Below, piece by piece: positions 1 to 64,000 of a DNA stretch of 64,000 bases. The notes beneath the pieces are model-generated. The model was not told where the DNA came from and did no database searches. It saw only the letters and a list, made by a program, of their open reading frames with translations. Source of the stretch: Patescibacteria group bacterium (GTDB lineage Bacteria > Patescibacteriota > Patescibacteriia > JAXHNJ01); the NCBI GenBank assembly GCA_034520665.1, contig JAXHNJ010000001.1, positions 194,579 through 258,578 on the forward strand, in the 5' to 3' direction. The position numbers and the translations under genes were made by a program. The number at the start of each line of letters is the position of its first letter. Position 1 is the first letter of the stretch.

Positions 1-1
1 A

Positions 2-241
2 ACTAAAAAAGAATCAGAAAAAATATTTAAAGCTGTTAAAAAAGTTTTAAAAAAATCCCTTAAATATGGCGGTACTTCAGCTGACGCTTATATTAATGCC
101 GAGGGAAAAGAAGGGGATTTTGAAAAAATGTTGTATGTTTATGGACGACGGGGCGAAAAATGTAAAAAATGCCAGGCTGAGATAAAAAGTATTAAACAGG
201 CCGGGCGCGGCACTTATTTTTGTTCTAATTGCCAGAAATAA
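2..241 (+). CDS. Fpg/Nei-family DNA glycosylase, C-terminal fragment (zinc finger); 5' end outside window
   Basis: Open frame from window edge ends ...CKKCQAEIKSIKQAGRGTYFCSNCQK*. The CxxC...CxxC zinc finger with RGT/RST-FC motif is typical of the MutM/Nei C-terminus. Confidence 0.55.
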   Translation, partial: TKKESEKIFKAVKKVLKKSLKYGGTSADAYINAEGKEGDFEKMLYVYGRRGEKCKKCQAEIKSIKQAGRGTYFCSNCQK

Positions 242-242
242 A

Positions 243-285
243 AAAAACCGGCTAAGCTATTTAAGCAGGTTTTTTTATTTTAATT
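243..285. terminator. putative intrinsic terminator between convergent genes
   Basis: Imperfect GC-containing dyad (ccggctaagc...aagcagg) followed by a T-run tttttttatttt. Confidence 0.3.
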
Positions 286-288
286 ATT

Positions 289-747
289 TTAAGGAATAAT
301 TAAGTAAAACATATAAGCTAAGACAATTCCAAGAATAAAGCCGACAATAACTTCAGCTAAAGTATGGCCAATATGCTTTTCTAGTCTTTTTGGAAATAAC
401 TGCCTTTCTTTTTTGGGATATTTTGCTATAATTCTTAGCAAGGCAATTGATTGGAAACTGATAATCTGCCGCATACCTAAAGCATCTCTAATAATGATTA
501 ATGAAAAAATTACGGTTACGGCGAAAATTGGACTGAAAATTCCTTCAGCTATACCGATAATTGTACAGAGAGAGGTAACAAAAGCGGTGTGGACTGAAGG
601 CATGCCCCCATAATCAAAGGTAATGTCAAGATTGAAATTAGCTTTCAAACCTCGGATTAATATTTTAATGGCAAAAGTAATAATGCCGACAATCAGAGGG
701 ATAATTAATAATTTAGGATAAACCATAAATGGATTATATTTACTCAA
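289..747 (-). CDS. divergent PAP2-family (DUF212/YuiD-like) membrane protein
   Basis: 152 aa with about 4 TM segments and a YGGMPSVHTAF motif characteristic of the acid-phosphatase/vanadium-haloperoxidase-related DUF212 family. True start may be the internal Met at 726, because 729-747 overlaps the uppP start. Confidence 0.55.
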   Translation of the reverse strand: MSKYNPFMVYPKLLIIPLIVGIITFAIKILIRGLKANFNLDITFDYGGMPSVHTAFVTSLCTIIGIAEGIFSPIFAVTVIFSLIIIRDALGMRQIISFQSIALLRIIAKYPKKERQLFPKRLEKHIGHTLAEVIVGFILGIVLAYMFYLIIP

Positions 748-1544
748 TTATTTACGGATTGGTGCAGGGTTTGACCGAATTTATACCGGTTTCTTCTTCC
801 GGACACCTGGTTATTATGCATCAGATATTTGATTTTGATTTTGTTAGTTCTCTTAGTTTTGATGTCATGCTTCACGCCGGCACTTTAGTAGCCCTGCTCA
901 TTTATTTCTATAAAGATATTATAAAATATATCGGCGCTTTTTTCAATAGTCTGTTAAAATGGCAGGTTAAAGAGAAACCAAATCAGCTTATTGCCTGGAT
1001 GATATTAATTGGCACCTTACCAGCTTTAGTCTTTGGTTTTTTTCTGGAAGAGATTGTAGAAAATTCCTTGCGCTCGCCGCTTTTGGTAGGATTGATGCTT
1101 ATCTTAGTCGGTTATTTGTTTATTTTATTTGAAAAAAGAACAAAAAAAATAAAATTATTATCTGAAAGCTCCTTTAAATCGGCCCTAATTATCGGATTTT
1201 TTCAAGTTTTGGCTCTTATTCCCGGCACTTCTCGCAGCGGCATTGCTATACTAGGCGGTCTTTCCCAAAAATTAAAAAGAGATCAAGCGGCTCGGTTTGC
1301 TTTTCTTTTAGCTATCCCAGTTACTTTAGGGGCCGTGGTTAAAAGAAGCGGCCGCTTATTATCATCTGATTTATTAACTCATGAATGGGTATTAATGATA
1401 TTAGCTTTTCTAGTGGCGGTTATAGCCGGATATTTGGTTATTCGTTTTTTATTAAAATTTTTAAAAACTCATTCTTTAAAAGTATTTGCTTATTACCGCT
1501 TTGTTTTGGGAATAATTATTTTAATATATTTTTTGATTAATTAA
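729..1544 (+). CDS. uppP: undecaprenyl-diphosphatase (UppP/BacA)
   Basis: 271 aa polytopic membrane protein with GLTEFIPVSSSGHL and PGTSRSG motifs diagnostic of BacA/UppP. Confidence 0.85.
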   Translation: MDYIYSIIYGLVQGLTEFIPVSSSGHLVIMHQIFDFDFVSSLSFDVMLHAGTLVALLIYFYKDIIKYIGAFFNSLLKWQVKEKPNQLIAWMILIGTLPALVFGFFLEEIVENSLRSPLLVGLMLILVGYLFILFEKRTKKIKLLSESSFKSALIIGFFQVLALIPGTSRSGIAILGGLSQKLKRDQAARFAFLLAIPVTLGAVVKRSGRLLSSDLLTHEWVLMILAFLVAVIAGYLVIRFLLKFLKTHSLKVFAYYRFVLGIIILIYFLIN

Positions 1545-1745
1545 AAAATTACCTAAATAATTATTTATTAAGAGAAAGGTTTGGATTTAGAGAGCCAGGC
1601 TTTTTATGATAGTGCTTGGCTTTTTGATTTGGTCTTTGTTCTAATTAAGAATCCCAACGCAGGCACGGAGAGTGGCGTTGGGTCTATGGGAGGCAGGGAA
1701 AAAAAGAGAAGAGAAGAATTTTTCTCATCGCTTAGGCAAAAGATT

Positions 1746-1778
1746 TATCTCTCTGGCGCCGGATTTATCCGGCGATTT
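1746..1778. repeat. module B: 33-bp element with palindromic core cgccggatttatccggcg; inverted copy at 10879..10910
   Basis: tatctctctggcgccggatttatccggcgattt is the exact reverse complement of 10879-10910 (aaatcgccggataaatccggcgccagagagat). Confidence 0.7.
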
Positions 1779-1908
1779 ATGTTTTGCTAATTGGTTATGG
1801 TTATAGCAGCTAGTAAGGTTTTGGTAGTGGGTTTGGAATAGAAAAACATTGACTCAGCCTAATAACCAAACTAGCGGCTCGGCCTAAAACCCTCTTTTTT
1901 GCTAATTG

Positions 1909-1963
1909 GTTTATACTGGCGGAGTAATCTTTTTAAAATGTCGCCACATGAATGTTGTGCCGG
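1909..1963. repeat. module A: ~55-bp element; inverted copy at 10927..10984 (~88% identical)
   Basis: gtttatactggcggagtaatctttttaaaatgtcgccacatgaatgttgtgccgg matches the reverse complement of cctggcgcaacatttatgtggcgaaattttaaaaaagatttatccgccagtataaaac. Confidence 0.65.
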
Positions 1964-2032
1964 GCTCTAAATTGTTTATAACTTTTCTGACACGGGATTT
2001 ATCTTGTGACGCAATTTTTAATAATTAAAAAT

Positions 2033-2070
2033 CTAGCGCAGGTCTTTTGTGCCTGCGCTAGGTTATCTTT
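2033..2070 (+). terminator. putative intrinsic terminator
   Basis: 10-bp perfect stem ctagcgcagg / cctgcgctag with a 9-nt loop, followed by a T-rich tail (gttatcttt). Confidence 0.45.
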
Positions 2071-2080
2071 ATAAATAACC

Positions 2081-2116
2081 AAAAATCCCTCTCAAGTGAT
2101 GAAAGGGATTTTTGTA
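2081..2116. terminator. bidirectional intrinsic terminator downstream of the 2135..3166 (-) gene
   Basis: aaaaATCCCTctcaagtgatgaAAGGGATttttt: 6-bp GC-containing stem flanked by an A-run and a T-run. Lies about 20 nt past the stop of the minus-strand gene. Confidence 0.6.
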
Positions 2117-2134
2117 TGGTATATCTATTTTAAC

Positions 2135-3166
2135 TTAGAATGTTGGTTCTTTAGGCTCTTCAAAGAATTTCTTAGGCCTAAACAGTGTGACCAGTATAGC
2201 CATAATGATTGCTACCCAGGGCCACCAGCCGTTAGTCTGACAGGAATATTCAAAATAAATCCAGAAAGCAGCTACAGTTAAGACTAAGGGGAAAAGCCAC
2301 CACCATTTATTTTTTGATTTTTTGACTAGGAAGTAATAACCAATTAAAACGCCAATATAAATAATGAGAATAATCAGCCACCAGGACCAGGCCAGGGGAG
2401 TACATTCATCGGAAGGGCTTTCTTCCTCTTCCTGGGCTTGAGCTTCTTCACTAACTCCGGCTACTTCACCTTCAGGCTCAGTTTCTTGTTCCTCTGATTC
2501 TGAGACTTCTTCTGTTTGAGCGGCTTGATTAGTGTTATTATTTACATTTTCTTCGGCTACCGGTGGCAGCAGGGTTTCTTCTTTGACTTCAATTTTTACG
2601 CTTTCAGAAATATTACTACTAGTGGCCATAATTTGACCCAAGCCAGTGTCTTTAGGCACAAATACACCTTCCTGGTTTATTTCGCCCAAGTTTCCTTCAT
2701 GAGAGAAGGTAAGTTCAGGATTTTCAATAGTATTGCCCATGACATCAAAAACTTTGGCTTCAAATTTTTGGCTTTGATTAAGATTAATTACTTCCGGCAT
2801 AGAGTTGGGATTAACCACAATAGAGTTAACTTCTCCGGAAATTACCTCAATTTCGTCTTGCGCGGCAAAGTTACCGTATTTGGCTTCAATTAGCCAGGAA
2901 CCGGCCTTGCCAGCTTGATAAACATTATCTTCAATAGAACCGCGTGGATCTTCAGTAATAAAAATAGCAAATTCAGAAATATCCCAGGTATTTTTCTGCT
3001 TATCCTGAGCTTTTAAGGTTAGATTAATAGTTTCTCCAGCCTTTATTTCCGCCGGAATATTAACCAGTTTGACCTGATCAATCCCTCCGTGTTCTTCCTG
3101 GGCTTGACTGGTAAGCGGAATAATAGCCAGACAAGAAATTAAGATAGTGAATAGCAGTTTTTTCAT
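2135..3166 (-). CDS. secreted/membrane-anchored surface protein (signal peptide, acidic linker, C-terminal Trp-rich TM anchor)
   Basis: 343 aa. N-terminal signal peptide MKKLLFTILISCLAIIPLTSQA, beta-rich domain, E/Q-rich acidic low-complexity linker, then 2-3 C-terminal TM helices rich in W. Immediately downstream of, and co-directional with, the giant gene; probably co-transcribed. Confidence 0.6.
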   Translation of the reverse strand: MKKLLFTILISCLAIIPLTSQAQEEHGGIDQVKLVNIPAEIKAGETINLTLKAQDKQKNTWDISEFAIFITEDPRGSIEDNVYQAGKAGSWLIEAKYGNFAAQDEIEVISGEVNSIVVNPNSMPEVINLNQSQKFEAKVFDVMGNTIENPELTFSHEGNLGEINQEGVFVPKDTGLGQIMATSSNISESVKIEVKEETLLPPVAEENVNNNTNQAAQTEEVSESEEQETEPEGEVAGVSEEAQAQEEEESPSDECTPLAWSWWLIILIIYIGVLIGYYFLVKKSKNKWWWLFPLVLTVAAFWIYFEYSCQTNGWWPWVAIIMAILVTLFRPKKFFEEPKEPTF

Positions 3167-3186
3167 AAGTATTTTTATTTTAATGG

Positions 3187-6100
3187 TTATTTTATACTGA
3201 TATCCTGTCTTTTTCTAAGCCGGTAAATTTGCATACCGCCAGCAGCCGTAAATAAGGTTAATAAGATATAGATGAAATTATAGAGATTCATACCCGCTTC
3301 AGCTAAGCCCAGCACCACGCCTTTCCTGACTTCTAGGGGAGCCGTGTCTGAAATATCTTTATGATTAACAGCAGTAACCACGGCTAAGTTGTCATAAGTG
3401 TTAGCCTGAACGTCAGCTCCTACCTTGACTTCATAATTAATCACTATTTCACTACCCGGAGCCATGTTGCCTAAGGTCCAAATTCTGACCGCGCTGTCAT
3501 CATAAGTAAAAGTAAAGCCTGCTGGTAATGTGTCAGTTAAAACTACGTCATAAGCTGTGGCTTCGCCAGTGTTAGTGACAGTAACTGTGTAATTAACCAG
3601 AGAATTAGGATTAACAAATTCCTGGTCAACTTCTTTTTCAATATTCAGAACCGGTTTGGCTTCTTCGCTTAAAACAGCTGGTATTCTAACCTCAAGAGTA
3701 ACGGAATCGTCAATTTTTTCATGGTTGTCAGCCCAGGTTTCAGCCAGGTTATCATAGAAGCCAGCTTCAACCTTGCCAACTGCTACTTGATAGTTCAAAT
3801 TAAAGTTCTCGCCCGGTGTTAAATCGCCAAGTTCCCAAGTGTGTGTGGCCAGGCCAGTGCTGACAAAAGTAAAGCCGTCCGGAAGAGTGTCTTCAAGTAT
3901 AACGTTATAAGCGGTTTCATTACCAGTATTTGAGATATTAACTGTGTAAGTAGCCACATTGCCCGGATTGGCAAAAGTTAAGTCAACTGATTTTTCTATA
4001 CCAAGGATTGGGCCAGACACAATAGTGGTCTCTTCATCAGCTGTGGTTTCATCAGTTTCATCAGAGTCGAGCACGGCTGTGTTATTAATCACAGTATTAT
4101 TGACTAAGCCTTCATTAGCAGTAACCGTAATGTCAAGCGTGCCCGTATCACCTGGGTTTTTAGTATCCAAGTTCCAACTGACTGTATGATTAGCTTGGTC
4201 ATAAGTATAAGTCTCAGAAGCGGAGACAAAGCTGACTTCGCTAGGCAGGTTATCTACTAAAGTTAAATTATTAACGGAATCATTACCGCCAACAGACCAA
4301 GTTAGGGTATAGGTAAAGTCTTTACCCGGAGCCACTGGGTCTTTACTGTCAATTTTATCTAGACCAATTTCGTAGATCAATTTTTGGTTACCAAAGTTAT
4401 TATTTCTACTAACTATACCAGAGGCAATAGTAATAGCAGCCGGAGCCATAGTTTGTCTCCAACCTTCTTGCGTGGTTTCAGTTAAATTATATTGACCGGC
4501 TTCCAGGTCAGTAAATTCATAATAGCCGTTTTCATTTGTAGTAGTACAAGTATTTTCATCCAAACAAATTTCCCAGCCCTGGAGAGCCTCTTCACCTTCA
4601 TCCCACTCAGAATTATTATTAACATCTTCAAATTTATAACCAGAAATTAGTCCCAATTTAAAGTTACCGAAGATAACTTCATGGGGTTGGCCGGATTTAA
4701 CCTCAACCTCATATTCAGTGCCGGTTATGGCCATAAAATCACTGTTTAGAATTTCTTTAACTGTATAAGTGCCTGGTTCAAGATTAGTCCAAGTATAGGA
4801 GCCATCGGCGCCAGTTACTTGATTATCACCAACTTGAACTTCACCTTGCCAGAGCTGAACAGTCCAGCCGGGTTTAGGAGTTCGATCATTATCTGTTTTC
4901 CATGATCCATCGGCATCAATATATTTGTAAGCAGTTATGCTGGCGTTTTCAAAGTTACCAAAGTCAAAATCACCATCTTTTACATCTACTCCAGAAACAG
5001 CTTCAAAGTTATAACTACCTGTCAAAGGGTAGGTTTGGGTCCAGCCTTCTTTAGTTTCTTCGGTTATATTATAACTACCTGGACCAATATCGATATAAGT
5101 AACACAACCGTTTTCATTGGTCGTTTTTTCTTGTTCATTAAGATAAACATTCCAGCCTTGATTGTAGACTGAATCATTTTCTATATTACCGTCACCGTTT
5201 TTATCAATATATTTACAGACGGTGACATCTATGTTTTGGAAATTACCAAAGTCATTACCAGTACTTTTATCATTGATGCCTAAAGTAATAACACTCGGAG
5301 CTAAAGTCTGAGTCCAGCCGGGTTTAAGGGTCTCTTCTAAGATATAACTGCCGGCGGATAGGTTATCAAATTCATAATAGCCATTAGCGTTAGTAGTGGT
5401 AGTGTCTAAAACCGGATTTTCTGTAGGCATATTCTCAGGAGTATTTTGATAGACCTTTTCAAAACATTTAGTGTCATAATTATCTAAATTACCATCACCA
5501 TTTAAATCAACTTTCTGGCTAGCAAAGGCGCCAAAGTCTGAAAGACCAATTTTATTATCCTTACTATAGTCATCGCCTGCTAAATTATAATCATCAAAGT
5601 TTTCTGAACAAGCAGAATATAATTTAATTTCCCAATCATCTAAAGCCGGTTCATCATTATCCCAAACATGGTTACCATTAATATCTTCGAATTTATAGCC
5701 GGTGATTTTACTGGCGTTGGCTGTGTTGGTAATGGTGCAGGTAACATCATCATCTTTTTCCAGGGTAATTTCATTGCCTTCTAAAGTTTTATTATTACAA
5801 ATCCATTTAGAGGCGGTATAACCTTCAATTTCACTTGATTCAGAAAGGGTATAAGTGCCGGTTAGAACCTCACCATGAGCCAAGCCATTTCCTTCAATTG
5901 TGGAAAGATCTTCACTGGTGGCTTTAAGTTTCCAGTCAATAGCTTGGGCCGTGCCGCCATTAGAATTATCTACTTGTTTAATTAAAGTTAAGTCGGCTGT
6001 GTTGCGGGCATTGCAAAGGGTGATTTCAATCCCGTCAGTGGTCACACCCAGTTTAGCTGGCAGTGTTCTGTACTCAGTAGTTTCACAGGTATAAATAGAG

Positions 6101-7893
6101 CCGTTTACATACCAGCCGGCAAAGTGATAATCATCAACATTATTTTCCGTGATATTGTAATTACCGGTAACAACAGATTCTTCGCTACCCATTAATTTAT
6201 CAAGAGTTTCACCTTCAAAACCCCATTGGAAGTTAAGGTTATTTGCTTTCGTGTTGTCGCCTTCAAATATTCCGTCGCCGTCAGCATCTACTTTTTTGTT
6301 TACTTTAATTTTACCGGTATCGCGGGTGTTGGTAAAAGTGCAGACGATGCCGTCGGTGGTTAAATCAATCTGTCTTGATTCAACTGCTCCATAAGATTGA
6401 TCATTGCAGGTTAAATCAGTGACATGATAATCATTTTTTTGTTTTTCAGAAATGGTATATAAACCAGTTTCTAAAGTTCGGCTGGAACCAGTAGTAATAT
6501 CTTGTTCACCATTTTGAATATTCCAGCTCCAATTTGTGGCTCCGATAATATCTTCGGGGTCATCAAGGTCGCCGTCGCCGTTTTCGTCAACATTTTTATA
6601 AACGATAAATTCTGCTGTGTTTCTGGTATTAGTGATTGTGCAAACCTTATTCTCACTGTTACCAACTGTTACATTTCCCTGAGCATCGCAATCACCAGAA
6701 ATTACTGATGTATAATTTGAAAGGTCGGTGTTAGTACCAGCATTTTCTGAGACAACATAATTTCCAACACTTACAGTTTGAGCACCAGTTGTTCCTCCAT
6801 TACCAACGTTTGTTCCTGTACCAGCTACTACACCGTCGATCATCAAGTTAAATAATCCTGTGTCATTACTAGGCACTAATACTTTGTTAACAGTAAGTGT
6901 TCCATTGCATGGTGTAGTAACAGTAGTTTCTACAATCTTAGAATCTAAACCGTTTGGCAGTTGGTCAGCATAAATTGTGCCGTAGTTGTAAATTGTTTCA
7001 TCTGAACATATTGGTAGCTCATCTACTGTAACTTTAAATTTTACCCAACCGGTTTCGCCCGGTGTTAGAGTACCGGCATTCCAGCTTAGAAGTGATCCGT
7101 CAAAGCCAGGATTATTAGCTCCGAATTTTTCACTTGAATATCCGAAATTAACATTTTCGCTTTGATCATGCCAATTAGCGTAAGTAGTTAAAGCAGGAAT
7201 ATAATCATCAACTCTTACTCCACCGCCGGTACAATTAGTTTTTCCAGCGTTATTAAAATTAAGAGTATAAAGCAAAGTATCACCTGGAAGAGCAGTTGGT
7301 TTATCAACTGTTTTTTTGATTTCTAATTGACAAAAATCACCCAAACAATCTGGTCCAGGCATTACTCTGTTATCATTTTTATTAGCATATTTTACATAGC
7401 CGTGAGCGCCGGTTTGGTCAGTTCCAAAGATTGTGTTAATTGTAAAACTAACTATTTGAGTTTCATTTGAACCCTCTTCGGTAAAGCTAAGTTCAGAAAT
7501 ATCCCATTGAATAACATTATTAACATTAATAGAACCGTCATAAATAGAACCGTCATACTTAATCCACTCACCGCCGTTAGGTGATGTGCTAATCAGATGG
7601 TTTTTTACATCTTCGCAAACTTTTAGTGAAACGTGACTAACTTGCTGGGCTTTATCAATTTCATCGATTCGATAAGTCCAAGTTTGGTTAGTATCGTCGT
7701 CGGCAACTCCTACAAAATTCCATTCATAATGTCCTTTAGGTTCATCTAATTGAATTGCCCTAGCCTGGCTTGGCTGTATCAGGGCTCCTACCATAGACAT
7801 ATTTAATAATAAGGCTAACATTAGAAAAATGTTAAGACTTTTGACAAGCTTGGTTTTGATAGATTTTTTTGGTAATAAATTGATTTTTACCAT
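3187..7893 (-). CDS. giant cell-surface repeat protein (Cna-B/SdrD-B-like and DUF11-like repeats, C-terminal membrane anchor)
   Basis: 1568 aa with N-terminal signal peptide. It has at least four repeats of the type GYKFEDxNGNxxWDxxExxLxGWEIxL/Y (SD-repeat B / Cna-B-like fold) and three DUF11-like repeats (NxxTYTVxIxNTGNxTAYxVxLxDTLPxGFTFV). The C-terminus is ...GLAEAGMNLYNFIYILLTLFTAAGG...RLRKRQ: a hydrophobic stretch plus a basic tail, resembling a sorting-signal-like anchor. Confidence 0.75.
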   Translation of the reverse strand: MVKINLLPKKSIKTKLVKSLNIFLMLALLLNMSMVGALIQPSQARAIQLDEPKGHYEWNFVGVADDDTNQTWTYRIDEIDKAQQVSHVSLKVCEDVKNHLISTSPNGGEWIKYDGSIYDGSINVNNVIQWDISELSFTEEGSNETQIVSFTINTIFGTDQTGAHGYVKYANKNDNRVMPGPDCLGDFCQLEIKKTVDKPTALPGDTLLYTLNFNNAGKTNCTGGGVRVDDYIPALTTYANWHDQSENVNFGYSSEKFGANNPGFDGSLLSWNAGTLTPGETGWVKFKVTVDELPICSDETIYNYGTIYADQLPNGLDSKIVETTVTTPCNGTLTVNKVLVPSNDTGLFNLMIDGVVAGTGTNVGNGGTTGAQTVSVGNYVVSENAGTNTDLSNYTSVISGDCDAQGNVTVGNSENKVCTITNTRNTAEFIVYKNVDENGDGDLDDPEDIIGATNWSWNIQNGEQDITTGSSRTLETGLYTISEKQKNDYHVTDLTCNDQSYGAVESRQIDLTTDGIVCTFTNTRDTGKIKVNKKVDADGDGIFEGDNTKANNLNFQWGFEGETLDKLMGSEESVVTGNYNITENNVDDYHFAGWYVNGSIYTCETTEYRTLPAKLGVTTDGIEITLCNARNTADLTLIKQVDNSNGGTAQAIDWKLKATSEDLSTIEGNGLAHGEVLTGTYTLSESSEIEGYTASKWICNNKTLEGNEITLEKDDDVTCTITNTANASKITGYKFEDINGNHVWDNDEPALDDWEIKLYSACSENFDDYNLAGDDYSKDNKIGLSDFGAFASQKVDLNGDGNLDNYDTKCFEKVYQNTPENMPTENPVLDTTTTNANGYYEFDNLSAGSYILEETLKPGWTQTLAPSVITLGINDKSTGNDFGNFQNIDVTVCKYIDKNGDGNIENDSVYNQGWNVYLNEQEKTTNENGCVTYIDIGPGSYNITEETKEGWTQTYPLTGSYNFEAVSGVDVKDGDFDFGNFENASITAYKYIDADGSWKTDNDRTPKPGWTVQLWQGEVQVGDNQVTGADGSYTWTNLEPGTYTVKEILNSDFMAITGTEYEVEVKSGQPHEVIFGNFKLGLISGYKFEDVNNNSEWDEGEEALQGWEICLDENTCTTTNENGYYEFTDLEAGQYNLTETTQEGWRQTMAPAAITIASGIVSRNNNFGNQKLIYEIGLDKIDSKDPVAPGKDFTYTLTWSVGGNDSVNNLTLVDNLPSEVSFVSASETYTYDQANHTVSWNLDTKNPGDTGTLDITVTANEGLVNNTVINNTAVLDSDETDETTADEETTIVSGPILGIEKSVDLTFANPGNVATYTVNISNTGNETAYNVILEDTLPDGFTFVSTGLATHTWELGDLTPGENFNLNYQVAVGKVEAGFYDNLAETWADNHEKIDDSVTLEVRIPAVLSEEAKPVLNIEKEVDQEFVNPNSLVNYTVTVTNTGEATAYDVVLTDTLPAGFTFTYDDSAVRIWTLGNMAPGSEIVINYEVKVGADVQANTYDNLAVVTAVNHKDISDTAPLEVRKGVVLGLAEAGMNLYNFIYILLTLFTAAGGMQIYRLRKRQDISIK

Positions 7894-7984
7894 TGTTTAT
7901 TCTCCTTTTAATTTAAGTTAATTTGGTTAATTTAGTATATTAAGTTGATTGTTGTTTTGATTAGGTTCCTCGCATTACTCGGGA

Positions 7985-8200
7985 TGACACTAAAGCGTCA
8001 ATTGTTAGATTAGCCAATTTTTCAGCGCCTCTTTTTAACTATTTGAGAGTATTTCGGCTTGAAAATTGTAGAGTAGATCCCGTCACTCGCTCTTCTACAA
8101 GCTCAGAGCTCGGACGGGATTGTTAGATTAGCCAAATTTTGTTCGCTCATTTTTTATTAATGAAATTTATTGAGCTCCAAAATTTTGCTAATCTAACAAA
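7985..8200. promoter_or_regulatory. upstream control region of the giant surface-protein gene with repeated gttagattagccaa motif (two direct copies, one inverted) and an 8-bp dyad
   Basis: attgttagattagccaa(t/a)tttt occurs at about 8003-8018 and 8122-8137. Its reverse complement ttgctaatctaaca occurs at about 8176-8190. A dyad gatcccgtc...gacgggat lies at about 8066-8110. Confidence 0.4.
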
Positions 8201-8460
8201 AAAACCAACAGAAAGCAAATAATTTTTAAAAATGCATAAAATAAGACCTTTTTCTCTCCTCTTTTTTGATCCTCTCTCCTTTTTTAGACCTTTTATTTAC
8301 TTTTTGTTGGTTTTAAACCTTTCCTCCTGATAGGTTTTATAAAAGAGCGTATGAAATTGTGTACCAAAGAGCGATTAATATATGTTTTCCCTCCTAATAT
8401 GTAGAAAAAAGAGCTATTTAAGTTTTTTTATCTTAGTTCATTTCTCATAATTTGTCAAGT

Positions 8461-8500
8461 AAAAAGGAGCCGTTCCATATTTCTTAATAAAACGGCCCCT
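8461..8500 (-). terminator. intrinsic terminator of the CAP-domain gene
   Basis: On the minus strand: GGGGCCGTT-ttattaagaaatatgg-AACGGCTCC followed by TTTTT. Confidence 0.6.
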
Positions 8501-8557
8501 TTGGATGGGAATTTGATTACTTTTATCTGAAATATATTAGACTTGTGGATAACTCTA

Positions 8558-10027
8558 TTACATATAGGGCACGATTAAAGTTAAAATAAAAAACAGAAAA
8601 GAAAGAAATGAATCAACTTTTTTCTTTTTAATAAGATGCTGCTCATGGTGCCAAATATGCCAGAGCTTAGGAGTCATGATAGCAATTTCGGCTAAAAATA
8701 GTATTATCAATAAAGAAAGGATTTTTGAGCTGTGTTTAACGTCTTTTACTCCTTTAACCTGACTGTTGATAGCCAAGCGGGTATTTTGATTATAATTATA
8801 AGCTAATTTTACATTTTGACTGTTGTAAGAGCGGTCTTCAAAAGTAAGCGCTTGATAATTTTTAAAATTATGAGGCAGAAATTGGTTTTGGTTCTGTTTT
8901 ATAAAAAGATTATTTTTAAAGTAGTGAAAACGAATGGTCTGGTTGTTTTTGATCAGAACCAGTCTTTCAGTGGCTGGAGAAGCAGCTACAAAAAGATTGT
9001 ATTGATTTAGATTAACTGGGTCCGGAAAAAAGAAGTAATTAGTTATGTGAAGATTTTTATTAGTAGTAAGTTTTGCTGGTTCAGGTGAATTCATCTTTTG
9101 CTGATCTTGTGGCTTGACTTCAGGGACAGAATTTTTGCTCTCTTTATTTTCAACTGGTGGCTGGTTATTTTCTAAAGCAATTACTTTTTTATCTTCTTCT
9201 TTTGTTTGAGTATCGCTTTGATTATTTTCCGGTTTTTTATTTTCTTCTTGTTTTTCAACTTGAACAGCTGGAGCCGGTTTGGGTTCCGGGGTTTCTTCTT
9301 GGTGAGTAATTGTTGATTCAGTCGTGCTGGCTGTGGCAACAACCGGAGGACTTGAAATAGCCTTATCCTGATGGCCAAACATCTGGACAATTAAAATGGT
9401 TGAGTGTCCCTGCAGTTTTCCATTAAGTACAGCCACGCCAATTTCATCATAATCAGAACTTAAAATATTTTCTCGGTGAGTGGGCGAAGCCATCCAGCCT
9501 TGCATGGCCCCGGAAGCGGAAGAAAAATCCATAGCCAAATTTTCACCGGCAAATTTATAGTCGTAACCGGATGAGTGAATAAAATCCCAGGGTTTTTTCC
9601 CGTCAGGTGCGAAATGGGCAAAGTAATCATCGGCTAGCATATCCTTGGCCTTGGCAACGGCCGCCTGGGTGAGATTGGAATTAAGTTTAAGCTGGGGTAA
9701 ATTATGATTAAGCCGTTCTTGGTTAGTCAGATTAATAATGGTCTGGCTGTCAATACCTTGACCAAAAGAAACAAAAGGAAGAAGTAAAAGAGTAGCCAGA
9801 AGCAGGCTGCTCAAACATTTGGCTAGATGAATTTTTTTAAAAAGATGGAAGGGATGTTTTAATTCTTTAAATCGGTTCCCGGGAGTCTTTAGACGAAAAT
9901 GGCCGCCTTTATTTTCAGCCATTAAAAAAGGTACTACTTCCACCTCCTTGTATTTGTTTTTCATTTTTGTTTTTATTTTGGCAAAAAAGGTGATAATAAA
10001 AAAAAGCGTTTTTTGACAAAAACACAA
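8558..10027 (-). CDS. secreted CAP/SCP (YkwD-like) domain protein with P/T/E/K-rich linker and C-terminal TM segment
   Basis: YkwD/CAP signature block NQERLNHNLPQL...YFAHFAPDG...GENLAMDFSSASGAMQGWMASPTHRENIL...GVAV. The longest ORF overlaps its own promoter-like sequence (TTGTCA...tattat); the likely start is Met22 (9964) or Met36. Confidence 0.7.
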   Translation of the reverse strand: MCFCQKTLFFIITFFAKIKTKMKNKYKEVEVVPFLMAENKGGHFRLKTPGNRFKELKHPFHLFKKIHLAKCLSSLLLATLLLLPFVSFGQGIDSQTIINLTNQERLNHNLPQLKLNSNLTQAAVAKAKDMLADDYFAHFAPDGKKPWDFIHSSGYDYKFAGENLAMDFSSASGAMQGWMASPTHRENILSSDYDEIGVAVLNGKLQGHSTILIVQMFGHQDKAISSPPVVATASTTESTITHQEETPEPKPAPAVQVEKQEENKKPENNQSDTQTKEEDKKVIALENNQPPVENKESKNSVPEVKPQDQQKMNSPEPAKLTTNKNLHITNYFFFPDPVNLNQYNLFVAASPATERLVLIKNNQTIRFHYFKNNLFIKQNQNQFLPHNFKNYQALTFEDRSYNSQNVKLAYNYNQNTRLAINSQVKGVKDVKHSSKILSLLIILFLAEIAIMTPKLWHIWHHEQHLIKKKKVDSFLSFLFFILTLIVPYM

Positions 10028-10499
10028 TTTTTATAGACCCTTATAGGAAAACAAATTTTTCTAGCCAAGACACTAAATTTTGATTATACTTTTTTGTTTA
10101 TGACCTCCCGTATGCTGTACTCATGATAATGGGGGGTAGTATTTTCTATATTTTTGTTTTTGTTTTTAGTATCTTTACTATGCAGTAAGTATAGCATAGA
10201 TTTGGAGAAAAGTCAATCCCAAATCCATTATAGTCTCACACCATTTACTCTCTTAATAAAAATTTAATGGCAAGAAGGCTAGACGGAGATAAATCTTTTG
10301 CCTACTTCAAAGTTTAGAATAATTCGGGTAGAGGCGAGCTCTTTTTATTATAAATACTAAAATAATTTTCAAAAAGCTAAATTCTCTAAAATTATTAATC
10401 TGTCTTCATTAAAGAATCATTTAAATAATAATTTTTAAAACTAGAATATTTATAATCTTCCGGACTTTTAAAGCTTTTTTAAAAGACGCTATTATTTTA

Positions 10500-10720
10500 T
10501 CGCGAGAAGAACTGGTCTCCAGACCTGTTCTGGCAATATATTTACTAAGCTCAAGGTCGAGTGACTCGAGAAGGTTGGATCTCCTGATCCAACCGAATAA
10601 GGTGGCGCGGATCAGGAGATCCGCGCTTCTCGGGTAATTTTAAGGGCTTCCTTGACAGTTTGTTTTATACTAGGTAGAGGCAGGTCATGGCTCGCCTCTA
10701 GGCCTGGTTCATTAATATTA
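10500..10720. other. highly structured intergenic element (nested and mutually exclusive hairpins); candidate ncRNA or regulatory/recombination site
   Basis: gaactggtct/agacctgttc dyad. An outer stem cgagaag/cttctcg encloses two 9-bp hairpins, ggttggatc-tcct-gatccaacc and gcgcggatc-agga-gatccgcgc. Their loops and stems can alternatively pair with each other: ggatctcctgatcc is the reverse complement of ggatcaggagatcc. A further dyad is tagaggc/gcctcta. Confidence 0.35.
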
Positions 10721-10878
10721 AAAATAAATTTAAACAAAAGCATAATATTTGAATATTTAATATATAGCGGGAATAGGGATTCCTATCTACGCAGCTTTAT
10801 TTAAACGCAGAGATAAGTCCTTGCTTTTGCGAAAACAAACCTCTTCATCCGCGTAGCTGGAGATTTATCTCCAGATTC

Positions 10879-10910
10879 AAATCGCCGGATAAATCCGGCG
10901 CCAGAGAGAT
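10879..10910. repeat. module B' (inverted copy of 1746..1778)
   Basis: See module B. Confidence 0.7.
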
Positions 10911-10926
10911 TAGAATAATATTATTT

Positions 10927-10984
10927 CCTGGCGCAACATTTATGTGGCGAAATTTTAAAAAAGATTTATCCGCCAGTATAAAAC
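10927..10984. repeat. module A' (inverted copy of 1909..1963)
   Basis: See module A. Confidence 0.65.
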
Positions 10985-11077
10985 TTAACCCCATAAATCT
11001 CTTGATTCATTATACAGACTTTCGCTTGCTTCAAAAGGTAAAATAAGGTAAATTATAAATATAGATAAACAAAACTT

Positions 11078-11701
11078 ATGAAACATTTAGTCGAAAAATT
11101 AAAAAGAGAGGGGATACTGAAAACCCCGCGAATTATTAAAGCTTTTACAGAGATCAATCGGGCTGATTTTATGCTGGAAGAATTTAAGGATGATTATGAA
11201 GAGGATATTCCCATGTCAATAAATTACGGTCAGACTATTTCTCAACCCCTAACCGTGGCTTTTATGCTAGAGTTACTGCAGCCCCAAGAAGGGGATAGGA
11301 TTATGGATGTTGGTTCGGGTTCAGCCTGGAGCAGTGCCTTATTGGCTTATATAGTCGGTGAAGAGGGTAAGGTTTATGCAGTAGAAAGAATTCCCCAGCT
11401 AAAAACTTTTGGCGAGAATAATTTGAAAAAATACGGCTTTTCTAATATTGAATTATTTTGCGGGGACGGCACTCGGGGTTTGGCTGAATTTGCTCCCTTT
11501 AATTGTATTCAGGTAGCCGCGGCCGCCCAGAAAAAAATTCCTGAATCTCTGAAAGAACAACTAGAGATTGGCGGTCGTTTAGTGATACCTGTGGGGCAGG
11601 GCAGTCAGGAGATGATTCTTTTGACTAAGAAAACCAAGAATAATTTTAAAGAAGAAAAATATCCTGGCTTTCAGTTTGTGCCTTTGATTGAAGAAGAATA
11701 A
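11078..11701 (+). CDS. pcm: protein-L-isoaspartate O-methyltransferase
   Basis: 207 aa. PCMT motifs: ISQP substrate region, VGSGSAWSSALLA (SAM-binding motif I), C-terminal LxIPVG. Confidence 0.8.
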   Translation: MKHLVEKLKREGILKTPRIIKAFTEINRADFMLEEFKDDYEEDIPMSINYGQTISQPLTVAFMLELLQPQEGDRIMDVGSGSAWSSALLAYIVGEEGKVYAVERIPQLKTFGENNLKKYGFSNIELFCGDGTRGLAEFAPFNCIQVAAAAQKKIPESLKEQLEIGGRLVIPVGQGSQEMILLTKKTKNNFKEEKYPGFQFVPLIEEE

Positions 11702-11775
11702 AAACCACGAATTTATCAATCACTAATCTCACTAATATTTATTCTCTTTTTAATAGAGTCTAAACAATTTAAATT

Positions 11776-12852
11776 ATGAAAGTAATTATATTGGCCGGCG
11801 GCGGCGGTACCAGGCTCTGGCCGGTCAGCCGTAAAAAAAGTCCCAAGCAGTCCCAGAAGATTTTGGGTCAAGAAACATTGCTGCAAAAAACCTTTAAGCG
11901 TCTGAAAAAAGGTTTGAATTTGAATAGTATTTATATTTCTACTGGTCAAGATTATTATCAGGAAGTAAAAAAACAAATTCCAGCTTTAAAAAAATCCCAG
12001 TATATATTAGAACCCCAGGCTAAAAACACGGCGGCTGCTATTGGTCTAGCCGCTTGTATTTTGCATAAAAAAAACCCGGAAGAAATAATGGTTATGGCTA
12101 ACGCTGATCATTATATTGATAAAGAAGCTGAATATATTAGAGTTTTAAAAACAGCCGAAAAAGCAGTTCAAAAATATCCAAACCAAACCGTATTAATCGG
12201 CCTTAAGCCGGAGTATCCGGAAACCGGCTATGGTTATATTAAATTTTCTTCTCTTAAAGATAAGATCGGAAAATATAAAATTTATCAAGGAGATAGATTT
12301 GTTGAAAAACCGGATCATAAAAAAGCCAAGCAATACATTAAAAAAGGCCATTACCTCTGGAATCCGGCTATGTTTTGCTGGCGGGTGGAGCATTTATTAA
12401 ATTTATTTAAAAAACATTTACCGGCCCATTACCAGTCTTTAATGAAAATTCAAAAAGCCCGGGGCACCAAAAAAGAAAAGTCTACATTAGAAAAAGAATT
12501 TAAAAAGATGAAAAATATTTCTATAGACTTTGGCTTGATGGAAAAAATAAAAAAGATGCTGGTTATTCCGGCTTCTTTTGGCTGGATTGATGTTGGCAGC
12601 TGGCGTAGTGTCAAGGAAATACTATCAAAAAACCCGGGCGAAAATGTTATCCGAGGTAATCATATCGGCGTGGACACCAAAGGTACCATGGTTTATAATT
12701 TATCCCAGCAACTCATTGCCACGGCCGGAGTCGAGGATATGATAATTATTAATACCAGTGATGCTATTTTAGTTTGTCCTCTGGACCAGGCGCAAAAGGT
12801 TAAAAAAATCGTGGCCAGGTTGAAAAAACAAAATAAGAATAAATATTTATAA
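11776..12852 (+). CDS. sugar-phosphate nucleotidyltransferase (mannose-1-phosphate guanylyltransferase-like)
   Basis: N-terminus MKVIILAGGGGTRLWPVSR is the G-x-G-T-R-L-W-P signature of ManC/GMP-type nucleotidyltransferases. About 358 aa without an isomerase domain. Confidence 0.7.
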   Translation: MKVIILAGGGGTRLWPVSRKKSPKQSQKILGQETLLQKTFKRLKKGLNLNSIYISTGQDYYQEVKKQIPALKKSQYILEPQAKNTAAAIGLAACILHKKNPEEIMVMANADHYIDKEAEYIRVLKTAEKAVQKYPNQTVLIGLKPEYPETGYGYIKFSSLKDKIGKYKIYQGDRFVEKPDHKKAKQYIKKGHYLWNPAMFCWRVEHLLNLFKKHLPAHYQSLMKIQKARGTKKEKSTLEKEFKKMKNISIDFGLMEKIKKMLVIPASFGWIDVGSWRSVKEILSKNPGENVIRGNHIGVDTKGTMVYNLSQQLIATAGVEDMIIINTSDAILVCPLDQAQKVKKIVARLKKQNKNKYL

Positions 12853-13884
12853 ATGTCACCTCGTAAAAAAATTTATTATATTTCTATCTCTCTAGTATTA
12901 GTTTTGGTGCTAGTGATTTTTTATTTTGTTAATTTAATTTCCACGCCAGCCTCAGATGAAAATTTAGAAAAAGAAATAATTATTAAAAAAGGCGAAGGTC
13001 TCTCAACCATTGCCGAGGTTTTAGAAGCCAAGCATTTAATTAATAATGTAACCGCTTTTAAAATATATGCTTTTATTGAAGGTGTGGCTTCCAAACTACA
13101 GGCCGGTACTTATAAACTTTCTACTAGTATGACGGTTAAAGATATAGTACAGGTCTTAAGTCAGGGAAAATTACTTTCCAACGAAAGAACTATTAAAATT
13201 TTAGAGGGATGGAATAACCAGGAAATTGCTGATTATCTGGCAGAAAATGAGATTGTGGCCAAAGATGATTTTTTAACAGCCGCCGGAGTAACTAATTCCC
13301 AGGAGATATTACCAGATGAAAGTTATGATTTTTTAAGTGATAAAGATGAATCAGTAGATTTAGAAGGTTATCTTTACCCGGATACTTACCGTATTTATAA
13401 AGATTCTGAGGCCAAAGATATTATTAAAAAAATGCTGGATAATTTTGGTGATAAATTAACCAGTGATTTAAGAGTAGAAGTAGAAAATCAGGACAAAACT
13501 ATTTTTGAGATTGTTACCCTAGCTTCAATATTAGAAAAAGAGTTGGAAAAATATGAGGATAAGCAGATGGCAGCCGATCTTTTTTACCGACGGATGGAGA
13601 TGGGTATGCCGCTTCAGTCAGACGCTACCGTTAATTATGCCACTGGCAAATCTGAAAGACAGCCAACCTATTCTGACTTAGAAGTTGACTCACGCTATAA
13701 TACATATAAATACCAGGGCTTGCCACCGGGTCCAATTTGTAATCCTTCCATTGAATCCATCAAAGCGGCCATATATCCTGTTGATAATGAGTATTACTAT
13801 TACTTGCACCCGGAAGACGGGGAAACAGTCTGGTCACGCACCGGTGAAGAACACGCCGAAAACAAGGCCCGGTATTTGGATTAA
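12853..13884 (+). CDS. mltG: endolytic murein transglycosylase MltG (YceG-like)
   Basis: N-terminal TM anchor, LysM-like region, and a C-terminal YceG block YNTYKYQGLPPGPICNPSIESIKAAIYP...YYYLHPEDGE. Confidence 0.8.
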   Translation: MSPRKKIYYISISLVLVLVLVIFYFVNLISTPASDENLEKEIIIKKGEGLSTIAEVLEAKHLINNVTAFKIYAFIEGVASKLQAGTYKLSTSMTVKDIVQVLSQGKLLSNERTIKILEGWNNQEIADYLAENEIVAKDDFLTAAGVTNSQEILPDESYDFLSDKDESVDLEGYLYPDTYRIYKDSEAKDIIKKMLDNFGDKLTSDLRVEVENQDKTIFEIVTLASILEKELEKYEDKQMAADLFYRRMEMGMPLQSDATVNYATGKSERQPTYSDLEVDSRYNTYKYQGLPPGPICNPSIESIKAAIYPVDNEYYYYLHPEDGETVWSRTGEEHAENKARYLD

Positions 13885-14043
13885 TATTAAATATAGCCTT
13901 GACATAAACTGATTTTTGGTTTATTTTATATTGATAGTGTAATTATTGTAGTTAATCAAAAAAAAGCAAGAAAGGAGGAAAATCTTAATTTTTGGTTAAT
14001 TAGTTAGATGGTTCTTTTTAAACTTACCTAAGGGGAGGTTTTT

Positions 14044-14727
14044 TTGATGAAAACTACTGCGATTATCATGTTTGTCCTTCTTTTCGCTTGTTCGGTTTCG
14101 GCCGATTGTCTCTATCCGCCCAATGACGGGATCTACACCACCACTGATGAGACCATACTCGGCGGCCGGGCTTCCGAAGCCTGGTGCTCGGGCAATCCTG
14201 GACAGGCCGGCAACACAATCAACGCCATGTCCTGGAACGGAACAACTCTGGCCGGGCAATGGAAAGTCTGGGGAATGATCAGTGAGGGAGCCGTAGAAAC
14301 GGCCCGTGATATTGATGAAAATGGCACCGGCTGGATAGATTACGTTACCGACTACAATGAAGGCCGGTTCTGGCTGGACGGCGAAACATTCGGCAGCGGT
14401 TTAATGGATTACCAGGGGGATATCAGTTACTTCAATGTTTCAACCCGGGTGAGCTATGTTGGTGGCGAAATGATCGGTGTCACTTCCAATATTCTCTTTA
14501 CCGGGATTTTTGACGACTGCGGCTGTGCTATCGAGTACGCCATTACCAACGCCATGCTGGTTTGGCAAACCGGCCAGCCCAATCAGCCGGCGGATTATCC
14601 GCCCTTCTTGTGCGCAGCCAATTCCGGCGAGTTTTTTGACATCTGCTGCATCCAGGCAAAGATTTACTGCGACCCGATCAGCACCGATGATTCAAGCTGG
14701 GGGGCGATCAAAGGCCTCTATAAGTAG
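14044..14727 (+). CDS. Cys-rich secreted protein or lipoprotein of unknown function, encoded in a high-GC island
   Basis: Strong RBS aaggggagg upstream. Signal peptide MMKTTAIIMFVLLFAC(SVSA). About 52% GC versus about 33% for the surrounding sequence. Multiple overlapping spurious ORFs on other frames are typical of GC-rich DNA. Confidence 0.6.
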   Translation: MMKTTAIIMFVLLFACSVSADCLYPPNDGIYTTTDETILGGRASEAWCSGNPGQAGNTINAMSWNGTTLAGQWKVWGMISEGAVETARDIDENGTGWIDYVTDYNEGRFWLDGETFGSGLMDYQGDISYFNVSTRVSYVGGEMIGVTSNILFTGIFDDCGCAIEYAITNAMLVWQTGQPNQPADYPPFLCAANSGEFFDICCIQAKIYCDPISTDDSSWGAIKGLYK

Positions 14728-14747
14728 CCATTTTTTTACGCAAAAGC

Positions 14748-14779
14748 AAACCCGCTCAATCTTTGAGCGGGTTTTTTCT
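14748..14779. terminator. bidirectional intrinsic terminator
   Basis: aaacccgctcaa-tct-ttgagcgggttttttc: a 12-bp near-perfect stem with T-run, lying between convergent genes. Confidence 0.8.
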
Positions 14780-14799
14780 ATTTGAGAAAAGCACTCTTT

Positions 14800-15474
14800 T
14801 TAAAACCGATCCGGATAATTAGAAAAAAGTCCGTCGACTCCCAAGTTTTTCATTCTCTCGATATCATCTTTATCATTTACTGTCCAGACAAATATTTTTA
14901 AGCCTCGCGCATGAGCGTCATCAACAAATTCCTGGTTAATAAATTCCAAGTTTGGATTAATCGAATAAGTTCCCATTTTCTCGGCCAAAGTAGCGTAGTC
15001 AGCCGGCATGCCGCAGAGAAGAGCGCCAATTTTAATTTTTGGCTGAAGTTTTTTAATTTTTTGCAGTTCAATATGATTAAATGAACTAATTATAAAATCT
15101 TCATCACTCCAGCCTTTATTTTTGTATTGATTGATTATTTGGGCAACTGATTGGGCTGTGTTTTCTTCTTTAAGTTCAATATTAACGGGTACTTTTTTAT
15201 CAATTAAATCAAGGACTTGTCTTAAGGTAGGAATTTTTTCACCGGCTACGGCCTCCAGCTTTTTTAATTCTTTTAAAGTTTTTTCCCAGACATAACCATG
15301 GCCATTTGTGGTTCGGTCAACTTTATCATCATGCATAACAACTAATTCTTCGCTGTGACATTGATAAACATCCAGCTCTATCATATCAACTTTTAGGTCA
15401 AGTGCTTTTTGAAAAGAGGCTAAAGTGTTTTCCGGAGCGTAACCGGCGGCGCCTCTGTGTCCAATTTTAAACAT
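14800..15474 (-). CDS. glycerophosphodiester phosphodiesterase (GDPD family)
   Basis: MFKIGHRGAAGYAPENTLASF...DMIELDVYQ...VVMHD: the HRG...E.D...H.D catalytic signature of GlpQ/UgpQ. Confidence 0.8.
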   Translation of the reverse strand: MFKIGHRGAAGYAPENTLASFQKALDLKVDMIELDVYQCHSEELVVMHDDKVDRTTNGHGYVWEKTLKELKKLEAVAGEKIPTLRQVLDLIDKKVPVNIELKEENTAQSVAQIINQYKNKGWSDEDFIISSFNHIELQKIKKLQPKIKIGALLCGMPADYATLAEKMGTYSINPNLEFINQEFVDDAHARGLKIFVWTVNDKDDIERMKNLGVDGLFSNYPDRF

Positions 15475-15512
15475 ATTTTTTTATTATTATTTATATGTTA
15501 TTATTATAACAT

Positions 15513-16199
15513 ATGAAAACAAAAAAAACTCATATTATTTCACTCGGTGGTTCAATAATTGTGCCGGATAAAATCAATATCACTTTTCTTAAAAAATTCA
15601 GGAAAATGATTTTATCTTTAGTCAAAAAAGGCCATCGATTTGTTATTGTTACGGGAGGAGGGAATACCGGAAGAGTTTATAATCAGGCGGCTAAAAAAAT
15701 TGCTAAAATTAAAGATATTGACCTTGATTGGCTGGGTATCGCGGCTACTAAAATGAACGCGGAATTTATTCGGGTTATTTTTTCGGACTCTGCTTTTAAA
15801 AAAGTTATTACTAATCCAACTAAAAAAGTAAAAACAAATAAGAAAATTATTATTGGCTCTGGCTGGCGCCCGGGCTGCTCTTCGGATAAAGACACGGTTT
15901 TATTGGCCAAGCAGTTTAAAGCCAAAACTGTGATCAATCTTTTTGATAAAGATTATGTTTATGATAAAGATCCGGATAAATATAAAACAGCCCGCCCCCT
16001 CAAAGAAATTTCCTGGTCTGATTATTTAAAGATTATCGGCACTCAGTGGTCACCGCGTCTTTCCACACCCTTTGACCCGGAAGCTTCTAAGTTGGCTAAA
16101 AAGCATAAAATAAAAGTAATTATTATCAAAGGGACTAATTTAAAAAATTTGAAAAATTATTTATCCGGTAAAAAATATAAAGGAACGATCATTAAATAA
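15513..16199 (+). CDS. amino-acid-kinase-family protein, probable archaeal-type UMP kinase (PyrH-like)
   Basis: 228 aa. ISLGGSII (glycine-rich N-terminus) and VIVTGGGNTGRVY motif of the aspartokinase/UMP-kinase fold. Length matches archaeal-type UMPK. Confidence 0.5.
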   Translation: MKTKKTHIISLGGSIIVPDKINITFLKKFRKMILSLVKKGHRFVIVTGGGNTGRVYNQAAKKIAKIKDIDLDWLGIAATKMNAEFIRVIFSDSAFKKVITNPTKKVKTNKKIIIGSGWRPGCSSDKDTVLLAKQFKAKTVINLFDKDYVYDKDPDKYKTARPLKEISWSDYLKIIGTQWSPRLSTPFDPEASKLAKKHKIKVIIIKGTNLKNLKNYLSGKKYKGTIIK

Positions 16200-16477
16200 T
16201 GATAAAATTTCTTCATATAATAAATATTGTTTTATTTCTGGTTAGTATAATTATTCCGCCGCTTGATATAGCTTGTCCGGCCAGAAAAGCAGTAAACATA
16301 ACTATGTTTTGTTTATTGGCGGTAGTTTTATTGGTAGATTTGTTTTTTATATTTTACTTTAATAAAAAAGAAAAAACCACTCATAAAAATTTAAGATATT
16401 TATTTATTTTTTACTTTTGTTTAATACTGGTTTTTGGCTCAATATTTTTTCTCTGGAGTCTTAGTTTAGTCTGTTAA
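16199..16477 (+). CDS. small membrane protein (3 TM), unknown function
   Basis: 92 aa, hydrophobic. Start overlaps the stop of the upstream gene. Confidence 0.35.
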   Translation: MIKFLHIINIVLFLVSIIIPPLDIACPARKAVNITMFCLLAVVLLVDLFFIFYFNKKEKTTHKNLRYLFIFYFCLILVFGSIFFLWSLSLVC

Positions 16478-16501
16478 ATTTAATTAACTAAATACAAATT
16501 T

Positions 16502-17308
16502 ATGGAAAACATTAAAACTCAGAGCGAGGCCTTAATTGACGACGGCCAAAGACGGAAGTTTAAAAATCTAAGAATTTTTAACTTAGTCATGTTCTTTTTT
16601 CACGCGGTTCAAGGGGTTTTAATGCTGATTTTATCTTCTGATTTTGCTTTACCAGTAACTTCCAGTTTTGTGGAAATGAATCAAGCCACTAGTAAACTGG
16701 CCCCTGTTTTAAAGACCGAATTTACTTTAGAAATTGGGCCACTGGTGGCTGGATTTTTGTTTTTGTCAGCTCTGGCTCATTTATTAGTATCCACGGTTTT
16801 TTATAAGTGGTATGTTAGAAATTTAAAGAAGGGGATAAATCCGGCCCGTTGGATTGAGTATTCTTTTTCAGCGTCTTTAATGATTGTGGTTATTTCTATG
16901 TTAGTTGGTATTTATGATGGTGTGGCTTTAATTTTAATTTTCTTTTTGAACGTTATGATGATTCTTTTTGGCTGGGTCATGGAAGTGCATAATCAAACCA
17001 CAAAAAAAACCAATTGGCTTTCTTATATCTTTGGCTGTCTAGCCGGCGCTATTCCCTGGATAGCTATAGCCATTTATTTATTCAGTGCCGGCGAAGGGGA
17101 TAACAAGGCGCCGACTTTTGTCTACTGGATTTTCTTTTCTATCTTTATTTTCTTTAATATTTTTGCCATTAATATGATTTTACAGTACAAAAAAACTGGT
17201 AAATGGAGAGATTATCTTTTTGGCGAGAAAGTTTATATTATTTTAAGCCTGGTGGCCAAGACACTTTTAGCCTGGCAGGTTTTTGCTGGTACTTTAAGGC
17301 CAGTGTAG
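16502..17308 (+). CDS. heliorhodopsin (7-TM retinal protein)
   Basis: 268 aa, 7 TM. Segments closely match the heliorhodopsin 48C12 sequence as I recall it: RWIEYSFSASLMIV, MILFGW, GCLAGAIPWIAIAIYLF, ILSLVAKTLLAWQVFAGTLRPV (Schiff-base Lys in SLVAK on TM7). Confidence 0.8.
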   Translation: MENIKTQSEALIDDGQRRKFKNLRIFNLVMFFFHAVQGVLMLILSSDFALPVTSSFVEMNQATSKLAPVLKTEFTLEIGPLVAGFLFLSALAHLLVSTVFYKWYVRNLKKGINPARWIEYSFSASLMIVVISMLVGIYDGVALILIFFLNVMMILFGWVMEVHNQTTKKTNWLSYIFGCLAGAIPWIAIAIYLFSAGEGDNKAPTFVYWIFFSIFIFFNIFAINMILQYKKTGKWRDYLFGEKVYIILSLVAKTLLAWQVFAGTLRPV

Positions 17309-17432
17309 GGAATGTAGAAGTCGTTGAAGGCGTTGAAGGTGTTCAAAGCGTCTTTAGGTTTTAATTTTGACTAGTCTCTAAGCGACTTTAACAAGCAAAA
17401 TCAATTTAACAATTTTATCCATTAAACATTCT

Positions 17433-17765
17433 ATGCGTATCTGGGATATTGACCCAAAATATTTATGCCGCCAGCATTTGCTGGGCGAGCACCGGGAGCT
17501 TCATGCTATTTGGACTATTTTGACTAAAAATAAAAAAGGCTATTCTCATCATCCGGAAACCTTAAGATGGCGAGGCAAACTCAAGGCGTTGTTTAATCGC
17601 CACGAAAAAATATTAAAAGAAATGAAAAAAAGAGGCTACCAGGAAGCCTCGCCCTTGAATAAAAAATTAGCTAAGGGTAAGACCCGGCAGGATGTTTTTA
17701 TAAATACTAAAAAGGAACAAAAAGAAATTTTAAAGAAAAAGAAATGCGGGTGTTTTAGTAATTAA
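17433..17765 (+). CDS. pyrimidine-dimer DNA glycosylase (T4 endonuclease V / DenV family)
   Basis: 110 aa. LCRQHLLGEHRELHAIW aligns with T4 DenV LADQHLMAEYRELPRVF. C-terminal ...KILKEMKKRGY aligns with DenV ...IAECLKRGF. Confidence 0.6.
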   Translation: MRIWDIDPKYLCRQHLLGEHRELHAIWTILTKNKKGYSHHPETLRWRGKLKALFNRHEKILKEMKKRGYQEASPLNKKLAKGKTRQDVFINTKKEQKEILKKKKCGCFSN

Positions 17766-17853
17766 TTTTTTTGACAGAGATAAAAATTTATGTTAATAAA
17801 TTATCATAGATAGTTTTATTTAATTTGTTCATTTTATTTAAGGAGGTAGCTTC

Positions 17854-18216
17854 ATGCATTGTTTAATTTGTGGAAAAGATTTTTCTGGTAAAACAGAGGA
17901 TATTACAATTATTTCTCATAGAAAAATAAAGTATGCCGTATGTAATAAATGTTACGGTACTTGTGTATCTTGTGGTAAGAAATTTGAACCGGGAAGGGCT
18001 GGCATAACTAGATTAGTCTGCCCTGAATGCCGGAAAGCTCTGAATAGAAAAAATAGAGAGGAAAAATTTAATACTCATTTTTTGGATATGCCGGGTAAAA
18101 GAGCAGATTGGGTCTCTGACGATACATTTAACGAAATAAATAGGAGAAATTTTAAAAGCCGTATTGCGGATTTATTGGGTTGTGAGGATCATAATGAAGA
18201 AAGTTTTTCTTTGTAA
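17854..18216 (+). CDS. zinc-ribbon protein with multiple CxxC pairs, unknown function
   Basis: Strong RBS aaggagg. CxxC at 3, 30, 36-39, 56-59. Confidence 0.45.
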   Translation: MHCLICGKDFSGKTEDITIISHRKIKYAVCNKCYGTCVSCGKKFEPGRAGITRLVCPECRKALNRKNREEKFNTHFLDMPGKRADWVSDDTFNEINRRNFKSRIADLLGCEDHNEESFSL

Positions 18217-18283
18217 AAGTATTAAAAAATTATGAGGGAATCTTAAAGGTTCCCTCCTTTTTATTATATCTTCTTGACATCTA

Positions 18284-18471
18284 AATTCAATCTGCTATAC
18301 TAAGGATAACCTAAAATATTTGCCACAGATCGTCGGTGTCGCTTCAGTTGAGCTAAGCTCGACAAGCGCGACTCAATATCCGGCCGAGGTAAACAAAAAA
18401 TGAGGGGAAATCCTTGTTTGTCGTGTAAAAATGGTCTGTGGTAACACAGATCTATTTTTAATCTTAAAAAT
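18284..18471 (+). promoter_or_regulatory. rplJ promoter (TTGACA-16-TATACT) and structured L10-leader-like 5'UTR
   Basis: -35 TTGACA 18284-18289, -10 TATACT 18306-18311. The roughly 155-nt UTR has complementary segments ccacagatc / gatctgtgg and lies immediately upstream of rplJ, as the autoregulatory L10 leader does in many bacteria. Confidence 0.4.
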
Positions 18472-18993
18472 ATGGCTAAAACTAAGGCAAAAAAAGAAAA
18501 AGATTTAAAAAAAATTAAGAAAAGTTTGTCAGAAATGAAAACCCTGGTTTTTATTGATTATACGGGGGTGGGAGTCAATGAGGTTAATAAATTAAGGGAA
18601 TCCTTGCGGGATAATCAAGTGGAATACTATATTGCTAAGCGTACTTTGCTAAAAAAAGCCTTTAAAGAATCAGATATTGATATTGATTGGGAAAAAGTGC
18701 CGGGCCCAGTAGCTTTAGCTTTTGGTCTGGAAGATGAAGTGATGCCGGCTAAGTTGATGTATGAGTTTAAAAAAGAACATGAAGAAATTGAATTTTTGGG
18801 CGGAGTTTTTGAAGATAATTTCATTGGCAAGGAAAAGGTTTTGGAACTGGCTAAATTACCGAGCCAGGAAGAGCTGATGTTTAAGACGGTTTATCTTATT
18901 AAATACCCGATTACCGGACTAGTCAATACTTTAAAGGGCTCTCTTAATAAATTAGTTTACGCCCTCAAGGCCGTCCAAGAAAGTAAAGTTTAA
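18472..18993 (+). CDS. rplJ: 50S ribosomal protein L10
   Basis: 173 aa. Typical L10 N-terminus (KKEKDLKKIKKSL..LVFIDYTGV..VNEVNKLR) and gene order rplJ-rplL. Confidence 0.85.
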   Translation: MAKTKAKKEKDLKKIKKSLSEMKTLVFIDYTGVGVNEVNKLRESLRDNQVEYYIAKRTLLKKAFKESDIDIDWEKVPGPVALAFGLEDEVMPAKLMYEFKKEHEEIEFLGGVFEDNFIGKEKVLELAKLPSQEELMFKTVYLIKYPITGLVNTLKGSLNKLVYALKAVQESKV

Positions 18994-19034
18994 TATAAAT
19001 AATAATTAATAAAATTAATAAAGGAAAAATAATT

Positions 19035-19514
19035 ATGGTAGAAGAAAAGAAATCTATTTCCGAAGAATCCAAAGAGGAAACTAAAGAAGAAAAAAAGACT
19101 GAAGAAAAAAAAGAAGCTAAAGATGTTGAGGTGCCGGCTAAGTTCAAAAAAATCGTGGAAGAAATTGAAAAAATGTCAGTGCTTGATCTTTCAGAGTTAG
19201 TCAAAATTCTGGAAGAAAAATTTGACGTTAGTGCGGCCGCTCCTGTGGCTGTGGCTGGCGGAGCCGCTGCTGGCGGAGAAGAAGGGGGAGCTGGCGAAGA
19301 AAAGTCAGAATTTGACGTAGAATTAGTAGAAGCCGGTTCAAACAAAATTAGTGTGATTAAAGTAGTCAGAGCAGTTACTGAAAAAGGTCTTAAAGAGGCC
19401 AAGGGTGTTGTTGATAAAGCACCGCAGGTAATTAAAGAAGCATTACCCAAGGAAGAGGCCGAGAAATTAAAGAAAGAGCTAGAAGAAGCCGGCGCTAAGG
19501 TTAATCTTAAATAA
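19035..19514 (+). CDS. rplL: 50S ribosomal protein L7/L12
   Basis: Ala/Gly/Glu-rich hinge ([23 protein letters not shown]) and a C-terminal domain ...[27 protein letters not shown]...[18 protein letters not shown]. Confidence 0.9.
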
Positions 19515-19532
19515 AAAAGATTTATACAAAAA

Positions 19533-19562
19533 AGCACTTCTAAACTAGAGGTGCTTTTTTTT
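19533..19562 (+). terminator. intrinsic terminator after rplL
   Basis: agcacttc-taaacta-gaggtgct followed by a T-run of 8. Confidence 0.6.
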
Positions 19563-19682
19563 AATTTTTAAATAATGATTTCTCGACTGCGTCGTGCTTA
19601 GTGCGACTTCGCTCGAAATGGATTATTTATTTTAACACCATTTCCACTGAGGAGGGAACGATGAGTGGAGAAATCTTTTAAT

Positions 19683-21962
19683 TTATAGATTTATAGTAAT
19701 TTCAAATAGTTTAGAGCTGGCCAGGAGGAAGGCTTTACTATTATCTTCGTCAACCGAAAAATCTTTTAAGTCATTAAATTGGTCAGAAAAATATTGGTTA
19801 ACTAGGTTACCTTGTTTATCAAACTGAACCAATCTTTTATTTTGATTATCTAAAATATAAATATAATTTGAGTCTTCACTGGTCCAGACTTTCTCAGCTG
19901 AAGATAAAGCTGGGTCAATAATATCTAACGAGAAATCTTGTTCATAGCCCTGAAAGAGTTCAAGCAATTGGCCGTTTGATTTTAGTAAATATATTGAGCC
20001 GTCAATAACCAGAGAAACCCCGTCTTGTATATTTAAATCCGGATCTCTGATCCAAGCCGTGCTCGGACCAAAGCCAACTGTGCCGCGTTGGTGGCGATAA
20101 ATTTGGTTTGACTGACTATCTAGATAATAAAAGCGTGAGCGGTAAACAGCTAAATCTTGTACATTCATATTTTCTTGCGGAAAATCAATAGTTAAAGGTG
20201 TCAGTACCCCGGTATTTTTATTAAGCTCAACCATACCTGGATTATTATCATAGAGTAGGACCGTGGAGGTAGTTTCCTGGACCATTTTTTGAAACTGACC
20301 AATATCCGTTAAGTTATTTTCAATGGTAATTACTTCGTTGCGGGTTAAATCAATTTCGTAAATATTATTATTAGCATTAATTAAATAGGCAAAGTCTCCA
20401 GCTTGAACCAGAGAGCTGACCGGAGAATAATTTTCTAATTCAGAAAAATCTTTTTTTAGTATAGGATTATCCACATTAACCACGTGAAGTGTTTTTTGGT
20501 ATTCTTTTTCAATTCCGGTTTCTAATTCAGAATAAGTGGCCTTTTCTTCCTTGGATTTATTAGGCAGCTGGGCCAACAAGTCACGAGCCTGACCAAGAAG
20601 TTCTTTAGCTCCTCGCTCATCTTCATAGCTTAAAGCAGCTCCAGCCTCAAAGGTTAAGTCTTGGATTTGCCTGATTATTTCGGCTTCTCTTTCGGCTGAT
20701 AATTTATTGTCATTCTGCCAGCCCAGGTAAACTATACTAGTGGCAAAAATAAAAAGTATTATCAAGGCAATGATCAGAGTTTTCTGAGCTTTTTTGGGAA
20801 GACGGCGAAAACGGAAAATGCCGCTGTGAATTTTACTCTCAGTTTTTTCTGGAATTTCTTTGAGTTTATTTTTAATAGTTTTAGGTTTTCTAAAAAGATT
20901 AAACAAAGCCCAGAAAAGACTGGCTAATCCCTGAGCTAGCCATTTTATACCTTTTGATAGGTAATTAAAAATATTTTTTAAATAATTTTTACCTGGCTTG
21001 GGTTTTTTTATCTTTTTTTCAGGAGAGTAGTATGAAGAATCCGGCAAAGATCTTTTAGGCCCTTTTTTTAGCACTTTTTTACGGTAAATACTACCTAAGA
21101 CGGAAAAACTTTTTTTTATTGATTTAAAGAATTTAGGAAAAACTGAGGGTGAAAGATACTCTGAAGTTTTTTCTTCTTGACTTCTCAAATCCTGCATAGA
21201 AGCCTGAGGTGGGGTATATGAAGAGGAAAGAGCTGTATCGGAAGGACGACGAGATATATCTTTCTGCTCGGGCAGTTTTTCCGGGGTTGGTACCAGCTTG
21301 GAGACAATAGCGCCAAAAGAAGTGGCCGCATTGGCTTCAAGAAGAATTTTTTCCAGTTCTTTTGTTGAGTCAGAAGGTAAAGTATTAGAAATCACTCTTT
21401 TTAATTTTTCCTGCGAGAAATAATCAAGAAGAGAGGTAGTGCAGAAAAGAAGCTGATCTCCGGGATTAACATTACCTTCAATGATATTGGAAAATATTTT
21501 TAAAGGATTTATTTTTGCCCGTGGTTGTGAAGTTTTGGTAATGATATCAATAATTTTATCGCGGTGAATTAAAAAAGCATGAATACGGCCGATATGAGCT
21601 AAATATATTCTGGTACCGTGAATAACAGCAATAATAATATTAAACTTATCCAACCAGTTAGTGATGCCTTCGGAAATAATATGGTGCAGAGCTTGATTAG
21701 TTTTCGACAAAGCATTTTCAAAAGCGGCCTCAACATTTGTCTCCTCAGAATAATAAAAATGATTCTTTAGTTCTTGCTGAATAATATTTATGATCTCCTG
21801 GTTTATTTTTTCTTCAGAATCAATTTCACATATAACAAAGAGGCGTCCCAGATTTTTTTCTTCCAAAGGAGTGGGGCGTGATAAGAAAATATGAGTAGTA
21901 CTCCGGGATTTATCCGGATCATAAATTAGTAATTGGTCAACTTCGGCTTTAGCTTTTGACAT
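19683..21962 (-). CDS. membrane-anchored PP2C-family (SpoIIE-like) Ser/Thr phosphatase with large C-terminal extracytoplasmic domain
   Basis: The N-terminal ~230 aa show a PP2C-like pattern (...IIIAVIHGTRIYLAHIGRIHAFLI...NPGDQLLFCT...). One TM helix (LIIALIILFIFATSIVYLGW) is followed by a ~370-aa C-terminal domain of unknown function. Confidence 0.45.
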   Translation of the reverse strand: MSKAKAEVDQLLIYDPDKSRSTTHIFLSRPTPLEEKNLGRLFVICEIDSEEKINQEIINIIQQELKNHFYYSEETNVEAAFENALSKTNQALHHIISEGITNWLDKFNIIIAVIHGTRIYLAHIGRIHAFLIHRDKIIDIITKTSQPRAKINPLKIFSNIIEGNVNPGDQLLFCTTSLLDYFSQEKLKRVISNTLPSDSTKELEKILLEANAATSFGAIVSKLVPTPEKLPEQKDISRRPSDTALSSSYTPPQASMQDLRSQEEKTSEYLSPSVFPKFFKSIKKSFSVLGSIYRKKVLKKGPKRSLPDSSYYSPEKKIKKPKPGKNYLKNIFNYLSKGIKWLAQGLASLFWALFNLFRKPKTIKNKLKEIPEKTESKIHSGIFRFRRLPKKAQKTLIIALIILFIFATSIVYLGWQNDNKLSAEREAEIIRQIQDLTFEAGAALSYEDERGAKELLGQARDLLAQLPNKSKEEKATYSELETGIEKEYQKTLHVVNVDNPILKKDFSELENYSPVSSLVQAGDFAYLINANNNIYEIDLTRNEVITIENNLTDIGQFQKMVQETTSTVLLYDNNPGMVELNKNTGVLTPLTIDFPQENMNVQDLAVYRSRFYYLDSQSNQIYRHQRGTVGFGPSTAWIRDPDLNIQDGVSLVIDGSIYLLKSNGQLLELFQGYEQDFSLDIIDPALSSAEKVWTSEDSNYIYILDNQNKRLVQFDKQGNLVNQYFSDQFNDLKDFSVDEDNSKAFLLASSKLFEITINL

Positions 21963-22040
21963 AATTTAGACTTATTATTTGCTGCTTTTTACTAAATATA
22001 TTATACTATATATATAAATAATTGATAAGGGGTCTAAAAT

Positions 22041-22604
22041 ATGCTTGAACAATTATTTAGTTCAAGAACCAGAGTCAAGTTGATAAAACTTTTTATGCTC
22101 AATGAAGAGGAGTCTTATTTTATTCGTGAAATTTCTCGCAAAATAAAAGAGCATATAAATTCAGTGCGGCGTGAGTTGAATAACTTAGAATCAGTAGATT
22201 TAATCAACTCTTCCGGTCAGGGACAGAAAAAATACTATCAGGTTAATTCTGAGCATGTCATTTTTCCGGAATTAAAGTCTATGGTTTTTAAGTCTCAGAT
22301 TTTTATGGAAAAAAGTTTTATCAAAAAAATACAAAAATCCGGACGGATAAAACTGCTTATCTTAACTGGTTTTTTTGCCGGGCAGGAAAATAACATTACT
22401 GATATTTTAATTGTCGGCAGTATTAACCGTAAAAAATTAAAAAGTCTGGTTAAAAAATTTCAAAAGAAAATTGACCACCCTCTTCATTACACTATTATGA
22501 CTAATAAAGAATTTGAATACAGAAATAATTTAACAGACAAATTTTTATTTAATATTTTAGAGGGTAAAAAGATAGTTTTAGTGGATAAGATTGATGCCAG
22601 CTAA
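22041..22604 (+). CDS. winged-helix DNA-binding protein, unknown function
   Basis: N-terminal region (RVKLIKLFMLNEEESYFIREISRKIKEHINSVRRELNNLESVDLI) looks like an ArsR/MarR-type wHTH. Confidence 0.35.
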   Translation: MLEQLFSSRTRVKLIKLFMLNEEESYFIREISRKIKEHINSVRRELNNLESVDLINSSGQGQKKYYQVNSEHVIFPELKSMVFKSQIFMEKSFIKKIQKSGRIKLLILTGFFAGQENNITDILIVGSINRKKLKSLVKKFQKKIDHPLHYTIMTNKEFEYRNNLTDKFLFNILEGKKIVLVDKIDAS

Positions 22605-23127
22605 AAATAAAAATAAATTATACTTAATAGCTCACAATATCCGCTCACTTCATAATGTCGGTTCTCTTTTTAGAACCGCCGATGGTGCCGGAGTGGATAA
22701 AATTATTTTATCCGGTTATACGGGCTCACCGCCGTGCCAAAAAATCAGCAAAGTAGCTTTAGGAGCTGAGGAAAATGTACCTTTTGAAAAAACAGAAGAT
22801 ATTAATTCTTATATTAAAGACTTAAAAAAGCAAGGCTTTAAAATCATAGCCTTAGAAACTAAATCTCAAGGTAAAAATATATATAAATTTAAGCCCAAAT
22901 TCCCTCTAGCCTTGCTTATTGGCCATGAAAAAAGGGGATTACCGGCCGAGATATTAGAGTTAGCTGACCAAATACTGGAAATACCAATGAGAGGTCAGAA
23001 AAAGTCATTAAACGTGGCCGTGGCGGCTGGAGTGGCTCTTTATCAGATATTGAGGGATTGTCACCCTTCGGGTGATCCGCCTTGTCTGCCACAGGCAGGC
23101 TCTGGCGGAAGATATCTAGATATTTAG
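22591..23127 (+). CDS. SpoU/TrmH-family RNA 2'-O-methyltransferase
   Basis: HNVGSLFRTADGAGV..., ...LLIGHEKRGLP... and ...SLNVAVAAGVALYQ motifs of SPOUT methyltransferases. Confidence 0.75.
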   Translation: MMPAKNKNKLYLIAHNIRSLHNVGSLFRTADGAGVDKIILSGYTGSPPCQKISKVALGAEENVPFEKTEDINSYIKDLKKQGFKIIALETKSQGKNIYKFKPKFPLALLIGHEKRGLPAEILELADQILEIPMRGQKKSLNVAVAAGVALYQILRDCHPSGDPPCLPQAGSGGRYLDI

Positions 23128-23153
23128 TGATTAAGATAAATTAATTTAATTAT

Positions 23154-23735
23154 ATGACAAAGTTTATTTTCCATGGTGGGGAAACAAAAGTAAAAAATGT
23201 TCATAACCAAAATTATTTTAACGAAATAGTCAAGGGCTTAAAATCACCGGTAAAAGGGCTGGAAATTCCTTTTGCCAGACAAAGAGATAAATGGCAAAGT
23301 GGAGTTTTACGTGATAAAAAAAAGTTCCAGAGAAATCTTAAAGATAATAAAAAAGTTGAATTAGATTTAGCTAGTGAAAAATCTTCAATTCTACGTCAGC
23401 AAATTAAAAAAGCCGAGGTGGTTTTTATTATTGGCGGCTTGGAGATGAAGTGTTTAAAAGAAAATCTGAAAAAAATAAAAGATTTTAAGCAATTAATTAA
23501 AGGAAAAGTAGTGGCTGGTTCATCAGCTGGAGCTTATGTTTTAAGTCAGTATTATTATACTCATGGCCGAGCCAGGGTAGAGGAAGGCCTGGGAATTTTG
23601 CCAGTAAAAACAATAGCTCACTATGAAAAAGAAAAAGATAAAGGTAATCTAAAAAAATTATCGGAAAAAAACGGCCAATTAAAAATTATCAAAATACCAG
23701 AAACACAATATGTGGTTATAAATAAAGTATTATGA
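23154..23735 (+). CDS. peptidase S51 (dipeptidase E / cyanophycinase-like) family protein
   Basis: VVFIIGG... and VVAGSSAGAYVLSQ match the S51 G-x-S-A-G-A nucleophile region. Confidence 0.5.
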   Translation: MTKFIFHGGETKVKNVHNQNYFNEIVKGLKSPVKGLEIPFARQRDKWQSGVLRDKKKFQRNLKDNKKVELDLASEKSSILRQQIKKAEVVFIIGGLEMKCLKENLKKIKDFKQLIKGKVVAGSSAGAYVLSQYYYTHGRARVEEGLGILPVKTIAHYEKEKDKGNLKKLSEKNGQLKIIKIPETQYVVINKVL

Positions 23736-24511
23736 GAAAAGAAGTTTTATTTAAGAATAATTTAAATCAAAAACTAGTCGGTGATTTATATCTGCCAAAG
23801 AATATTAATAAACCGCCGGTAATTATTGTAATGCACGGATATCAAGGAGGGAGAAAGGGGATAGCAAGGCTAGCCGCAGATTTTGCCTTAAAAAAAGGAT
23901 TTGCAGTTCTTGCCTTTGATCGCTCGGGTCATGGGGAAAGTCAGGGGGATTATAGTCAATACACTGTTTCCCAGGGAGCTAATGATTTGAAGTCATCGGT
24001 TAATTTTCTTTTGAATAATAATCAAGTTGATATTAATAGAATCGGTCTAATGGCTACATCCGGTTCTGCTTATGAGGCTATTATTTATAGTTCACAAAAT
24101 AACAATCATTTGAAATCTTTAGTATTATCAGTACCAGTAACTAATTATAAAAAAATTGGGGCGGGCCATCCGGAATTTTTACCGGAAAATTTAAATAAAT
24201 GGCAAGATAAAGGGGTAATTCGGGGAGAAGATAAAAATTTTCCCGGTCTAAAATATAAATTTGTCGAAGATTTTGAAAAATATAATCTTTTCAATTTAGC
24301 TAAGAAAATTAATATACCCACTCTGGTGCATTATGCAGAAAAAGATTCTATTATTTCGGAAGCAAAAAAAGATTCAAAAATATTATATAAAAATCTTTCA
24401 GCGCAAGAAAAAAATATTTTTGGTACACCGACTGACCATGGCTATCATAAAACGGATTTAAGAGAGGACATATTTGAAAGATTTTTTAGGTGGTTTAAAA
24501 AGTATTTATGA
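23732..24511 (+). CDS. alpha/beta hydrolase (dienelactone-hydrolase-like)
   Basis: VIIVMHGYQGG...FDRSGHGES... with nucleophile-elbow-like GLMATSGSA. Start overlaps the previous stop by 4 bp. Confidence 0.6.
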   Translation: MRKEVLFKNNLNQKLVGDLYLPKNINKPPVIIVMHGYQGGRKGIARLAADFALKKGFAVLAFDRSGHGESQGDYSQYTVSQGANDLKSSVNFLLNNNQVDINRIGLMATSGSAYEAIIYSSQNNNHLKSLVLSVPVTNYKKIGAGHPEFLPENLNKWQDKGVIRGEDKNFPGLKYKFVEDFEKYNLFNLAKKINIPTLVHYAEKDSIISEAKKDSKILYKNLSAQEKNIFGTPTDHGYHKTDLREDIFERFFRWFKKYL

Positions 24512-25725
24512 GAAAAGAATTTTTTATAAAAAAACCGCCTTCGTATGGACTACGGCGGTCAAGTAAAAAAAGTCAGAGAATTCCCTGTGTTTTGTATTCT
24601 AAAGATAATAAAATAGATCCTAAGATACCGACTGTGATTTATTGCCACGGCTTTACCGGACACAAAGAAGAGCACTGGTATCCCAGGTTTTTTTCTTTGT
24701 TTCCTAAAAAGGACTATCAATTAGTGGCTTTTGATATGTACGCTCATGGCCAGAGTCAGGAGAAGTTTATTGATTTTACTTTATCTAAAGCCTTGTCTGA
24801 CTATAAAAGGGTTTATAATTACGTGGCCAACCAAGGCGTCAAAAGAATAGCTATAGCCGGGCATTCTCTGGGCGGTGCAGCCAGTATTTTAGTGGCTAAT
24901 GATTGGGATATTCATTGTTTAATCTTGCTTTCGCCGGTGACTGACCGTTTTTATTTTGAAAGGAATTTATTAAACACTAAAAAGAAAAAAAAATTTCTTA
25001 ATAAAATGAGTTTTTTTAAGTATACTGATTCAGTCGGTTTGGTTTTTAAGGTCGGGGACAAATTTTTTAAGGATTTTTTAAAACATAGAATAAGAAGAAA
25101 AGCTGCTAGAATAAAAAAGCCAATTCTATTAATTCACGCGGAAAAAGATAATTCAGTGCCTTTAAAAGAGGGTAAAGAATTGAATAAAACCTTTGATTTT
25201 GATATTACAGATTTTAAAATAATTAAAGGAGCGGATCATGGTTTTAAAGCGGCTAAATACCACAATCAGGTGATAAAACACTTTTTTAGGTGGACAGACA
25301 GATATCTTAAAAAGAGAATTGATGAGGTAGTGACCGTATTTATTAAAAGAGAGGACGGACGAATTTTACTTTTAAAAAGAAGCCAGAAATTGGGCACTTA
25401 TCAGGGTTTATGGTTTGGGGTTGGTGGTTATGTGGATGACCAAGAATCGCCAAGAAAGGCTGTTTTCCGGGAAATTAAAGAAGAGCTTAACTTAAATAAA
25501 GATAAAATTAAAATAATAAAAAAAGCCGCACCTTATCGATTTGATGATAAAAAGTATGATAAGGACTGGCGTATTCATACCTTTCTTTGTCAGGCCAAAT
25601 CAGGTAAAATAAAAACAGATTGGGAAGCTGATGAATACAAATGGGTCCAGCCAAAAGATATTCTAAAATATAAAACAGTGTCAATTACTAAAAAAGGATT
25701 AAAACAAGTTGGATTAATTAAATGA
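24508..25725 (+). CDS. alpha/beta hydrolase - NUDIX hydrolase fusion protein
   Basis: N-terminal domain has HGFTGH...IAGHSLGGAAS (GxSxG). C-terminal domain has GGYVDDQESPRKAVFREIKEELNL (Nudix box GX5EX7REUXEEXGU). Confidence 0.65.
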   Translation: MRKEFFIKKPPSYGLRRSSKKSQRIPCVLYSKDNKIDPKIPTVIYCHGFTGHKEEHWYPRFFSLFPKKDYQLVAFDMYAHGQSQEKFIDFTLSKALSDYKRVYNYVANQGVKRIAIAGHSLGGAASILVANDWDIHCLILLSPVTDRFYFERNLLNTKKKKKFLNKMSFFKYTDSVGLVFKVGDKFFKDFLKHRIRRKAARIKKPILLIHAEKDNSVPLKEGKELNKTFDFDITDFKIIKGADHGFKAAKYHNQVIKHFFRWTDRYLKKRIDEVVTVFIKREDGRILLLKRSQKLGTYQGLWFGVGGYVDDQESPRKAVFREIKEELNLNKDKIKIIKKAAPYRFDDKKYDKDWRIHTFLCQAKSGKIKTDWEADEYKWVQPKDILKYKTVSITKKGLKQVGLIK

Positions 25726-26135
25726 ATTTAATTATCAACACAGCCAATAGGAATAAAATAATCGTGGCTATTGGTGATAATAAAAATATTATTAAAGAAA
25801 GTTTAGAAACTAGTTTTCATGAATCAGAAAAACTTATTCCATTAATTAAAAAAGTTTTAAAAAAAGCGAAAAAGCAATTAAAGAAGATTAAAAAAATAAT
25901 TGTAGTCACTGGACCAGGGCCTTTTACTTCTTTGCGTATTGGCATCGGAGTGGCTAATGCTCTGGCTTTGAGTTTAAATATTGCAGTAGTTGGATTTAAA
26001 AAAGATGAATTTAAGAGTATCAAGGATTTGATCAAAAAGTCGGAAAACAAAAAATTAAAGAAAAATAATTTTGTTAAACCTTTTTATGATAAAAAACCGA
26101 ATATTACTAAACCGAAAAAACCATGGTTGAAATAA
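25722..26135 (+). CDS. tsaB: tRNA threonylcarbamoyladenosine biosynthesis protein TsaB (short YeaZ-like form)
   Basis: VVTGPGPFTSLRIGIGVANALALSLNIAVVGF matches the YeaZ/TsaB N-terminal signature. Confidence 0.6.
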   Translation: MNLIINTANRNKIIVAIGDNKNIIKESLETSFHESEKLIPLIKKVLKKAKKQLKKIKKIIVVTGPGPFTSLRIGIGVANALALSLNIAVVGFKKDEFKSIKDLIKKSENKKLKKNNFVKPFYDKKPNITKPKKPWLK

Positions 26136-26740
26136 AACCCTTTATTTTAGGACCCTTGCAGAATAATTGTTTTGTAATAAATGATAAGAACAAAAAAGCA
26201 GCGATTATTGACCCAGGCTATCCCGAGGAAGAGTTAATATTTTATCTTAAAGATAATCAACTGGAGGTTAAATATATTTTGGTTACTCACGCTCATTTTG
26301 ATCATGTTTCATTTGTGCCGGAAATCAAAGAAACTACCGGAGCTAAAATTGCCATGGCTGCTAAAGAAATACCCTTGATTAAAGGCTCATATGAATGGGG
26401 CGGTTCAGGCATGGGTTATGAAGTGGATAATTTTAAGCCGGATGAATATTTAGAAGATGGTGATATTATAAAAGTGGGCTTAATGATTTTTAAAGTTATT
26501 TCAACACCAGGGCATTCGCCGGGTGGGGTTTCTTTTTATTTAACTAAAGAAAAGATTTTATTTTCCGGTGACACCTTGTTTGCTGGGACAGTTGGGAGGA
26601 CAGATCTGCCAGGCTCCAGTGAAAAAGTTCTCTGGCAGGGTATAAAAAAGAAAATTTTTACTCTACCGAAAGAGACCAGAATATTACCCGGACACGGACC
26701 CGAGACTAGTGTTGGGCAGGAAAAAGAATTACAGGGGTAA
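26123..26740 (+). CDS. MBL-fold metallo-hydrolase
   Basis: VTHAHFDH (HxHxDH) ... GHSPGG ... GDTLFAG. Confidence 0.75.
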   Translation: MVEIKPFILGPLQNNCFVINDKNKKAAIIDPGYPEEELIFYLKDNQLEVKYILVTHAHFDHVSFVPEIKETTGAKIAMAAKEIPLIKGSYEWGGSGMGYEVDNFKPDEYLEDGDIIKVGLMIFKVISTPGHSPGGVSFYLTKEKILFSGDTLFAGTVGRTDLPGSSEKVLWQGIKKKIFTLPKETRILPGHGPETSVGQEKELQG

Positions 26741-27144
26741 TTATTAGGTTCTTTCTGTGGCCAGAATATTTAAGAAACAAGAGACAAGAAACAAGTAACA
26801 AAAAAATTCCAATTATCAATTTTTCAAACTTTAATAATTAAAACCTATTTGATAATTGAAACTTGAAATTTTATTATTGTTCGTATTATTGTTTCTTGTT
26901 TTTTTGTATCTTGAATAAAATTCTCAGACCCCAAATGCTAAAAGGCTATTGTTAGTAATTTTTTTTGCTTAGGAATATAAGATCTTTTTTTTAAAAAAAA
27001 TGTAATGTTTGAAAGGGGTAACTGGGGTTTTATTAAAATAAGAAAATATAAAAATATAATATAGCCCAGGCTTTTTTGGTCTGCGCTTTTTAATTTTACT
27101 TTAAAACAGAAGTTTTCTAATAATAACTACTTGCTTACACCCCT

Positions 27145-27275
27145 CACCTTTATAAAAGTGGGGGATTGACATATATGTGGAAAAGTATTGTGGTTGACAA
27201 ATAAACTATTGTGGGGTAAAATGGAAATGAGAGGTGAAAAGTGGATAAATGTGGGGATAAGTAATCATTTCTGTG
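27145..27275 (+). promoter_or_regulatory. mraZ/dcw promoter region with direct GTGGR repeats (candidate MraZ operator)
   Basis: At least seven GTGG(R) repeats at about 10-nt phasing (gtgggggattgacatatatgtggaaaagtattgtggttgacaaataaactattgtggggtaaaatgg...gtggataaatgtggggataag...ctgtggataag). Embedded TTGACA-17-TAAAAT promoter. Confidence 0.45.
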
Positions 27276-27340
27276 GATAAGCCTTAGCGAACAACACTTT
27301 TCACTTAAATTATTAAAACTTTATTTTTTCCACAAATAAA

Positions 27341-27772
27341 ATGTTTATTGGCGAATATTATCATTCAACTGATCAAAAAGGCCGTCTGGCCATTCCCAAA
27401 AAATTCCGGAGTGATTTATCTAAGGGAGCAGTAGTGACCAGGGGATTGGACAAGTGTCTTTTTATATATACAAAAAAAGAGTGGCAAGCTTTAGCTGATA
27501 AGTTAGCTTCTTTACCTATATCTAAAGCTAACACTCGGGCCTTTGCTCGTTTAATGCTGGCCGGAGCTATGGAAGTGGGAGTGGATAAGCAGGGGCGAGT
27601 GCTTTTACCAGATTACTTAAGAAAATACGCCGGCATAAAAAAGCAGGTGGTAGTAGCCGGTCTCTATAATCGCATTGAAGTTTGGGATAAGTTAGCCTGG
27701 AATAAATATAAAACCAATACAGAAAAACAATCCAGCGATATCGCCGAGGCTTTAGAAGGATTAGGCGTTTAA
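27341..27772 (+). CDS. mraZ: transcriptional regulator MraZ
   Basis: MFIGEYYHSTDQKGRLAIPKKFR is the canonical MraZ N-terminus. First gene of the dcw cluster. Confidence 0.9.
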   Translation: MFIGEYYHSTDQKGRLAIPKKFRSDLSKGAVVTRGLDKCLFIYTKKEWQALADKLASLPISKANTRAFARLMLAGAMEVGVDKQGRVLLPDYLRKYAGIKKQVVVAGLYNRIEVWDKLAWNKYKTNTEKQSSDIAEALEGLGV

Positions 27773-27801
27773 AATACTTTTAAATTAAATTATTTCATTT
27801 T

Positions 27802-28764
27802 GTGCATATACCGGTTTTAAAAAACGAGGTTATAAGATACCTTGATTTAAAATCAGGTGATAATGTCATTGATTTAACAGTCGGTGGCGGGGGGCACGCG
27901 CGGCATATTTTGGCTAGAATAGCTCCGAAAGGAAAGCTGATTGGTTTGGACTGGGATAAAAAAGCCCTGAAAATAGCCAGGGAGAACCTGAAAAAATACA
28001 AAAAAAGAATTAACTTAATCCAGGCCAATTATAAACAAATAAAAAAAATAAAAAATGAACAGTTTAATCTACTTACAATTAATGCTATTTTACTCGACCT
28101 TGGTTTCTCATCAATTACACTCGAGGATAAATCTAGAGGATATTCTTTTCAAACTGATGGGCCACTAGATATGCGCTATAATCCGGCCGAAACCGAAAAA
28201 ACAGCCGCCGGAATATTAAACCATTACTCTCAAAGAAAATTATCTGAGGTGTTCAAAAAATTTGGTGAGGAAAAGTTAGCTGTTCCTATAGCCAGAGAAA
28301 TTGTAAAAAAAAGAAAAAAGAAAAAGTTTAAAACAACAAAAAATTTAGTACAGGCAATAATTAATACCTACAAAGATAAATATAATATAAATAAAAAAGA
28401 ACCTTTTATAAAAAGAAAAGATAAAATACATCCGGCTACTAAGGTTTTTCAAGCTCTGCGCCTTGAAGTTAATGACGAGTTGGATAATCTTAAAAAAGCT
28501 CTACCCCAAACTTTAGAAATTTTGGAAAAAGGAGGTAGACTGGGCGTAATTTCTTTTCATTCACTGGAAGACCGAATAGTTAAAAACTTTTTTAAAAAAG
28601 AGGCAAAAAAATGTATTTGCCCGCCGGAATTTCCGGTTTGTCGCTGTGGCCATGAAAAAAGCCTAAAGATTATAACTAAAAAGCCAGTTAGAGCTTCTGA
28701 AGAAGAAATCAAGAAAAACCCTAAAAGCCGCAGTGCTAAATTAAGGATAGCTGAAAAAATATAG
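27802..28764 (+). CDS. rsmH: 16S rRNA (cytosine1402-N4)-methyltransferase RsmH (MraW)
   Basis: HIPVLKNEVIRYL...DLTVGGGGHARHIL...LLDLGFSS...FHSLEDRIVK motifs. Confidence 0.9.
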   Translation: MHIPVLKNEVIRYLDLKSGDNVIDLTVGGGGHARHILARIAPKGKLIGLDWDKKALKIARENLKKYKKRINLIQANYKQIKKIKNEQFNLLTINAILLDLGFSSITLEDKSRGYSFQTDGPLDMRYNPAETEKTAAGILNHYSQRKLSEVFKKFGEEKLAVPIAREIVKKRKKKKFKTTKNLVQAIINTYKDKYNINKKEPFIKRKDKIHPATKVFQALRLEVNDELDNLKKALPQTLEILEKGGRLGVISFHSLEDRIVKNFFKKEAKKCICPPEFPVCRCGHEKSLKIITKKPVRASEEEIKKNPKSRSAKLRIAEKI

Positions 28765-28791
28765 AAAAAATAAATAAAGAGAAAAATAAAA

Positions 28792-29154
28792 ATGACAAAA
28801 TTTTCCCAGAAATTCCAAAGTCAGAGAAGATCTCGTCTGGCTAAACCGAGCTTTTTAAGTAAGCTAAAAATCAGCCGCCAAAAGCTGAGTGTGGCTTTAT
28901 TTTTATGTTTGATTATTACTGGCTTGGCCTATCTGGCAGTGATTAATAATGTTTCTATCCGAGGCTTTGAAATAAAAGAACTAGAAAAAAGAGTAGGGGA
29001 TTTAAAAGAAGAAAATAAAAATCTGGAAATGAAAACAGCTCAGCTGCAATCTATGGAGGTTATTGCCCAGGCTTCAAAAGGCTTAGACTTAGAGCTGGCA
29101 GAAAAAGTGGAGTATCTGGAAGTGAAAGCTCCCTTTGTGGTTTTGAAAGATTAA
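28792..29154 (+). CDS. FtsL-like cell-division protein (single TM plus coiled coil)
   Basis: 120 aa, one TM (VALFLCLIITGLAYLAVI) followed by a coiled-coil segment. Sits between rsmH and ftsI. Confidence 0.5.
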   Translation: MTKFSQKFQSQRRSRLAKPSFLSKLKISRQKLSVALFLCLIITGLAYLAVINNVSIRGFEIKELEKRVGDLKEENKNLEMKTAQLQSMEVIAQASKGLDLELAEKVEYLEVKAPFVVLKD

Positions 29155-29207
29155 CTTGTTTTTAAAGAATATTTCCGGTAAACTAAAATTTAATATTTTA
29201 ATTTTTT

Positions 29208-30974
29208 ATGGTCTATCGGAATAAGCGAAAAAAAATAAAAAGAGGCAAAAGAATAAAGTACGACCGTATAAATTTTTTAGCGGTGATTGTTTTTATTTTT
29301 GCCTTTTTTTTGATTTTACAACTTTTTAATATACAGGTTTTGCAGCATCCTTTTTATGATGCTTTAGCTAAAGGACAACATAGCCTTTATGAAAAACTTT
29401 TGCCGGAGAGAGGCAGTATTTTTGCTAAAAATTATTTAAAAGATGGAGAAATCTTTCCTTTAGCTACTAATAAAAAAGTAAACTTTATTTACGCCGTGCC
29501 TGAGAAAATCAAGAGCCCCCAAAAAGCAGCGGAAAAATTAGGCCAGTTACTTGATTTGGAGGAGGAGGTAATTTTAGAAAGGCTTTCTAAAAAAGAGGAT
29601 TTATTTGAACCGATTAAACATTTTGTCTCTGATGAAAAATGGGAAGAAGTAAAATCTCTGGAAATTGAGGGTATTGAGGCCCGGGAGGAAACCCAAAGAT
29701 ATTATCCGGAAAATGAGACTGCTTCTCATGTTTTAGGTTATGTTGGCCAGAGAGAGGATTCTGATCAGCCGGTGGGACAATATGGTATTGAAGGTTATTT
29801 TAATCAGGAACTGGCTGGCCAGCAGGGTTACTTAGACACCGAAAAAGACGCGGGTGGCCGCTGGATTACGGTTGGCGGTATGGATATAAAAGAAGCCGTG
29901 GATGGAGATGATCTGGTTTTAACTATTGATCAGACGGTTCAATACACAGCCTGCCAAAAATTAGAAAAATGGGTAAAAAAGCACAAAGCTGATTCCGGGA
30001 CTATGATTATTATGGAGCCTCAAACAGGCAAAATTTTGGCTATGTGCGGATATCCTGACTTTGACCCTAATAATTATAATCAAGTGGAGAATATTGAAGT
30101 TTATAAAAATCCGGCTATTTACAATACCTACGAACCCGGATCAGTTTTTAAAGCCTTTACCATGGCTAGTGCTTTGGATTTGGGCAAGGTGACTCCAGAA
30201 ACCACTTACACCGATACCGGCGAAGAAAAAATCGGGCCTTACACCATTAAAAATTCTGATTTAAAAGCTCATGGTGAGCAGACTATGACTCAAGTTTTGG
30301 AAGAATCTTTAAACACCGGAGCTATTTATGCTATGCGCCAGGTGGGAGAAAAGCTTTTTTATCAATACGTTAAAGATTTTGGTTTTGGTGAGAAAACGGG
30401 CCTAAAAATGGACACTGAACTGGGCGGCAGTATTAATAATTTAAAAAAATACAAGGAAATTTACGCGGCTACCGCTTCTTTTGGTCAGGGTATTACGGTT
30501 ACTCCCTTGCAAATAGTTAATGCTTTTTCGGCTATTGCCAATAAGGGCAAATTAATGAAGCCTTATATAGTTGATGAAATCAGAAAACCGGACGGTTCGA
30601 TAATTAAAAGTCAGCCTGAAGAGATAAGGCAGGTTATTGACCCGAAAACAGCCACTACTTTATCAGCTATGTTGGTTAACGTAGTGGAAAAAGGTCATGG
30701 TAAACGGGCTGGGGTGGATGGTTATTTTGTAGCTGGCAAAACAGGAACATCTCAGGTACCAAAAAAAAACGGGGTCGGTTATGAAGAACATCATACTATT
30801 GGCTCTTTTGCTGGTTTTGCTCCAGCTTCAGACCCAAAATTTGCTATGTTGGTTAAGGTAGACCGGCCGCGTACAGTAGAATGGGCTGCCAGTACAGCGG
30901 CTCCGCTTTTTGGCGAGATGTCAAAATTTTTACTTAATTATTTTTCTATTCCCCCGAGTCGGGATATTGAATAA
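29208..30974 (+). CDS. ftsI: peptidoglycan D,D-transpeptidase FtsI (class B penicillin-binding protein)
   Basis: N-terminal TM. Motifs SVFK (SxxK), SLN (SxN), KTGT. Conserved dcw position. Confidence 0.85.
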   Translation: MVYRNKRKKIKRGKRIKYDRINFLAVIVFIFAFFLILQLFNIQVLQHPFYDALAKGQHSLYEKLLPERGSIFAKNYLKDGEIFPLATNKKVNFIYAVPEKIKSPQKAAEKLGQLLDLEEEVILERLSKKEDLFEPIKHFVSDEKWEEVKSLEIEGIEAREETQRYYPENETASHVLGYVGQREDSDQPVGQYGIEGYFNQELAGQQGYLDTEKDAGGRWITVGGMDIKEAVDGDDLVLTIDQTVQYTACQKLEKWVKKHKADSGTMIIMEPQTGKILAMCGYPDFDPNNYNQVENIEVYKNPAIYNTYEPGSVFKAFTMASALDLGKVTPETTYTDTGEEKIGPYTIKNSDLKAHGEQTMTQVLEESLNTGAIYAMRQVGEKLFYQYVKDFGFGEKTGLKMDTELGGSINNLKKYKEIYAATASFGQGITVTPLQIVNAFSAIANKGKLMKPYIVDEIRKPDGSIIKSQPEEIRQVIDPKTATTLSAMLVNVVEKGHGKRAGVDGYFVAGKTGTSQVPKKNGVGYEEHHTIGSFAGFAPASDPKFAMLVKVDRPRTVEWAASTAAPLFGEMSKFLLNYFSIPPSRDIE

Positions 30975-30976
30975 AA

Positions 30977-32350
30977 ATGAAAAGATTACTAAAAAAAATA
31001 TTAGAAAAAAAACTGCGTTTTTTTTCAAAGCGTATTTTAAATAAATATGAGCCGGATGTTATTGGAGTTACTGGCTCAGTCGGTAAAACTTCAACTAAAG
31101 AGGCTATTTTTACCGTCTTATCGGGCAAGTTTTCCGTGCGACAGAGCCAGGGCAATTACAATAATGAAATAGGAGTACCTTTAACCATTATTGGTTATCA
31201 TTCTCCGGGCCGGTCAGTATTTGGCTGGCTGGCTGTATTTTTTAAAGCCTTTAAATTATTGCTTTGGCATCACCCTTATCCTAAAGTACTAGTTTTAGAA
31301 ATGGCGGCTGATAAACCGGGTGATATTGAATATTTAACCCAGTTTATACCGTTAAATGTAGGAATAGTTACGGCGGTGGCTCCGGTTCACACTGAGTTTT
31401 TTAAAACTTTAAAAAATATTGCCAAAGAAAAATCTTCCATTATTAAAAATTTACCGCCAGACGGTTTTGCTCTAATCAACGCTGATGACGAGTTGGTTTT
31501 ACCAATGAAAGAAAAAACTAAAGCTAGTGTTTCTACCTATGGTTTGTCAAAAGAAGCCGAGGTACAGGCTTCGGAAATAAACCTAAGCTATGGGCAGGAG
31601 CAGAAGATAGATGGTTTAAAAAGAAGCGAGATAAAGGGTTTAAGTTTTAAAATAAAATATAACGGCTCCACGGCTCCTTTCTTTTTACCCGGAGTAGTCG
31701 GCGAGCACCAAGTCTATACCGCTTTAGTAGCGGCCGCTGTTAGTTTAGCCTATGGTCTTAATCTGGTGACTATAGCTAACCGTTTAAAAGAATATCACTC
31801 TCCTCCCGGACGGATGAATTTATTGCCGGGCATTAAAGGCACTTTAATTATTGACGACAGTTATAATTCTTCGCCCAAGGCCTCTCTGGCTGCTTTAGAA
31901 GTTTTGGGTAAGATAAATTTGGGCCAGGATATGCCTCGGGCCGTTAAACCCAAAGCTATGAAAAAGTTGCCTCGTGGCAGTAAAAGGTTTTTAAAGTTTG
32001 CTGCCTTGGGAGATATGGCTGAACTGGGCGAATTTACTCAAGAGGGACACGCTATGGTTGGTCAAAAAGTAGTCGGGGTGGCTGATATTTTAATCACGGT
32101 GGGTCAAAAGGCTAAGATTATAGCCAAGGAAGCTTTAAAAAGAGGTATGCATGAGATGCAGATTTTTTCTTTTGACTATGCTGACCAAGCCGCGCGATTT
32201 CTTCAGGACAGAATTCATAAAGGCGATATTATTTTAATTAAAGGCTCGCAGGTTTCCCGTATGGAAAAAGTAGTCAAAGAAATTATGGCCCAGCCTATGA
32301 AAGCTGATGAGTTATTGGTTCGTCAGGGGGAAAGCTGGCAGGAGGAATAA
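30977..32350 (+). CDS. murF: UDP-N-acetylmuramoyl-tripeptide--D-alanyl-D-alanine ligase MurF
   Basis: GVTGSVGKTSTKE P-loop, Mur-ligase middle and C-terminal domains. Follows ftsI. Confidence 0.8.
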   Translation: MKRLLKKILEKKLRFFSKRILNKYEPDVIGVTGSVGKTSTKEAIFTVLSGKFSVRQSQGNYNNEIGVPLTIIGYHSPGRSVFGWLAVFFKAFKLLLWHHPYPKVLVLEMAADKPGDIEYLTQFIPLNVGIVTAVAPVHTEFFKTLKNIAKEKSSIIKNLPPDGFALINADDELVLPMKEKTKASVSTYGLSKEAEVQASEINLSYGQEQKIDGLKRSEIKGLSFKIKYNGSTAPFFLPGVVGEHQVYTALVAAAVSLAYGLNLVTIANRLKEYHSPPGRMNLLPGIKGTLIIDDSYNSSPKASLAALEVLGKINLGQDMPRAVKPKAMKKLPRGSKRFLKFAALGDMAELGEFTQEGHAMVGQKVVGVADILITVGQKAKIIAKEALKRGMHEMQIFSFDYADQAARFLQDRIHKGDIILIKGSQVSRMEKVVKEIMAQPMKADELLVRQGESWQEE

Positions 32351-32382
32351 AGTTCATATAAAATTTATTTAATTTATCAAAA

Positions 32383-32405
32383 GCGGGTAATCCCCGGTTT
32401 TTTAA
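32383..32405 (+). terminator. putative intrinsic terminator after murF
   Basis: gcgggtaatccccgg stem followed by tttttt. Confidence 0.45.
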
Positions 32406-32473
32406 GTTTGATTAATTAATCAAAAATAGCTATAATTAAGGCATAATTTTATACGGTTCAAAACTTTCACAAT

Positions 32474-32532
32474 TTCGTATAATAAACAAATTTGAGGTGA
32501 TTATACGAAATCAATTTGTATAATAATGAGTT
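32474..32532 (+). repeat. 59-bp palindromic element, copy 1 of 3 (also 50821..50879 and 60415..60473)
   Basis: ttcgtataat-aaacaaatttgaggtg-attatacgaa (10-bp inverted repeat around a 16-nt spacer) followed by atcaatt-tgtataataatgagtt (a third half-site). Confidence 0.7.
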
Positions 32533-32641
32533 AAGTCGAATTTTTTCTTCTGCTAAAAATTTAAATCTCTAATATATATTTCCCACGCAAAGAAGCGCGC
32601 TAACTACAAACTTAATTGAAGTTTTAGAAACCTTTATAAGA

Positions 32642-33238
32642 TTGAGTAAATTAAACTATTATATGAACAAAACATTATATATTTTAATTGGAGTAATCTT
32701 AATTGTAGCTTCTTTCTATATAGGCTATACAATTAAAAGTCCTACATCTGCATCACAAGAAATACAAAATCTTAAAAATCAAATAACAAATTTACAGCAA
32801 CAAAATAGCCAATTGCAATCTAATGTAAAAGAGCTGCAAAACCAACTTCAAAATGAAAATGGCTCCGAGAATTCTCAAGATTCAAATACTGGAGCAAAGG
32901 GAAACATTGAATATGGTAAGGGGGATTGTATGCCTTGTGTCTGTGCAGATGAAGATTGTACTGGATGCCCAGAAAGAACTTATTCTGATTTTAGTGGTGA
33001 TATTTATTTTATTCTAAAAAGTGATTTAGATACTTTGGGAGATGGTGATTTTGATAACTTAATTGAATCTAGTGCTAAAACTCTGGTTACTAATGGGAAT
33101 TATGAAATCAGTTTGGCTCCTGGAGAATATTTCGTTATGCCAAGAGATGTTTATCAGTATGATAAAAATTTCATAAATATTTCTTCAGGGAATATGGTGG
33201 AGAAAGACTTCAAATTCTTTAAATGTACTTCATATTAA
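32642..33238 (+). CDS. cassette ORF: N-terminally anchored coiled-coil/Cys-containing protein, unknown function
   Basis: 198 aa. TM near N-terminus, Q/N-rich coiled coil, CxCxxxxCxxC cluster. Confidence 0.45.
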   Translation: MSKLNYYMNKTLYILIGVILIVASFYIGYTIKSPTSASQEIQNLKNQITNLQQQNSQLQSNVKELQNQLQNENGSENSQDSNTGAKGNIEYGKGDCMPCVCADEDCTGCPERTYSDFSGDIYFILKSDLDTLGDGDFDNLIESSAKTLVTNGNYEISLAPGEYFVMPRDVYQYDKNFINISSGNMVEKDFKFFKCTSY

Positions 33239-33356
33239 ATTAGAGCGCGCTCCCCACCCCAAGATAAGAGATTTAAATTTTTTAAACGCAGAAGAAAAAA
33301 CTCCTTCGCTTTGCTCGGTGACGCCTTGCAGGCTCTCGACATAAATGCCTCACACG

Positions 33357-33442
33357 ACTTAACAGCGATTATCTGGAATTTTCCTGCGAAAAATCCCAAA
33401 ATTCTGCTACGCAGAACTTCAGATAATCGCGATATATTAGAC
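33357..33442 (+). repeat. attC-like site
   Basis: R''-like ACTTAAC, L'' GCGATTATCTG ... L' CAGATAATCGC, R'-like ATTAGAC. Confidence 0.5.
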
Positions 33443-33495
33443 GAAATGCGAGCGAGCTGATTGATTTATAAATAGAATATGCTTTAAAATAATTT

Positions 33496-34041
33496 ATGAT
33501 GAAAATTATTATGGATTCAAAAATTAAGATCTTAATGGGATTTTTGATTATTGGAATTATTCTAATTGGTGTATTGTGGATTTTGAGTAACCGACCATCG
33601 GAAAATGTCCCCAATGAAGAAACATACAAAAAAGGCGAAAGTATAACATTTAAGATAGATGATAATGTTCAAATTTGCACCGATGATTTGCCTTTCTCTA
33701 TAATTAAATTTAATGAAGAGTCGGTAAAATTAAAACATTCCTGTATAGGAGAAATAGGTTCGGGTTTTGATCAATATTGTGAGAATGGGAAAATGGTTTT
33801 AAAACCAGTTTATCAACTTTGTGATTTCCTAGAGAAATGGTGTCGGGGTTGTAACGATGCACTTACTTGTCGGAATAAATTTATTCATGAAACATTTGTG
33901 TGGGATCAAAAGGAATATGTTGAAACAACTGAAGAATGTGAAGGCAAAATCATTCATAGAGAATTAAAAAAGCAGGTTCCAGAGGGTAAGTATCAAATTA
34001 TTGTAGACGGAAAGATTATCAAAGAATTTACAATAAAATAA
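33496..34041 (+). CDS. cassette ORF: N-terminally anchored Cys-rich protein, unknown function
   Basis: 181 aa, one N-terminal TM, 10 Cys. Confidence 0.45.
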   Translation: MMKIIMDSKIKILMGFLIIGIILIGVLWILSNRPSENVPNEETYKKGESITFKIDDNVQICTDDLPFSIIKFNEESVKLKHSCIGEIGSGFDQYCENGKMVLKPVYQLCDFLEKWCRGCNDALTCRNKFIHETFVWDQKEYVETTEECEGKIIHRELKKQVPEGKYQIIVDGKIIKEFTIK

Positions 34042-34095
34042 AATTTATGACGGCTCGCTCGCACTTAAAACCCTTCGGATTTTGCCCTTCGGGTC

Positions 34096-34172
34096 GTCTA
34101 ACAAGGGCTATACGGCTACGGCTTTCAGCTTTCGCCCAAATTTCGACTTCGTCAAAACTTCGTATAGCCCAA
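34096..34172 (+). repeat. attC-like site
   Basis: GTCTAAC-aa-GGGCTATACG ... CGTATAGCCC-aatac-GTTATAT: R''/L''...L'/R' organisation with a perfect 10-bp L''/L' pair. Confidence 0.55.
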
Positions 34173-34249
34173 TACGTTATATGAAATTGCGGGGCTATAA
34201 CAAATTTTTGCAAAAGTTTTATTAACCTATACAAAATAACTACAATATT

Positions 34250-34705
34250 ATGAAGAAGAAAATCCTAATCACAACAATCACCATTTTATTAGTAGCTTCT
34301 ATTACAATTATATATTTCTTTTTTGCCAATCAAAATCAATTACCAATATCGAAAAATGTGTCTCGGAATGTTTTAGAGATATGCAAAGAAAAAAGTAAAA
34401 TAGAGTGTCATGGCAATTGCATGGATGGTTTTGCAGAAATTGGATATTTTGATTCGCGAAAATATAGTAAACAAGACTTTTTAGATACTCCCGAGGAACT
34501 CTACAAAACATATGGGGAAAAAAGAGAAATGATCCTTGCTTCTCATTACCAAAGCAGCTGTGATCCTTGTGGAAACAAATTTGAGCTTAATAAAAATGGT
34601 GTTTTTCAAGAGGTTTCTTGTGAAGAATTTTTTGAAACAATTGAAAATATTAATAAATCCTGCAATGGTTGTGTGAACACAATATATTTACAAATTAGTG
34701 GATAG
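34250..34705 (+). CDS. cassette ORF: N-terminally anchored Cys-rich protein, unknown function
   Basis: 151 aa, N-terminal TM, 11 Cys. Confidence 0.45.
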   Translation: MKKKILITTITILLVASITIIYFFFANQNQLPISKNVSRNVLEICKEKSKIECHGNCMDGFAEIGYFDSRKYSKQDFLDTPEELYKTYGEKREMILASHYQSSCDPCGNKFELNKNGVFQEVSCEEFFETIENINKSCNGCVNTIYLQISG

Positions 34706-34784
34706 TAAAAATCCTGGCCCGGCAACTCTCCCTCACATCTTCGCTGTTCGGTCGGCACGCTGCACTCTCGCTATCGCTCGGCTC

Positions 34785-34874
34785 ACTTAACACGGCTTAT
34801 GCGGAAACCTCGTTGCACTTCGGTTTCCCAAATGCTCACTACGTTCGCACTTCGCATAAGCCGATACGTTAGGC
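34785..34874 (+). repeat. attC-like site
   Basis: ACTTAAC-ac-GGCTTATGCG ... CGCATAAGCC-gatac-GTTAGGC: a perfect 10-bp L''/L' pair. R' is GTTAGGC. Confidence 0.55.
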
Positions 34875-34919
34875 GATGTTGTGCTGATTTTATCCAGTAT
34901 ATAACCTAAATAAAGAAAC

Positions 34920-35504
34920 ATGAATAAATTTATCCTAGTCATTATTATCATCATTATTGGAGTGGGTATTTGGTGGTGGCAACAATCTGCCAATACTGTC
35001 ATTACGAATACTGGCTGGCTGACATATGAGAATAGAGATTACAATTTTGAACTGCAATATCCAAATGACTGGACCCCTCAAGAGTCGTCTTATGACGATA
35101 TAAATACTGAAGAAAACAAATGGGAACCCAAATATTGGGAAGATTGGAAGGTGGTAAAAAAGATATCTTTCAACACTAGTGTTGAATTTTTTTATCTTGA
35201 TGTTTATATCATGGATCAGAGTATTGAAAGTGTGCTAGACAAGGTAGGAAAAAATCATAGCAATTCGCCCTTTCAGCCTTCCTTAGAGGAAATAAAAATT
35301 AACGCCAATCAAGCTTATGTTACATCTGTTTGCGATTTGGGTTGTTGTTCTAAAGATGTTTATATTGCCAAAGATGAAAATACTACTATACAAATTGCTA
35401 GGGGAGCTGTTTGTAGCGTAGGATCAGAAGAAAATATACAAAAAGCTGAAAACAATACAAATACTTTTGAGCAAATTCTGACTACTTTTAAATTTGCGAA
35501 ATAA
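34920..35504 (+). CDS. cassette ORF: N-terminally anchored protein, unknown function
   Basis: 194 aa, N-terminal TM, W-rich. Confidence 0.45.
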   Translation: MNKFILVIIIIIIGVGIWWWQQSANTVITNTGWLTYENRDYNFELQYPNDWTPQESSYDDINTEENKWEPKYWEDWKVVKKISFNTSVEFFYLDVYIMDQSIESVLDKVGKNHSNSPFQPSLEEIKINANQAYVTSVCDLGCCSKDVYIAKDENTTIQIARGAVCSVGSEENIQKAENNTNTFEQILTTFKFAK

Positions 35505-35520
35505 AAATCAGCACAATATC

Positions 35521-35583
35521 GCCTAACAGCGTATATATGTTATTCCACTTCGCTCCACGGCGCATGATACGCAAACGTTAGAT
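35521..35583 (+). repeat. attC-like site (short)
   Basis: GCCTAAC-AGCGTATATATG ... CATGATACGCaaac-GTTAGAT. The upstream 16 nt (aaatcagcacaatatc) are the reverse complement of 34875-34890, the 5' end of this cassette. Confidence 0.55.
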
Positions 35584-35652
35584 GAAATAATTAAATTCTT
35601 TTGGCTATCGCCAAAAATTATTGGAACAAATTTTTATTTTATTTTTTAAGAT

Positions 35653-36711
35653 ATGAACAAGAATCAAATTATAACATTATCAGGATATAGCATCATTCAT
35701 GGAATTATAGATTTGTGCTGTGCGATAGTTGTTTTTAGTACATTGCTATATCATGGTTATGACGCAAGTGATGTTTTTATTTTTGTTGTGGCTTACAATA
35801 TAATTGCTTTTGGATTACAAGCACCTTTTGGATTGTTAGTGGATAAGTATCAAGTTCCTAAAGAAAGCGCATTTATTGGTTGTACTTTGGTTTTGTCTTC
35901 TTTTTTCCTATTCAACATTCCAGCTTTAGTGATAATACTATCTGGACTAGGGAATGCTTTTTTTCATGTTGGCGGAGGAAGCATTAGTTTGAATTTCAAT
36001 CCACAAAAAGCAACCGCTCCTGGAATTTTTGTTGCGCCGGGTGCGTTAGGACTGACAATTGGAATTTTGATTGGCAAAAGTGGCTCATTTATTTTTTGGC
36101 CTTTTGCATTACTACTTATTTCTTCATGTCTATTTATTATTTTTAGTAAAATTCCAGAGATTAATTATCAAAAAATATCAACTAAACCTAAAATAAATTA
36201 TTTTGAATTGGTAATACTATTGCTCTTGCTATCCGTATCAATAAGAGCATTATATGGTCTGACCGCTGTTTTCGCCTGGAAAGCAAATATTGCCTTGCTG
36301 TTTTCTCTAACTATTGCAGTAGTCGCCGGAAAAGCTTTAGGTGGTTTTTTGGCTGATAAATTTGGTTGGATAAAAACTGCTATTTTTGCTCTAATAATTT
36401 CCGCTCCCTTGCTTTCTTTTTTTCAAGGATCACCAATACTTGCAATAATAGGTGCATTCTTATTTCAAATTACTATGCCGATAACTTTAACAGCATTATC
36501 AAATATGCTTCCAGGCAGATCAGCTACCGCTTTTGGTTTAACAGTTTTGGCCTTAATAATCGGTGCCATTCCCGTTTATTTGGGGGCTAAGTCATTTTTA
36601 AGTACTCAATGGATTGCATTAATAATAATCATAATTTCAGCAAGTTCGCTACTTATTAGTTTTAAATTTCTGTATAATTATTTTAAAGGTCAACTCAAAA
36701 TAAATTTATAA
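35653..36711 (+). CDS. cassette ORF: polytopic membrane protein (MFS-transporter-like, ~10-12 TM)
   Basis: 352 aa, almost entirely hydrophobic helices with short loops. Confidence 0.4.
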   Translation: MNKNQIITLSGYSIIHGIIDLCCAIVVFSTLLYHGYDASDVFIFVVAYNIIAFGLQAPFGLLVDKYQVPKESAFIGCTLVLSSFFLFNIPALVIILSGLGNAFFHVGGGSISLNFNPQKATAPGIFVAPGALGLTIGILIGKSGSFIFWPFALLLISSCLFIIFSKIPEINYQKISTKPKINYFELVILLLLLSVSIRALYGLTAVFAWKANIALLFSLTIAVVAGKALGGFLADKFGWIKTAIFALIISAPLLSFFQGSPILAIIGAFLFQITMPITLTALSNMLPGRSATAFGLTVLALIIGAIPVYLGAKSFLSTQWIALIIIIISASSLLISFKFLYNYFKGQLKINL

Positions 36712-36727
36712 TTTAATCATAATAACT

Positions 36728-37009
36728 ATGAAAAAATTAAAAACAGTTCTAACAACCTTTTTCGTCTTTAGTATTTTCTCATTAATGTCCACTCAAAAAG
36801 CCTTAGCAGACTTAGTGCCGATAAATTATGGAGATGATACACCTTACGGACCAAACGTTAATTCAAACCCAGAGCCAAACGTTAATTCAAGCCCAGAGCC
36901 AAAAACATTTATTGATTTAATTGAGCCGCAACACATTATTATTGGCGGAGCGGTATTGGCTGTAGTAATAATATCTTTTGTAGTACTTTTTAAAATGAGA
37001 AAAAAATGA
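36728..37009 (+). CDS. cassette ORF: small secreted protein with C-terminal TM anchor and basic tail
   Basis: Signal peptide, PEPNVNS repeats, C-terminal hydrophobic segment plus KMRKK. Confidence 0.4.
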   Translation: MKKLKTVLTTFFVFSIFSLMSTQKALADLVPINYGDDTPYGPNVNSNPEPNVNSSPEPKTFIDLIEPQHIIIGGAVLAVVIISFVVLFKMRKK

Positions 37010-37341
37010 GATTTGAATACTATTCTTTAGCTCTAATTTTCACTCTAGTAATTGAGTTATCTGTAGCTTATATTTTAGGATTTAGGAATAAAAAAAGCAT
37101 TGTCACGATTATTTCTGCCAATCTTATAACACACCCTTTGCTTTGTTACTTTTTATGGATAAATTCATTTATTTTCATTATTCCTGTTAACTATTTCTCA
37201 ATTGTTGTTTTAGAAATATTGGTTATATTATTAGAATCAGCATTACTATTCTTCGCATTGAAACAACAATATTTAGATATGCTAAAAGTATCATTTGTCA
37301 TAAACACAACCTCTTTCCTTGTTGGATTATTATTATTTTAA
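37006..37341 (+). CDS. cassette ORF: small membrane protein (3 TM)
   Basis: 111 aa, hydrophobic. Start overlaps the upstream stop. Confidence 0.4.
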   Translation: MRFEYYSLALIFTLVIELSVAYILGFRNKKSIVTIISANLITHPLLCYFLWINSFIFIIPVNYFSIVVLEILVILLESALLFFALKQQYLDMLKVSFVINTTSFLVGLLLF

Positions 37342-37422
37342 AATAATTTTTAAATAATAGAAAAATAAAAATAAATTTGCCCAATAATAACTCGCTTACG
37401 CTCGTTGAATTTAATTACATTA

Positions 37423-37516
37423 TATTAACAGCATGTATGAGGCTACGGCTTTTTACAAAAGTCACCACCCAAATTGCTCTCTGCGGTCGCAATTTCTCAA
37501 ATCCCTGACGTTAGGT
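37423..37516 (+). repeat. attC-like site
   Basis: TATTAAC ... GTTAGGT. The internal block ggctacggctttttacaaaagtcaccaccca is homologous to the element at 39942..40035. Confidence 0.45.
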
Positions 37517-37632
37517 GAAATAGCCAGAAATCTTTAATTATTTTTAGAATTTCTTTGGCAATTTAATAGGTTGAACATAGCTTGTGATATAATATTATAA
37601 ATCTTAAAATATAAATTTTTAATCAAAAAAAT

Positions 37633-38535
37633 ATGGAATCATTAGAAAAATTTAGTAAAATTGAAAAAGAAAAACCAGAATATACATCAAAAATAAAGTT
37701 GTCATTCTTTCGCCATGCGGAAAAAGAAAAGGATAAATCAAAATCTGATTTAAAAATTAGACTAACAGAAGAGGGTAGAAAAAATAGTAAAAAGAAAAGT
37801 GATACTCTAAATATCAGGCAATCAGTCGTCTTTGGTAGTCCCCGTGAAAGAGCACAGGAAACAGCTTCTTTTAGAATGTCTGGAAATCAGGAAGAAATAA
37901 CAGGGGAAGAAACTTTTGAAGAATTAAAAGATAAATTAAATAAGGGATTAAAAGTTGGATCAAAAATTAGCGTAGATAAAAGATTAGATTCTGATTTGGA
38001 CATGGAAAGTGATTTTGGTAAAATCTCTTTAGAAAATTTTAAAAAGGGTCAATATCTAAAATTTTTAGTTGAGGAAAGCGATAGTTTGGCTAAAGAAAAA
38101 GATGATACTAAAGGTTTTACTTATTTGAAAAGTGCTTCAAATGTAGCAAAAATAATTGAAAAATATTTAAGCATTTCTAAACGATGGGATAAACTGGTGC
38201 AGGACCCACAAAAAAACTATGATGATACCTTAGAAAGATATTTTGGCACCCACTTAAGTGTTGGCGAGTGTTTTTTGGCTAAAGCAATAGAAGAGACAGA
38301 AGGTGAAGAAAAAAGAGATGAGTTTGTCAAAGCTCTCAATAATCAGGGATTTGATTTTAATGAGGGTTTTGAAATAGAAATTTTAAACAGCGAAAACGAA
38401 CCATCCGTTCATATATCTTTCAAAAAAGAACTTAGCGACAAAGAAGAAGGCAAAGAAGAAGTAAAAAACGTTTTTGAGTTTGATCAAAATCTATCCATAG
38501 ATACTATAAAAAAAATAGCGGAAAGTAATCAATAA
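37633..38535 (+). CDS. cassette ORF: acidic protein, possible histidine-phosphatase-superfamily (RHAE motif)
   Basis: SFFRHAEKE...LTEEG resembles the RHG/RHAE catalytic motif of the PGAM-like family. A similar motif occurs in the 61168..62223 ORF. Confidence 0.3.
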   Translation: MESLEKFSKIEKEKPEYTSKIKLSFFRHAEKEKDKSKSDLKIRLTEEGRKNSKKKSDTLNIRQSVVFGSPRERAQETASFRMSGNQEEITGEETFEELKDKLNKGLKVGSKISVDKRLDSDLDMESDFGKISLENFKKGQYLKFLVEESDSLAKEKDDTKGFTYLKSASNVAKIIEKYLSISKRWDKLVQDPQKNYDDTLERYFGTHLSVGECFLAKAIEETEGEEKRDEFVKALNNQGFDFNEGFEIEILNSENEPSVHISFKKELSDKEEGKEEVKNVFEFDQNLSIDTIKKIAESNQ

Positions 38536-38578
38536 ATTGCCAAAAAAATAATAAAGAAAAGAAATTTCTGTCTACGTC

Positions 38579-38674
38579 ACATAACAGCGTGTATCTGGTT
38601 CGCCCCTCGGCTCGCAAATTTCCCAAATTTTCTCCGCTACGCTCCGAAAACTTCTCATAAGCCCGATGTTATAC
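38579..38674 (+). repeat. attC-like site
   Basis: ACATAAC-AGCGTGTATCTGG ... GTTATAC. The upstream gaaatttctgtctacgtcac is the reverse complement of the sequence following R' at 37517-37535. Confidence 0.5.
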
Positions 38675-38736
38675 GAAATAACTAAATTCTCTTCTGCTAT
38701 CGTCGAAAAATTATTGGAACAAATTTATTTTTATTT

Positions 38737-39885
38737 ATGAATAATATTGAAAAAAAAATTCCTCTTGAAAATAAGGCTGAAACTATGAGAATACCTGAAA
38801 TTAATATTAGAGAAGAAAAGGGCGCAACGCTTTTATCAATTTTATTACGAGGCTACAATCAAGATTTTGGTAGCCACGACCATGAATTATCTCAAAGAGT
38901 AGATGAATATTTTGAACAAAATCCTCTTGACGAAAAATCAATCAAATTATTAAAAGAAATTAAAGCTCTAGAAGACGACGGCGTTGATGGGGAAACATTA
39001 TTCAACATTGTTTTAACACACGACGATGAAGACAGGGTTGAATCTTTGCTTGAATTTATTTCTAAACATAAAGAGTGCGTAAAAAAACCTGAGAAACTAA
39101 GAAATAATCTTCTGAAAGCAATCAATGATCTAGAAAATAAATTACCAGAAGCATTAAAACAAGATTTTGACAAAGCCACATCTGAAGATATCAAAATACG
39201 AGAGCAAAACATAGAAGATTCCAAACAAAGAATAAAAAAATTGATTGATTTTTTTAGGCCACAAACTAATACAACAAAAACTAAAGAAGTAGTCTTGCTC
39301 CCTACCGATTTTTTAATGTCTGAAAAATCGGGAGTCGCTTTTAATTTTGGGGATAATCTTTATATTTCTTCACATGTCGATAATCCGCATAATTTAGAGC
39401 ATGAATTCTTGCATTGCATCATTAACCCGATCGTTGATAAACTAGATAAAAAATTATCAGATGAACAAAAACAAAAAATAAGCAATCTCGCGAGTGATAA
39501 ACTAAAAGTTGAGCAAGGCTATGGGAAAGAATATTACAGTTTACTTTGCGAAGAATTCATCAGAACTTACAATGATGTTTTTCAACACGGGAAGCAACCG
39601 ATAGTTTATAATGATTTTGTTCAAAAAATTGAAAGCTTAGATGAAGAACAATTTAATTCTTTACTTTCGAAAAAAGAGAGTCTAAAAAATCGTTGCGCCC
39701 AATTGCAGATAAACACATTTGAAGATTTTAAAAACAAAAGTCAAGAATATTTTGACGCTTTTGAAAAAAATGATTTACGAGAAATCATATTTAAATTCTA
39801 CCAGGATTTCACAAAAGAAAAAGAAAAAAATCCAAATTTAGATTTTGAGGAGTTTGTTTTAAAGGAATTTAATAATAGAATATAA
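38737..39885 (+). CDS. cassette ORF: hypothetical protein with HExxH motif (possible zinc metallopeptidase)
   Basis: 382 aa. Single HEFLH motif (LEHEFLHCIIN). No TM. Confidence 0.3.
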   Translation: MNNIEKKIPLENKAETMRIPEINIREEKGATLLSILLRGYNQDFGSHDHELSQRVDEYFEQNPLDEKSIKLLKEIKALEDDGVDGETLFNIVLTHDDEDRVESLLEFISKHKECVKKPEKLRNNLLKAINDLENKLPEALKQDFDKATSEDIKIREQNIEDSKQRIKKLIDFFRPQTNTTKTKEVVLLPTDFLMSEKSGVAFNFGDNLYISSHVDNPHNLEHEFLHCIINPIVDKLDKKLSDEQKQKISNLASDKLKVEQGYGKEYYSLLCEEFIRTYNDVFQHGKQPIVYNDFVQKIESLDEEQFNSLLSKKESLKNRCAQLQINTFEDFKNKSQEYFDAFEKNDLREIIFKFYQDFTKEKEKNPNLDFEEFVLKEFNNRI

Positions 39886-39941
39886 ATAAAAATAAATTTG
39901 CCCGAATAATGCTCGCTGTCGCTCGCGAATTTAGTTACATC

Positions 39942-40035
39942 AGCTAACACGGCATATCTGGTTACGGCTTTTACAAAAGTCTCCACCCATACCTCTCGAC
40001 AAGCTCGGGGCATCAGATATACGCAAACGTTAGGC
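39942..40035 (+). repeat. attC-like site
   Basis: AGCTAAC-acggc-ATATCTG ... CAGATAT-acgcaaac-GTTAGGC. Outer and inner boxes are mutually complementary. Confidence 0.55.
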
Positions 40036-40060
40036 AAAATTTTTCTTTAAGAAATATTTT

Positions 40061-40678
40061 ATGATAAATATAAAAGAATGTAACGAGCCATTAATTGATA
40101 TAAAAAAGTTGTGCCCAAATATCAAGATAGACCTGGGCGGGCGGCGAATAAGAAAAGAAAAAACGGCATATCTTCGAAAAACAGTGGCTGAAATGATTTT
40201 GCATGCCGAAAAGGAATTGCCCAGAGGTATGACGTTTATTATCGATGACGCATGGAGACCTCAGTATATCCAAGAGGAAATCACACAGTGGTTTATAAAA
40301 CGTTTCTCTAAAAAATATCCCAGCTGGCCTAAAAATAAAATTGTAAAAGAAGTCGAAAAATATGTTGCTCCTTCAAATGGAAAATATGCCTCTGGGCACA
40401 TGACAGGTGGTGCAGTAGATTTGAGGTTATTGAAAAATGGCAAAAAAGTTCCGATGAAAAGCTCAAAACTAATATATCAAGAAAATGCAAAATCATTTCA
40501 GCCTAAACTTCCACAATATATTCAAAAAAATAGAAATATAATGTTCACCGCTCTAAAAAAAGCTGGTTTGTCTAATTATCCGAAAGAATATTGGCATTGG
40601 TCGTATGGCGATATTTGGTGGGCAAAAAAAAACAAAAAGAAAATAGCTATCTATGGTGTGATAAAAAATATTTCTTAA
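40061..40678 (+). CDS. cassette ORF: peptidase M15 (VanX / D-Ala-D-Ala dipeptidase-like)
   Basis: SGHMTGGAVDL (SxHxxGxAxD) and EYWHWSYGD (ExxH/WHW) motifs of zinc D,D- or L,D-peptidases. Confidence 0.6.
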   Translation: MINIKECNEPLIDIKKLCPNIKIDLGGRRIRKEKTAYLRKTVAEMILHAEKELPRGMTFIIDDAWRPQYIQEEITQWFIKRFSKKYPSWPKNKIVKEVEKYVAPSNGKYASGHMTGGAVDLRLLKNGKKVPMKSSKLIYQENAKSFQPKLPQYIQKNRNIMFTALKKAGLSNYPKEYWHWSYGDIWWAKKNKKKIAIYGVIKNIS

Positions 40679-40793
40679 AGTAAAACTCAAGCCACGCTGC
40701 GCTCTCGCTCCACTCCGTTACGCTCGGGTCGGACAACAGCGTATATCTGCCTCCGCTACGCTCCAGAAACTTCTGATAAGCCCGATGTTAGGC
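40664..40793 (+). repeat. attC-like site (long form)
   Basis: Ends with GTTAGGC. Its first 27 nt (aaaaaatatttcttaaagtaaaactc) are the reverse complement of 40036-40060, the 5' end of this cassette. Internal AACAGCGTATATCTG box. Confidence 0.5.
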
Positions 40794-40818
40794 GAACCTT
40801 TGTTTGAATAAAATTTTT

Positions 40819-41550
40819 ATGTCAATATTTTTCAATAATAATAAAGAACAAAAAGAGTATATTAAGGAAAAACTTATTAAAGTATATCCCAAATTCAAAA
40901 CAGGAGGATATTTTTTTAGGCAATATTTAAAAAATTATATTAATAGCAATTCAATCATTTTAGATGCAGGTTGCGGAAGTGATGGAATAATATCAGAATT
41001 TCAGTTTATGCCGAAATTAATTATTGGCGTTGATATAAACAAAAGATTATTAGATAAAAATAAAATCGTAAATAAAAAAATAGTTTCTGATTTAGAACAC
41101 ATCCCGTTAGGCAATAATTCTGTAGATATTGTTATTTCTGAATTTGTCTTAGAGCATTTGCGTAATCCATCTACTGTTTTTAAAGAAATATCTAGAGTTC
41201 TGAAACCTAAAGGAATATTTATTTTTATTACCCCAAACATCATAAACCCTATCATGGCTTTAAGTAAAATCTTACCCCATTTTTTTCATACACTATTAAG
41301 AATTAAATTATTAAAAAAGGGAAAAGAAACGCATCCTACATATTACAGAGCAAATATTTACTTAAGGTTACTAAAATTAGGAGAAGAAACAGGATTTCAT
41401 AATTATGAAATTATAAGAGCTGGTAACCCTGAATATTTTGGATTCTGCAAGCCACTCGTGCCAATGTCAATATTTTTTGAAAAACTAATTGACAATAATT
41501 TTTTAAATATTTTTAAAATGTACCTTGTTGGTTGTTTTATAAAAAAGTAA
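40819..41550 (+). CDS. cassette ORF: class I SAM-dependent methyltransferase
   Basis: ILDAGCGSDG (motif I), VISEFVLEHL, LKPKGIFIF. The ORF track starts at a TTG (40804); the first ATG is 40819. Confidence 0.65.
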   Translation: MSIFFNNNKEQKEYIKEKLIKVYPKFKTGGYFFRQYLKNYINSNSIILDAGCGSDGIISEFQFMPKLIIGVDINKRLLDKNKIVNKKIVSDLEHIPLGNNSVDIVISEFVLEHLRNPSTVFKEISRVLKPKGIFIFITPNIINPIMALSKILPHFFHTLLRIKLLKKGKETHPTYYRANIYLRLLKLGEETGFHNYEIIRAGNPEYFGFCKPLVPMSIFFEKLIDNNFLNIFKMYLVGCFIKK

Positions 41551-41639
41551 AATTTTATTCAATCAAAACTCAAGGGAACGCTGCGTTTTCATTTTAGCCT
41601 TTATTTGATAAAATAATAAGGAAGCCAAAATTAACCCTC

Positions 41640-41733
41640 GCCTAACAAGGGATAAAAAAAATTGCTCGGCTCGCAATTTTTCTAAATTTTCTCCGCTACA
41701 CTCCAGAAATTTTTCATACACGCAAACATTATA
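41640..41733 (+). repeat. attC-like site
   Basis: GCCTAAC-a-AGGGATA ... cgcaaac-ATTATAT. Confidence 0.4.
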
Positions 41734-41999
41734 TGCCATTCAAAAAATCTTTTTCCTTTTTATAAGGAATTTTGACAGGCTTTTCAAAAAGGGGAATAAA
41801 TTTGTTTTTTCTTTATTAGAAAGGGGTATATGTTGTTTTCTCCCCGCCAGAGGCGGGCAGGCACCCCTAACCCCCGCCCGCCTCGCTACGCGAAGCGTTG
41901 CGGGCAGGCCTCTGCCCAAAATTCAAAACAGAAAAAATCAAATTTTAAGAAAGAAAGCCCATCTAATACTAAGAGGAGGTATATGTTTATATACATTTG

Positions 42000-42055
42000 T
42001 TGACAGAATGTATACAAACATATATACTTTGTATACATTGTAATAAAGATGTAAA
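42000..42055 (+). promoter_or_regulatory. fic promoter (TTGACA-17-TATACT) overlapped by 12-bp inverted repeat aatgtatacaaa / tttgtatacatt (candidate operator)
   Basis: -35 at 42000-42005, -10 at 42023-42028, IR arms at 42008-42019 and 42028-42039. Confidence 0.5.
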
Positions 42056-42061
42056 CAAACC

Positions 42062-43210
42062 ATGAAAAATGCTAAAATTGGCCAAAATATAGAACAAAAA
42101 AAGGGCTTTAAAGCTTTTACTCCCAATCCTTTTCCACCAAAGGAAGGTTTTAGTTTTGAGCCAAAAATCTTGAAAAAGAACAATGAAGCCACTAGATTAC
42201 TCGGCAAGCTTGATGGTATTACTAAATTATTGTCTGATTCGGATTTTTTTCTTCTGATGTATTTGCGAAAAGATGCAGCTTCTTCAAGTCAAATCGAGGG
42301 AACTATGGCAACAATGATTGATGCCATTGAGGCGGAAGTAAAAATAAATACAAATATACCTGAAGATGTTGATGATATTTTGCATTATATCAAAGCTCTT
42401 AATTATGGGTTGAAGCGGGTAACAACGGATAATTTTCCTATGGCGCTTAGATTTATCCGTGAATTGCATAAACAGTTGATGCACAAAGCTCGGGCAAATC
42501 ATTTTTCTGATCCCGGCGAATTTCGCAAAAGTCAAAATTGGATTGGTGGCACAAGGCCGGATAATGCCAGATTTGTTCCTCCGGCTGTTCATGATATGCA
42601 TAATGCACTTAGCGATTTAGAAAAATTTATACATTCAGATGACTCTGTTCCGACTATAATCAAAGCCGGATTAATTCACGCTCAATTCGAAACAATTCAC
42701 CCATTTTTAGATGGAAACGGAAGAACAGGAAGAATGTTAATCACTTTTTATTTGTGGAAAGAAGGTTATTTAGAAAAACCAATTTTGTTTTTATCGTCTT
42801 TTTTTAAAAAACACCAAAAACTGTATTACGAAAAACTATTCGGTTATCACCATGGCAAGGTAAACGATTGGATTGATTTTTTCCTGGATGGCGTTATTGA
42901 AATAGCCCATGAAGCTATTGATATAGTAGACAAAATTACTATTCTGAGACAAAAAGATTTGATGAAAATTCAGAAACTTGGAAAGCGCGCCTCCGAAAGT
43001 GCGACAATTGTCTTGTCTGAACTTTACGAACAACCAATTGTAAATGTTAAAGTTATCCAAAATTGGACGGGTTTTACCCGCGCCGGTGCGCAAACAGTTA
43101 TTGATAGATTTATTAAAATGGGAATTTTATCACCAAAAGACAAAGACAAAAAATATGGACAATCCTATATTTATAAAGATTACGTTGAACTTTTTAACAA
43201 CAGAAATTAA
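42062..43210 (+). CDS. Fic-family protein (AMPylation/filamentation domain)
   Basis: HPFLDGNGRTGRML matches the Fic core motif HPFx(D/E)GNGR. Confidence 0.85.
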   Translation: MKNAKIGQNIEQKKGFKAFTPNPFPPKEGFSFEPKILKKNNEATRLLGKLDGITKLLSDSDFFLLMYLRKDAASSSQIEGTMATMIDAIEAEVKINTNIPEDVDDILHYIKALNYGLKRVTTDNFPMALRFIRELHKQLMHKARANHFSDPGEFRKSQNWIGGTRPDNARFVPPAVHDMHNALSDLEKFIHSDDSVPTIIKAGLIHAQFETIHPFLDGNGRTGRMLITFYLWKEGYLEKPILFLSSFFKKHQKLYYEKLFGYHHGKVNDWIDFFLDGVIEIAHEAIDIVDKITILRQKDLMKIQKLGKRASESATIVLSELYEQPIVNVKVIQNWTGFTRAGAQTVIDRFIKMGILSPKDKDKKYGQSYIYKDYVELFNNRN

Positions 43211-43329
43211 AACAAAAAACAAATTTATGATTATTGAATAAAAAGCCTGTCAAAATGAAATTTAATTAAAAATGATAGGCTTTCAAAAGGAATAAATTTA
43301 TATATTATATTTAATTTAAAATCTATATT

Positions 43330-44481
43330 ATGAAAAAGAAAACAACAATTACAGTTTTAATAATTGTCATATTAGGATTTATTTTTTTCTTGTTTGGTAA
43401 AAAATTAGATCCCAGGGGCGTACCCCAAAATCTTAACCAGGAAGAAAAAAAAGATTGGCTTGCAGAAAAACTCTATGAGTCTATGTATACCAGAAAACCT
43501 ATTGATATTGGTTACGAGGAACCTTCACAAGAAGATATTCAAAGCAAAAAACAAAAAACCGATTTAACTAAAAAATATCCATCAAAAATAAATGCCTTGT
43601 TTGAGTTAGGAACAAATACAGCTACTTTGTTTTATTTTAGTGATGAATTAAAAGATTTAGGAGTTAATACATATTTTGTTCAAGCAGAAACTAGAATTGA
43701 AAATGGGGAATTAAAAATTTTTCAGCCTTGTTATTCTAAAAAATGTATCCTCTCTCAAGAGGAAGCCGAGCGTGTTGTTATAGACAGAATGTTGATGGCC
43801 AAGCAAGAAGGTTTTAGTGTGGGCTTTGTGCCTGACTTGCCTGATGCTTTTGAGGTTGGAAGAGAAAATTATAATATTGATGAATTAAATCCCCGATTCA
43901 AAGAGATGATTCTAAAATGGGCGGAAATTGCCGAAGAATATGGTGTTGAATATTTCGTTCCGATTAATGAGTATGAGACTCTCTTATATACTAATGGATA
44001 TACTATTGAGAAAGTTTACCAATATACAAATAATTTCTATGATGATTTAATTCCAAAAATTAGAAAAATTTATAATGGTAAAATAATTATTAAAAGCGGC
44101 GCTTTAGATAGTTGGAGTAATCAAAAAGGCATATCTAGAAAAAAGGCAGATTTATTTGGCTTGGGAAATTGGCATGCTGGTACAGCAGATGAAATCAAAG
44201 AAAGTACTCAAAAAATGGTAGAAGTGGCTGATGAAATTTCTGTAAGAGATAATCTTCCTTGGCTTGTTACTGAATATTATGTGGCAACGCAAGAAGATGT
44301 TGAAGAATCTTTTGGTCAAGAAGGAATTGTTCTTCCAATGAAAGAGGCTTATGAAGCGGGTCTATCTGAACTCAAAAAATCTGAAGAAAATATTGGTTTC
44401 ACTTTTACCGGCTATATTGGCAGGGGCAAAATAAGAGGTACTGAAGCCGTCTCGGTTTTGAAGAATTATTTTAATAAATAG
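43330..44481 (+). CDS. cassette ORF: N-terminally anchored extracytoplasmic protein, unknown function
   Basis: 383 aa, one N-terminal TM, no recognisable motif. Confidence 0.4.
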   Translation: MKKKTTITVLIIVILGFIFFLFGKKLDPRGVPQNLNQEEKKDWLAEKLYESMYTRKPIDIGYEEPSQEDIQSKKQKTDLTKKYPSKINALFELGTNTATLFYFSDELKDLGVNTYFVQAETRIENGELKIFQPCYSKKCILSQEEAERVVIDRMLMAKQEGFSVGFVPDLPDAFEVGRENYNIDELNPRFKEMILKWAEIAEEYGVEYFVPINEYETLLYTNGYTIEKVYQYTNNFYDDLIPKIRKIYNGKIIIKSGALDSWSNQKGISRKKADLFGLGNWHAGTADEIKESTQKMVEVADEISVRDNLPWLVTEYYVATQEDVEESFGQEGIVLPMKEAYEAGLSELKKSEENIGFTFTGYIGRGKIRGTEAVSVLKNYFNK

Positions 44482-44771
44482 TTAAAAGAAATAATTAAAA
44501 TCTTTTTCTTTTAAGCAAATATCTCTAATTAAATAAAAAGCCTGTCAAAATGAAATTGAATGAAAAATGATAGGCTTTCAAAAAGGATTAAATTTGATTT
44601 TTTCTTTATTAGAAAGGGGTATCCGCCTTTGCTAATCTCCTTCGTTAAAACTTTGGTGGTCAAGAAGCTACGGCGGACAAGTAAGGTGTTTTCTCCCCCG
44701 CTAACAGGCGGAACAGGCGCTTTACTCCGAAAACGAATTACTTATAAAATTTTAATTTTTAATAAAATATT

Positions 44772-45845
44772 ATGAAAAAACAACTAACAATTATTGGAAT
44801 CGGAATTGTCGTAATAATAATGGCATTTTTTACTTGGCATTATTTTTCTCAAACAAACAATATTCCAAATCAATCGCATGTTATTCAAGATACAAAAAGT
44901 AATATTTCTGGAAATTACCTCGGAAGTTATTATAAAGAAAATTATGTCTGGGGCGGAGCTATGAATTTAGCTTGGAACGATTTGAATGAAAATATATTGC
45001 ATGAAAAGTTACAATTGAATACTGATGATAAAGTTGCCTTGGAAATGGTATCAAAATTAAATGACGCTCCCTTTTCTAAAAGTGATTTAGATGAAGAAAG
45101 TTATTATGTAAAAAGTGGCTATGGACAAAGCACGGTTGATGAAATTAATCGTGAATCAAGAAAGAAATTTCCATCAAAAAGTTTTGGTGATTTAAAAATG
45201 AGCTTAGATCCAACGGATATTATTTCCTATGCCTACTTTTTGAAAGAAGTAGAATATAAAACAAAATTTGAAAAGGACGATCTTTCATTTAACGGACAAA
45301 AAGTAGCAGGGTTTATTGCAGATAACGAAGCCCAAAAAGAAAATATAAAAATTATTAAGTATGATGACGATGATAAGTTTATTATCAGATTACAATTAAA
45401 AGACAAAAACGATGAACTGATTTTAGCCAAAGGATATGATATGAAAAATCCACAAGCGATTGTCGATGAAATAAATCAAAATAATAAAGGTTATCTTGCA
45501 ACTATTGGAGGATCTGATCGTTTTAAAGCTCCAAAATTACACCTTGATTATCATAGAGATTATATTGAATTAATTGAAAAGTATTTAGCCAATAAAGAAT
45601 TTGAAGAATATTATATCGCTCAAATGTTTGAAAACATTAAATTTGATATGGATGAAAAAGGAGCAAAAGTTGAGAATGAGGGCGTGATAGCAATGCTACC
45701 TACATCAGCTGGACCAAGTAAAAAACCAAAAATTAAAAACTTTATTTTAGATAAACCATATTGGGTGGTAATGAAAAGAGCTGATTCTCAAAATCCATAC
45801 TTTATTTTGGGAGTAAATAATGTAGAGTTAATGGAAACAAAATAA
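44772..45845 (+). CDS. cassette ORF: N-terminally anchored extracytoplasmic protein, unknown function
   Basis: 357 aa, N-terminal TM. Confidence 0.4.
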   Translation: MKKQLTIIGIGIVVIIMAFFTWHYFSQTNNIPNQSHVIQDTKSNISGNYLGSYYKENYVWGGAMNLAWNDLNENILHEKLQLNTDDKVALEMVSKLNDAPFSKSDLDEESYYVKSGYGQSTVDEINRESRKKFPSKSFGDLKMSLDPTDIISYAYFLKEVEYKTKFEKDDLSFNGQKVAGFIADNEAQKENIKIIKYDDDDKFIIRLQLKDKNDELILAKGYDMKNPQAIVDEINQNNKGYLATIGGSDRFKAPKLHLDYHRDYIELIEKYLANKEFEEYYIAQMFENIKFDMDEKGAKVENEGVIAMLPTSAGPSKKPKIKNFILDKPYWVVMKRADSQNPYFILGVNNVELMETK

Positions 45846-46017
45846 GGAGTTTTGGATTTTAGGCATTCCTGCCTACAGGCAAAACAGACGTGGAGTTTAT
45901 CCACGCATTTGATGTGGAGTTTTAAAAAACTTCTCCAAAACCTGATATTATGGTAATATTATGGGGTGATTTTGTTTAGAAAAATTTATTAATATCAATT
46001 AATCTTTTTATTTTAAT

Positions 46018-46350
46018 ATGAAAACTAAACTGAAAATTGGAATAATCGCCTTATCAATTATAGTTATTGTTTCAGGTGGATGGGTTATTCTAAATAATAC
46101 ACAAGAAGAATATACAACAGTAAATTATAATAGTAATACACAAGAAGAATCTACCAGAGGAAAATATGATGACAACATATATTACTGTGTGAATGATGAT
46201 GATTGTAAGATGTGGTGGGGGCCTGACCATTGTGGTTGCGGTAACAAGTATTACGAATATCCTGAAGAAATAAGAAATAGGCGCCCCAGTTTAGTTTGTG
46301 AGGGAGATCCTAGTTATGAATGTAAATGCATAGAAAACAAATGCCAGTAA
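46018..46350 (+). CDS. cassette ORF: small Cys-rich N-terminally anchored protein
   Basis: 110 aa, TM, 10 Cys. Confidence 0.4.
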   Translation: MKTKLKIGIIALSIIVIVSGGWVILNNTQEEYTTVNYNSNTQEESTRGKYDDNIYYCVNDDDCKMWWGPDHCGCGNKYYEYPEEIRNRRPSLVCEGDPSYECKCIENKCQ

Positions 46351-46560
46351 GTATTATAACGCAAAATTGCTTGCCTCATACTGCCGCTTTTTTTTCATTC
46401 CACTCCACGGACGTCATATAATAAGAGAGATATACAGTTCGCCCCTCGACAAGCTCAGGGTCGTCGGGGCGTATAACACAGCGTATGCGGTTCGGGACTC
46501 GGCTCGCCCCTCACCCATATTTTGCTCTAAAATGCATAATATAATTTATCTAATTATTTA
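46351..46560 (+). repeat. degenerate attC-like region (two partial copies)
   Basis: TTATAAC box directly after the stop codon and a second GTATAAC-acagcgtatgcggttcgggactcggctcgcccctc block homologous to 53462-53500. No clean R'. Confidence 0.35.
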
Positions 46561-46596
46561 ATATTACGCGGACCTGGACAAAAATAATAAAACTAT

Positions 46597-46953
46597 ATGA
46601 AGCGTAAAATCAAAGGAGGAATTTTAGCCATAATTGGCTATGCACTTTCACCAATATCATGGTGGAATGATTTATTTGTAAATATTCCCCTGGCCTATGT
46701 TTTTGCTTTACCGTTTGGATATTTTTCAAAAGAACTATTTTTACCGGCCATGATATTGGGTTACTGGGTAACTAATGTAATTGGATTGATGATGTTGCAT
46801 CATGGAGTTAAAGATGTTTTTTCAAAAGAAAAAGAAAAATATACAAAAAAAGATCTGGTAAAAGATATCATTATTTCAATTTTGTACACGGGAATAGTTG
46901 TAGTATTTGTATTAATGGGCTGGCTAAAACACCCTACAGAATATTTTAACTAA
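46597..46953 (+). CDS. cassette ORF: small polytopic membrane protein
   Basis: 118 aa, 3-4 TM. Confidence 0.4.
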   Translation: MKRKIKGGILAIIGYALSPISWWNDLFVNIPLAYVFALPFGYFSKELFLPAMILGYWVTNVIGLMMLHHGVKDVFSKEKEKYTKKDLVKDIIISILYTGIVVVFVLMGWLKHPTEYFN

Positions 46954-47083
46954 GTTTAAGTTTTGCCTTATATTCTCGGTCGCTTGGCTTTAATTTACTA
47001 TATAAGCTCTTCATATAACAGCCATTAAGCCCCATCTCAAAAATATTTATTTAAAAAAAAGCCATTGGCTTTTTTTTTAATTC

Positions 47084-47115
47084 TTGACAAATCACCAAAA
47101 AAGTGATTAGTTATA
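47084..47115 (+). promoter_or_regulatory. promoter with palindromic operator (aatcac-N7-gtgatt) upstream of the histidine-kinase gene
   Basis: TTGACA 47084-47089, followed by aatcaccaaaaaagtgatt. Confidence 0.4.
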
Positions 47116-47158
47116 AGGAAAGTTCTTTAACAAAAAACCAAAAACGAAAGGAAGAAAA

Positions 47159-48814
47159 ATGAAACTGGAGACAAGACCGGCCATTGACGGAATTATGGAT
47201 TCGTTTATTGAGATTCTTCGGCTAGCAGCGCCTAAGGATTTAAAAATTGTGGCTATTACCTTGCGGGTTTTTGACTCTGAATACAATAATTTAGCGCTTT
47301 TTGGCAAAACTGGTTTAAAGCATCCACAAAAAAGAAGAAGGGTAGTGCCTCTGAAAGGAACAGTATCCGGTCATCTTTATCAAGTTGGCGGATGCGAGTG
47401 TGTCAGTGTCGAAGATAAAGACTGGTTTAACCATCATGACCGTCAGTTAGCCAAAGAAGAAGGCTATGGCTATATGTTAGCTATGGAGCTTTCCCATTTA
47501 GGGCGCAGTATTGGCACAGTCCAGGTTTACACGGTTAATAATCCGAGGTCATACCCAGAAGAAAAGATAGGCCAGTTAATGAATTTGGTGAAAGAGATAT
47601 CTTCCAAGTTTGTTATTAGCTATTTTGAAGATGAACTATTGATAAAAATCCAGGAAGAATTAACCGGGACCAATCCACGAGGCAGTTTTTATCACATCTG
47701 CGCTATTATGGCTGAGCTTTTTAACAGTCAGGGTGTGGTCATTTACTACCGTTCGGGAAAAAACGAGGTTAAGCTTATTGCTGGTTATGCCGGAAAAAAC
47801 ATTCCTGAACATGGCATTGGAGAAAGATTTAGAATTAGTACCGATGCTAATGATAATCTAGGGTACCTTAATGAGGTATTGAAAAGTAAGAAGACAATGG
47901 TTTTTCAGGGTACTGATGAAAGACTGAAAACAATAAATGAAATTATGTATTTTCAGCATACCCAGTCAATCTTAGTGGCTCCAATTATTGTAGAATCTTT
48001 TATTCAAGGTTTTATGGTGATCAACCAGAGCCTAAATCGACCGCCTTTTGATGAAAAAGAAATGAAACTGATCGATCGCATCGCTCTGAAAGTATCACAA
48101 TCGTTGAGTATGATCAGGCTGCAAAAAGAAAACGCGGCCTGTCAGGCGGCTAATGTTAGCTCGTCATTACTGGCTGAAATAAGGCATAATCTGCTTAACC
48201 CTTTAATTCCGATTTTCAATCAGACTAAGAGTCTACTTGATTCAGAAAGATTACCGGACGATTTAAGGCAATGCGCCGAGGGTATTTTACAGGAGGCCAA
48301 AAATTTGGATAAACGACTACGAGACTTGGAAGATCTATATTGTAATGACAACCGAGTGGCTATGAGTTGGATTAATTTAGTTTCCTTGCTAGAGAAAAAA
48401 GTAGAATCATGGAGAACCATATGTGAAGAAAGGGGCTTTCAATTATTTTTTGACAAAAGGGTAAAAAATATCCTTCGCAACGCTAATAGTCAATTACTGG
48501 AAATTGCTCTGGAGAATCTTTTTAATAATGCTATTGAAGCCACTTCTCAAAAAGGCAGCCGGATAGAGGTTACCATAAGAAGATCAAAAAGGTATAATCC
48601 GGTAATTACCATGACTAACCCGGGTGAAATTCCGGTTGATAAGATGCCGAAAATTTTTCAGCGTGGCTTTAGCACAAAAGATGAAGGCAGTGGCCAGGGT
48701 CTGACTATTGCTAAAAAATACGTAGCTATGCACGGCGGAGAAATTGCTTGTGAATCTAGCCATGGCAAAACCACTTTCCTAATAGTTCTTTTTGGTCATC
48801 AGCAAAAAAATTAA
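47159..48814 (+). CDS. cytoplasmic sensor histidine kinase with GAF-like domains (orphan; no adjacent response regulator)
   Basis: 551 aa, no TM. H-box ...AEIRHNLLNPL. HATPase_c G-boxes GEIPVDKMPKIFQRGFST and GSGQGLTIAKKYVAMHGGEI. Confidence 0.7.
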   Translation: MKLETRPAIDGIMDSFIEILRLAAPKDLKIVAITLRVFDSEYNNLALFGKTGLKHPQKRRRVVPLKGTVSGHLYQVGGCECVSVEDKDWFNHHDRQLAKEEGYGYMLAMELSHLGRSIGTVQVYTVNNPRSYPEEKIGQLMNLVKEISSKFVISYFEDELLIKIQEELTGTNPRGSFYHICAIMAELFNSQGVVIYYRSGKNEVKLIAGYAGKNIPEHGIGERFRISTDANDNLGYLNEVLKSKKTMVFQGTDERLKTINEIMYFQHTQSILVAPIIVESFIQGFMVINQSLNRPPFDEKEMKLIDRIALKVSQSLSMIRLQKENAACQAANVSSSLLAEIRHNLLNPLIPIFNQTKSLLDSERLPDDLRQCAEGILQEAKNLDKRLRDLEDLYCNDNRVAMSWINLVSLLEKKVESWRTICEERGFQLFFDKRVKNILRNANSQLLEIALENLFNNAIEATSQKGSRIEVTIRRSKRYNPVITMTNPGEIPVDKMPKIFQRGFSTKDEGSGQGLTIAKKYVAMHGGEIACESSHGKTTFLIVLFGHQQKN

Positions 48815-48837
48815 AAGGAGGAATAAGCTCTATTAAT

Positions 48838-48872
48838 GGCCGCCTTGTTATTTTAGACAAGGCGGTTTTTTT
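48838..48872 (+). terminator. intrinsic terminator
   Basis: ggccgccttgt-tattttag-acaaggcgg followed by ttttttt. Confidence 0.8.
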
Positions 48873-49139
48873 ATTTAATAATATTGTAGAAGTCGGTCGC
48901 AACTGACGGCTATACCTTGTGACTGAAATCTAAATAAGGCTGAAATTTGTCTTGACTAGTCCTTCTTTTCCTTCAATTTTGCGCCAAATTAAAAAGAGTA
49001 AATAGATTCTTCTTTATAGTCTAAGTTAGACGAGGAAACTGGCTTGCCAGCCGAAACTCCGAGCAAAGCGAGAGGGCTTGACATAAATAAAATTAAATAT
49101 AATAATATATAGAGCCGTCTAATAATTATAGCGCCGTCT

Positions 49140-50141
49140 ATGACTAAGAGAAAAAAAATACTGCTTATATTCTGCGGAGGCACTACTTTGTTTGGTAATA
49201 AGGTCTCTGTTCAATCGGTGCGTAAAAAAGCCGATGTTTCCGGCTGGATGAAAAATATTGATGAACTAAAGATGATGGCTGATATTGAACCGTTTTTTGT
49301 TTTTGGCGGTGAAGCAGCTGAGGTAGGAGAAAAACAATGGCAAAAAATTGCCCAGACGGTAATAAAAAATTATAAAAAATACGATGGTTTTGTTATTACC
49401 CACGGCCTTGAAACACTGCCCTATACGGCCGCTGCTTTATCTTTTATGCTGCAGAAACTGGGCAAGCCGGTTATTTTAACTGGCTCACCCATTCCTTCGG
49501 GGCAAGAATCTTCAGCTGAAGTTTTGGAATCTATATTCAAAAATTTTCAGGGCTTGGGTATAAAAGCCAATTTAATTAATGCCTGCCAGGTGGCTATCTC
49601 TGATCTAGCTGGTGTTTTAGTCGTTTTTGGCAGCCGTATCTTATCAGGCACTGCTGTGGAAGGCCTTTCTTCTTATACTAGAAAAGAAGAAAAAGAAAAT
49701 AAAGAAATTATGGGAAAAATTGACTTAGGTTTAACTATTTATAAAGAAGTTAAAAAAAGATCTTCACAAAAACCTTTGCTTAAACCAGAAATTGACCCAA
49801 AAGTTTCAGTATTTGATTTTCATCCCGGTATTGAGTCAGGGCTCTTAAAGGAAAATATTAAAAAAGAGGTCCACGGCCTTATAATTAAAACTCATTCAAC
49901 TAATTTTTTTCCGGATTCTATTTTTAAATATTTAAAAAAAGCCAAGCAAAAAAAGATGCCGGTAGTTATTTATTCTACTAGCGGCTTTAAGCCAGTTAAA
50001 AAATCCGCTTTTATTTTTGTCGATAATATGAATCTGATTACCACCGTGGTTAAGCTGATGTGGGCTCTGGGACAAACGACAAGTATGGGCCAGATAAAAA
50101 AAATTATGGCCAAAAACTATAACGGTGAGATAAATAAGTAA
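49140..50141 (+). CDS. asparaginase/glutaminase-family protein (variant motifs)
   Basis: KILLIFCGGTT (asparaginase N-terminal GGT motif) and VITHGLETL (cf. HGTDT). Substituted catalytic positions suggest divergent or inactive activity. Confidence 0.5.
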   Translation: MTKRKKILLIFCGGTTLFGNKVSVQSVRKKADVSGWMKNIDELKMMADIEPFFVFGGEAAEVGEKQWQKIAQTVIKNYKKYDGFVITHGLETLPYTAAALSFMLQKLGKPVILTGSPIPSGQESSAEVLESIFKNFQGLGIKANLINACQVAISDLAGVLVVFGSRILSGTAVEGLSSYTRKEEKENKEIMGKIDLGLTIYKEVKKRSSQKPLLKPEIDPKVSVFDFHPGIESGLLKENIKKEVHGLIIKTHSTNFFPDSIFKYLKKAKQKKMPVVIYSTSGFKPVKKSAFIFVDNMNLITTVVKLMWALGQTTSMGQIKKIMAKNYNGEINK

Positions 50142-50149
50142 TCAATGAT

Positions 50150-50743
50150 ATGAAAGTATATTTTTTCAGCCCCAAAACCAGTCAAAATAAATTATCCAAG
50201 AACCAGGACATAATTATTAAAACTTTGCGCCGAGCTGGGGTTGATTTATACACAAATCTAAAAGAGAGAAGCCTGCCTTCAGATCTGGCCGCAGTACAAA
50301 AATTGGGCGGCATGGTTTTAGATGAAATGCAAGCCTTAATTATCGGCGGCAGCCAGAAATCTCCGGATATTGGCTATTTATTGGCTATGTCCATATCTCA
50401 GAAAAAACCGGCTCTTTATCTTTATGAAAAAGGCTCAGGTTCGCAGGATGTTTTAAAATACTTATCCAAAAAAAATATTCCTAAAACATTGCAGATAAAA
50501 AATTACCAAAAAAAGAATTTGGAAAAAATAATTGTTGATTTCCTTAATTCCCTGAAAGGCAAGAAAGTCAAAGAAATGCCCCGTATTAAGTTTACTCTGC
50601 GTATTACTCCTTCAATTGAAAAATATCTGCATTACAAAACCCATAACACCAAAAAATCAAAAGCCGACTTTCTCCGCGAATATGTAGAAAAAATGATGGA
50701 GATAGATGACGATTTTCAGGATTTTTTGAGAAAAGGGGAGTAG
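50150..50743 (+). CDS. hypothetical protein; its last 15 codons are part of a duplicated 180-bp segment
   Basis: 197 aa. C-terminus ...EIDDDFQDFLRKGE* recurs as a remnant at 57672-57719 and 60303-60341. Confidence 0.45.
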   Translation: MKVYFFSPKTSQNKLSKNQDIIIKTLRRAGVDLYTNLKERSLPSDLAAVQKLGGMVLDEMQALIIGGSQKSPDIGYLLAMSISQKKPALYLYEKGSGSQDVLKYLSKKNIPKTLQIKNYQKKNLEKIIVDFLNSLKGKKVKEMPRIKFTLRITPSIEKYLHYKTHNTKKSKADFLREYVEKMMEIDDDFQDFLRKGE

Positions 50744-50890
50744 GGGAAGAGATTTTTTTATTGGTAAAAAAAATGGTAAACTATAAACAGTATCGGATTA
50801 ATATAATGGTTTAATAAAACTTCGTATAATAAACAAATTTGAGGTGATTATACGAAATCAATTCGTATAATAACGAGTTGTGCGAAATTG
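50708..50890 (+). repeat. ~180-bp segmental repeat, copy 1 (copy 2 at 60303..60485, ~93% identical; 45-bp partial at 57678..57722); contains the 59-bp palindromic element
   Basis: gacgattttcaggattttttgagaaaaggggagtagg...ttattggtaaaaaaaatggtaaactataaacag...ttcgtataataaacaaatttgaggtgattatacgaaatcaattcgtataataacgagttg is shared by both copies. Confidence 0.75.
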
Positions 50891-50911
50891 TTCTAATTTT
50901 TTCTCAAATAT

Positions 50912-51595
50912 ATGAATAATGTTTTTTTAGTTTTCGGGTACGGAGTTCCCAAGAACATTCTAAAAGACGAAAATTATAATTTTTATTTAAAAATGGTCTT
51001 TAATAAGACTTATAGTTTTGTGATAAAAAATAAGATTGATAAGCCGATAATCATTACTTGTGGTGGTGAAACAGATATGTTAAGGCCGTACAAACGCACT
51101 GAAGCCGATGAAATGATAAAATTCTTTAGTGTATTTATCAAAGAACGACCATTTTTAAAATCAATGACCAAAAATTGGCTTTTTATTCCAGAAAATAAAT
51201 CTCTTTCGACTTTGGAAAATTTATTAAACAGCAATAAGATAATCCAAAAAAGAAAAGTTAAAAAAGCCAATTTTTTCATCTTCTGCGAACAAACACGCGA
51301 GAATCGTATCAAGGTTCTGGCTAAAAAAATACTTGATAAAAATTATAATTTTCTAGTGGTACCTATAGATTTTGATGTGTCAGTAAACAGATACCTGTCA
51401 ATAGGGTATTTAGCAAAAAAAGAAAGTGCGGAGTTGAAACATTCGTTGTGGGCATTACAAAGTCCCGAAAACCTAAAAAAACATCATAAAGTTTTTGAGG
51501 AGAAATTTGAGTACTTCCGAAAAGTAGGACATAAGGCAAATGTTAACGCGGTGAAAGAGTGGTGGGATCAAAAACTTAAGGAATTAAAAAATTAG
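50912..51595 (+). CDS. DUF218 (YdcF/ElyC/SanA-like) domain protein
   Basis: IIITCGGETD...TEADEM...ENKSLSTLENL matches the DUF218 pattern (GG...SEA..M...E..S.nT.eN). Confidence 0.45.
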   Translation: MNNVFLVFGYGVPKNILKDENYNFYLKMVFNKTYSFVIKNKIDKPIIITCGGETDMLRPYKRTEADEMIKFFSVFIKERPFLKSMTKNWLFIPENKSLSTLENLLNSNKIIQKRKVKKANFFIFCEQTRENRIKVLAKKILDKNYNFLVVPIDFDVSVNRYLSIGYLAKKESAELKHSLWALQSPENLKKHHKVFEEKFEYFRKVGHKANVNAVKEWWDQKLKELKN

Positions 51596-51604
51596 AACAA
51601 CATC

Positions 51605-51803
51605 GCACAACACCAAATATCTGGCTTGAAAATTTTTCAGTTATTAGAAAAAACAAGGAGTGAAAAATTTCCGCGCCCAAATTTCGCACTTTTCCGTTTA
51701 GTGGTAATTTAGAGTATAATTAATTTAACAATATAATCAGAATATCAAAGTTTTTAGCACATAAACCAAAGCGCGAAACTTCAGATATTCGGATACGTTA
51801 TCT
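51605..51803 (+). repeat. attC-like site (long)
   Basis: GCACAAC-acc-AAATATCTGG ... CAGATATTCGG-atac-GTTATCT. Confidence 0.4.
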
Positions 51804-51877
51804 GTAATTAATTTGGAATTTGCTATTCGCTTCACAAAAGGGCAAAATTATTAAATCTGTTAAAATCCTTTATTATT

Positions 51878-52519
51878 ATGGACAAAGAATTAAAAAATCA
51901 GTTAATCAAAATCGCCAAAGAAAAAATTCCGGATATAGATGTTTCTCATGATTTTGAACATGCTTTGAGAGTTTTATCTAATGCTGAAAGAATAGCTAAA
52001 GAAGAAAGCGGCGATTTTGATATTATTGTTCCCGCCGCCTTATTTCATGATTTGATTGTTTATCCAAAAAATCATCCAGATAAACATAAGTCGCAAGAAG
52101 AAAGTGCTGAGGCGGCGGAAAAAATATTGAATACTTTTGGCAATTTTCCCAAAGACAAAATAGAAAAAGTAAAAATCTGCATCTTGGAATGTTCTTTCAG
52201 TAAAGGCATTGTTCCTGATTTGTTAGAATCAAAAATTTTGCAAGATGCCGATGGTTTAGAAGCAACCGGCGCAATCTCAATAATGAGAACTTATTCATCA
52301 ACAGGGCAAATGAAAAGACCTTTTTATAATTCTGATGATCCGTTTTGTGAAAATCGTGAACCTAACGCTTCAGAATTTGCCCTTGATTTATTTTATGAGA
52401 GATTGCTCAAAGTTGCTGAAAAAATGCACACAAAAACAGCAAAGAAAATTGCCAAAAGAAGAACTGATTTTTTAATGGATTTTCTAAAAGAATTTAAGTT
52501 AGAATTAGAGGGAAAATAA
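51878..52519 (+). CDS. HD-domain phosphohydrolase
   Basis: H...HD motif: FEHALRV...AALFHDL. Confidence 0.6.
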   Translation: MDKELKNQLIKIAKEKIPDIDVSHDFEHALRVLSNAERIAKEESGDFDIIVPAALFHDLIVYPKNHPDKHKSQEESAEAAEKILNTFGNFPKDKIEKVKICILECSFSKGIVPDLLESKILQDADGLEATGAISIMRTYSSTGQMKRPFYNSDDPFCENREPNASEFALDLFYERLLKVAEKMHTKTAKKIAKRRTDFLMDFLKEFKLELEGK

Positions 52520-52623
52520 TTTTTGCCCAACTGGATATTACGCAAATTCCAAATTAACTCTGCGGTGCTCACTTCGTTCCGCTCCTCGCCGCGCTGCGCT
52601 CTCCTCCTTTCAGTCGTCGGGAC

Positions 52624-52742
52624 AGATAACAAGGGATATACGGTTCCCTCCAGAGGCGGGCAGGCAGCCCTCGGCTCGGGCTTCATCCAAATTTTTCTTC
52701 CACTTCGTTACAGAAAAACTTCGTATATCCCTGACGTTATAC
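52624..52742 (+). repeat. attC-like site
   Basis: AGATAAC-aa-GGGATATACG ... CGTATATCCC-tgac-GTTATAC (perfect 10-bp L''/L'). Contains the ccagaggcgggcaggcagccct GC-rich block. Confidence 0.55.
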
Positions 52743-52803
52743 GCCATTGGGCTACGACTGTAAAAAACGCAATCTATTTAATATCTAAACAAATTATATA
52801 ATT

Positions 52804-53397
52804 ATGACTTTTTTAAACACACAAAAAATCTCGGAAGAATATAAAAAATCAAATTGTTTGTGGGGTTTGGAACCAAACAAGTACGTGACTCAAATCCATA
52901 AAATCATAAAATCTGGAAAAGTTTTAGATGTTGGTGTTGGTGAGGGCAGAAATGCGTTATTTCTCGCCAAACAGGGATTTGAGATAAGTGGAATTGATGT
53001 TTCGAAAGAAGCCATATGTAAATTTCTAAAATTTGCCAAAACCGAAAATTTGAATGTAAGTGGCATAGTGTCTGATATTGTTAATTTCGATTTCAAACAA
53101 AATTATGAGGTTATTATTTCTATTGCCACTTTGCATCTTATTTCAAAGAACAAGGTTGTAGATATAATCAAAAAAATAAAAGAACATACAAAACCTAATG
53201 GAATAAATCTGCTCACTGTATTTACTAAAAAAGATATTGGATTTAAAGAATATCCAAATCTTTATTTTTTTGATGAGGATGAATTGAAAGAATTATATAA
53301 AGATTGGCAAATTTTAGAATATAAAAATTATGTAAAGGAGGAAACCCATAGCAAACCCCACAAACATCATATTTGTGTTTTGATTGCTAAAAAGTAG
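52804..53397 (+). CDS. SAM-dependent methyltransferase (TehB-like)
   Basis: VLDVGVGEGRNALFLAKQGFEISGIDVS: motif I and post-I of small-molecule MTases. Confidence 0.6.
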   Translation: MTFLNTQKISEEYKKSNCLWGLEPNKYVTQIHKIIKSGKVLDVGVGEGRNALFLAKQGFEISGIDVSKEAICKFLKFAKTENLNVSGIVSDIVNFDFKQNYEVIISIATLHLISKNKVVDIIKKIKEHTKPNGINLLTVFTKKDIGFKEYPNLYFFDEDELKELYKDWQILEYKNYVKEETHSKPHKHHICVLIAKK

Positions 53398-53461
53398 CCG
53401 CCCTCCGCCCAACGCTAAAAGGGACGCTGCGCTTTCGCTTCACTGTGTTACGCTCACCCTC

Positions 53462-53560
53462 GCACAACACAGCGTATGCGGTTCGGGGCTCGGCTCGCCC
53501 CTCTCCCATATTTTTGCTTCCGTTGGTCGCAAAAACATCACATATACTGAAACGTTAGGC
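53462..53560 (+). repeat. attC-like site
   Basis: GCACAAC-ACAGCGTATGCGG ... aaac-GTTAGGC. Confidence 0.45.
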
Positions 53561-53606
53561 GTAATAATAAAAAGTTTCTCAATAACATTATTAACACTCT
53601 AAAACT

Positions 53607-53894
53607 ATGGAAAAAAAAGTAAAAATTAAAAAAATGAGGTATCTGTGGTGTCCTAATTGTAATCACTATATGAGACTTAAAATGAAAGAAAGAAACATCT
53701 TCGCATTACTTTTTGGAGGTTTACTTGGTAGTATATGGTCAGTCACGCATGTGCCAGAATCAGAGAAAATTTGTGGTAAATGTGGAAATAAAGAAAATCT
53801 AAAATTTGTGTATTTACGTACAGAAGTCGGTTTTAAAAGTGAGGAATTTGCCTATTATCTACCATCAGGCGAAAAAATAGTTTTTAATAAATAG
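53607..53894 (+). CDS. cassette ORF: small zinc-ribbon protein with one TM
   Basis: 95 aa. CPNC...CGKC pairs and a central hydrophobic segment. Confidence 0.4.
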   Translation: MEKKVKIKKMRYLWCPNCNHYMRLKMKERNIFALLFGGLLGSIWSVTHVPESEKICGKCGNKENLKFVYLRTEVGFKSEEFAYYLPSGEKIVFNK

Positions 53895-53915
53895 TTGGGG
53901 AATTTTTATTACATC

Positions 53916-54013
53916 GCCTAACTCGGCATATCTGGTTACCCTAGCCGTTCGCGAACAGCTGGATCCACCCATATCTCCCTTCGGGAGACATCAAATATAC
54001 GCAAACCTTATAG
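53916..54013 (+). repeat. attC-like site
   Basis: GCCTAAC-tcggc-ATATCTGG ... CAAATAT-acgcaaac-CTTATAG. Confidence 0.5.
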
Positions 54014-54085
54014 GAAATAGAATTTTTACTAAAAAAATTGGGAACTAACTACAAGATTTATTAAAATTACCTTTTTTATAATTTT

Positions 54086-55072
54086 ATGATCAACATTAAT
54101 GATAGAGTATATGGTAGAAATATAATTCAAGAGTCAGTTTTAATTGAACTTATTAATACCAGCCCCATTCAAAGATTAAAGGGGATAAATCAAGCAGGTG
54201 CTTCCCAATATGCAATAGAAGGCAAAACGGTAACGAGATATGAACATTCTTTGGGTGTAATGATATTATTAAAAAAATTAGGTGCATCGATTGAAGAACA
54301 AATCGCAGGATTACTTCACGATATTTCTCATACTGCTTTTTCGCATGTAATTGATTTTGTATTTAGAGATACCAATTATAATCATGAGTTTCATGAAAAA
54401 TTTCATGAACAAATAATACTTCAATCAGAAATACCCACTATTTTAAAAAAATTTAATTTCGACATAGATAGAATTTTAGATGAACATAATTTCTCCTTAT
54501 TAGAAAAATTCTTACCTGATCTCTGTGCAGATAGGATAGATTATACATTAAGAGGTATGGTGGCGAGTGAAGGTTTTAGTGATAAAATAAATAATTATAT
54601 TTCATGTTTCATGGTTCAAAACAATGAAATTATTATTCATGGAGAGCTAATCGCAAAAAGTTTTTCAGAGGATTATCTTAGAATGGATGAAGAAAAATGT
54701 TCTCATCCTCTTGAAGTTGCATTATTTCAAATTTTAGCTGATGCAATAAAAATTGCTTTGGATAAAAAAATACTTAATGAAAAAGGCTTATTTGAAGATG
54801 ATTTATCTGTGTATACAAAACTAAAAGAATCAGGCAACCAATTGATTTTAAATAAATTAGAAATGCTCAATCCCAAATTAAAGATTATTGATGACCCTAA
54901 TGACTTTCATTTTCATTCTAGAAATAAATTAAGATATATTAATCCTAAATTTCTTGATTCAAACGGCTCAATTCATCGTGTGGCAGAGAGGTTTAAAGAT
55001 TTTTCAGATAAACTTGTAAAACACGAAGAAAAGATTAAAAAAGGTATTTTTGTTAGGATTATTTCTTATTAA
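54086..55072 (+). CDS. HD-domain protein (HD-superfamily phosphohydrolase)
   Basis: YEHSLGV...LLHDISHTAFSH. Confidence 0.55.
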   Translation: MININDRVYGRNIIQESVLIELINTSPIQRLKGINQAGASQYAIEGKTVTRYEHSLGVMILLKKLGASIEEQIAGLLHDISHTAFSHVIDFVFRDTNYNHEFHEKFHEQIILQSEIPTILKKFNFDIDRILDEHNFSLLEKFLPDLCADRIDYTLRGMVASEGFSDKINNYISCFMVQNNEIIIHGELIAKSFSEDYLRMDEEKCSHPLEVALFQILADAIKIALDKKILNEKGLFEDDLSVYTKLKESGNQLILNKLEMLNPKLKIIDDPNDFHFHSRNKLRYINPKFLDSNGSIHRVAERFKDFSDKLVKHEEKIKKGIFVRIISY

Positions 55073-55175
55073 CGCTCCCAACCTTTAAAATTGACTCACT
55101 TTATTAGATATAAATAAACGTAAAAATTCTACTCAAGGGGACGCTGCGTTTTCGTTGCTAACGCTCCTCACTCTC

Positions 55176-55260
55176 GTATAACAAGGGATATGCGGTTCCC
55201 TCCAGAGGTGGGCAGGCAGCCCTCGTCTCGGGCTTCACCCAAATTTTTCTGATATAATTC
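55176..55260 (+). repeat. attC-like site, 3'-truncated or degenerate
   Basis: GTATAAC-aa-GGGATATGCG...ccagaggtgggcaggcagccctcgtctcgggcttcaccc is homologous to 52628-52690. No matching L' or R' downstream. Confidence 0.35.
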
Positions 55261-55313
55261 AAATGCCAACGAAACCATAACTTTATATTTAACCAAATTT
55301 TTAACTTATTAAT

Positions 55314-57587
55314 ATGTGCGGAATAGGAGCAATTTATGGAAAGAACATAAAAGAAAAAGAGTTTTCCATAAAGCGAAGTCTACAATTAATAGAACATCGA
55401 GGATATAGTTTATATGAAACTAAGATTTTAGATAATTGTGTTCTCGGCTGTAACAGATTAGAAATTGTGGATAGACCAAAAGCCATACAACCTCAGACAA
55501 ATGAAGATGAATCTGTTTTTGTTGTATTCAATGGAGAGATTTTCAATTATAAAGAATTAATGAAAGAACTTTCTGATAAAGGGCACAAATTCAAAACAAA
55601 TTCAGACACAGAAGTTTTAGTTCATCTTTGGGAAGAATATGGCGAGGAAATGGTTAAAAAATTAGATTCTGAAATGTTTGCCTTTTTTATTTATGATAAA
55701 AACAAAAATTCTTTTTTTGTAGCAAGAGACCCTTACGGAATAAAACCCTTGTATTATGCTCTTGATAATTTAGGAAATTATCATTTTGCCTCTGAAATTA
55801 AGCAACTATCTCAATTTAAAGAAATTGATGAGATTTCTTTTTTTCCACAAGGAAATTTTATGTTAAACGGCAAATTAAAACAATATCATAAAATTCCAAA
55901 GGTAACTGAAAAACTGAAAGCTCCTTTACAAGAAATAATTGAAAATGTAAGAATCTTATTTGATGAAGCAGTCAAAAAAAGAGTTGATACAGATTTGCCT
56001 GTTGGAGTCTTTTTTAGCGGAGGAATAGATAGTTCAGCTGTATTAGCGACAGCAGTAAAATATCATAAAGATGTTACTGCAATAATTGTTGGTCATCCTC
56101 ACGCCCCAGATGTTTTAATTGCAAAAAAATACTGCGAAGAAAACAAGATAAAATATATTTATTTTAATCCTCCAACGGAAAAAGAACTTTTTAAAATCAT
56201 TCCCGAAATTGTTTACATAACTGAAAGTTTTGAGCCTAATATGATTAGGCAGTCGGCAGTTTCTTACTATATTTCTAAAATCGCAAAAGAAAATGCATTC
56301 AAGGTTATTTTATGCGGAGAAGGTCCAGATGAAATTTTTGCCGGTTATCCTGAATTTAGAAACTGCAAAACTGAAAAAGAAATCTCAAATAAAATAAACG
56401 ACTTTATTCTAAATCTTCCAAGAACACAATTTCAGAGAGTAGATAGAACCTCAATGAATTTTACTCTTGAAGTTAGAGTCCCATTTTTTGATACAAAATT
56501 TGCAGATTATTCAATTAAAATTCCGAGTAAATACAAAATAAAATCTAAGAGAAAAGAAAAAATTACAAAATGGATTTTAAGGGAAGCAATGAAAGACAGA
56601 TTACCTGATTACATTGTAAATAGACCCAAAGTCGTTTTAAGCGAGGGAGCTGGATTTAAAGGAAATCAGTTAATCGGAGGGTTATTCTACGATATTGTTA
56701 AAAATAATATTACTGAAGAAGAATTTAAGAGGATAAAAAAAGATTATACCGATTGGAACATCACTAATAAAGAAGTTGCTCATTATTTCAAAATTTATGC
56801 AAAACATTTATTCACGAAGGCAATATTCAATAAAAAAAGACCCTTAGTAAACGCAATAGATTCTATAAAAAATGAAAAATCAGAATTTTTAACTGAAAAA
56901 ATTCTGGACACAATTCATTCAAAGGGATTTTTCAAAGATTCCCCTTACAAAGAAGATGAACTAAAAAAAGTTATTCTTGACTCTGTAAGAAACAGCAAAG
57001 AAATTAAGATAGTTGGGTATTGGGGAATTGAAAAAGAAAAACTAGATAAATCCGAAGAAACAGCTTTCAATTTTCTAAAGGATTTAGAAAAAAAAATTAA
57101 GAAATCTTACAAAAAAGTAAAAATAACCTTAATTTTGACTGATATCCATGGAGAATTAAATTCAATTGACAGCAAAATAATAAACAGCTATTTTTCAAAG
57201 GTTATTTCTCTATCCAAAAAATACAAATTTCAAACTATATTTCTAAGTGACCTCTGGAAAAGAAACAATTTGGATTTAACAAAAGTAAAAAGTGAATTAG
57301 AAAAAAAGCCAAAAATCTGGTGGCAAAAATTTTCAACAAAAAATCAATTATTAGAGTCTTCTAAAAAACACCATAAAGGAAAAGATATTGAAATCGGGGC
57401 AAAAATGTATGCTCTTGCTTCAAAGTATGATTCTGAGTTTGTAGAAAAAGAATTTAATGATTCTATATTTTTCACTTATAATTCTAAATCTTGGCAAAAT
57501 ACCTTGCCTGACATGCCTACAATTTATTTATATGGATTAGGAAAAAATAAGAGTATAAAACCTTGGCATTTGAAATATTCTTTTTAG
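55314..57587 (+). CDS. asparagine-synthetase-B-like amidotransferase with ~250-aa C-terminal extension
   Basis: N-terminal MCGIGAIYG (Ntn Cys of class-II GATase). FFSGGIDSSAVLA PP-loop. An extra C-terminal domain of unknown function. Confidence 0.65.
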   Translation: MCGIGAIYGKNIKEKEFSIKRSLQLIEHRGYSLYETKILDNCVLGCNRLEIVDRPKAIQPQTNEDESVFVVFNGEIFNYKELMKELSDKGHKFKTNSDTEVLVHLWEEYGEEMVKKLDSEMFAFFIYDKNKNSFFVARDPYGIKPLYYALDNLGNYHFASEIKQLSQFKEIDEISFFPQGNFMLNGKLKQYHKIPKVTEKLKAPLQEIIENVRILFDEAVKKRVDTDLPVGVFFSGGIDSSAVLATAVKYHKDVTAIIVGHPHAPDVLIAKKYCEENKIKYIYFNPPTEKELFKIIPEIVYITESFEPNMIRQSAVSYYISKIAKENAFKVILCGEGPDEIFAGYPEFRNCKTEKEISNKINDFILNLPRTQFQRVDRTSMNFTLEVRVPFFDTKFADYSIKIPSKYKIKSKRKEKITKWILREAMKDRLPDYIVNRPKVVLSEGAGFKGNQLIGGLFYDIVKNNITEEEFKRIKKDYTDWNITNKEVAHYFKIYAKHLFTKAIFNKKRPLVNAIDSIKNEKSEFLTEKILDTIHSKGFFKDSPYKEDELKKVILDSVRNSKEIKIVGYWGIEKEKLDKSEETAFNFLKDLEKKIKKSYKKVKITLILTDIHGELNSIDSKIINSYFSKVISLSKKYKFQTIFLSDLWKRNNLDLTKVKSELEKKPKIWWQKFSTKNQLLESSKKHHKGKDIEIGAKMYALASKYDSEFVEKEFNDSIFFTYNSKSWQNTLPDMPTIYLYGLGKNKSIKPWHLKYSF

Positions 57588-57785
57588 AAAAAAACAAAAA
57601 AAGTGCACGTCTTTCTAATATCTAGCTCTCCATATAAAAAAATAGCTAACAAGATATTAAAAGAATTAAAAGATGATGGAAATGGATGACGATTTTCAGG
57701 ATTTTTTGAGAAAAGGGGAGTGAGGTAATTTATTTTTTTATATCTTGACAGGTTATTTCAGTTATGATACAATTATGTCATATAT

Positions 57786-58421
57786 ATGAAATACAAGTCA
57801 AAAACTAATTTGCTTGAAGAGTTAAAATCTTTACCTTATTTTACTAAAGAACGTATTTATCAATTAGGTAAAAACGATAAGATTTATAATTTAAAAAATA
57901 GCACTTTAGATACCTATATAAGCCGATATTTAAAAAATAGAGAAATTATTGCCTTAAAAAGAGGTATGTATATATCTAATAATTTTTACCATAAAAATAG
58001 TGATGATCTTTCTTATATATACTTTTTAGCAAATATTATCAGAAAACCTTCATACATTAGTTCGTGGACGGCTCTAGAGTATTATGGTTTATCTACAGAA
58101 GTAATAAATAGTACTATTTCAGTAACAACAAAGGTAACTAGAAATTATGAAACTAAAATTGGAAATTTTACCTATAAATCTATAAAAAATGATTTATTTA
58201 CCAATTTTTCCTTAATAAATAAAAAATTTAATTTTTATATTGCCCCACCCTCAAAAGCACTTTTTGACATGCTATATTTTAAAACACGTCAATATAAAGA
58301 CGTAAAATATCATGATATAGATCTATTGATTAAAGAGTTACGTGTTGATATTAAGTCAATGGATAAAAAAGAGGTAAAAAAATTTAATTTAATGATAAAA
58401 GATTACTATGATTATGGATAA
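57786..58421 (+). CDS. AbiEi-like antitoxin / transcriptional regulator (type IV TA)
   Basis: N-terminal wHTH with ...YISRYLKNREIIALKRGMYIS (AbiEi-type LxxxGxLxRLxRGxY). Overlaps the downstream gene by 14 bp. Confidence 0.5.
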   Translation: MKYKSKTNLLEELKSLPYFTKERIYQLGKNDKIYNLKNSTLDTYISRYLKNREIIALKRGMYISNNFYHKNSDDLSYIYFLANIIRKPSYISSWTALEYYGLSTEVINSTISVTTKVTRNYETKIGNFTYKSIKNDLFTNFSLINKKFNFYIAPPSKALFDMLYFKTRQYKDVKYHDIDLLIKELRVDIKSMDKKEVKKFNLMIKDYYDYG

Positions 58422-59706
58422 TCAAATTATTTTATTAATTAAAAAAAAGCTACGAGAAATACCTGTTACTAGTGGACCGGTAGCTTTAATAAAAAGAAAT
58501 TCCGCTAAGGAGCAATTACAATATTATGTTTTAAACTTTATTTATAATAATTCTAAATATAATAAGTGGATTATGTATGGTGGATCAGCTCTTCGTATTT
58601 GTCACAAATTAAATAGAATGTCAGTAGACTTAGATTTTGAAGTTAATCATAAAATTACTAATAAATTTTTAGGTGATTTTGAAAGTAAGATAGTTTCTTA
58701 TTTTAAAAATGATTATAATGTTGATTCAGGAATACTTACTACTAGTATTAATAATAAAAGAGGTATTACATTAAAGTTTAAAATTGGAGATAAGATTGGA
58801 TTGAATTTTGCTTCAAAGATTGTAAAAGTTAAGATTGACTTGAATTATTTTAAAGTTCCTGAAACTGTCGTGGTAGAAAATCATCCTATTAATGAAGATC
58901 AATTTTCTTTTATTATCAGAACATACAACATGTCTGCCTTAATGTCCAGTAAAATAGCGGCTATTTTTTTACGTGGTAAACGTGGAGTGGGAAAAGAAAT
59001 TTATAAAGAAAAAGGCAGGGACATTTATGATTTATTGTGGTATATGTCAAAAAAAACTATTCCCGATTTGGATTATTTAAATGCCAAGAAAATTAATTTT
59101 AATAATCCAAAAGATCTTTTTGATAAGTTAACTGTTAAGATATTAAATAATAAAAAAACAGATAAAAATCTTAAACAAGATTTACCGCCTCTTTTTTTAG
59201 ATCAAGCATATATAAATAACTGGATTAATAATTGGCGAGATAGCTACTTATATTTATTAAAAGAATATAAATTTTCAAGTGTGAAAGATTTAAAAAAAAT
59301 AGAAGTAATTCAAGATTTTTCTACGGGTATATATTCATTTGTATATTTTTATAACAGTAAGGAAAGTACTCTAATAAGAATAATATTTAATATTAGTGAA
59401 TATTGGATTGATTTTAAAGAGGGAAATTTATCCATTGAAATTAGTAAAAATGTTAAAGACCATTTTGATTTTAAAACTAGAGTAATTACTAATCGCCCCT
59501 CATCTAAAAAGAAATTGATGCAATATGCTGAATTATTTCTTCGAAAAACTGAAAAATATTTCAAAAAGTCTAACAATATAATTATGAACAACACTATTTC
59601 TACTAAGGTTATTCGCATGACATCTGATAATTTAAAATTAGAAAAAGAAATTCTGTTAAATAAAGAGACTCTTATTAAATGTGAATTAGAAGACTTATTG
59701 CCGTAA
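58408..59706 (+). CDS. AbiEii/AbiGii-family nucleotidyltransferase toxin
   Basis: KWIMYGGSALRICHKLNRMSVDLDFEV matches the GG(T/S)AL...R.S.DlDf nucleotidyltransferase signature of AbiEii. Confidence 0.6.
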   Translation: MIMDNQIILLIKKKLREIPVTSGPVALIKRNSAKEQLQYYVLNFIYNNSKYNKWIMYGGSALRICHKLNRMSVDLDFEVNHKITNKFLGDFESKIVSYFKNDYNVDSGILTTSINNKRGITLKFKIGDKIGLNFASKIVKVKIDLNYFKVPETVVVENHPINEDQFSFIIRTYNMSALMSSKIAAIFLRGKRGVGKEIYKEKGRDIYDLLWYMSKKTIPDLDYLNAKKINFNNPKDLFDKLTVKILNNKKTDKNLKQDLPPLFLDQAYINNWINNWRDSYLYLLKEYKFSSVKDLKKIEVIQDFSTGIYSFVYFYNSKESTLIRIIFNISEYWIDFKEGNLSIEISKNVKDHFDFKTRVITNRPSSKKKLMQYAELFLRKTEKYFKKSNNIIMNNTISTKVIRMTSDNLKLEKEILLNKETLIKCELEDLLP

Positions 59707-59745
59707 AATCTTTAGAAATAGAAATTAATAATTTGTTAAAATAAC

Positions 59746-60300
59746 ATGAAAGCTTTAATCTTGCCTGGTAATAACAATACTTTAATCACCAACAATTGGT
59801 ATCTTTTTGTTAAAGAAAAATTAGAAAAACTGGGTCTAGAAATCACAGCCAAAAATATGCCGGATCCGAAATAGCCCACCGAAAAATTTGGTTGCTCTTT
59901 ATAAAAAAGAGACTTGAGGGAGACGAAAATTCCATTTTAATTGACCACTCCACTGGAGCGGTAGCCACTTTGCGTTATCTTGAAAAAAATAAATGCCGTT
60001 TGGTAATATTAGTATCTTGTTATTATACTGATCTTGATGATAAAATGAAAAAAAAGTGGTTATTTTGATGATCCTTGGTTATGGAAGAAAATAAAAAATA
60101 ATGCTGGGAAAATAGTTATTTTTACCTCAAGGGATGACCCTTATATTCCTATTGACCAACCGCGTTTAATTAAAGAAAAAGTTGAGGCCGAGTATCGTGA
60201 ATACAAAGATGAAAAACTTTTTGGTATGAATAGGAAAAAAGAATTTCCTGAAATTATAACGGTTGTTAAAAAAATGATAGAAAATCATAAAGAAAAATAA
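59746..60300 (+). pseudogene. frameshifted remnant of an alpha/beta serine hydrolase (YdeN/RBBP9-like)
   Basis: MKALILPGNNNTLITNNWYLFVKEKLEKLGLEITAKNMPDPK* is followed in other frames by ...LIDHSTGAVATLRYLEKNKCRLVILVS... and ...GKIVIFTSRDDPYIPIDQPRLIKEKVEAEYREYKDEKLF.... At least two frameshifts. No ORF of 60 aa or more survives. Confidence 0.55.
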
Positions 60301-60302
60301 AT

Positions 60303-60485
60303 GACTATTTTCAGGATTTTTTGAGAAAAGGGGAGTAGGAGAAGAGGTTTTTTTATTGGTAAAAAAAATGGTAAACTATAAACAGTTTCGGATTATATAA
60401 TGGTTTAATAAAAATTCGCATAATAAACAAATTTGAGGTGATTATACGAAATTAATTCGTATAATAACGAGTTGTCAGAAATTTT
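60303..60485 (+). repeat. ~180-bp segmental repeat, copy 2 (see 50708..50890)
   Basis: ~93% identical to 50708-50890, including the promoter-like ttattggtaaaaaaaatggtaaactataaa and the 59-bp palindromic element. Confidence 0.75.
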
Positions 60486-60504
60486 TAAAAAATTATAAAT
60501 TCTT

Positions 60505-60951
60505 ATGAAATATACAATAACAGTCGGTGTTTTTGGGATAATTACAAACGAACAAGATAAGGTTTTGCTTTGTCATCGCAATGACTATGATTTATGGAAT
60601 CTACCAGGTGGCGGACTTGAAAAAGGCGAAACTCCTTGGGAGTGTATTGTCCGTGAGTCTAAAGAAGAAACGGGTTTAGATGTGAAAGTTTCTCGTCTTA
60701 TGGGTATTTACAGCAAACCTCATAAAGATGAAGTAGTTTTTATGTTCGTTTGTAATGTTATCGATGGTAAACTAACACTGAATGAAGAAGCGAGAGATTT
60801 AAGATATTTTGCTCTTAACGAAATCCCAAAAAACACCGTTCCAAAACAGGTCGAGAGATTAAAACATTATTTCGAGGATAAAGAGAAAATATATTTAAAA
60901 GAGCAAAGAGGAAAATCAGCTATTGATATGGTTAAAGAGGGGAATTTATAA
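60505..60951 (+). CDS. NUDIX hydrolase
   Basis: GGGLEKGETPWECIVRESKEETGL is a canonical Nudix box. Confidence 0.8.
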   Translation: MKYTITVGVFGIITNEQDKVLLCHRNDYDLWNLPGGGLEKGETPWECIVRESKEETGLDVKVSRLMGIYSKPHKDEVVFMFVCNVIDGKLTLNEEARDLRYFALNEIPKNTVPKQVERLKHYFEDKEKIYLKEQRGKSAIDMVKEGNL

Positions 60952-60989
60952 TTTTTTTAAAACTGCTCCGCTATCGCTCCGTTCGGCTC

Positions 60990-61079
60990 GTCTAACAGAA
61001 GTATATGCGGTTCGCTCGTTGCCCTTCGCTCTCCCAAATTTTTGCTTCGCAAAAACTTCTCTTAATCCCGATGTTATAT
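60990..61079 (+). repeat. attC-like site
   Basis: GTCTAAC-agaa-GTATATGCGG ... cccgat-GTTATAT. Same family as 38579 and 40664. Confidence 0.5.
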
Positions 61080-61167
61080 GACATATTTTTCTAAAAATTT
61101 TTCTTTATTGATATAATTTAAGGTAGAAATTTTGATTTAATTTTATTTAAGAGGGAGATTCAATAAG

Positions 61168-62223
61168 GTGTTTTCATTTGCTCCGCTAACACTTAAAGCA
61201 AGTGAAAACGAGTCAATAAATTTTATGATGAACACACCAGAAAATTTTTCCAAACCACCACAACAAGAGCTGCTTCCTAATATAGAGGCTGAAAAAAAAC
61301 CTCATTATATTATTATGATAACCAGACATGCTGAACGCCTGCCATCTGGTGAATTAAGCCCCGAGGGTATTGCCCATGCAAAAGTTAAGGGCGAGAAGTT
61401 AAAAGATGTTGAAGTGCTAAAATCATACGCGAGCGACCATCCGAGCGCGAGGACATATGAAACAGCGGAAAATATCGGCAGTGAAGCGGATATTAAATCG
61501 CCATTGACTGGTGAACGCTATAAGACAAAAAAAGTTAAAGGTATCCAATATGATGTTCTTGACCCGGTAATTTTGAAAGATGCTAAACTGTCGATTGATG
61601 AAAATACTTTAAAAGAAATTGACAGAGATCACCCTGAATTGACACAATCAATAAATTTAGCGTTAGCAGAAGGCGCGCCAACTAAAATTAATTCACAAGG
61701 GGAAACAATGGTGGATATTGAAAAATTACCAAAAAATATTCAGCAACAAATCGCGCCAATCAGACAAAAAAACCAAAAACTTGCCTTTGAAAAAATACTT
61801 AATAATCCCGAAGCTGTACAAAGCATGATGGCCGGTTTATCGCATCAAATTTTTGAAAAAGAATTAATATTAGATAGATACGCAAGAGTCAGAAAGAAAA
61901 AAGAGCAACCACCCAAAAAAGATGTGGTTATAAATATTAACACCCATGGATTATTTATTGAGTCTCTACTGAAAAATACGGGGATATTCGTCAAACCAAA
62001 CGGCGAGGATGTTTCTGGTATTGACAATATGGACAGCGATGAACTTGGGGACTACATCCAGCCAGCTGAATCAATCTATTTGGATATCGGTACCGATCCG
62101 CATAATATTCCTGAACGTATACCTGTAATTTTTGAAAGCGAGCGAGACGTCAAGGGTAAGGTTTATATAGATAGCGCAAAATTAGAGCAGTATAGTAAAC
62201 ATTATAAAGCAGAAGTAAAATAA
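61168..62223 (+). CDS. cassette ORF: hypothetical protein, possible histidine-phosphatase-superfamily (GTG start)
   Basis: ITRHAERLPSGELSPEGIAHA resembles the RHxxR...LTxxG motif of PGAM-like phosphatases. RBS gagggag lies 11 nt upstream of the GTG. Confidence 0.3.
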   Translation: MFSFAPLTLKASENESINFMMNTPENFSKPPQQELLPNIEAEKKPHYIIMITRHAERLPSGELSPEGIAHAKVKGEKLKDVEVLKSYASDHPSARTYETAENIGSEADIKSPLTGERYKTKKVKGIQYDVLDPVILKDAKLSIDENTLKEIDRDHPELTQSINLALAEGAPTKINSQGETMVDIEKLPKNIQQQIAPIRQKNQKLAFEKILNNPEAVQSMMAGLSHQIFEKELILDRYARVRKKKEQPPKKDVVININTHGLFIESLLKNTGIFVKPNGEDVSGIDNMDSDELGDYIQPAESIYLDIGTDPHNIPERIPVIFESERDVKGKVYIDSAKLEQYSKHYKAEVK

Positions 62224-62227
62224 TATC

Positions 62228-63751
62228 ATGACTAAAATTTTAAAAAGCGATCAAATTATCAATGGCATGATAAATACCAAATGGTATTTTTTGACAAAGC
62301 GACCAGATATACCACCTTTGCCTGTTTGGTATAAAATGAAATATAGCGCTTTAAGAAAAGAGAATAAAAAAATTTACGGTACTGGCATCCCGTGGGCTTG
62401 CTTTTGGTATAACAATAATACTGAGTTGTATTTGCATGGGGATGAGTATAAAACCGCAATCCAAAATGCCACGAAAATATTATATTCGAAACAAAAATTA
62501 AACAAGCATTTATTAATGCTAAAACAATCCTGCCACGATGCTAAAAAGGCGGCGGCTATTTTTAACAGGTGCCACTGGGAAAGTTATGATAATGTTAAAA
62601 TTTACAATCTGTACAAAACAGTTGTTGATAAATATGTTTTATTGTATATTTACGGCTTTATAACTTGGTGTACGCTGGTATTGCAAAATGACGCATATAA
62701 AATTGTTACCGATCATAAAAAAGAATTAGAGAATATTACTCTTACTCCGGATCAAGCGCTTGGCATCCTAATTGTTCCCGATGATACTACTATATATCAA
62801 GAAAAGGAGGAAAAATTAGCTAAATTATCAAAAAAATATAGGCGCACGGTAGCCGGATATAAGAGTGAAAAATATTTATCAGATAATCACCATCAACTAA
62901 ACAAAGAAATAAAAAAATTTATCAAACAGTACTGCTGGGTTGGCTTTAATTATGTCGGTCCGGCGCTGGATTATAAAACTGTAGTAAAAGAGTTATTACA
63001 AGCACACGATAATACCAAACAAAAAACACCAACTAAAAAAGAAATTCACAAAATTTGTAAATTTAACGAAAGAGAAAAGCACATTTTTTACGCCCTTGAA
63101 ATGATTTCTTATACCAAAGATTTAAGAAATACGACTGATGATTATATCCATTATTGTTTCAGCATTTTTTACGATGAAATCTCAAAACGAACCGGACTAA
63201 CAAAAACAGACATTCAATTTTTATGGGATAATGAACTGGAAAAATTATTAAAGAGTGATAACAATATTAGTCGGCCATATATTCAAAAGAAAAGGAAATT
63301 TTGCGCGGCCTTTGCTTTACTAAAATCCTTAAAGATGAAAGAATATTATATCGGCCACGAAGCCAGCAAGAAAAGGGAATTCGTCTTTAAAAATAGTAAT
63401 CAAATATTAGAAAAAATATCGCAAAATATTATTAAAGGTACAATAGCGTCGACTGGTGTGGTGACCGGAAAAGTAAAAATTATTAATAATATTAAAGAGG
63501 TTAAGAAGGTTAAGAAAGGCGATATTTTAGTTACAGGTATGACCAGCCCTAAATATATGTCCGCGATTTACAATTCAAACGCAATTATCACTGATGACGG
63601 AGGATTGACTTGTCACGCGGCAATTATCGCAAGAGAACTTAAAAAACCATGCATTATTGGAACCAAAACCGCTACCCGAGTATTAAAGGACGGTGATTTA
63701 GTCGAAGTTGATGCTAATAATGGAATAGTTAAAATTATCCAACGAAAATAA
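62228..63751 (+). CDS. PEP-utilising-enzyme mobile (phosphohistidine) domain protein with unknown N-terminal domain
   Basis: C-terminal ...GMTSPKYMSAIYNSNAIITDDGGLTCHAAIIARELKKPCIIG matches the PEP-utilizers swivel domain (GGxT(S/C)HAAIIARExGxP). Confidence 0.55.
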   Translation: MTKILKSDQIINGMINTKWYFLTKRPDIPPLPVWYKMKYSALRKENKKIYGTGIPWACFWYNNNTELYLHGDEYKTAIQNATKILYSKQKLNKHLLMLKQSCHDAKKAAAIFNRCHWESYDNVKIYNLYKTVVDKYVLLYIYGFITWCTLVLQNDAYKIVTDHKKELENITLTPDQALGILIVPDDTTIYQEKEEKLAKLSKKYRRTVAGYKSEKYLSDNHHQLNKEIKKFIKQYCWVGFNYVGPALDYKTVVKELLQAHDNTKQKTPTKKEIHKICKFNEREKHIFYALEMISYTKDLRNTTDDYIHYCFSIFYDEISKRTGLTKTDIQFLWDNELEKLLKSDNNISRPYIQKKRKFCAAFALLKSLKMKEYYIGHEASKKREFVFKNSNQILEKISQNIIKGTIASTGVVTGKVKIINNIKEVKKVKKGDILVTGMTSPKYMSAIYNSNAIITDDGGLTCHAAIIARELKKPCIIGTKTATRVLKDGDLVEVDANNGIVKIIQRK

Positions 63752-63869
63752 TAAGGTGTCTTGGCTCAAAAAATTCATCCCTAATTCCTTTTTATTTTTC
63801 AAAACGAAAAAAATAAATTTTCTTTTGAAGATAAAAAATCTCTCTGCAAATGAATAATAAGGATAAAAA

Positions 63870-63935
63870 AATGACTTCTCCATTTCACTCCGTTTCGCTC
63901 CGCAAAACATCAGATATAGGCAAACCTTGTGCCAG
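63870..63935 (+). repeat. degenerate attC-like remnant
   Basis: catcagatataggcaaaccttgtgcc parallels catcagatatacgcaaacgttaggc at 40012-40035. Confidence 0.3.
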
Positions 63936-64000
63936 GCCTCATTTCTTGCCAAGAGGATTTTTTTCTTAAATTGAACATAATAAGATATTATATTAAAATG

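What the first reader, a model, noticed from the sequence alone, without database searches (positions are those of the whole stretch)
1746..10984. Giant surface-protein locus bracketed by two pairs of inverted sequence modules
Module B (1746-1778) is the exact reverse complement of 10879-10910. Module A (1909-1963) is ~88% reverse-complementary to 10927-10984. Both pairs flank the 9-kb segment that holds the three minus-strand surface-protein genes (CAP-domain, 1568-aa giant and 343-aa partner) with their promoter and terminators. Each module is individually inverted and the B-then-A order is kept on both sides, so this is not one simple long inverted repeat. B has a palindromic core cgccggatttatccggcg, and the octamer GATTTATC recurs six times in the two flanks. 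The possibilities are recombination sites for inversion or exchange of the surface-protein locus, shared operator or terminator modules, or footprints of a mobile insertion.
Basis: seen in the sequence. Interest (0 to 1): 0.6.

Follow-up and report, generated by a model that had tools for sequence, protein, structure and literature searches.

The report
Decayed REP-transposase remnant flanking surface locus
The inverted modules around the surface-protein genes are real, but they are small hairpin repeats (REP-like) left by a now-dead REP-associated transposase gene in the right flank. They are not part of the surface-protein locus, which sits at this position in related genomes without them.

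Summary
B (1747-1778) is the exact reverse complement of 10879-10910, A matches its partner at 86%, and I found a third exact pair, C (1733-1751 / 10286-10304). All modules are built from one hairpin unit: a 7-bp stem of variable but complementary sequence, a TTTA loop and a GATTTATC centre. The covariation is strong. Between C' and H3/B'/A' in the right flank lies a decayed gene (about 10398-10849, minus strand) for a REP-associated tyrosine transposase (RAYT, HUH/Y1). Two GTAG-tagged units face it from either side, which is the layout of a REPtron. B' and A2' fold together like a REPIN doublet.

Relatives without this gene (L018, L020, L021) have no modules, yet keep the same surface-protein locus, in the same orientation, between uppP and pcm. 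So the locus is ancestral and is not a mobile insertion. Relatives L012 and L013 carry the RAYT or its GTAG hairpins on the uppP side in the opposite orientation, so the element has been rearranged.

The operon's predicted promoter and its terminators lie inside every repeat pair, and I found no recombinase. I found no evidence of active switching. Verdict: a fossil REP/RAYT cluster in a Patescibacteria genome. Genome-wide copy number could not be tested.

The parts
1733..1751 (+). Module C (left): TAGGCAAAAGATTTATCTC, a half REP unit with a TTAG tag. It is fused to B through the shared ATCTC.
   Evidence: Exact reverse complement of 10286-10304 (I24).
1747..1778 (+). Module B (left): REP-like unit with hairpin CGCCGGA-TTTA-TCCGGCG at 1757-1774.
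   Evidence: 32/32 reverse complement of 10879-10910. Hairpin covariation. Flagged as terminator-like.
1782..1911 (+). 15-nt direct repeat TTTTGCTAATTGGTT (1782-1796 and 1897-1911) around a 100-nt hairpin-forming insert. The insert splits an otherwise compact B-A cluster.
   Evidence: 15/15 direct match; fold.
1910..1963 (-). Module A (left) = A1 (1910-1938) plus A2 (hairpin CACAACA-TTCA-TGTGGCG at 1942-1959, read on the minus strand).
   Evidence: 86% to 10927-10984. A2 aligns with B as the same hairpin unit.
1990..2007 (+). H4: hairpin CACGGGA-TTTA-TCTTGTG (two G-T pairs), next to the operon terminators.
10286..10304 (-). Module C' (right): GTAG-tagged unit (GTAGGCAAAAGATTTATCTC on the minus strand), about 95 nt 3' of the decayed RAYT gene.
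   Evidence: The homologous unit is present in L012.
10398..10849 (-). Pseudogene of a REP-associated tyrosine transposase (RAYT, Y1/HUH). It has stop codons and frame shifts, lacks about 25 aa including the catalytic-Tyr region, and the HUH motif is unrecognisable.
   Evidence: tblastn of P0121-P0128. The stitched translation aligns colinearly to P0123 residues 81-202, E 9e-12. Intact relatives pass NCBIfam NF047646. The 5' limit at 10849 is inferred.
10564..10635 (-). Palindromic doublet (GGATC-NNNN-GATCC, twice) inside the RAYT reading frame, encoding GSPDP...DQEIQPS.
   Evidence: I10. 91% identical to L013 5637-5702, against 67% for uppP. Found only inside RAYT genes in the DNA fetched. 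Half of it is GTGG-tagged.
10853..10874 (+). H3: GTAG + CTGGAGA-TTTA-TCTCCAG, a canonical GTAG-tagged REP-like hairpin. It ends 8 nt before the inferred start of the RAYT pseudogene, and its tag faces the gene.
   Evidence: The only perfect GTAG-tagged hairpin in the window. 26/26 identical in L012.
10879..10910 (-). Module B' (right).
   Evidence: Exact reverse complement of 1747-1778.
10927..10984 (+). Module A' (right) = A2' (hairpin CGCAACA-TTTA-TGTGGCG at 10931-10948) plus A1' (10954-10984). B', a 16-nt spacer and A2' fold as one long hairpin (REPIN-like doublet).
   Evidence: -45.5 kcal/mol, z = -5.4.
2135..10027 (-). The bracketed operon: 343-aa membrane protein, 1568-aa DUF11/SpaA/SdrD surface protein and 489-aa CAP-domain protein. 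This is context, not part of the repeat system.
   Evidence: Orthologous locus in L013, L018, L020 and L021.

Best explanation
The modules are REP-type (repetitive extragenic palindrome) hairpin units, and the right flank is a degenerate REPtron: a RAYT gene flanked by its REPs. Each unit has a 4-nt tag (GTAG in H3 and C', CTGG or CTGA in the others), a 7-bp stem whose sequence varies but stays complementary, and a conserved TTTA loop closed by GA/TC. That closure is why GATTTATC recurs. By analogy with characterised systems, such hairpins form in single-stranded DNA and are bound, cut and rejoined by the HUH/Y1 enzyme RAYT, which copies them locally into doublets and small clusters. This step is inferred, not shown here. 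In this genome the enzyme gene has decayed, so the units are fossils. One cluster (H3-B'-A2'-A1') and one unit (C') flank the dead gene. A second compact cluster (C/B-A1-A2-H4) sits in the next intergenic gap, 9 kb away. 'Same order, each module inverted' is what results when two clusters are excerpts, in opposite orientation, of an alternating array of oppositely oriented units: the reverse complement of the right cluster reads A-B and the left reads B-A, a circular permutation. This accounts for B and A but not for C, whose position fits no circular permutation. The surface-protein operon lies between the two intergenic regions the repeats colonised, which looks incidental. The repeats may now act as neutral DNA, as extra terminator or mRNA-stabilising hairpins, or as substrates for rare inversion. 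That last sentence is inference.
For: The hairpin family shows covariation: 91.8% of cells paired, 5 of 7 pairs with changes on both sides, 0 of 500 shuffles as good, and slid controls at 22-61%. The RAYT pseudogene lies exactly between C' and H3. Its intact relatives P0122, P0123, P0124 and P0127 score 103-118 bits on NCBIfam NF047646 'REP-associated tyrosine transposase' (cut-off 80). Their best solved-structure match is E. coli TnpA-REP 4ER8, with the HUH and YI.NPV motifs aligned. GTAG-tagged units face the gene from both sides, the layout described for REPtrons (PMC8266576, PMC3733652). B'-A2' folds as a REPIN-like doublet. In L013 the homologous RAYT gene ends in GCTGGAGATTTATCTC. In L012 the same H3 (26/26) and C units lie 39 nt apart with the gene gone. 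Relatives without the RAYT gene (L018, L020, L021) have none of the modules but keep the operon. A described group-3 REP (Marinomonas REP_Mb) likewise has GTAG, a short perfect palindrome and a TTTA loop, with its copies concentrated next to the transposase gene.
Against: High copy number, a defining property of REPs, was not seen: the units occur only in the two flanks within 64 kb plus 4.8 kb of adjoining DNA. The rest of the genome could not be searched, and the pattern scans of the public collections returned only chance hits. Only H3 and C' carry GTAG; B, A2 and H4 do not. The window's remnant gives no hit to the NCBIfam model, and its N-terminal half is assigned by position only. Intact RAYTs of this subfamily in L015 and L017 have no such hairpins next to them. 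C also keeps the same order on both sides, which the alternating-array argument does not explain. No enzymology was done.
Confidence: 0.7

Rival explanations
1. This is an active invertible element (an inverton or shufflon-like system). The GATTTATC-centred sites would be crossover sites for a site-specific recombinase, and the 9-kb surface-protein segment, alone or with the RAYT segment, would flip between orientations in the population.
For: Three inverted pairs are exact or nearly so (32, 19 and about 55 nt). All sites share a 6-8 nt asymmetric centre flanked by inverted arms, a geometry like tyrosine-recombinase sites. The C/B fusion at ATCTC and the L013 hybrid site look like arm exchange. 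The RAYT element lies on opposite sides of the locus, in opposite orientation, in the window versus L012 and L013. H4 and C' form an inverted 9-nt pair that tightly brackets the operon.
Against: The predicted promoter and the terminators are inside all pairs, so flipping should not switch expression. No tyrosine or serine recombinase was found among the 33 window proteins scanned with Pfam. The arms vary with compensatory changes, which indicates a folded single strand rather than a protein-read duplex. The operon orientation is the same in the window, L013, L018, L020 and L021. The differences are between species-level relatives, not within one population. The 455-kb source contig runs through both B copies unbroken.
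Confidence: 0.1
2. This is the remnant of an autonomous IS200/IS605-type insertion sequence rather than a domesticated RAYT/REP system. About 700 bp (10286-10984) would be one dead IS with subterminal hairpins, and the left-flank modules would be a second, more eroded copy or solo ends.
For: The C'-to-A1' span is about 700 bp, the size of IS200. B and C carry GATTTATC on the gene's sense strand, as IS200/IS605 ends do. The proteins also give weak hits to the IS200 model NF033573 and to IS608/ISDra2-type structures. A C|B junction on the left resembles a right-end/left-end circle or tandem junction.
Against: The intact relatives score above the cut-off only on the REP-associated model, not the IS200 model (24-30 bits against a cut-off of 55). 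They sit as single genes in conserved housekeeping synteny after uppS. There is no transposase remnant in the left flank. The module order on the left is not that of an inverted or direct second copy.
Confidence: 0.1
3. The 9-kb surface-protein segment is itself a mobile island or composite transposon, delivered between uppP and pcm, and the modules are its terminal repeats.
For: Inverted repeats lie at both ends, a transposase remnant lies at one end, and GC content is slightly higher (37% in L002 against 34% for the window).
Against: Orthologous operons occupy the same position and orientation in relatives that lack the modules. In L021, uppP is followed by 59 nt and then the convergent 343-aa homologue. 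In L018 and L020 the CAP gene and its leader lie next to pcm. The module order is not mirrored as terminal inverted repeats would be, and there are no target-site duplications at the outer edges.
Confidence: 0.03
4. The modules are shared regulatory sites (operators for one transcription factor) or transcription terminator/attenuator modules serving the flanking genes.
For: B on the plus strand scores as a terminator-like hairpin after uppP. The palindromic shape resembles a dimer-binding site. REPs are known to be co-opted as terminators or mRNA stabilisers (PMC3733652).
Against: The modules are not conserved at the orthologous intergenic positions in L018, L020 and L021, where the true terminators (2030-2114) and the CAP leader (9957-10211) are conserved. 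Stem sequences differ between units, so no single operator sequence exists. There are no Rfam matches.
Confidence: 0.07

Closest known systems
REPtrons: RAYT (TnpA-REP) genes flanked by GTAG-tagged REPs, especially group-3 types such as Marinomonas sp. MWYL1 REPtron Mb and S. maltophilia REPtron Sm (PMC8266576, PMC3333891)
   Same: A Y1/HUH RAYT-family gene is flanked on both sides by short stem-loops in inverted orientation with GTAG at the gene-proximal end. The stems are short and perfect or nearly perfect. The loop is TTTA, as in REP_Mb. Copies are concentrated near the gene rather than spread out.
   Different: The gene here is a pseudogene. Only 2 of about 6 unit types carry GTAG. Only two clusters are seen in 64 kb. 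The host is a Patescibacteria (CPR) genome, a group not listed among the REP-bearing phyla in the papers read. Activity was not tested.
REPIN doublets and BIME clusters of E. coli and Pseudomonas (PMC3116915, PMC3733652)
   Same: Two related but non-identical units in opposite orientation, separated by a short spacer (B'-16 nt-A2'), can fold as one long hairpin. The clusters mix singletons and dimers, with heterodimers whose stems differ.
   Different: Those families have tens to hundreds of dispersed copies. Here copies are known only beside one locus, and one cluster is interrupted by a 100-nt insert.
IS200/IS605 insertion sequences (IS608, ISDra2)
   Same: The catalytic family is the same, and so is the logic of subterminal hairpins read on one strand with a 4-nt guide 5' of the hairpin. 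The size is about 700 bp.
   Different: The protein relatives fall in the REP-associated model, not the IS200 model, and occur as single copies in conserved synteny. No complete second copy is present.
Invertible phase-variation segments and shufflons (fimS, Hin/Gin, R64 shufflon, Bacteroides invertons)
   Same: Exact short inverted repeats bracket a surface-protein locus, and there are several sites in both orientations sharing a common core.
   Different: No recombinase gene was found. The predicted promoter is internal. Arm sequences are not conserved between sites. Both orientations were not demonstrated.

Membership tests
REP (repetitive extragenic palindromes) | Short (about 20-40 nt) imperfect palindrome able to form a stem-loop | tested here: met
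   7-bp stem plus TTTA loop in B, A2, H3 and H4. 91.8% of cells paired, 5 of 7 pairs with compensatory changes, 0 of 500 shuffles as good.
REP (repetitive extragenic palindromes) | Conserved GT[AG]G tetranucleotide at one end | tested here: inconclusive
   GTAG directly precedes H3 (10853) and C' (minus strand), and the same units in L012. Left C has TTAG, B and A2 have CTGG/CCGG, and H4 has CTGA.
REP (repetitive extragenic palindromes) | Extragenic location | tested here: met
   All units lie in the 1545-2134 and 10028-11077 intergenic regions.
REP (repetitive extragenic palindromes) | High copy number dispersed over the genome | tested here: not met
   Within the 64-kb window plus 4.8 kb of L001, the units occur only in the two flanks.
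REPtron (RAYT gene with flanking REPs) | REP units flank a RAYT gene on both sides in inverted orientation | tested here: met
   H3 (tag facing the gene, 8 nt upstream of the inferred start) and C' (tag facing the gene, about 95 nt downstream) bracket the pseudogene at 10398-10849. The same pair occurs in L012 with the gene deleted.
RAYT / TnpA-REP (NCBIfam NF047646, Pfam PF01797) | Profile match above the curated cut-off | tested here: not met
   The stitched window translation gives no hit. It is assigned through pairwise homology to P0123 (E 9e-12, colinear over residues 81-202) and tblastn. Relatives P0122, P0123, P0124 and P0127 pass with 103-118 bits against a cut-off of 80.
RAYT / TnpA-REP (NCBIfam NF047646, Pfam PF01797) | Intact HUH motif and catalytic tyrosine (Y-I-x-x-N-P-V) | tested here: not met
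   In the window the HUH region is unrecognisable, the tyrosine region is deleted, and stop codons are present. It is a pseudogene. L013's copy is also truncated before the tyrosine.
Invertible phase-variation element / shufflon | Inverted repeats bounding the segment | tested here: met
   B/B' 32/32, C/C' 19/19, A/A' 86%.
Invertible phase-variation element / shufflon | Inversion changes promoter-gene or coding connectivity | tested here: not met
   The predicted promoters at 10256-10188 and the terminators at 2030-2114 are inside all pairs. These are predictions only.
Invertible phase-variation element / shufflon | Cognate site-specific recombinase encoded nearby | tested here: not met
   None was found among the three locus proteins and 30 further window ORFs scanned with Pfam. 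Smaller ORFs and the rest of the genome were not scanned.
Invertible phase-variation element / shufflon | Both orientations present in one population | not testable with these tools
   No read data were available. The Logan k=31 contigs break at the 32-nt repeat whether or not inversion occurs.
Composite transposon / genomic island | Segment absent from the same site in relatives (empty site), with mirrored terminal repeats | tested here: not met
   The operon is present between uppP and pcm in L013, L018, L020 and L021. The module order is not mirrored.

The most novel reading that the evidence does not exclude
The GATTTATC hairpins are, or recently were, working recombination sites of an HUH/Y1 (RAYT-type) enzyme that can relocate or flip DNA segments. 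On this reading, a REP/RAYT system in a reduced CPR genome drives structural variation around a cell-surface operon. The three arrangements seen in the window, L012 and L013 would be states of one shuffling system rather than unrelated accidents.
Probability: 0.08. Interest if true: 0.65.

Novelty: new member of a known kind. Interest (0 to 1): 0.3.

Why it matters
If this reading is right, the finding is mostly a clean-up. A suspicious bracket of inverted repeats around a giant surface-protein operon turns out to be the debris of a REP/RAYT system, not a switch or an island. That prevents a wrong annotation.

Two smaller points have some value. First, REP-like hairpins and RAYT genes occur in Patescibacteria, small genomes where such repeats are not usually discussed. 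The lineage captures several stages of decay: an intact gene (L015, L017), a truncated gene with one hairpin (L013), a pseudogene with clusters (the window), and a hairpin pair with the gene gone (L012). That bears on ideas about how REPINs outlive or die with their transposase. Second, the exact 32-nt and 19-nt inverted copies are plausible substrates for inversion of a 9-kb surface locus, which read data could test cheaply.

Tried and rejected
- **Rfam.** The gathering-threshold scan of the whole window and permissive scans of both flanks gave nothing meaningful. There are no tRNA or tmRNA genes that could mark an integration site.
- **Public-collection scans.** A degenerate B/A2 pattern run against genome contigs and metagenome contigs gave 4 and 5 chance hits in unrelated, mostly GC-rich genomes. 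None showed similarity to the window. Two viral scans found nothing.
- **Exact look-up of Pcm.** Not on record.
- **Second transposase remnant.** None in the left flank or the middle intergenic region.
- **Further similarity.** The 100-nt insert (1797-1896) and the 1545-1732 stretch show no significant match to the right flank, L012 or L013.
- **GATTTATC hairpins beside intact RAYT genes.** None in L015 or L017.
- **Tyrosine-recombinase site reading (6-6-6 geometry).** I considered this and set it aside, because the arms covary instead of being conserved.
- **Integron attC and Xer/dif sites.** Considered from memory only. There are no R'/R'' core sites or 11-6-11 arms, and I did not pursue them.
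- **Operator or terminator modules.** Rejected on lack of conservation in relatives.
- **L012 as proof that the operon itself is inverted.** I first read it that way and then withdrew it. The 54 nt that follow C in L012 match window 10253-10305, a stretch that L018 and L020 do not share with the CAP leader. It probably belongs to the RAYT element rather than to the operon promoter.

Full report
**Observation.**
- Module B (1747-1778) is the exact reverse complement of 10879-10910 over 32 nt.
- Module A (1909-1963) matches the reverse complement of 10927-10984 at 50 of 58 aligned columns, with three indels.
- The core CGCCGGATTTATCCGGCG occurs nowhere else in the window, and none is expected by chance.
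- GATTTATC occurs 16 times against 4.5 expected, seven of them in the two flanks.
- I found a third exact inverted pair, C = TAGGCAAAAGATTTATCTC, at 1733-1751 and 10286-10304 (I24). On the left it overlaps B by ATCTC. On the right it lies 575 nt from B'.
- So three modules keep the same left-to-right order on both sides while each is inverted.
- The bracketed genes are as described: a CAP-domain protein, a 1568-aa DUF11/SpaA/SdrD protein and a 343-aa membrane protein.
- Predicted promoters at 10256-10188 (minus strand) and a pair of terminators at 2030-2114 lie inside all three pairs.

**What the modules are made of.** All of them contain copies of one unit: a 7-bp stem, a TTTA loop, and closing pairs that give GATTTATC.
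- The stems differ between units but stay complementary: CGCCGGA/TCCGGCG (B), CGCAACA/TGTGGCG (A2'), CTGGAGA/TCTCCAG (H3, 10857-10874) and CACGGGA/TCTTGTG (H4, 1990-2007).
- On an alignment of seven units, 91.8% of cells pair and 5 of 7 pairs change on both sides. No shuffle out of 500 does as well, and slid controls give 22-61%.
- This is the signature of a folded single strand, not of a fixed protein-binding duplex.
- The G-T pairs fall on the ATTTAT strand.
- A2 is a diverged B in the opposite orientation. As a result B', a 16-nt spacer and A2' fold as one long hairpin (-45.5 kcal/mol, z = -5.4).
- No Rfam family matches.

**The gene in the right flank.**
- The source is an NCBI Patescibacteria MAG contig of 455,760 nt.
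- A relative with 66% identical UppP (L013) carries, directly after uppP, a 180-aa PF01797 Y1-transposase gene that ends in GCTGGAGATTTATCTC.
- tblastn with this protein and its homologues hits the window's minus strand at 10631-10563 (EKRGSPDPRHLIRLDQEIQPSRV) and 10496-10398 (NNSVF*KSFKSPEDYKYSSFKNYYLNDSLMKTD).
- A stitched translation aligns colinearly with residues 81-202 of the intact homologue P0123 (E 9e-12).
- The N-terminal half, the HUH motif and the catalytic-tyrosine segment are lost or unrecognisable, and the remnant gives no hit to the family model.
- The intact homologues P0122, P0123, P0124 and P0127 pass NCBIfam NF047646 'REP-associated tyrosine transposase' at 103-118 bits against a cut-off of 80. 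They fall below the cut-off on the IS200 model.
- Their best solved relative is E. coli TnpA-REP, 4ER8.
- So 10398-10849 (minus strand) is a RAYT pseudogene. The 5' limit is inferred.

**REPtron anatomy.**
- H3 reads GTAG + CTGGAGATTTATCTCCAG. It is the only perfect GTAG-tagged hairpin in the window and ends 8 nt before the pseudogene's inferred start codon.
- On the other side, C' reads GTAG + GCAAAAGATTTATCTC on the gene's strand.
- Both tags face the gene, so two REP-like units in inverted orientation bracket a RAYT gene. This is the published definition of a REPtron (PMC3333891, PMC8266576, PMC3733652, PMC6006769).
- The closest described analogue is the Marinomonas group-3 REP_Mb: GTAG, a short perfect palindrome, a TTTA loop, and copies concentrated next to the transposase gene.
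- B, A2 and H4 lack GTAG (they have CTGG or CTGA), so the tag criterion is only partly met.

**Comparative evidence.**
- L021 (63% UppP) has uppP, then 59 nt with a terminator, then the convergent homologue of the 343-aa gene.
- L018 (79% Pcm) and L020 (72% Pcm) have the CAP gene and its conserved leader pointing away from pcm, as in the window.
- None of these three has a RAYT gene or any module.
- So the operon is ancestral at this position and in this orientation. The modules are neither its regulatory elements nor the ends of an island.
- In L013 the truncated RAYT gene lies between uppP and the 343-aa gene, on the plus strand.
- In L012 (87% UppP), after uppP and a pilin gene come H3 (26/26 identical, against 80% for the adjoining uppP region), 39 nt, and then GTAG + C. 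This is the same REP pair with the gene deleted, and it is in the orientation opposite to the window.
- So the RAYT element lies on the uppP side in two relatives and on the pcm side, inverted, in the window, while REP units remain on the uppP side in the window.
- Rearrangements have therefore occurred, but their path cannot be reconstructed from these short contigs.

**Why the order is kept.**
- The reverse complement of the right cluster reads A1-A2-B, and the left reads B-A1-A2. That is a circular permutation.
- REP clusters are typically alternating arrays of oppositely oriented units. Two excerpts of such an array taken in opposite orientation show 'same order, each inverted'.
- If the 100-nt insert bounded by the 15-nt direct repeat (1782-1796 / 1897-1911) is removed, the left cluster is as compact as the right one.
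- This argument covers B and A but not C, which remains unexplained.

**Limits.**
- I could not count copies genome-wide. The source genome is not in the searchable collections, and within 64 kb plus 4.8 kb the units occur only here.
- Orientation heterogeneity is untestable without reads. Logan contigs from SRR26473340 reproduce window 1-1776 and 1855-10370 exactly and break at B, as a k=31 graph must.
- No recombinase was found among the 33 window proteins scanned with Pfam.

**Verdict.** This is a degenerate REP/RAYT (REPtron-type) repeat system in a Patescibacteria genome, lying on both sides of an ancestral surface-protein operon. It is ordinary in kind. It has modest interest for its host lineage and for the visible stages of decay across relatives. 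A small residual chance remains that the exact inverted copies mediate inversion.

Noticed in passing
window 10564-10635; L013 5637-5702; L015 2328-2373; L016 418-463; L017 3386-3399: A palindromic doublet (GGATC-NNNN-GATCC, twice; one half GTGG-tagged) sits in frame inside RAYT genes of this subfamily and encodes GSPDP...DQEIQPS. It is 91% identical between the window and L013, where uppP is only 67% identical. It is absent from the homologue P0124. It looks like a REP-like element living inside the transposase gene.
   Followed up: partly
window 8001-8041, 8119-8159, 8179-8199 (inverted); L013 786-854; L020 4732-5056: A repeat family, ATTGTTAGATTAGCCAA(A)TTTT, lies in the 660-nt gap between the CAP gene and the giant gene. 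It is conserved at 86-93% in L013, at a different place, and the surrounding gap is conserved at about 68% in L020. It could be a regulatory or small-RNA element of the operon.
   Followed up: no
window 38578-38659, 40725-40778, 41665-41718, 41843-41868, 46470-46523, 52626-52698, 53461-53514, 55178-55250: A GC-rich intergenic repeat family (for example ...ACAGCGTATGCGGTTCGGG.CTCGGCTCGCCCCTC..., CCCGCCAGAGGCGGGCAGGCA) recurs between plus-strand genes in an otherwise 34% GC window. Unlike the GATTTATC units, it is dispersed across this stretch of the window.
   Followed up: no
window 50702-50892, 60297-60486, 57682-57780, 32454-32545: About 190 nt of upstream sequence is repeated at 93-95% identity before two genes, with partial copies before two others. 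It contains an internal TCGTATAATAA...TTATACGA inverted motif.
   Followed up: no
window 1782-1911: A 100-nt hairpin-forming insert (1797-1896) is flanked by a perfect 15-nt direct repeat, TTTTGCTAATTGGTT, and splits the left REP cluster. It may be a separate miniature insertion with a target duplication.
   Followed up: partly
window 1855 and 10370 (ends of Logan contig L002): The independent Logan assembly of SRR26473340 breaks at 1855 and 10370. No repeat is visible in the window at either point. The cause is unexplained and could be coverage, strain variation or an alternative junction.
   Followed up: partly
window 16502-17308: A heliorhodopsin gene (PF18761, E 3e-103).
   Followed up: no
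L018 1720-2100: In the relative with 79% identical Pcm, the gap upstream of pcm holds a tandem duplication of about 177 nt instead of the RAYT remnant. An extra 324-aa gene also sits between the conserved promoter/leader and the CAP gene.
   Followed up: no
window 21901-21918; L019 10470-10487: TCCGGGATTTATCCGGA lies near the 5' end of the 759-aa minus-strand ORF and is conserved at the orthologous place in L019. It contains the same octamer but is probably unrelated coding sequence.
   Followed up: no
window 42062-43210 and 58408-59706: A Fic/DOC-family gene and an AbiEii-type toxin gene lie in the repeat-rich right half of the window.
   Followed up: no

Follow-up and report, generated by a model that had tools for sequence, protein, structure and literature searches.

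Analysis of a 64-kb stretch of DNA from a Patescibacteria MAG (hereinafter the window) revealed a complete heliorhodopsin (HeR) gene followed by a gene for a short DNA glycosylase of the Pyr_excise family (PE), the family of phage T4 endonuclease V. The two proteins retain the chromophore-associated and catalytic residues of their respective families, the genes stand in the same order on the same strand, and the pairing recurs in unrelated genomic contexts. We interpret HeR and PE as a facultative, probably co-transcribed pair of a light sensor and a light-independent glycosylase that would be linked via shared expression and selection, a reading to which we assign a probability of about one half.

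The heliorhodopsin gene, the glycosylase gene and their surroundings

The HeR ORF matches the Pfam Heliorhodopsin profile (PF18761) over its whole length, with E = 3.4e-103 and 344.6 bits (cut-off 26.7), and the NCBIfam model NF038020 with 350.9 bits (cut-off 100). Against the solved HeR from Thermoplasmatales (PDB 6is6) it yields a nearly full-length alignment with E = 2.6e-87, in which His34, His93, Glu119, Ser249 and Lys253 are all kept. The counterion Glu119 of helix 3 lies within RWIEYSFSASLMIV, while Ser249 and the Schiff-base/retinal Lys253 of helix 7 (the SxxxK motif) lie within SLVAK; the motifs from which the sequence-only reading had recognized a heliorhodopsin are thus present together with these residues, and the profile match agrees with that identification. 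By homology, the protein is predicted to have the inverted topology of this class, to bind retinal and to pass through a slow photocycle. The scanned ORFs of the 64-kb window included neither blh or crt nor photolyase genes, and the question of the chromophore source raised by the sequence-only reading stands. Sequences identical to the HeR and to the PE of the window are recorded at NCBI under a Patescibacteria MAG, with a contig of 455,760 bp.

PE matches the Pfam Pyr_excise profile (PF03013) with E = 1.9e-29 (102.3 bits, cut-off 23) and scores 32.5 bits with NCBIfam TIGR02328, below the curated cut-off of 121.15. A Foldseek search with its AF2 model (pLDDT 90.3) recovered T4 endonuclease V (2END) as the best PDB match (query-normalised TM 0.71, probability 1.00), with the next match other than endonuclease V at TM 0.41; a direct hhalign comparison with the T4 enzyme gave E = 3.4e-4. 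In PDB searches with a narrow-family profile, T4 endonuclease V was reached at E = 0.2, and interleukin-4 outranked it both there and in the single-sequence search, a hit that we rejected as spurious. For PE, the fold search and hhalign were needed. The likeness to T4 endonuclease V that had been noticed in the sequence-only reading hence holds at the level of the profile, the fold and the profile-profile alignment.

The stretch LCRQHLLGEHRELHAIW of PE aligns with residues 12-28 of T4 endonuclease V. In the hhalign alignment, the M1-R2 dyad and the catalytic E22 of PE fall in register with T2-R3...E23 of the T4 enzyme, and the conserved R21 is the equivalent of its Arg22; of the further DNA-contact residues of the T4 enzyme, Arg26 has Ala25 at its position. 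This alignment stops at T4 residue 86, and the C-terminus of PE, which is unrelated to the basic/aromatic segment of the T4 enzyme, ends with a CxC motif. The invariants of the PE family include M1, R2, C12, R21, E22, C105, C107 and several histidines. Met1 is presumably retained as the N-terminus because an arginine comes next, and the CxC motif, Cys12 and the invariant histidines together suggest a metal site. On these grounds PE is predicted to be a DNA glycosylase/AP-lyase of the T4-endonuclease-V type. The short subfamily is widespread (4,933 matches in a homology search) and strongly conserved across phyla; no experimental work on any of its 110-aa members was found in the literature searched.

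Table 1. Features of the HeR-PE locus (positions in the window)
Feature	Position	Strand	Basis
Hydrophobic membrane ORF, 92 aa	16199..16477	+	ORF list, sequence
HeR gene, 268 aa, complete	16502..17308	+	Pfam PF18761, NCBIfam NF038020, PDB 6is6, residue check
HeR-PE spacer, 124 nt	17309..17432	+	promoter/terminator scan, RNA fold
PE gene, 110 aa, predicted T4-endonuclease-V-like DNA glycosylase (Pyr_excise family)	17433..17765	+	Pfam, AF2/Foldseek, hhalign
Zinc-ribbon ORF, 120 aa, four CxxC pairs (double zinc ribbon)	17854..18216	+	sequence read, weak Zn_ribbon_8 match
Terminator-like hairpin, 10 pairs, then T-run	18234..18256	+	scan

The ORF coordinates bear out the 124-nt same-strand gap that had been given for the interval between the HeR stop and the PE start (Table 1). 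A scan of this spacer found no promoter- or terminator-like site on the + strand; its fold is an imperfect, bulged hairpin followed by a U-rich run, which has an energy that is not unusual (z = -0.84) and could act as a weak terminator. The interval 17765-17854, between PE and the zinc-ribbon ORF, was likewise free of terminator-like sites in the scan. The zinc-ribbon ORF has a strong ribosome-binding site (AAGGAGG) and matches Zn_ribbon_8 weakly, below the cut-off (E = 9e-4). It is probably the final gene of the HeR-PE transcription unit, and the strong terminator-like hairpin 3' of it probably closes that unit. Directly 3' of the hairpin lies the rplJ-rplL operon, with a promoter-like site at 18274-18301 in the scan; its L10 leader, at 18305-18467, scores 42.1 bits (E = 1.4e-4) with Rfam L10_leader, whose gathering score is 44. 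From this layout, HeR and PE are probably co-transcribed in the window.

At the other end, the ATG of the 92-aa ORF overlaps the stop codon of pyrH (TAATG). All its matches in Pfam and NCBIfam are sub-threshold, and tblastn gave no match beyond the contig of the window itself. Both its status as a gene and its membership of the unit are uncertain because it has no homologue at any related locus. The zinc-ribbon ORF also lacks a homologue at any other fetched HeR locus and is therefore not a conserved part of the HeR-PE pair. Both flanking ORFs, with homologues at no other locus, were rejected as conserved parts of a module. The feature range starting at 16199 in the sequence-only reading correctly encloses HeR and PE, but it also takes in the 92-aa ORF.

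Recurrence of the pairing among heliorhodopsin loci

The window was set against a non-redundant collection of 126 further HeR loci, all in genomes of the Patescibacteria type and with the window itself excluded. PE was counted by six-frame HMM searches, as a simple gene caller missed it in the GC-rich loci L005 and L008. PE was found within 6 kb of HeR in five of these loci (L005, L007, L008, L015 and L039) from as many species-level genomes, and the adjacency is thus not unique to the genome of the window. In four of the five, PE shares the strand of HeR and lies downstream of it: in L007, L008 and L039 it follows HeR directly, with spacers of ~12, 83 and 0 nt, respectively, while L005 has the order HeR-DUF378-PE on one strand throughout. 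Because their spacers are 0-12 nt long, co-transcription is likely at L039 and L007.

Assuming independent loci, a single-copy PE and genomes of 600-1200 genes, the three loci with PE immediately downstream of HeR compare with no more than 0.13 expected over the 126 loci if gene order is random (P about 3e-4), and the five PEs within the ~0.93 Mb of sampled flank with an expectation of 1.2-1.6 at most; given a PE within 6 kb, its placement immediately downstream in four of six loci (the window counted) has P about 6e-4. Each position flanking HeR is filled by over 100 different families in this clade, and there is no dominant HeR partner. Other HeR neighbours act in damage repair as well: MsrA neighbours HeR in 8 of 127 loci, and locus L085 carries Fpg and hemerythrin besides MsrA. 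Judged by the copy number typical of the families concerned, PE is the sole one among the top immediate-downstream neighbours of HeR that is not typically multi-copy.

The six PE-linked loci range in GC content from 32 to 60%, and their all-against-all comparison found only HeR and PE to be common to them, bar two isolated matches at non-corresponding positions. Conserved synteny was therefore rejected as the source of the recurrence. On an NJ tree of HeRs, the PE-linked members are scattered, each with a PE-less sister. The linked PEs are 52-67% identical to one another and closer to unlinked homologues in the database, and the identities among them do not track those among their HeRs. Descent of a single co-inherited HeR+PE pair is not supported by these crude trees of short proteins; an ancient linkage with many losses would also be compatible with them. 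Together, the absence of common flanks, the scatter of the HeRs and the divergence of the PEs point to a pairing that was either kept amid reshuffled surroundings or formed repeatedly.

The closest HeR relatives with a readable context, namely L179 (83% identity) and L002/L003 (77%), are without PE, and the 170 bp directly upstream of PE in the closest PE relative (84%) contain no HeR end. Among IMG/VR viral contigs, 11 carry a PE homologue, none of them with HeR, and no HeR was found on viral contigs. A residue signature for the PE-linked HeRs was sought and dropped, as the few positions that emerged were consistent with clade membership, with n = 6. The light-linked UV-damage module proposed in the sequence-only reading is thus upheld in that the pairing recurs above chance, but the term module overstates it: some 95% of the HeR loci sampled are without PE, among them the closest relatives and all 80 metagenome HeR loci (0/80). 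In our assessment, HeR and PE form a real, weakly recurrent and plausible co-expression pair and not a conserved module.

What could link the two genes

In the preferred reading, HeR would be a light sensor that binds retinal and has itself no enzymatic output, and PE would initiate base-excision repair of light-inflicted DNA lesions, with no light required. These lesions would be cyclobutane pyrimidine dimers (CPDs) and/or ring-opened (Fapy) purines arising from photo-oxidative stress. The link would most likely lie in common expression and common selection: a cell that retains a light sensor is one that is exposed to light, and a gene for photodamage repair in the same unit would supply both products together, which is the presumed benefit of the linkage.

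The contexts of PE elsewhere bear on its substrate. In Endomicrobia-type anaerobes, PE lies inside an operon with genes for a flavodiiron protein, desulfoferrodoxin, VIT1, thioredoxin reductase, thioredoxin, ferritin and rubrerythrin, the start of the thioredoxin reductase gene overlapping the PE stop; in a Paceibacterota genome it lies directly 3' of TspO. In view of these contexts, photo-oxidative lesions may be the substrate no less than UV dimers. PE homologues are abundant in anaerobes, the family also being found in archaea, and several HeR-bearing MAGs, including that of the PE-linked L015, come with groundwater-style sample labels; the labels and the abundance in anaerobes weaken a strictly UV reading. 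The UV-repair role first ascribed to this gene is compatible with the family, fold and catalytic residues of T4 endonuclease V and is rendered uncertain by the oxidative-stress operons and the groundwater-style labels. Taken further, the short PE family could be mainly an oxidative-damage enzyme, possibly metal- or redox-dependent via its invariant Cys and His, with its link to HeR passing through photo-oxidative stress instead of pyrimidine dimers. Besides the Endomicrobia-type operon and the TspO adjacency, this would fit the gene content of L085 and MsrA as a recurrent HeR neighbour, the invariance of C12, C105, C107 and several His that are absent in T4 endonuclease V, the excision of FapyAde and FapyGua by the related cv-pdg (bioRxiv 10.1101/185058) and the part in oxidative stress that earlier work has proposed for the HeRs of monoderms and CPR (PMC8612252, PMC9166423). 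However, the independent contexts number two or three, another Patescibacteria PE locus has no functional theme among its neighbours, and the catalytic residues common with T4 endonuclease V fit CPD cleavage equally. We hold this narrower proposal to be unlikely; it overlaps with the preferred reading, in which either substrate fits.

Coincidental co-location has also to be weighed, as small, horizontally mobile accessory genes that share flexible regions might come to lie side by side more frequently than expected under a uniform-genome null, with no functional coupling between them. The wholly different flanks of the PE-linked loci, the nearest relatives of HeR and of PE that are without the pairing, the extremely variable HeR neighbourhoods of the clade, the PE homologues on viral contigs and the departure of the PE phylogeny from that of HeR would all be expected under it. 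Yet the HeR-then-PE order and strand common to four of the five further cases, three of which have 0-83 nt between the genes, look like operon integration and not random landing; the preference for the immediately downstream position and the ties of HeR to two other UV-repair enzymes in the literature (PMC9769723, PMC8612252) also speak against coincidence, which we consider possible but rather doubtful. At the other extreme, the cytoplasmic loops of HeR might bind PE, with the light-activated O state raising PE activity or holding PE at the membrane, whereby "dark" excision repair would become light-tuned. HeR does regulate soluble and membrane partners from the same operon by contact, for which charged cytoplasmic-loop residues are essential (PMC9769723; PMC11109279), and the two genes abut in L039 and L007. 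However, most HeRs of the clade have no PE nearby, no residue signature other than clade membership sets the PE-linked HeRs off from the unlinked ones (an underpowered comparison at n = 6), and the linked PEs are not a distinct subfamily and so give no sign of HeR-PE co-adaptation. Direct light regulation of PE by HeR is thus speculative, and we deem it improbable. Its generalization, which we rate as more improbable still, would make HeR a general light-dependent regulator of DNA repair that directly binds and activates the T4-endonuclease-V-like PE in some Patescibacteria, and the Cys/His PE subfamily a widespread glycosylase that contains metal and acts on photo-oxidative lesions; light would then control a base-excision enzyme that nominally does not depend on it.

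The few established cases of HeR function concern operon partners that are bound and regulated, namely glutamine synthetase, photolyase and an ABC transporter. Should the HeR-PE pair be functional, as the preferred reading would have it, three non-homologous UV-lesion enzymes (photolyase, UvdE and Pyr_excise) would have been recruited beside HeR in different lineages, which would strengthen the case for a role in the photodamage response. PE, with its 110 aa, would furthermore be a small, easily expressed soluble partner for in vitro tests of HeR signalling. Independently of HeR, the short PE in the oxidative-stress operons of anaerobes suggests a previously undescribed repair activity.

Comparison with known systems

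HeR is known from operons with photolyase, which it binds and stimulates (PMC9769723), and the Znf-HeRs of Thermoplasmatales are flanked by photolyase and UvdE, with carotenoid genes in their neighbourhoods (PMC8612252). Photolyase is also one of ten listed groups of HeR operon partners, Pyr_excise not being among them (PMC11109279). The literature thus already has HeR beside photolyase or UvdE; PE, which is not homologous to them, would add a third, unreported UV-repair partner.

The TfHeR/TfPHR pair of Trichococcus flocculiformis (PMC9769723) resembles the window in that HeR lies beside a same-strand gene for a pyrimidine-dimer enzyme (the substrate being a prediction for PE) and in that the arrangement recurs in several genomes. 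Whereas the Trichococcus partner is a flavin photolyase, that in the window is predicted to be a light-independent base-excision glycosylase with the T4 endonuclease V fold; the hosts are a Firmicute and a Patescibacteria MAG, respectively, and the HeR-PE pair is far less common in its own clade, at about 3-5% of loci. The Thermoplasmatales Znf-HeR (PMC8612252) belongs to the same broad HeR subfamily as the protein in the window, and it too has a light-independent UV-damage enzyme encoded nearby. That enzyme, UvdE, is an endonuclease with a fold different from that of PE. A zinc ribbon accompanies HeR in both, as a domain fused to it in Thermoplasmatales and in the window as a separate, at most putatively related ORF that is not conserved at other loci, and the carotenoid and photolyase genes of the archaeal neighbourhoods were not found in the window.

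T4 endonuclease V (DenV, 2END) and the Chlorella virus cv-pdg have their Pfam family and fold in common with PE. The N-terminal amine of the T4 enzyme, its Arg3 and Arg22 and its catalytic Glu23 all have conserved counterparts, in register, in PE, which is shorter (110 against 138 aa), about 20% identical to the T4 enzyme, has Ala in place of Arg26 and an invariant CxC in place of the C-terminal aromatic segment, and belongs to a subfamily that has spread through anaerobes and archaea.

Identity of the two proteins

The sequence-only reading had placed a heliorhodopsin (HeR) 124 bp ahead of a gene for a glycosylase resembling T4 endonuclease V (T4 endoV), and at the coordinates given both assignments are borne out by Pfam: the former matches PF18761 over the entire model (E 3.4e-103) and the latter PF03013 (E 1.9e-29). 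By its sequence the HeR is unambiguous. It scores 350.9 bits with the NCBIfam HeR model (cut-off 100) and matches the solved Thermoplasmatales HeR 6is6 (E 2.6e-87), alignment to which shows His34, His93, the counterion Glu119, Ser249 and the Schiff-base Lys253 all to be present.

For the short Pyr_excise protein (PE), a single-sequence search of the PDB recovered no T4 endoV, and a profile of the narrow PE family reached it at an unconvincing E of 0.2; the Pfam PF03013 model covers both. From 36 homologues AlphaFold2 gave a confident model of PE (mean pLDDT 90.3, pTM 0.82), whose best fold match in the PDB, far above all others, is T4 endoV 2END (TM 0.71, probability 1.00). When aligned by hhalign with the T4 endoV sequence, verified against the PDB, M1-R2 of PE pair with T2-R3, R21 with Arg22, and E22 with the catalytic Glu23, and M1, R2, R21 and E22 are invariant across the PE family. 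Because the Pfam model, the fold match and this register agree, the homology is real and the glycosylase call survives.

The short PE family nevertheless differs from T4 endoV. Its members have 110 aa; PE has Ala in place of Arg26 and is missing the C-terminal segment, and Cys12, Cys105 and Cys107 of the family have no counterpart in the T4 enzyme. Together with His15/20/24/40/57, these cysteines are invariant across phyla in both alignments of the family (A1/A2). The invariant Cys and several of the His suggest a metal site in PE that is not found in T4 endoV, and the short family probably has a metal- or redox-active site. The match of PE to NCBIfam TIGR02328 is far under the cut-off. Hence, going by profile and model, PE is a member of the PF03013 family and of the T4 endoV fold, and only putatively an enzyme specific for cyclobutane pyrimidine dimers.

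The locus in the window

The window is low in GC (about 25-41% in 2-kb windows), and a Pfam scan of 49 of its ORFs revealed housekeeping genes (the dcw cluster, ribosomal proteins, methyltransferases) along with a GAF histidine kinase, Fic and AbiEii genes, with no photolyase, blh or crt among them. A scan for promoter- or terminator-like sites among HeR, PE and the zinc-ribbon ORF found none, and the elements that follow (see table) fit a transcription unit closing 3' of the zinc-ribbon ORF. The 124-nt HeR-PE spacer, however, contains a bulged hairpin and then a U-rich run, albeit with an unexceptional folding energy. HeR and PE are thus putatively co-transcribed in the window.

The protein of the zinc-ribbon ORF, which lies between PE and the terminator, has four CxxC pairs; the ribosome-binding site of the ORF, AAGGAGG, is strong. 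A zinc ribbon is also a feature of Thermoplasmatales HeRs (PMC8612252), compared here by description only, where it is fused at the N-terminus rather than being a separate ORF. Neither this ORF nor the 92-aa ORF has a counterpart in any of the other HeR loci. Elsewhere in the window are a Fic/DOC gene and, in the lowest-GC stretch, an AbiEii-type gene, possibly a small mobile or defence island.

Features of the window and of comparison loci (L-numbers)
Feature	Position	Strand	Remarks
pyrH	15513-16199	+	
Hydrophobic ORF, 92 aa	16199-16477	+	
HeR	16502-17308	+	Pfam PF18761, NCBIfam HeR and PDB 6is6 matches
PE	17433-17765	+	Pfam PF03013
Zinc-ribbon ORF, 120 aa	17854-18216	+	
Strong terminator-like hairpin	18234-18256		scan
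Promoter-like site	18274-18301		11/12 matches; 3' of hairpin
Ribosomal protein L10 leader	18305-18467		upstream of rplJ; 42.1 bits against Rfam gathering score of 44, E 1.4e-4
rplJ, then rplL		+	3' of zinc-ribbon ORF
Fic/DOC gene	42062-43210		
GAF histidine kinase	47159-48814		Pfam
AbiEii-type toxin gene	58408-59706		in lowest-GC stretch of window (25-27%; 56000-60000)
PE in L007		same as HeR	immediate downstream gene; spacer about 12 nt; GTG start
PE in L039		same as HeR	immediate downstream gene; 0-nt spacer
PE in L008		same as HeR	immediate downstream gene; spacer about 83 nt
PE in L005		one strand throughout	order HeR-DUF378-PE
PE in L015		opposite to HeR	1.2 kb upstream of HeR; MsrA, hemerythrin, Fpg in same stretch
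CarH-like regulator	L087:4206-5057		about 1 kb upstream of HeR
AP_endonuc_2 gene	L087:8100-8963		downstream
DUF378 (PF04070)	L087:5692-5901, L089:5729-5956		adjoins HeR
Family of about 249 aa	e.g. L009:7429-8178		L005, L006, L007, L009, L011, L020, L093, L123
Oxidative-stress operon	L171:1-10336		also L172, L176-L178; PE at 5001-5336 in L171 and in L176
TspO/MBR-PE pair	L174:4616-5333, L175:2026-2821		1-nt gap

Recurrence of the pairing

The comparison set drew on species-representative genomes (80 HeR loci, 52-77% identical to the HeR of the window) and on metagenomes (another 80). Removal of duplicates left 127 distinct loci, window included, which we searched in six frames for PE with tblastn and with an HMM of 120 PE homologues. 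The adjacency is not confined to the window genome, as five further loci have PE within 6 kb of HeR (termed PE-linked, like the window); the metagenome loci yielded PE in 0/80. The nearest HeR relatives with readable context, L179 (83% identity) and L002/L003 (77%), are without PE, and no HeR end lies within the 170 bp available upstream of the nearest PE relative (L170, 84% identity).

The window was left out of the chance test because it prompted the question. PE is the immediate downstream gene in 3/115 loci; for a gene present once among 600-1200 genes, chance would yield no more than about 0.13 such cases (P about 3e-4). This test treats loci as independent, and possible kinship among them is its main caveat. 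Likewise, about 0.93 Mb of flanking DNA holds 5 PEs against at most 1.2-1.6 expected with one PE per genome. The adjacency recurs beyond chance, yet it is rare and unstable.

The six PE-linked loci have essentially no common gene beyond HeR and PE, and their GC spans 32-60%; their HeRs are scattered in a neighbor-joining tree, each beside a PE-less sister, and their PEs share 52-67% identity with one another and up to 69-83% with unlinked database homologues. All of this opposes simple inheritance of a syntenic block, so that the pair has been either retained amid reshuffling of its surroundings or assembled repeatedly. This points to either a linkage advantage or a common tendency of both genes toward flexible regions. 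We favor, with a probability of roughly 0.5, a facultative pair in which a light sensor and a photodamage glycosylase are co-expressed; this and the other two readings overlap in part, and their weights need not add up to one. That two mobile accessory genes have come to lie together by coincidence appears less likely, and that HeR directly regulates the glycosylase in response to light is improbable.

HeR contexts are loose in this clade, with > 100 Pfam families on each side in an immediate-neighbor census. The top downstream families are PMT_2 (5), MFS_1 (4), Response_reg (3) and Pyr_excise (3, or 4 with L008, whose PE the gene caller missed). Within 6 kb, ABC ATPases (20 loci), MsrA (8), MacB/FtsX (8), an unannotated 249-aa protein (8), response regulators (6) and PE (6) recur. 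MsrA (PF01625, methionine sulfoxide reductase), found at this distance in 8/127 loci (L015, L030, L040, L071, L075, L076, L078, L081), equals any single-function neighbor in frequency, and its recurrence is consistent with the published oxidative-stress hypothesis for HeR.

Other neighbors deserve mention. The family of about 249 aa is without a Pfam match, and two of its eight loci are PE-linked. The PE-linked locus L087 has an AP_endonuc_2 gene as well as one for a CarH-like MerR/B12-binding regulator, a candidate transcription factor that would respond to light. The small membrane protein DUF378 is upstream of HeR in one PE-linked locus and between HeR and PE in another. Several MAGs with close HeR relatives (e.g., L015, L023, L030, L032, L047) bear groundwater-style sample labels (GW1, NC_groundwater); PE-linked L015 is among them, which, going by record titles only, places HeR and PE in a putatively dark habitat.

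PE beyond HeR loci and comparison with known systems

PE homologues with 64-84% identity occur in many phyla, among them Endomicrobia, Nitrospirae, Omnitrophica, Ignavibacteria, Verrucomicrobia and Methanosarcina, and many of the organisms that bear PE are not exposed to sunlight. Two related contexts from anaerobes of the Endomicrobia type have PE within an oxidative-stress operon, together with flavodiiron/ODP, desulfoferrodoxin, VIT1, thioredoxin reductase (the PE stop overlapping its start), thioredoxin, ferritin and rubrerythrin, a setting suggesting a role in oxidative rather than UV DNA damage. In a Paceibacterota genome PE is directly 3' of a gene for TspO/MBR, a porphyrin-binding membrane protein, so that PE here follows a membrane protein with a chromophore for a second time; neighbors at another Patescibacteria PE locus were without a theme. 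Homologues (37-65% identity) on 11 IMG/VR viral contigs (L180-L190, 5-275 kb, GC 35-68%), of which 0/11 carry HeR, indicate that phages or prophages also carry the short PE family.

The related Chlorella virus enzyme cv-pdg excises the ring-opened purines FapyAde and FapyGua besides dimers (bioRxiv 10.1101/185058), which by analogy suggests that the PE subfamily may handle oxidative purine lesions. Such a role would accord with a published suggestion: under light-induced oxidative stress, HeR is proposed to aid monoderms and CPR bacteria (PMC8612252, PMC9166423).

No HeR-PE pairing was reported in the full-text literature searched for heliorhodopsin alongside glycosylases or pyrimidine dimers, and Pyr_excise is absent from the ten HeR operon partner groups of PMC11109279. 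HeR-photolyase operons are known in 12 genera, and TfHeR binds its photolyase with about three-fold stimulation (PMC9769723); photolyase, UvdE and carotenoid genes flank the Thermoplasmatales Znf-HeRs (PMC8612252). Since photolyase and UvdE neighbors are published and the Pyr_excise pairing is unreported in the literature searched, HeR-PE is no new kind of system and can be seen as adding a further partner to a known HeR theme.

Follow-up and report, generated by a model that had tools for sequence, protein, structure and literature searches.

The 64,000-nucleotide stretch of DNA analysed here (the window) carries three separate arrays of gene cassettes, and all three are headed by a conserved attI-type site and a G|TT junction; a recombinase gene adjoins this site only in related loci. 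We consider it probable that these are orphan arrays of an integron variant of Patescibacteria (CPR), whose short integrase acts in trans or was lost. The variant is apparently undescribed. In the literature, as far as it could be searched (incompletely), we found no description of integrons or attC arrays in CPR/Patescibacteria, and no natural IntI-like integrase without the additional domain of that family.

The first array starts directly 3' of murF, as the earlier note had proposed, with an attI-like element at 32474 followed by cassettes. Pfam confirmed the gene block mraZ-rsmH-ftsL-ftsI-murF that the note had read upstream of the array, and its observation that no gene lies on the opposite strand for about 10 kb upstream also held: between 22041 and 32350 every likely gene is encoded on the + strand. 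The murF product matches Mur_ligase_M (106 bits) and Mur_ligase_C (49 bits) in Pfam, and the Patescibacteria homologs are named UDP-MurNAc-tripeptide--D-Ala-D-Ala ligase. The terminator noted after murF is present, but as a weak hairpin with a T-run, and it was not picked up by a stricter consensus terminator scan. Rfam and tRNA scans of the whole window gave no matches. The features from this block to the first attC are:

27341-27772, + strand: mraZ (Pfam)
27802-28764, + strand: rsmH (Pfam)
between rsmH and ftsI, + strand: ftsL-like ORF, 120 aa
29208-30974, + strand: ftsI/PBP (Pfam)
30977-32350, + strand: murF (Mur ligase, 457 aa), which closes the local mraZ-rsmH-ftsL-ftsI-murF block (Pfam)
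32371-32408, + strand: terminator-like weak hairpin and T-run 3' of murF (RNA fold -10.5 kcal/mol, z = -2.55)
32408-32436, + strand: promoter-like TTGATT-17-TATAAT pointing into the array, candidate Pc (10/12 consensus match)
32442-32453, + strand: CATAATTTTATA, equal to the start codon and 5'UTR (reverse strand) of the recombinase genes of related loci L023 and L024 (alignment)
32474-32530, + strand: attI-like element, copy 1, 57 bp (nhmmer E = 4.5e-15; nine-locus alignment)
32531-33436, + strand: cassette 1 (ORF 32642-33238, membrane/coiled-coil protein), with nested terminal inverted repeats
32597-32627, + strand: GCGCTAAC...GTTTTAG pair in the 5' untranslated part of cassette 1, not a recombination site
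33357-33442, + strand: attC of cassette 1 (a1), R' = ATTAGAC with G -> A (covariance model 65 bits, site in training set)

The attI-like element consists of three 10-bp boxes (TTCGTATAAT / ATTATACGAA / TTCGTATAAT), 5 nt and then G|TT, with a box spacing of 16-5-5 and one accessory box inverted. The boxes of copy 1 lie at 32474-32483 (TTCGTATAAT), 32500-32509 (ATTATACGAA) and 32515-32524 (TTTGTATAAT), followed by the spacer AATGA and G at 32530; the crossover would fall between 32530 and 32531. In an alignment of nine loci the TTCG.ATAAT boxes and AACGAGTT are invariant, and the boxes resemble the R and L boxes of the local attCs. Box3 and the start of the cassette together give a core with two inverted arms around a 7-bp centre (TTCGTATAA, TAACGAG, TTRNNCGAA), a dif-like 9-7-9 arrangement within the 6-8-bp range of centres that defines a dif-type core. 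Exactly three full copies were found in the window by nhmmer (32474, 50821 and 60415), all on the + strand and each heading an array. A scan of genome contigs with the element pattern gave three matches, one of them a real homolog, and none of the six matches in viral contigs fitted the element model. The second and third copies and the associated duplications are:

50821-50877, + strand: attI-like copy 2, heading array 2 (boxes 50821-30, 50847-56 and 50862-71; AACGA; G 50877; nhmmer E = 5.7e-19)
50878 to about 57650, + strand: array 2, headed by attI-like copy 2
57668-57726, + strand: stray 3' end of a 197-aa gene without attI, a rearrangement trace (blastn to L019 5282-5339, 88%; repeat family D1)
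60297-60471, + strand: duplicate (about 95%) of the attI2 platform (repeat families D1 and D2)
boxes 60415-24, 60441-50 and 60456-65, G 60471, + strand: attI-like copy 3, heading array 3 (nhmmer E = 4.1e-17)

Within the platform duplicate, copy 3 is preceded by a 77-nt spacer and, before that, by the final 42 nt of the 197-aa gene. The D1 repeat proved to be the 3' end of the 197-aa gene, and the idea that it might be an integrase remnant was dropped.

The earlier note had recognised no attI, a view that does not survive comparison with related loci, in which the element proves to be an attI-type site. Its suggestion that a 59-bp palindromic element (32474-32532) could be an attI-like entry site is supported by those loci and by the junction matches. 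It correctly placed a cassette array 3' of murF and missed that there are three separate attI-headed arrays. The other entry site that it offered, the GCGCTAAC...GTTTTAG pair, was rejected both as attI and as mini-attC: the pair matches neither consensus box (RYYYAAC or GTTRRRY), is without L boxes, shows no more folding than shuffled sequences (z = +0.40) and falls within cassette 1.

Each box contains a perfect TATAAT, and box1/box2 and box2/box3 can pair as alternative hairpins (fold z = -2.5 and -3.2), so the element might be thought a promoter/operator or attenuator for the downstream genes and not a recombination site. This is very unlikely. There is no -35 at the right spacing and no Rfam match, and while each copy has different genes downstream, all keep the G|TT junction and the cassette-specific R'' match. 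Box1 and box2 may have a regulatory role besides recombination. The promoter-like TTGATT-17-TATAAT has no equivalent upstream of copy 2, and no convincing Pc was found at attI2 or attI3.

The element is followed by attC-type sites. The attCs are imperfect palindromes (R''-L''...L'-R') that bound single-ORF cassettes. A covariance model built on window sites only gave 14 matches in the window, all on the + strand between 33352 and 61084, with none in 1-33 kb. Array 1 has about 16 ORFs, a degenerate 3' end and attCs at 33357, 34096, 34785, 35521, 37423, 38579, 39942, 40731, 41640 and 46466; array 3 continues past the end of the window. The exact protein of the last window ORF was found on a 3.5-kb Logan contig only, and sequencing run SRR26473340 contains a 100%-identical piece. 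RNAalifold alone gave seven L-stem pairs, and the complete R+L structure was entered manually before testing. Paired cells make up 75% of the attC alignment (slid controls, 25-40%), compensatory changes occur in 7 of 11 L-helix pairs, and the covariation score exceeds that of all 500 shuffles. Bottom-strand folds reach z = -3.5 to -5 for a1 (-5.03), a2, a3 and b2, and several attCs are degenerate (fold z about 0).

The junctions match the cassettes that they adjoin. At attI1, the junction GTTAAGTCG matches R'' CGACTTAAC of the first attC, and R' and R'' of cassette 1 agree at six of six variable positions; its inverted repeats lie at 32541-32570 and 33267-33299. At attI2 the cassette ends are identical at 24 of 26 positions (GTTGTGCGAAATTGTTCTAATTTTTT vs AAAAAATTAGAACAACATCGCACAAC). 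Across 15 junctions, cognate R'/R'' identity over the six variable positions averages 4.47, vs 3.22 for non-cognate pairs (permutation p = 1.2e-4), with poor cognate matches at a7->a8, I3->c1 and a4->a5. This test was anchored by hand; together with the covariance model it replaced a crude duplex-energy attC scan and an inverted-terminus scan, both of which were too noisy. Given the degenerate attCs and the three poor junctions, the window arrays may be inactive.

Three Patescibacteria contigs without the array (L018, L019/L020 and L021/L022; MurF identity 63-77%) carry genes for a GAF-kinase, an asparaginase and the 197-aa protein right after murF. In the window these genes lie at 47.2-50.7 kb, and we infer that array 1 was inserted between murF and the kinase gene; it is, from the sequence comparison, a 14.7-kb insertion.

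32351-47071, + strand: inserted segment (attI1 and array 1) relative to related genomes (blastn, covariance-model hits)
47159-50743, + strand: genes that ancestrally followed murF, namely GAF histidine kinase, asparaginase and 197-aa ORF (Pfam and gene order in relatives)

The blastn alignment resumes across the insertion (L019 1-1861 corresponds to window 30477-32340, and L019 1901-2016 to window 47072-47198). Neither a copy of the attI-like element nor a match to the attC covariance model was found in L018, L019 or L021. The earlier note had read the array as interrupting the dcw cluster. An insertion directly after murF does exist, as blastn to L019 shows, and mraY follows murF in many bacteria. 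However, a split of murF from mraY within the dcw operon is barely credible: the three relatives share the order murF, kinase, asparaginase and 197-aa gene with no mraY found within 10 kb of murF, the same three genes come after array 1 in the window, and no MraY-type domain was found by Pfam among the window ORFs scanned. The synteny check that the note called for thus places the insertion after murF, but not splitting murF from mraY, an adjacency that was, judging from these gene orders, absent from the lineage before array 1 came in. The practical point is that 14.7 kb entered between murF and the kinase gene and murF-mraY was not disrupted.

Pfam and tblastn agree with the earlier note that the window holds no integrase. 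No Phage_integrase domain was detected in window ORFs of at least 80 aa other than a 1568-aa ORF at 3187-7893, which lay outside the Pfam scan, and two related recombinases searched by tblastn against all frames of the window gave nothing (best E = 2.5). A 333-aa ORF at 49140-50141 (same strand), a candidate for an inverted integrase, is the asparaginase by Pfam and was discounted. In six of six independent related loci (L003, L016, L023, L024/25, L026/27 and L034-41), the element lies directly upstream of, and divergent from, a gene for a tyrosine recombinase of about 270 aa, at a distance of 20-80 nt. The window-only attC model finds sites on the expected strand in related loci (L026 86 bits, L024 81, L003 61, L014 53, L034 45 and L023 42). 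Site and attC family are associated with this recombinase, and the note's suggestion that a non-canonical recombinase may be involved gains support from the short IntI/XerA-like gene beside the element. Since no recombinase is encoded in the window, the evidence that links it to the short enzyme comes from other genomes. The 12-nt CATAATTTTATA near attI1 occurs once in the window (0.13 expected), and homology to the recombinase genes ends at the ATG; this match, noticed post hoc, is possibly the scar of a deleted integrase.

The best PDB match of the recombinase is VchIntIA (2a3v, E = 4.6e-45), in two pieces (7-177 to 8-181 and 198-270 to 245-317). Lacking are about 43 aa of the IntI-specific additional (I2) domain, at VchIntIA 182-244. 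The protein aligns end to end with XerA (4a8e) and, among NCBIfam models, scores above the cut-off for XerA_Arch (NF040815, 236 bits), with 191 bits for XerD; its 223 bits for the integron integrase model TIGR02249 are below the cut-off of 265. An intI with the additional domain, as in a complete integron, was found neither in the window nor in the enzyme of the relatives. The family is large (7148 matches at E <= 1e-40, about 70% identity), and its size and conservation are compatible with a housekeeping Xer role too.

A CALIN is a cluster of attC sites lacking an integron-integrase (Cury et al. 2016, PMC4889954; IntegronFinder 2.0, PMC9024848). The window has the at least two attCs without an integron-integrase within a few kb that define one, and IntegronFinder would probably class its arrays as CALIN. 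They could be ordinary CALINs of a classical integron, with a canonical IntI elsewhere, the element as its attI or a conserved attC, and the short recombinase a bystander Xer. The many attCs without integrase and the canonical attC architecture (R''-L''-L'-R' with G|TT) speak for this, as does the requirement of the I2 helix for attC recombination in the IntIs studied (PMC7790495). However, all six related loci have the layout intI-attI-cassettes, with the divergent short recombinase 20-80 nt away and same-family attCs beyond; the 8-20 kb inspected around each of them showed no canonical IntI; and the element is flanked upstream by conserved chromosomal genes, not by cassettes. We give this alternative a small chance.

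Quite improbable is a second alternative, in which the short recombinase is the sole housekeeping Xer, the element its dif, and the cassettes IMEX-like hitch-hikers piled up at dif. The end-to-end XerA alignment and the XerA_Arch score fit this, as do the conservation and abundance of the recombinase and the 9-7-9 inverted core of box3 and R'; the boxes, TTCG(C/T)ATAAT, also count in its favour as resembling the XerC arm of dif. However, an active dif system would delete three direct copies within 28 kb, and dif is a single terminus-located site per replicon. In relatives the platform is origin-proximal (about 6 kb from dnaA in L023 and beside parAB in L034), and every platform examined has discrete cassettes and hairpin-type attC sites, both of which are lacking in IMEX elements.

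For the integron variant that we prefer, we predict a dif-like core site made up of box3, the 5-nt spacer and G|TTRNNCGAA of the cassette, with box1 and box2 accessory; the boxes would be recombinase-binding sites of a putative double-stranded attI-type site. Recombination between attI and attC at G|TT would bring in the cassettes, with the attCs reacting as folded single strands. The catalyst would be the 270-aa IntI/XerA-type tyrosine recombinase without I2, supplied in trans from outside the window or since lost, and cassettes may be expressed from the promoter-like sequence at 32408-32436. Two studies (PMC7790495, PMC4792948) see the I2 domain as the basis of single-strand attC recombination; thus, an enzyme without it may not do the reaction. 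More tentatively, and with doubt slightly outweighing belief, we propose a phylum-wide Patescibacteria integron lineage with an I2-less 270-aa integrase (a Xer-IntI intermediate or a secondary loss), a triple-box attI and one enzyme serving dispersed attI pads in trans.

What defines an integron is its integrase, with an extra domain regarded as enabling the recombination of folded single-stranded attCs. The window and the six related loci have typical attC arrays that open at a conserved attI, and the partner gene of this site in the related loci lacks that domain. If the short enzyme does the job, standard tools, in classing such arrays as CALINs, would overlook integrons common in the Candidate Phyla Radiation, the transition from Xer to integron integrase becomes testable with a natural protein, and a genome could have several attI docking sites served in trans. 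This would also hint at a route of gene acquisition for bacteria with very small genomes.

Among known systems, sedentary chromosomal integrons (the Vibrio cholerae superintegron, with VCR-type attCs) share long one-directional arrays of promoterless small ORFs, one attC sequence family with R''-L''-L'-R' boxes and G|TT crossover, cassettes whose first bases match their own attC, and an attI at the head of the array. Unlike these, the related loci have an integrase without the IntI additional domain, there is no integrase at the three attI copies here, several attIs lie in one region, and the cassettes end with inverted repeats of 20-50 nt beyond the 7-bp core. Unlike CALINs, each cluster opens with a conserved attI-type site, and the clusters therefore look like platforms minus the gene and not like stray array fragments.

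The attI1 of class 1 integrons is a simple site (L+R) plus the integrase-binding repeats DR1 and DR2. The element resembles it in having four putative binding sites, with accessory sites related in sequence to the core boxes, and a core in which a short spacer separates an L-type box from the R box GTTRRRY of the first cassette. The element differs in its box (TTCGTATAAT), its one inverted accessory box, its fixed 16-5-5 spacing and its conservation across distant genomes, whereas attI sites are class-specific. Single-recombinase Xer systems (XerS/difSL, XerH/difH and archaeal XerA/dif) have in common the recombinase of about 270 aa with end-to-end XerA alignment, a site adjoining the gene, and inverted arms around a 6-8-bp centre; unlike theirs, the element occurs in several copies, sits near the origin in the cases that allowed a judgement, and invariably leads into attC-bounded cassettes. 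Archaeal integrons were likewise found via MAGs outside the classical phyla, but archaeal IntIs retain the IntI-specific additional domain (Ghaly et al. 2022, PMC9668308), which the Patescibacteria enzyme lacks. Laboratory variants of IntI1 connect Xer-like double-strand recombination to attC recombination via gain of the I2 helix (Escudero et al. 2016, PMC4792948; 2020, PMC7790495). The Patescibacteria protein resembles these engineered or ancestral-type forms in standing on the I2-less side of the step from Xer to IntI, yet it is found beside attCs and, unlike them, belongs to a natural and widespread family with a putative integrase activity.

Pfam confirmed the genes ahead of array 1 that an earlier note, made from the sequence alone, had named mraZ-rsmH-ftsL-ftsI-murF:

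27341-27772, + strand, MraZ (Pfam)
27802-28764, + strand, RsmH/MraW (Pfam)
between RsmH and FtsI, + strand, FtsL-like ORF of 120 aa
29208-30974, + strand, class B PBP (FtsI; Pfam)
30977-32350, + strand, Mur ligase (MurF; Pfam)

Between 22041 and 32350 every plausible gene lies on the + strand. Window G+C is low (0.25-0.40). MurF is closest to proteins of Patescibacteria/CPR MAGs (top identity 77%), with named matches in Kerfeldbacteria and Buchananbacteria (~55% identity). Upstream, a heliorhodopsin gene (16502-17308, +; Pfam PF18761, 340 bits) adjoins a pyrimidine-dimer glycosylase gene.

Contigs encoding related MurF proteins (identity 77% in L019/L020, 69% in L018 and 63% in L021/L022) all carry mraZ-rsmH-ftsL-ftsI-murF, with three extra genes between ftsI and murF in L021/L022. 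Encoded 3' of murF in L019/L020 and L018 are a GAF kinase, an asparaginase and a 197-aa ORF; two unannotated ORFs replace the kinase in L021/L022. Lacking from all of these contigs are mraY within 10 kb and the attI-like element that heads the window's arrays. By blastn, L019 1-1861 matches window 30477-32340 and L019 1901-2016 matches 47072-47198, after which L019 continues into the kinase, asparaginase and 197-aa genes (window 47.2-50.7 kb). This split alignment identifies array 1 as a 14.7-kb insertion in the murF-kinase spacer, placed by sequence comparison between the murF stop and the terminator-promoter region of the kinase. A chimeric assembly is argued against by the location of both joins in one ancestral spacer. 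Thus, the array does start directly 3' of murF, as the earlier note claimed, but it does not break the dcw cluster. The murF-mraY adjacency expected of relatives without the array was not seen in these contigs, and the dcw block of this lineage stops at murF with the array present or absent.

Array 1 is headed by the first copy (attI1) of a 59-bp element with three boxes:

32474-32483, + strand, box1, TTCGTATAAT, followed by 16 nt
32500-32509, + strand, box2, ATTATACGAA, followed by 5 nt
32515-32524, + strand, box3, TTTGTATAAT, followed by AATGA and then G|TT

The R'' of the cassette 1 attC is CGACTTAAC, ending at 33363, and its complement, GTTAAGTCG (32530-32538), starts immediately after the element. 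Further copies at 50821 (attI2) and 60415 (attI3) both lead into AACGA-G|TT and a cassette, and the ends of the copy 2 cassette agree at 24/26 positions. These junctions bear out the proposal that the element could be an attI-like entry site. An HMM of the element finds exactly three copies in the window (E = 1e-15 to 1e-19). In sequence the boxes are similar to the R''/L' boxes of the local attCs (TCG-YMY-AAC), and box2 to R' (GTTATACGAAAT is present as R' at 38668); given this similarity, box3 and the cassette's TTRNNCGAA form a core, with two inverted arms around 7 bp. A purely regulatory element, a reading to which we give hardly any credence, would leave the junction evidence unexplained. 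The other site proposed as attI-like, a GCGCTAAC...GTTTTAG pair (32597-32627), was rejected: it matches neither consensus, folds no better than shuffles (z = +0.40) and lies inside cassette 1. A promoter-like TTGATT-17-TATAAT (32408-32436) ahead of attI1 may drive array 1; no comparable promoter-like site was seen upstream of attI2. Palindromes (AGCGCGCT) at 32593-32600 and 33244-33251 lie either side of cassette 1 ORF1, nested within two more inverted-repeat pairs of the cassette ends.

From 33.2 kb onward, most intergenic regions have the attC layout R'' (..YTAAC)-L''...L'-R' (GTTRRRY), and 12 of these sites align together as one sequence family. In an R+L structure drawn by hand, paired cells make up 75%, versus 25-40% with slid partners; compensatory changes occur in 7 of 11 L-stem pairs, and the covariation score exceeds all 500 shuffles. 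The bottom strands of sites a1, a2, a3 and b2 fold much better than shuffles (z = -3.5 to -5), into an R stem and an L stem separated by a 2-3-nt bulge; others are degenerate. A covariance model of the window's attCs picks up 14 sites there, spread over 33352-61084 and all on the + strand, with none in the first 33 kb and none on the - strand. The cassettes are discrete units: behind G|TT, six variable bases agree with R'' of the same cassette's attC at 4.47/6 positions, versus 3.22/6 for other R'' boxes (permutation p = 1.2e-4). The match often reaches 20-26 nt, and terminal inverted repeats of 20-50 nt extend far past the 7-bp R boxes (34868-34891/35504-35527; 50877-50902/51586-51611; 4351-4410/4808-4866 in the related locus L003), so that the attC of a circularised cassette would gain a long base stem. 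Such repeats are probably unusual in classical integron cassettes. A 92-aa ORF (52523-52801) was discarded as an artefact of b2 (52624-52742); the GC-rich repeat in the b2 loop, CCCTCCAGAGGCGGGCAGGC, is also present at 41843 and 55198. Array 1 also contains a Fic/DOC gene (42062-43210) preceded by a long AT-rich palindrome (41980-42050; TATATGTTTATATACATT...AATGTATACAAACATATATA) that looks like an operator, and terminator-like repeats at 43233-43320 and 44528-44615.

No Phage_integrase domain was identified by Pfam in the array + strand ORFs or in any upstream ORF of >=80 aa other than short opposite-strand nested ORFs and a 1568-aa surface-protein ORF (3187-7893). The best tblastn match of two related recombinases (from L003 and L016) to the window had E = 2.5, and the earlier statement that the window has no integrase is upheld. 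A 333-aa ORF (49140-50141), at first taken for a possible integrase in the same orientation, encodes an asparaginase by Pfam. Rfam matches and tRNAs are absent from the window.

A degenerate three-box pattern, scanned over species-representative genomes and metagenomes, found one homolog in the genomes (L003) and two in the metagenomes (L014, L016), and also matched unrelated GC-rich sequences. In L003 and L016 a gene for a 270-273-aa tyrosine recombinase (the short recombinase) starts 20-50 nt from box1, divergent from the element; in L003 a cassette with 50-nt inverted-repeat ends comes after the element, and then an attC. The L014 element (2985-3050, - strand) is another orphan attI, heading HIT and NUDIX cassettes with attCs; its other neighbour is divergent miaB rather than a recombinase. 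The recombinase has 7148 homologs at E <= 1e-40, ~70% identical across Patescibacteria, and led to four more independent loci (L023, L024/25, L026/27, L034-41) in which the element is likewise placed and oriented, so the pairing holds in 6/6 loci, L003 and L016 included. On the array side of L003, L014, L023, L024, L026 and L034, the attC model trained on the window gives 42-86 bits; it has no match in the MurF-relative loci without the element. A canonical IntI elsewhere in the genome, with the short enzyme a bystander, seems unlikely, and must account for this invariant intI-like placement. L003 is filed as an "uncultured Gammaproteobacteria" MAG; its recombinase and neighbours match Patescibacteria proteins, and the label is probably a binning error. 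A second, GC-rich triple-box class (TTCGCATAAT ... ATTATGCGAAGCTTCGCATAAT) occurs in metagenome contigs (L005/L013, L007, L010, L011) 0.3-2 kb from tyrosine recombinases ~28% identical to the Patescibacteria enzyme; recombinase and triple-box site may be a wider module.

A 77-nt spacer separates the 197-aa gene from attI2 on its 3' side. This platform recurs at 95% identity at attI3 (60297-60477), where the duplicated stretch takes in the final 42 nt of the gene; the gene end is present a third time at 57668-57726, there with no attI. With these platforms attI1 has only the element in common. Found 21 nt upstream of attI1 is CATAATTTTATA, identical to the start codon and 5'UTR of the L023 and L024 recombinase genes and occurring once in the window (0.13 expected); this match, spotted post hoc, is possibly the deletion scar of a recombinase gene. 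Between array 2 and attI3 (57786-60290), a 211-aa ORF overlaps an AbiEii-type nucleotidyltransferase toxin gene (Pfam 67.5 bits), the pair preceded by a strong promoter-like TTGACA...TACAAT and followed (59747-60290) by an ORF broken by stops and frameshifts. An independent short-read assembly (L001, Logan SRR26473340) equals window 60423-63923, ending within attI3 and at an attC. Many short-recombinase homologs sit on ~1-kb contigs, and attI/attC platforms are probably under-assembled in metagenomes.

Among solved structures, the short recombinase is closest to VchIntIA, the integron integrase of Vibrio (2a3v; E = 4.6e-45), aligned in two pieces (7-177 with 8-181, 198-270 with 245-317). The gap, 63 VchIntIA residues versus 20, is where the IntI-specific additional domain lies. 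Alignment to archaeal XerA is end-to-end, and NCBIfam scores are 236 bits for XerA_Arch (cut-off 220), 223 for the TIGR02249 integron integrase (cut-off 265, in two stretches), 191 for XerD and 189 for XerC. The sequence shows the catalytic R, K, HxxR, H and Y residues. Protein and arm sequences would fit a Xer recombinase acting on the element as dif. At odds with it are the three direct copies of the element within 28 kb, the location of platforms near dnaA (L023) and parAB (L034), and the attC cassettes that are constantly present; we consider this reading quite improbable, more so than a canonical IntI.

We favor an integron-like reading. Beyond the observed site anatomy, junction positions, cassette-specific end matches, insertion and association with the recombinase and attC family, we predict that the short recombinase binds the element boxes and carries out strand exchange between attI and attC at G|TT; the reacting form of attC would be its folded bottom strand, bearing a 2-3-nt bulge. 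An enzyme encoded elsewhere in the genome may serve the three attI sites, or the arrays may now be frozen. Our literature search found no report of integrons or attC arrays in CPR/Patescibacteria, nor of any natural integrase of integron type lacking the additional domain; CPR/Patescibacteria are not among the groups listed in the IntegronFinder 2.0 survey (PMC9024848). On condition that the predicted enzyme activity is correct, the system is a variant of integrons so far undescribed in the literature searched. According to published work (PMC7790495, PMC4792948), single-strand attC recombination came to IntI along with the I2 helix. Archaeal IntIs retain the additional domain (PMC9668308), whereas the Patescibacteria short recombinase lacks it.
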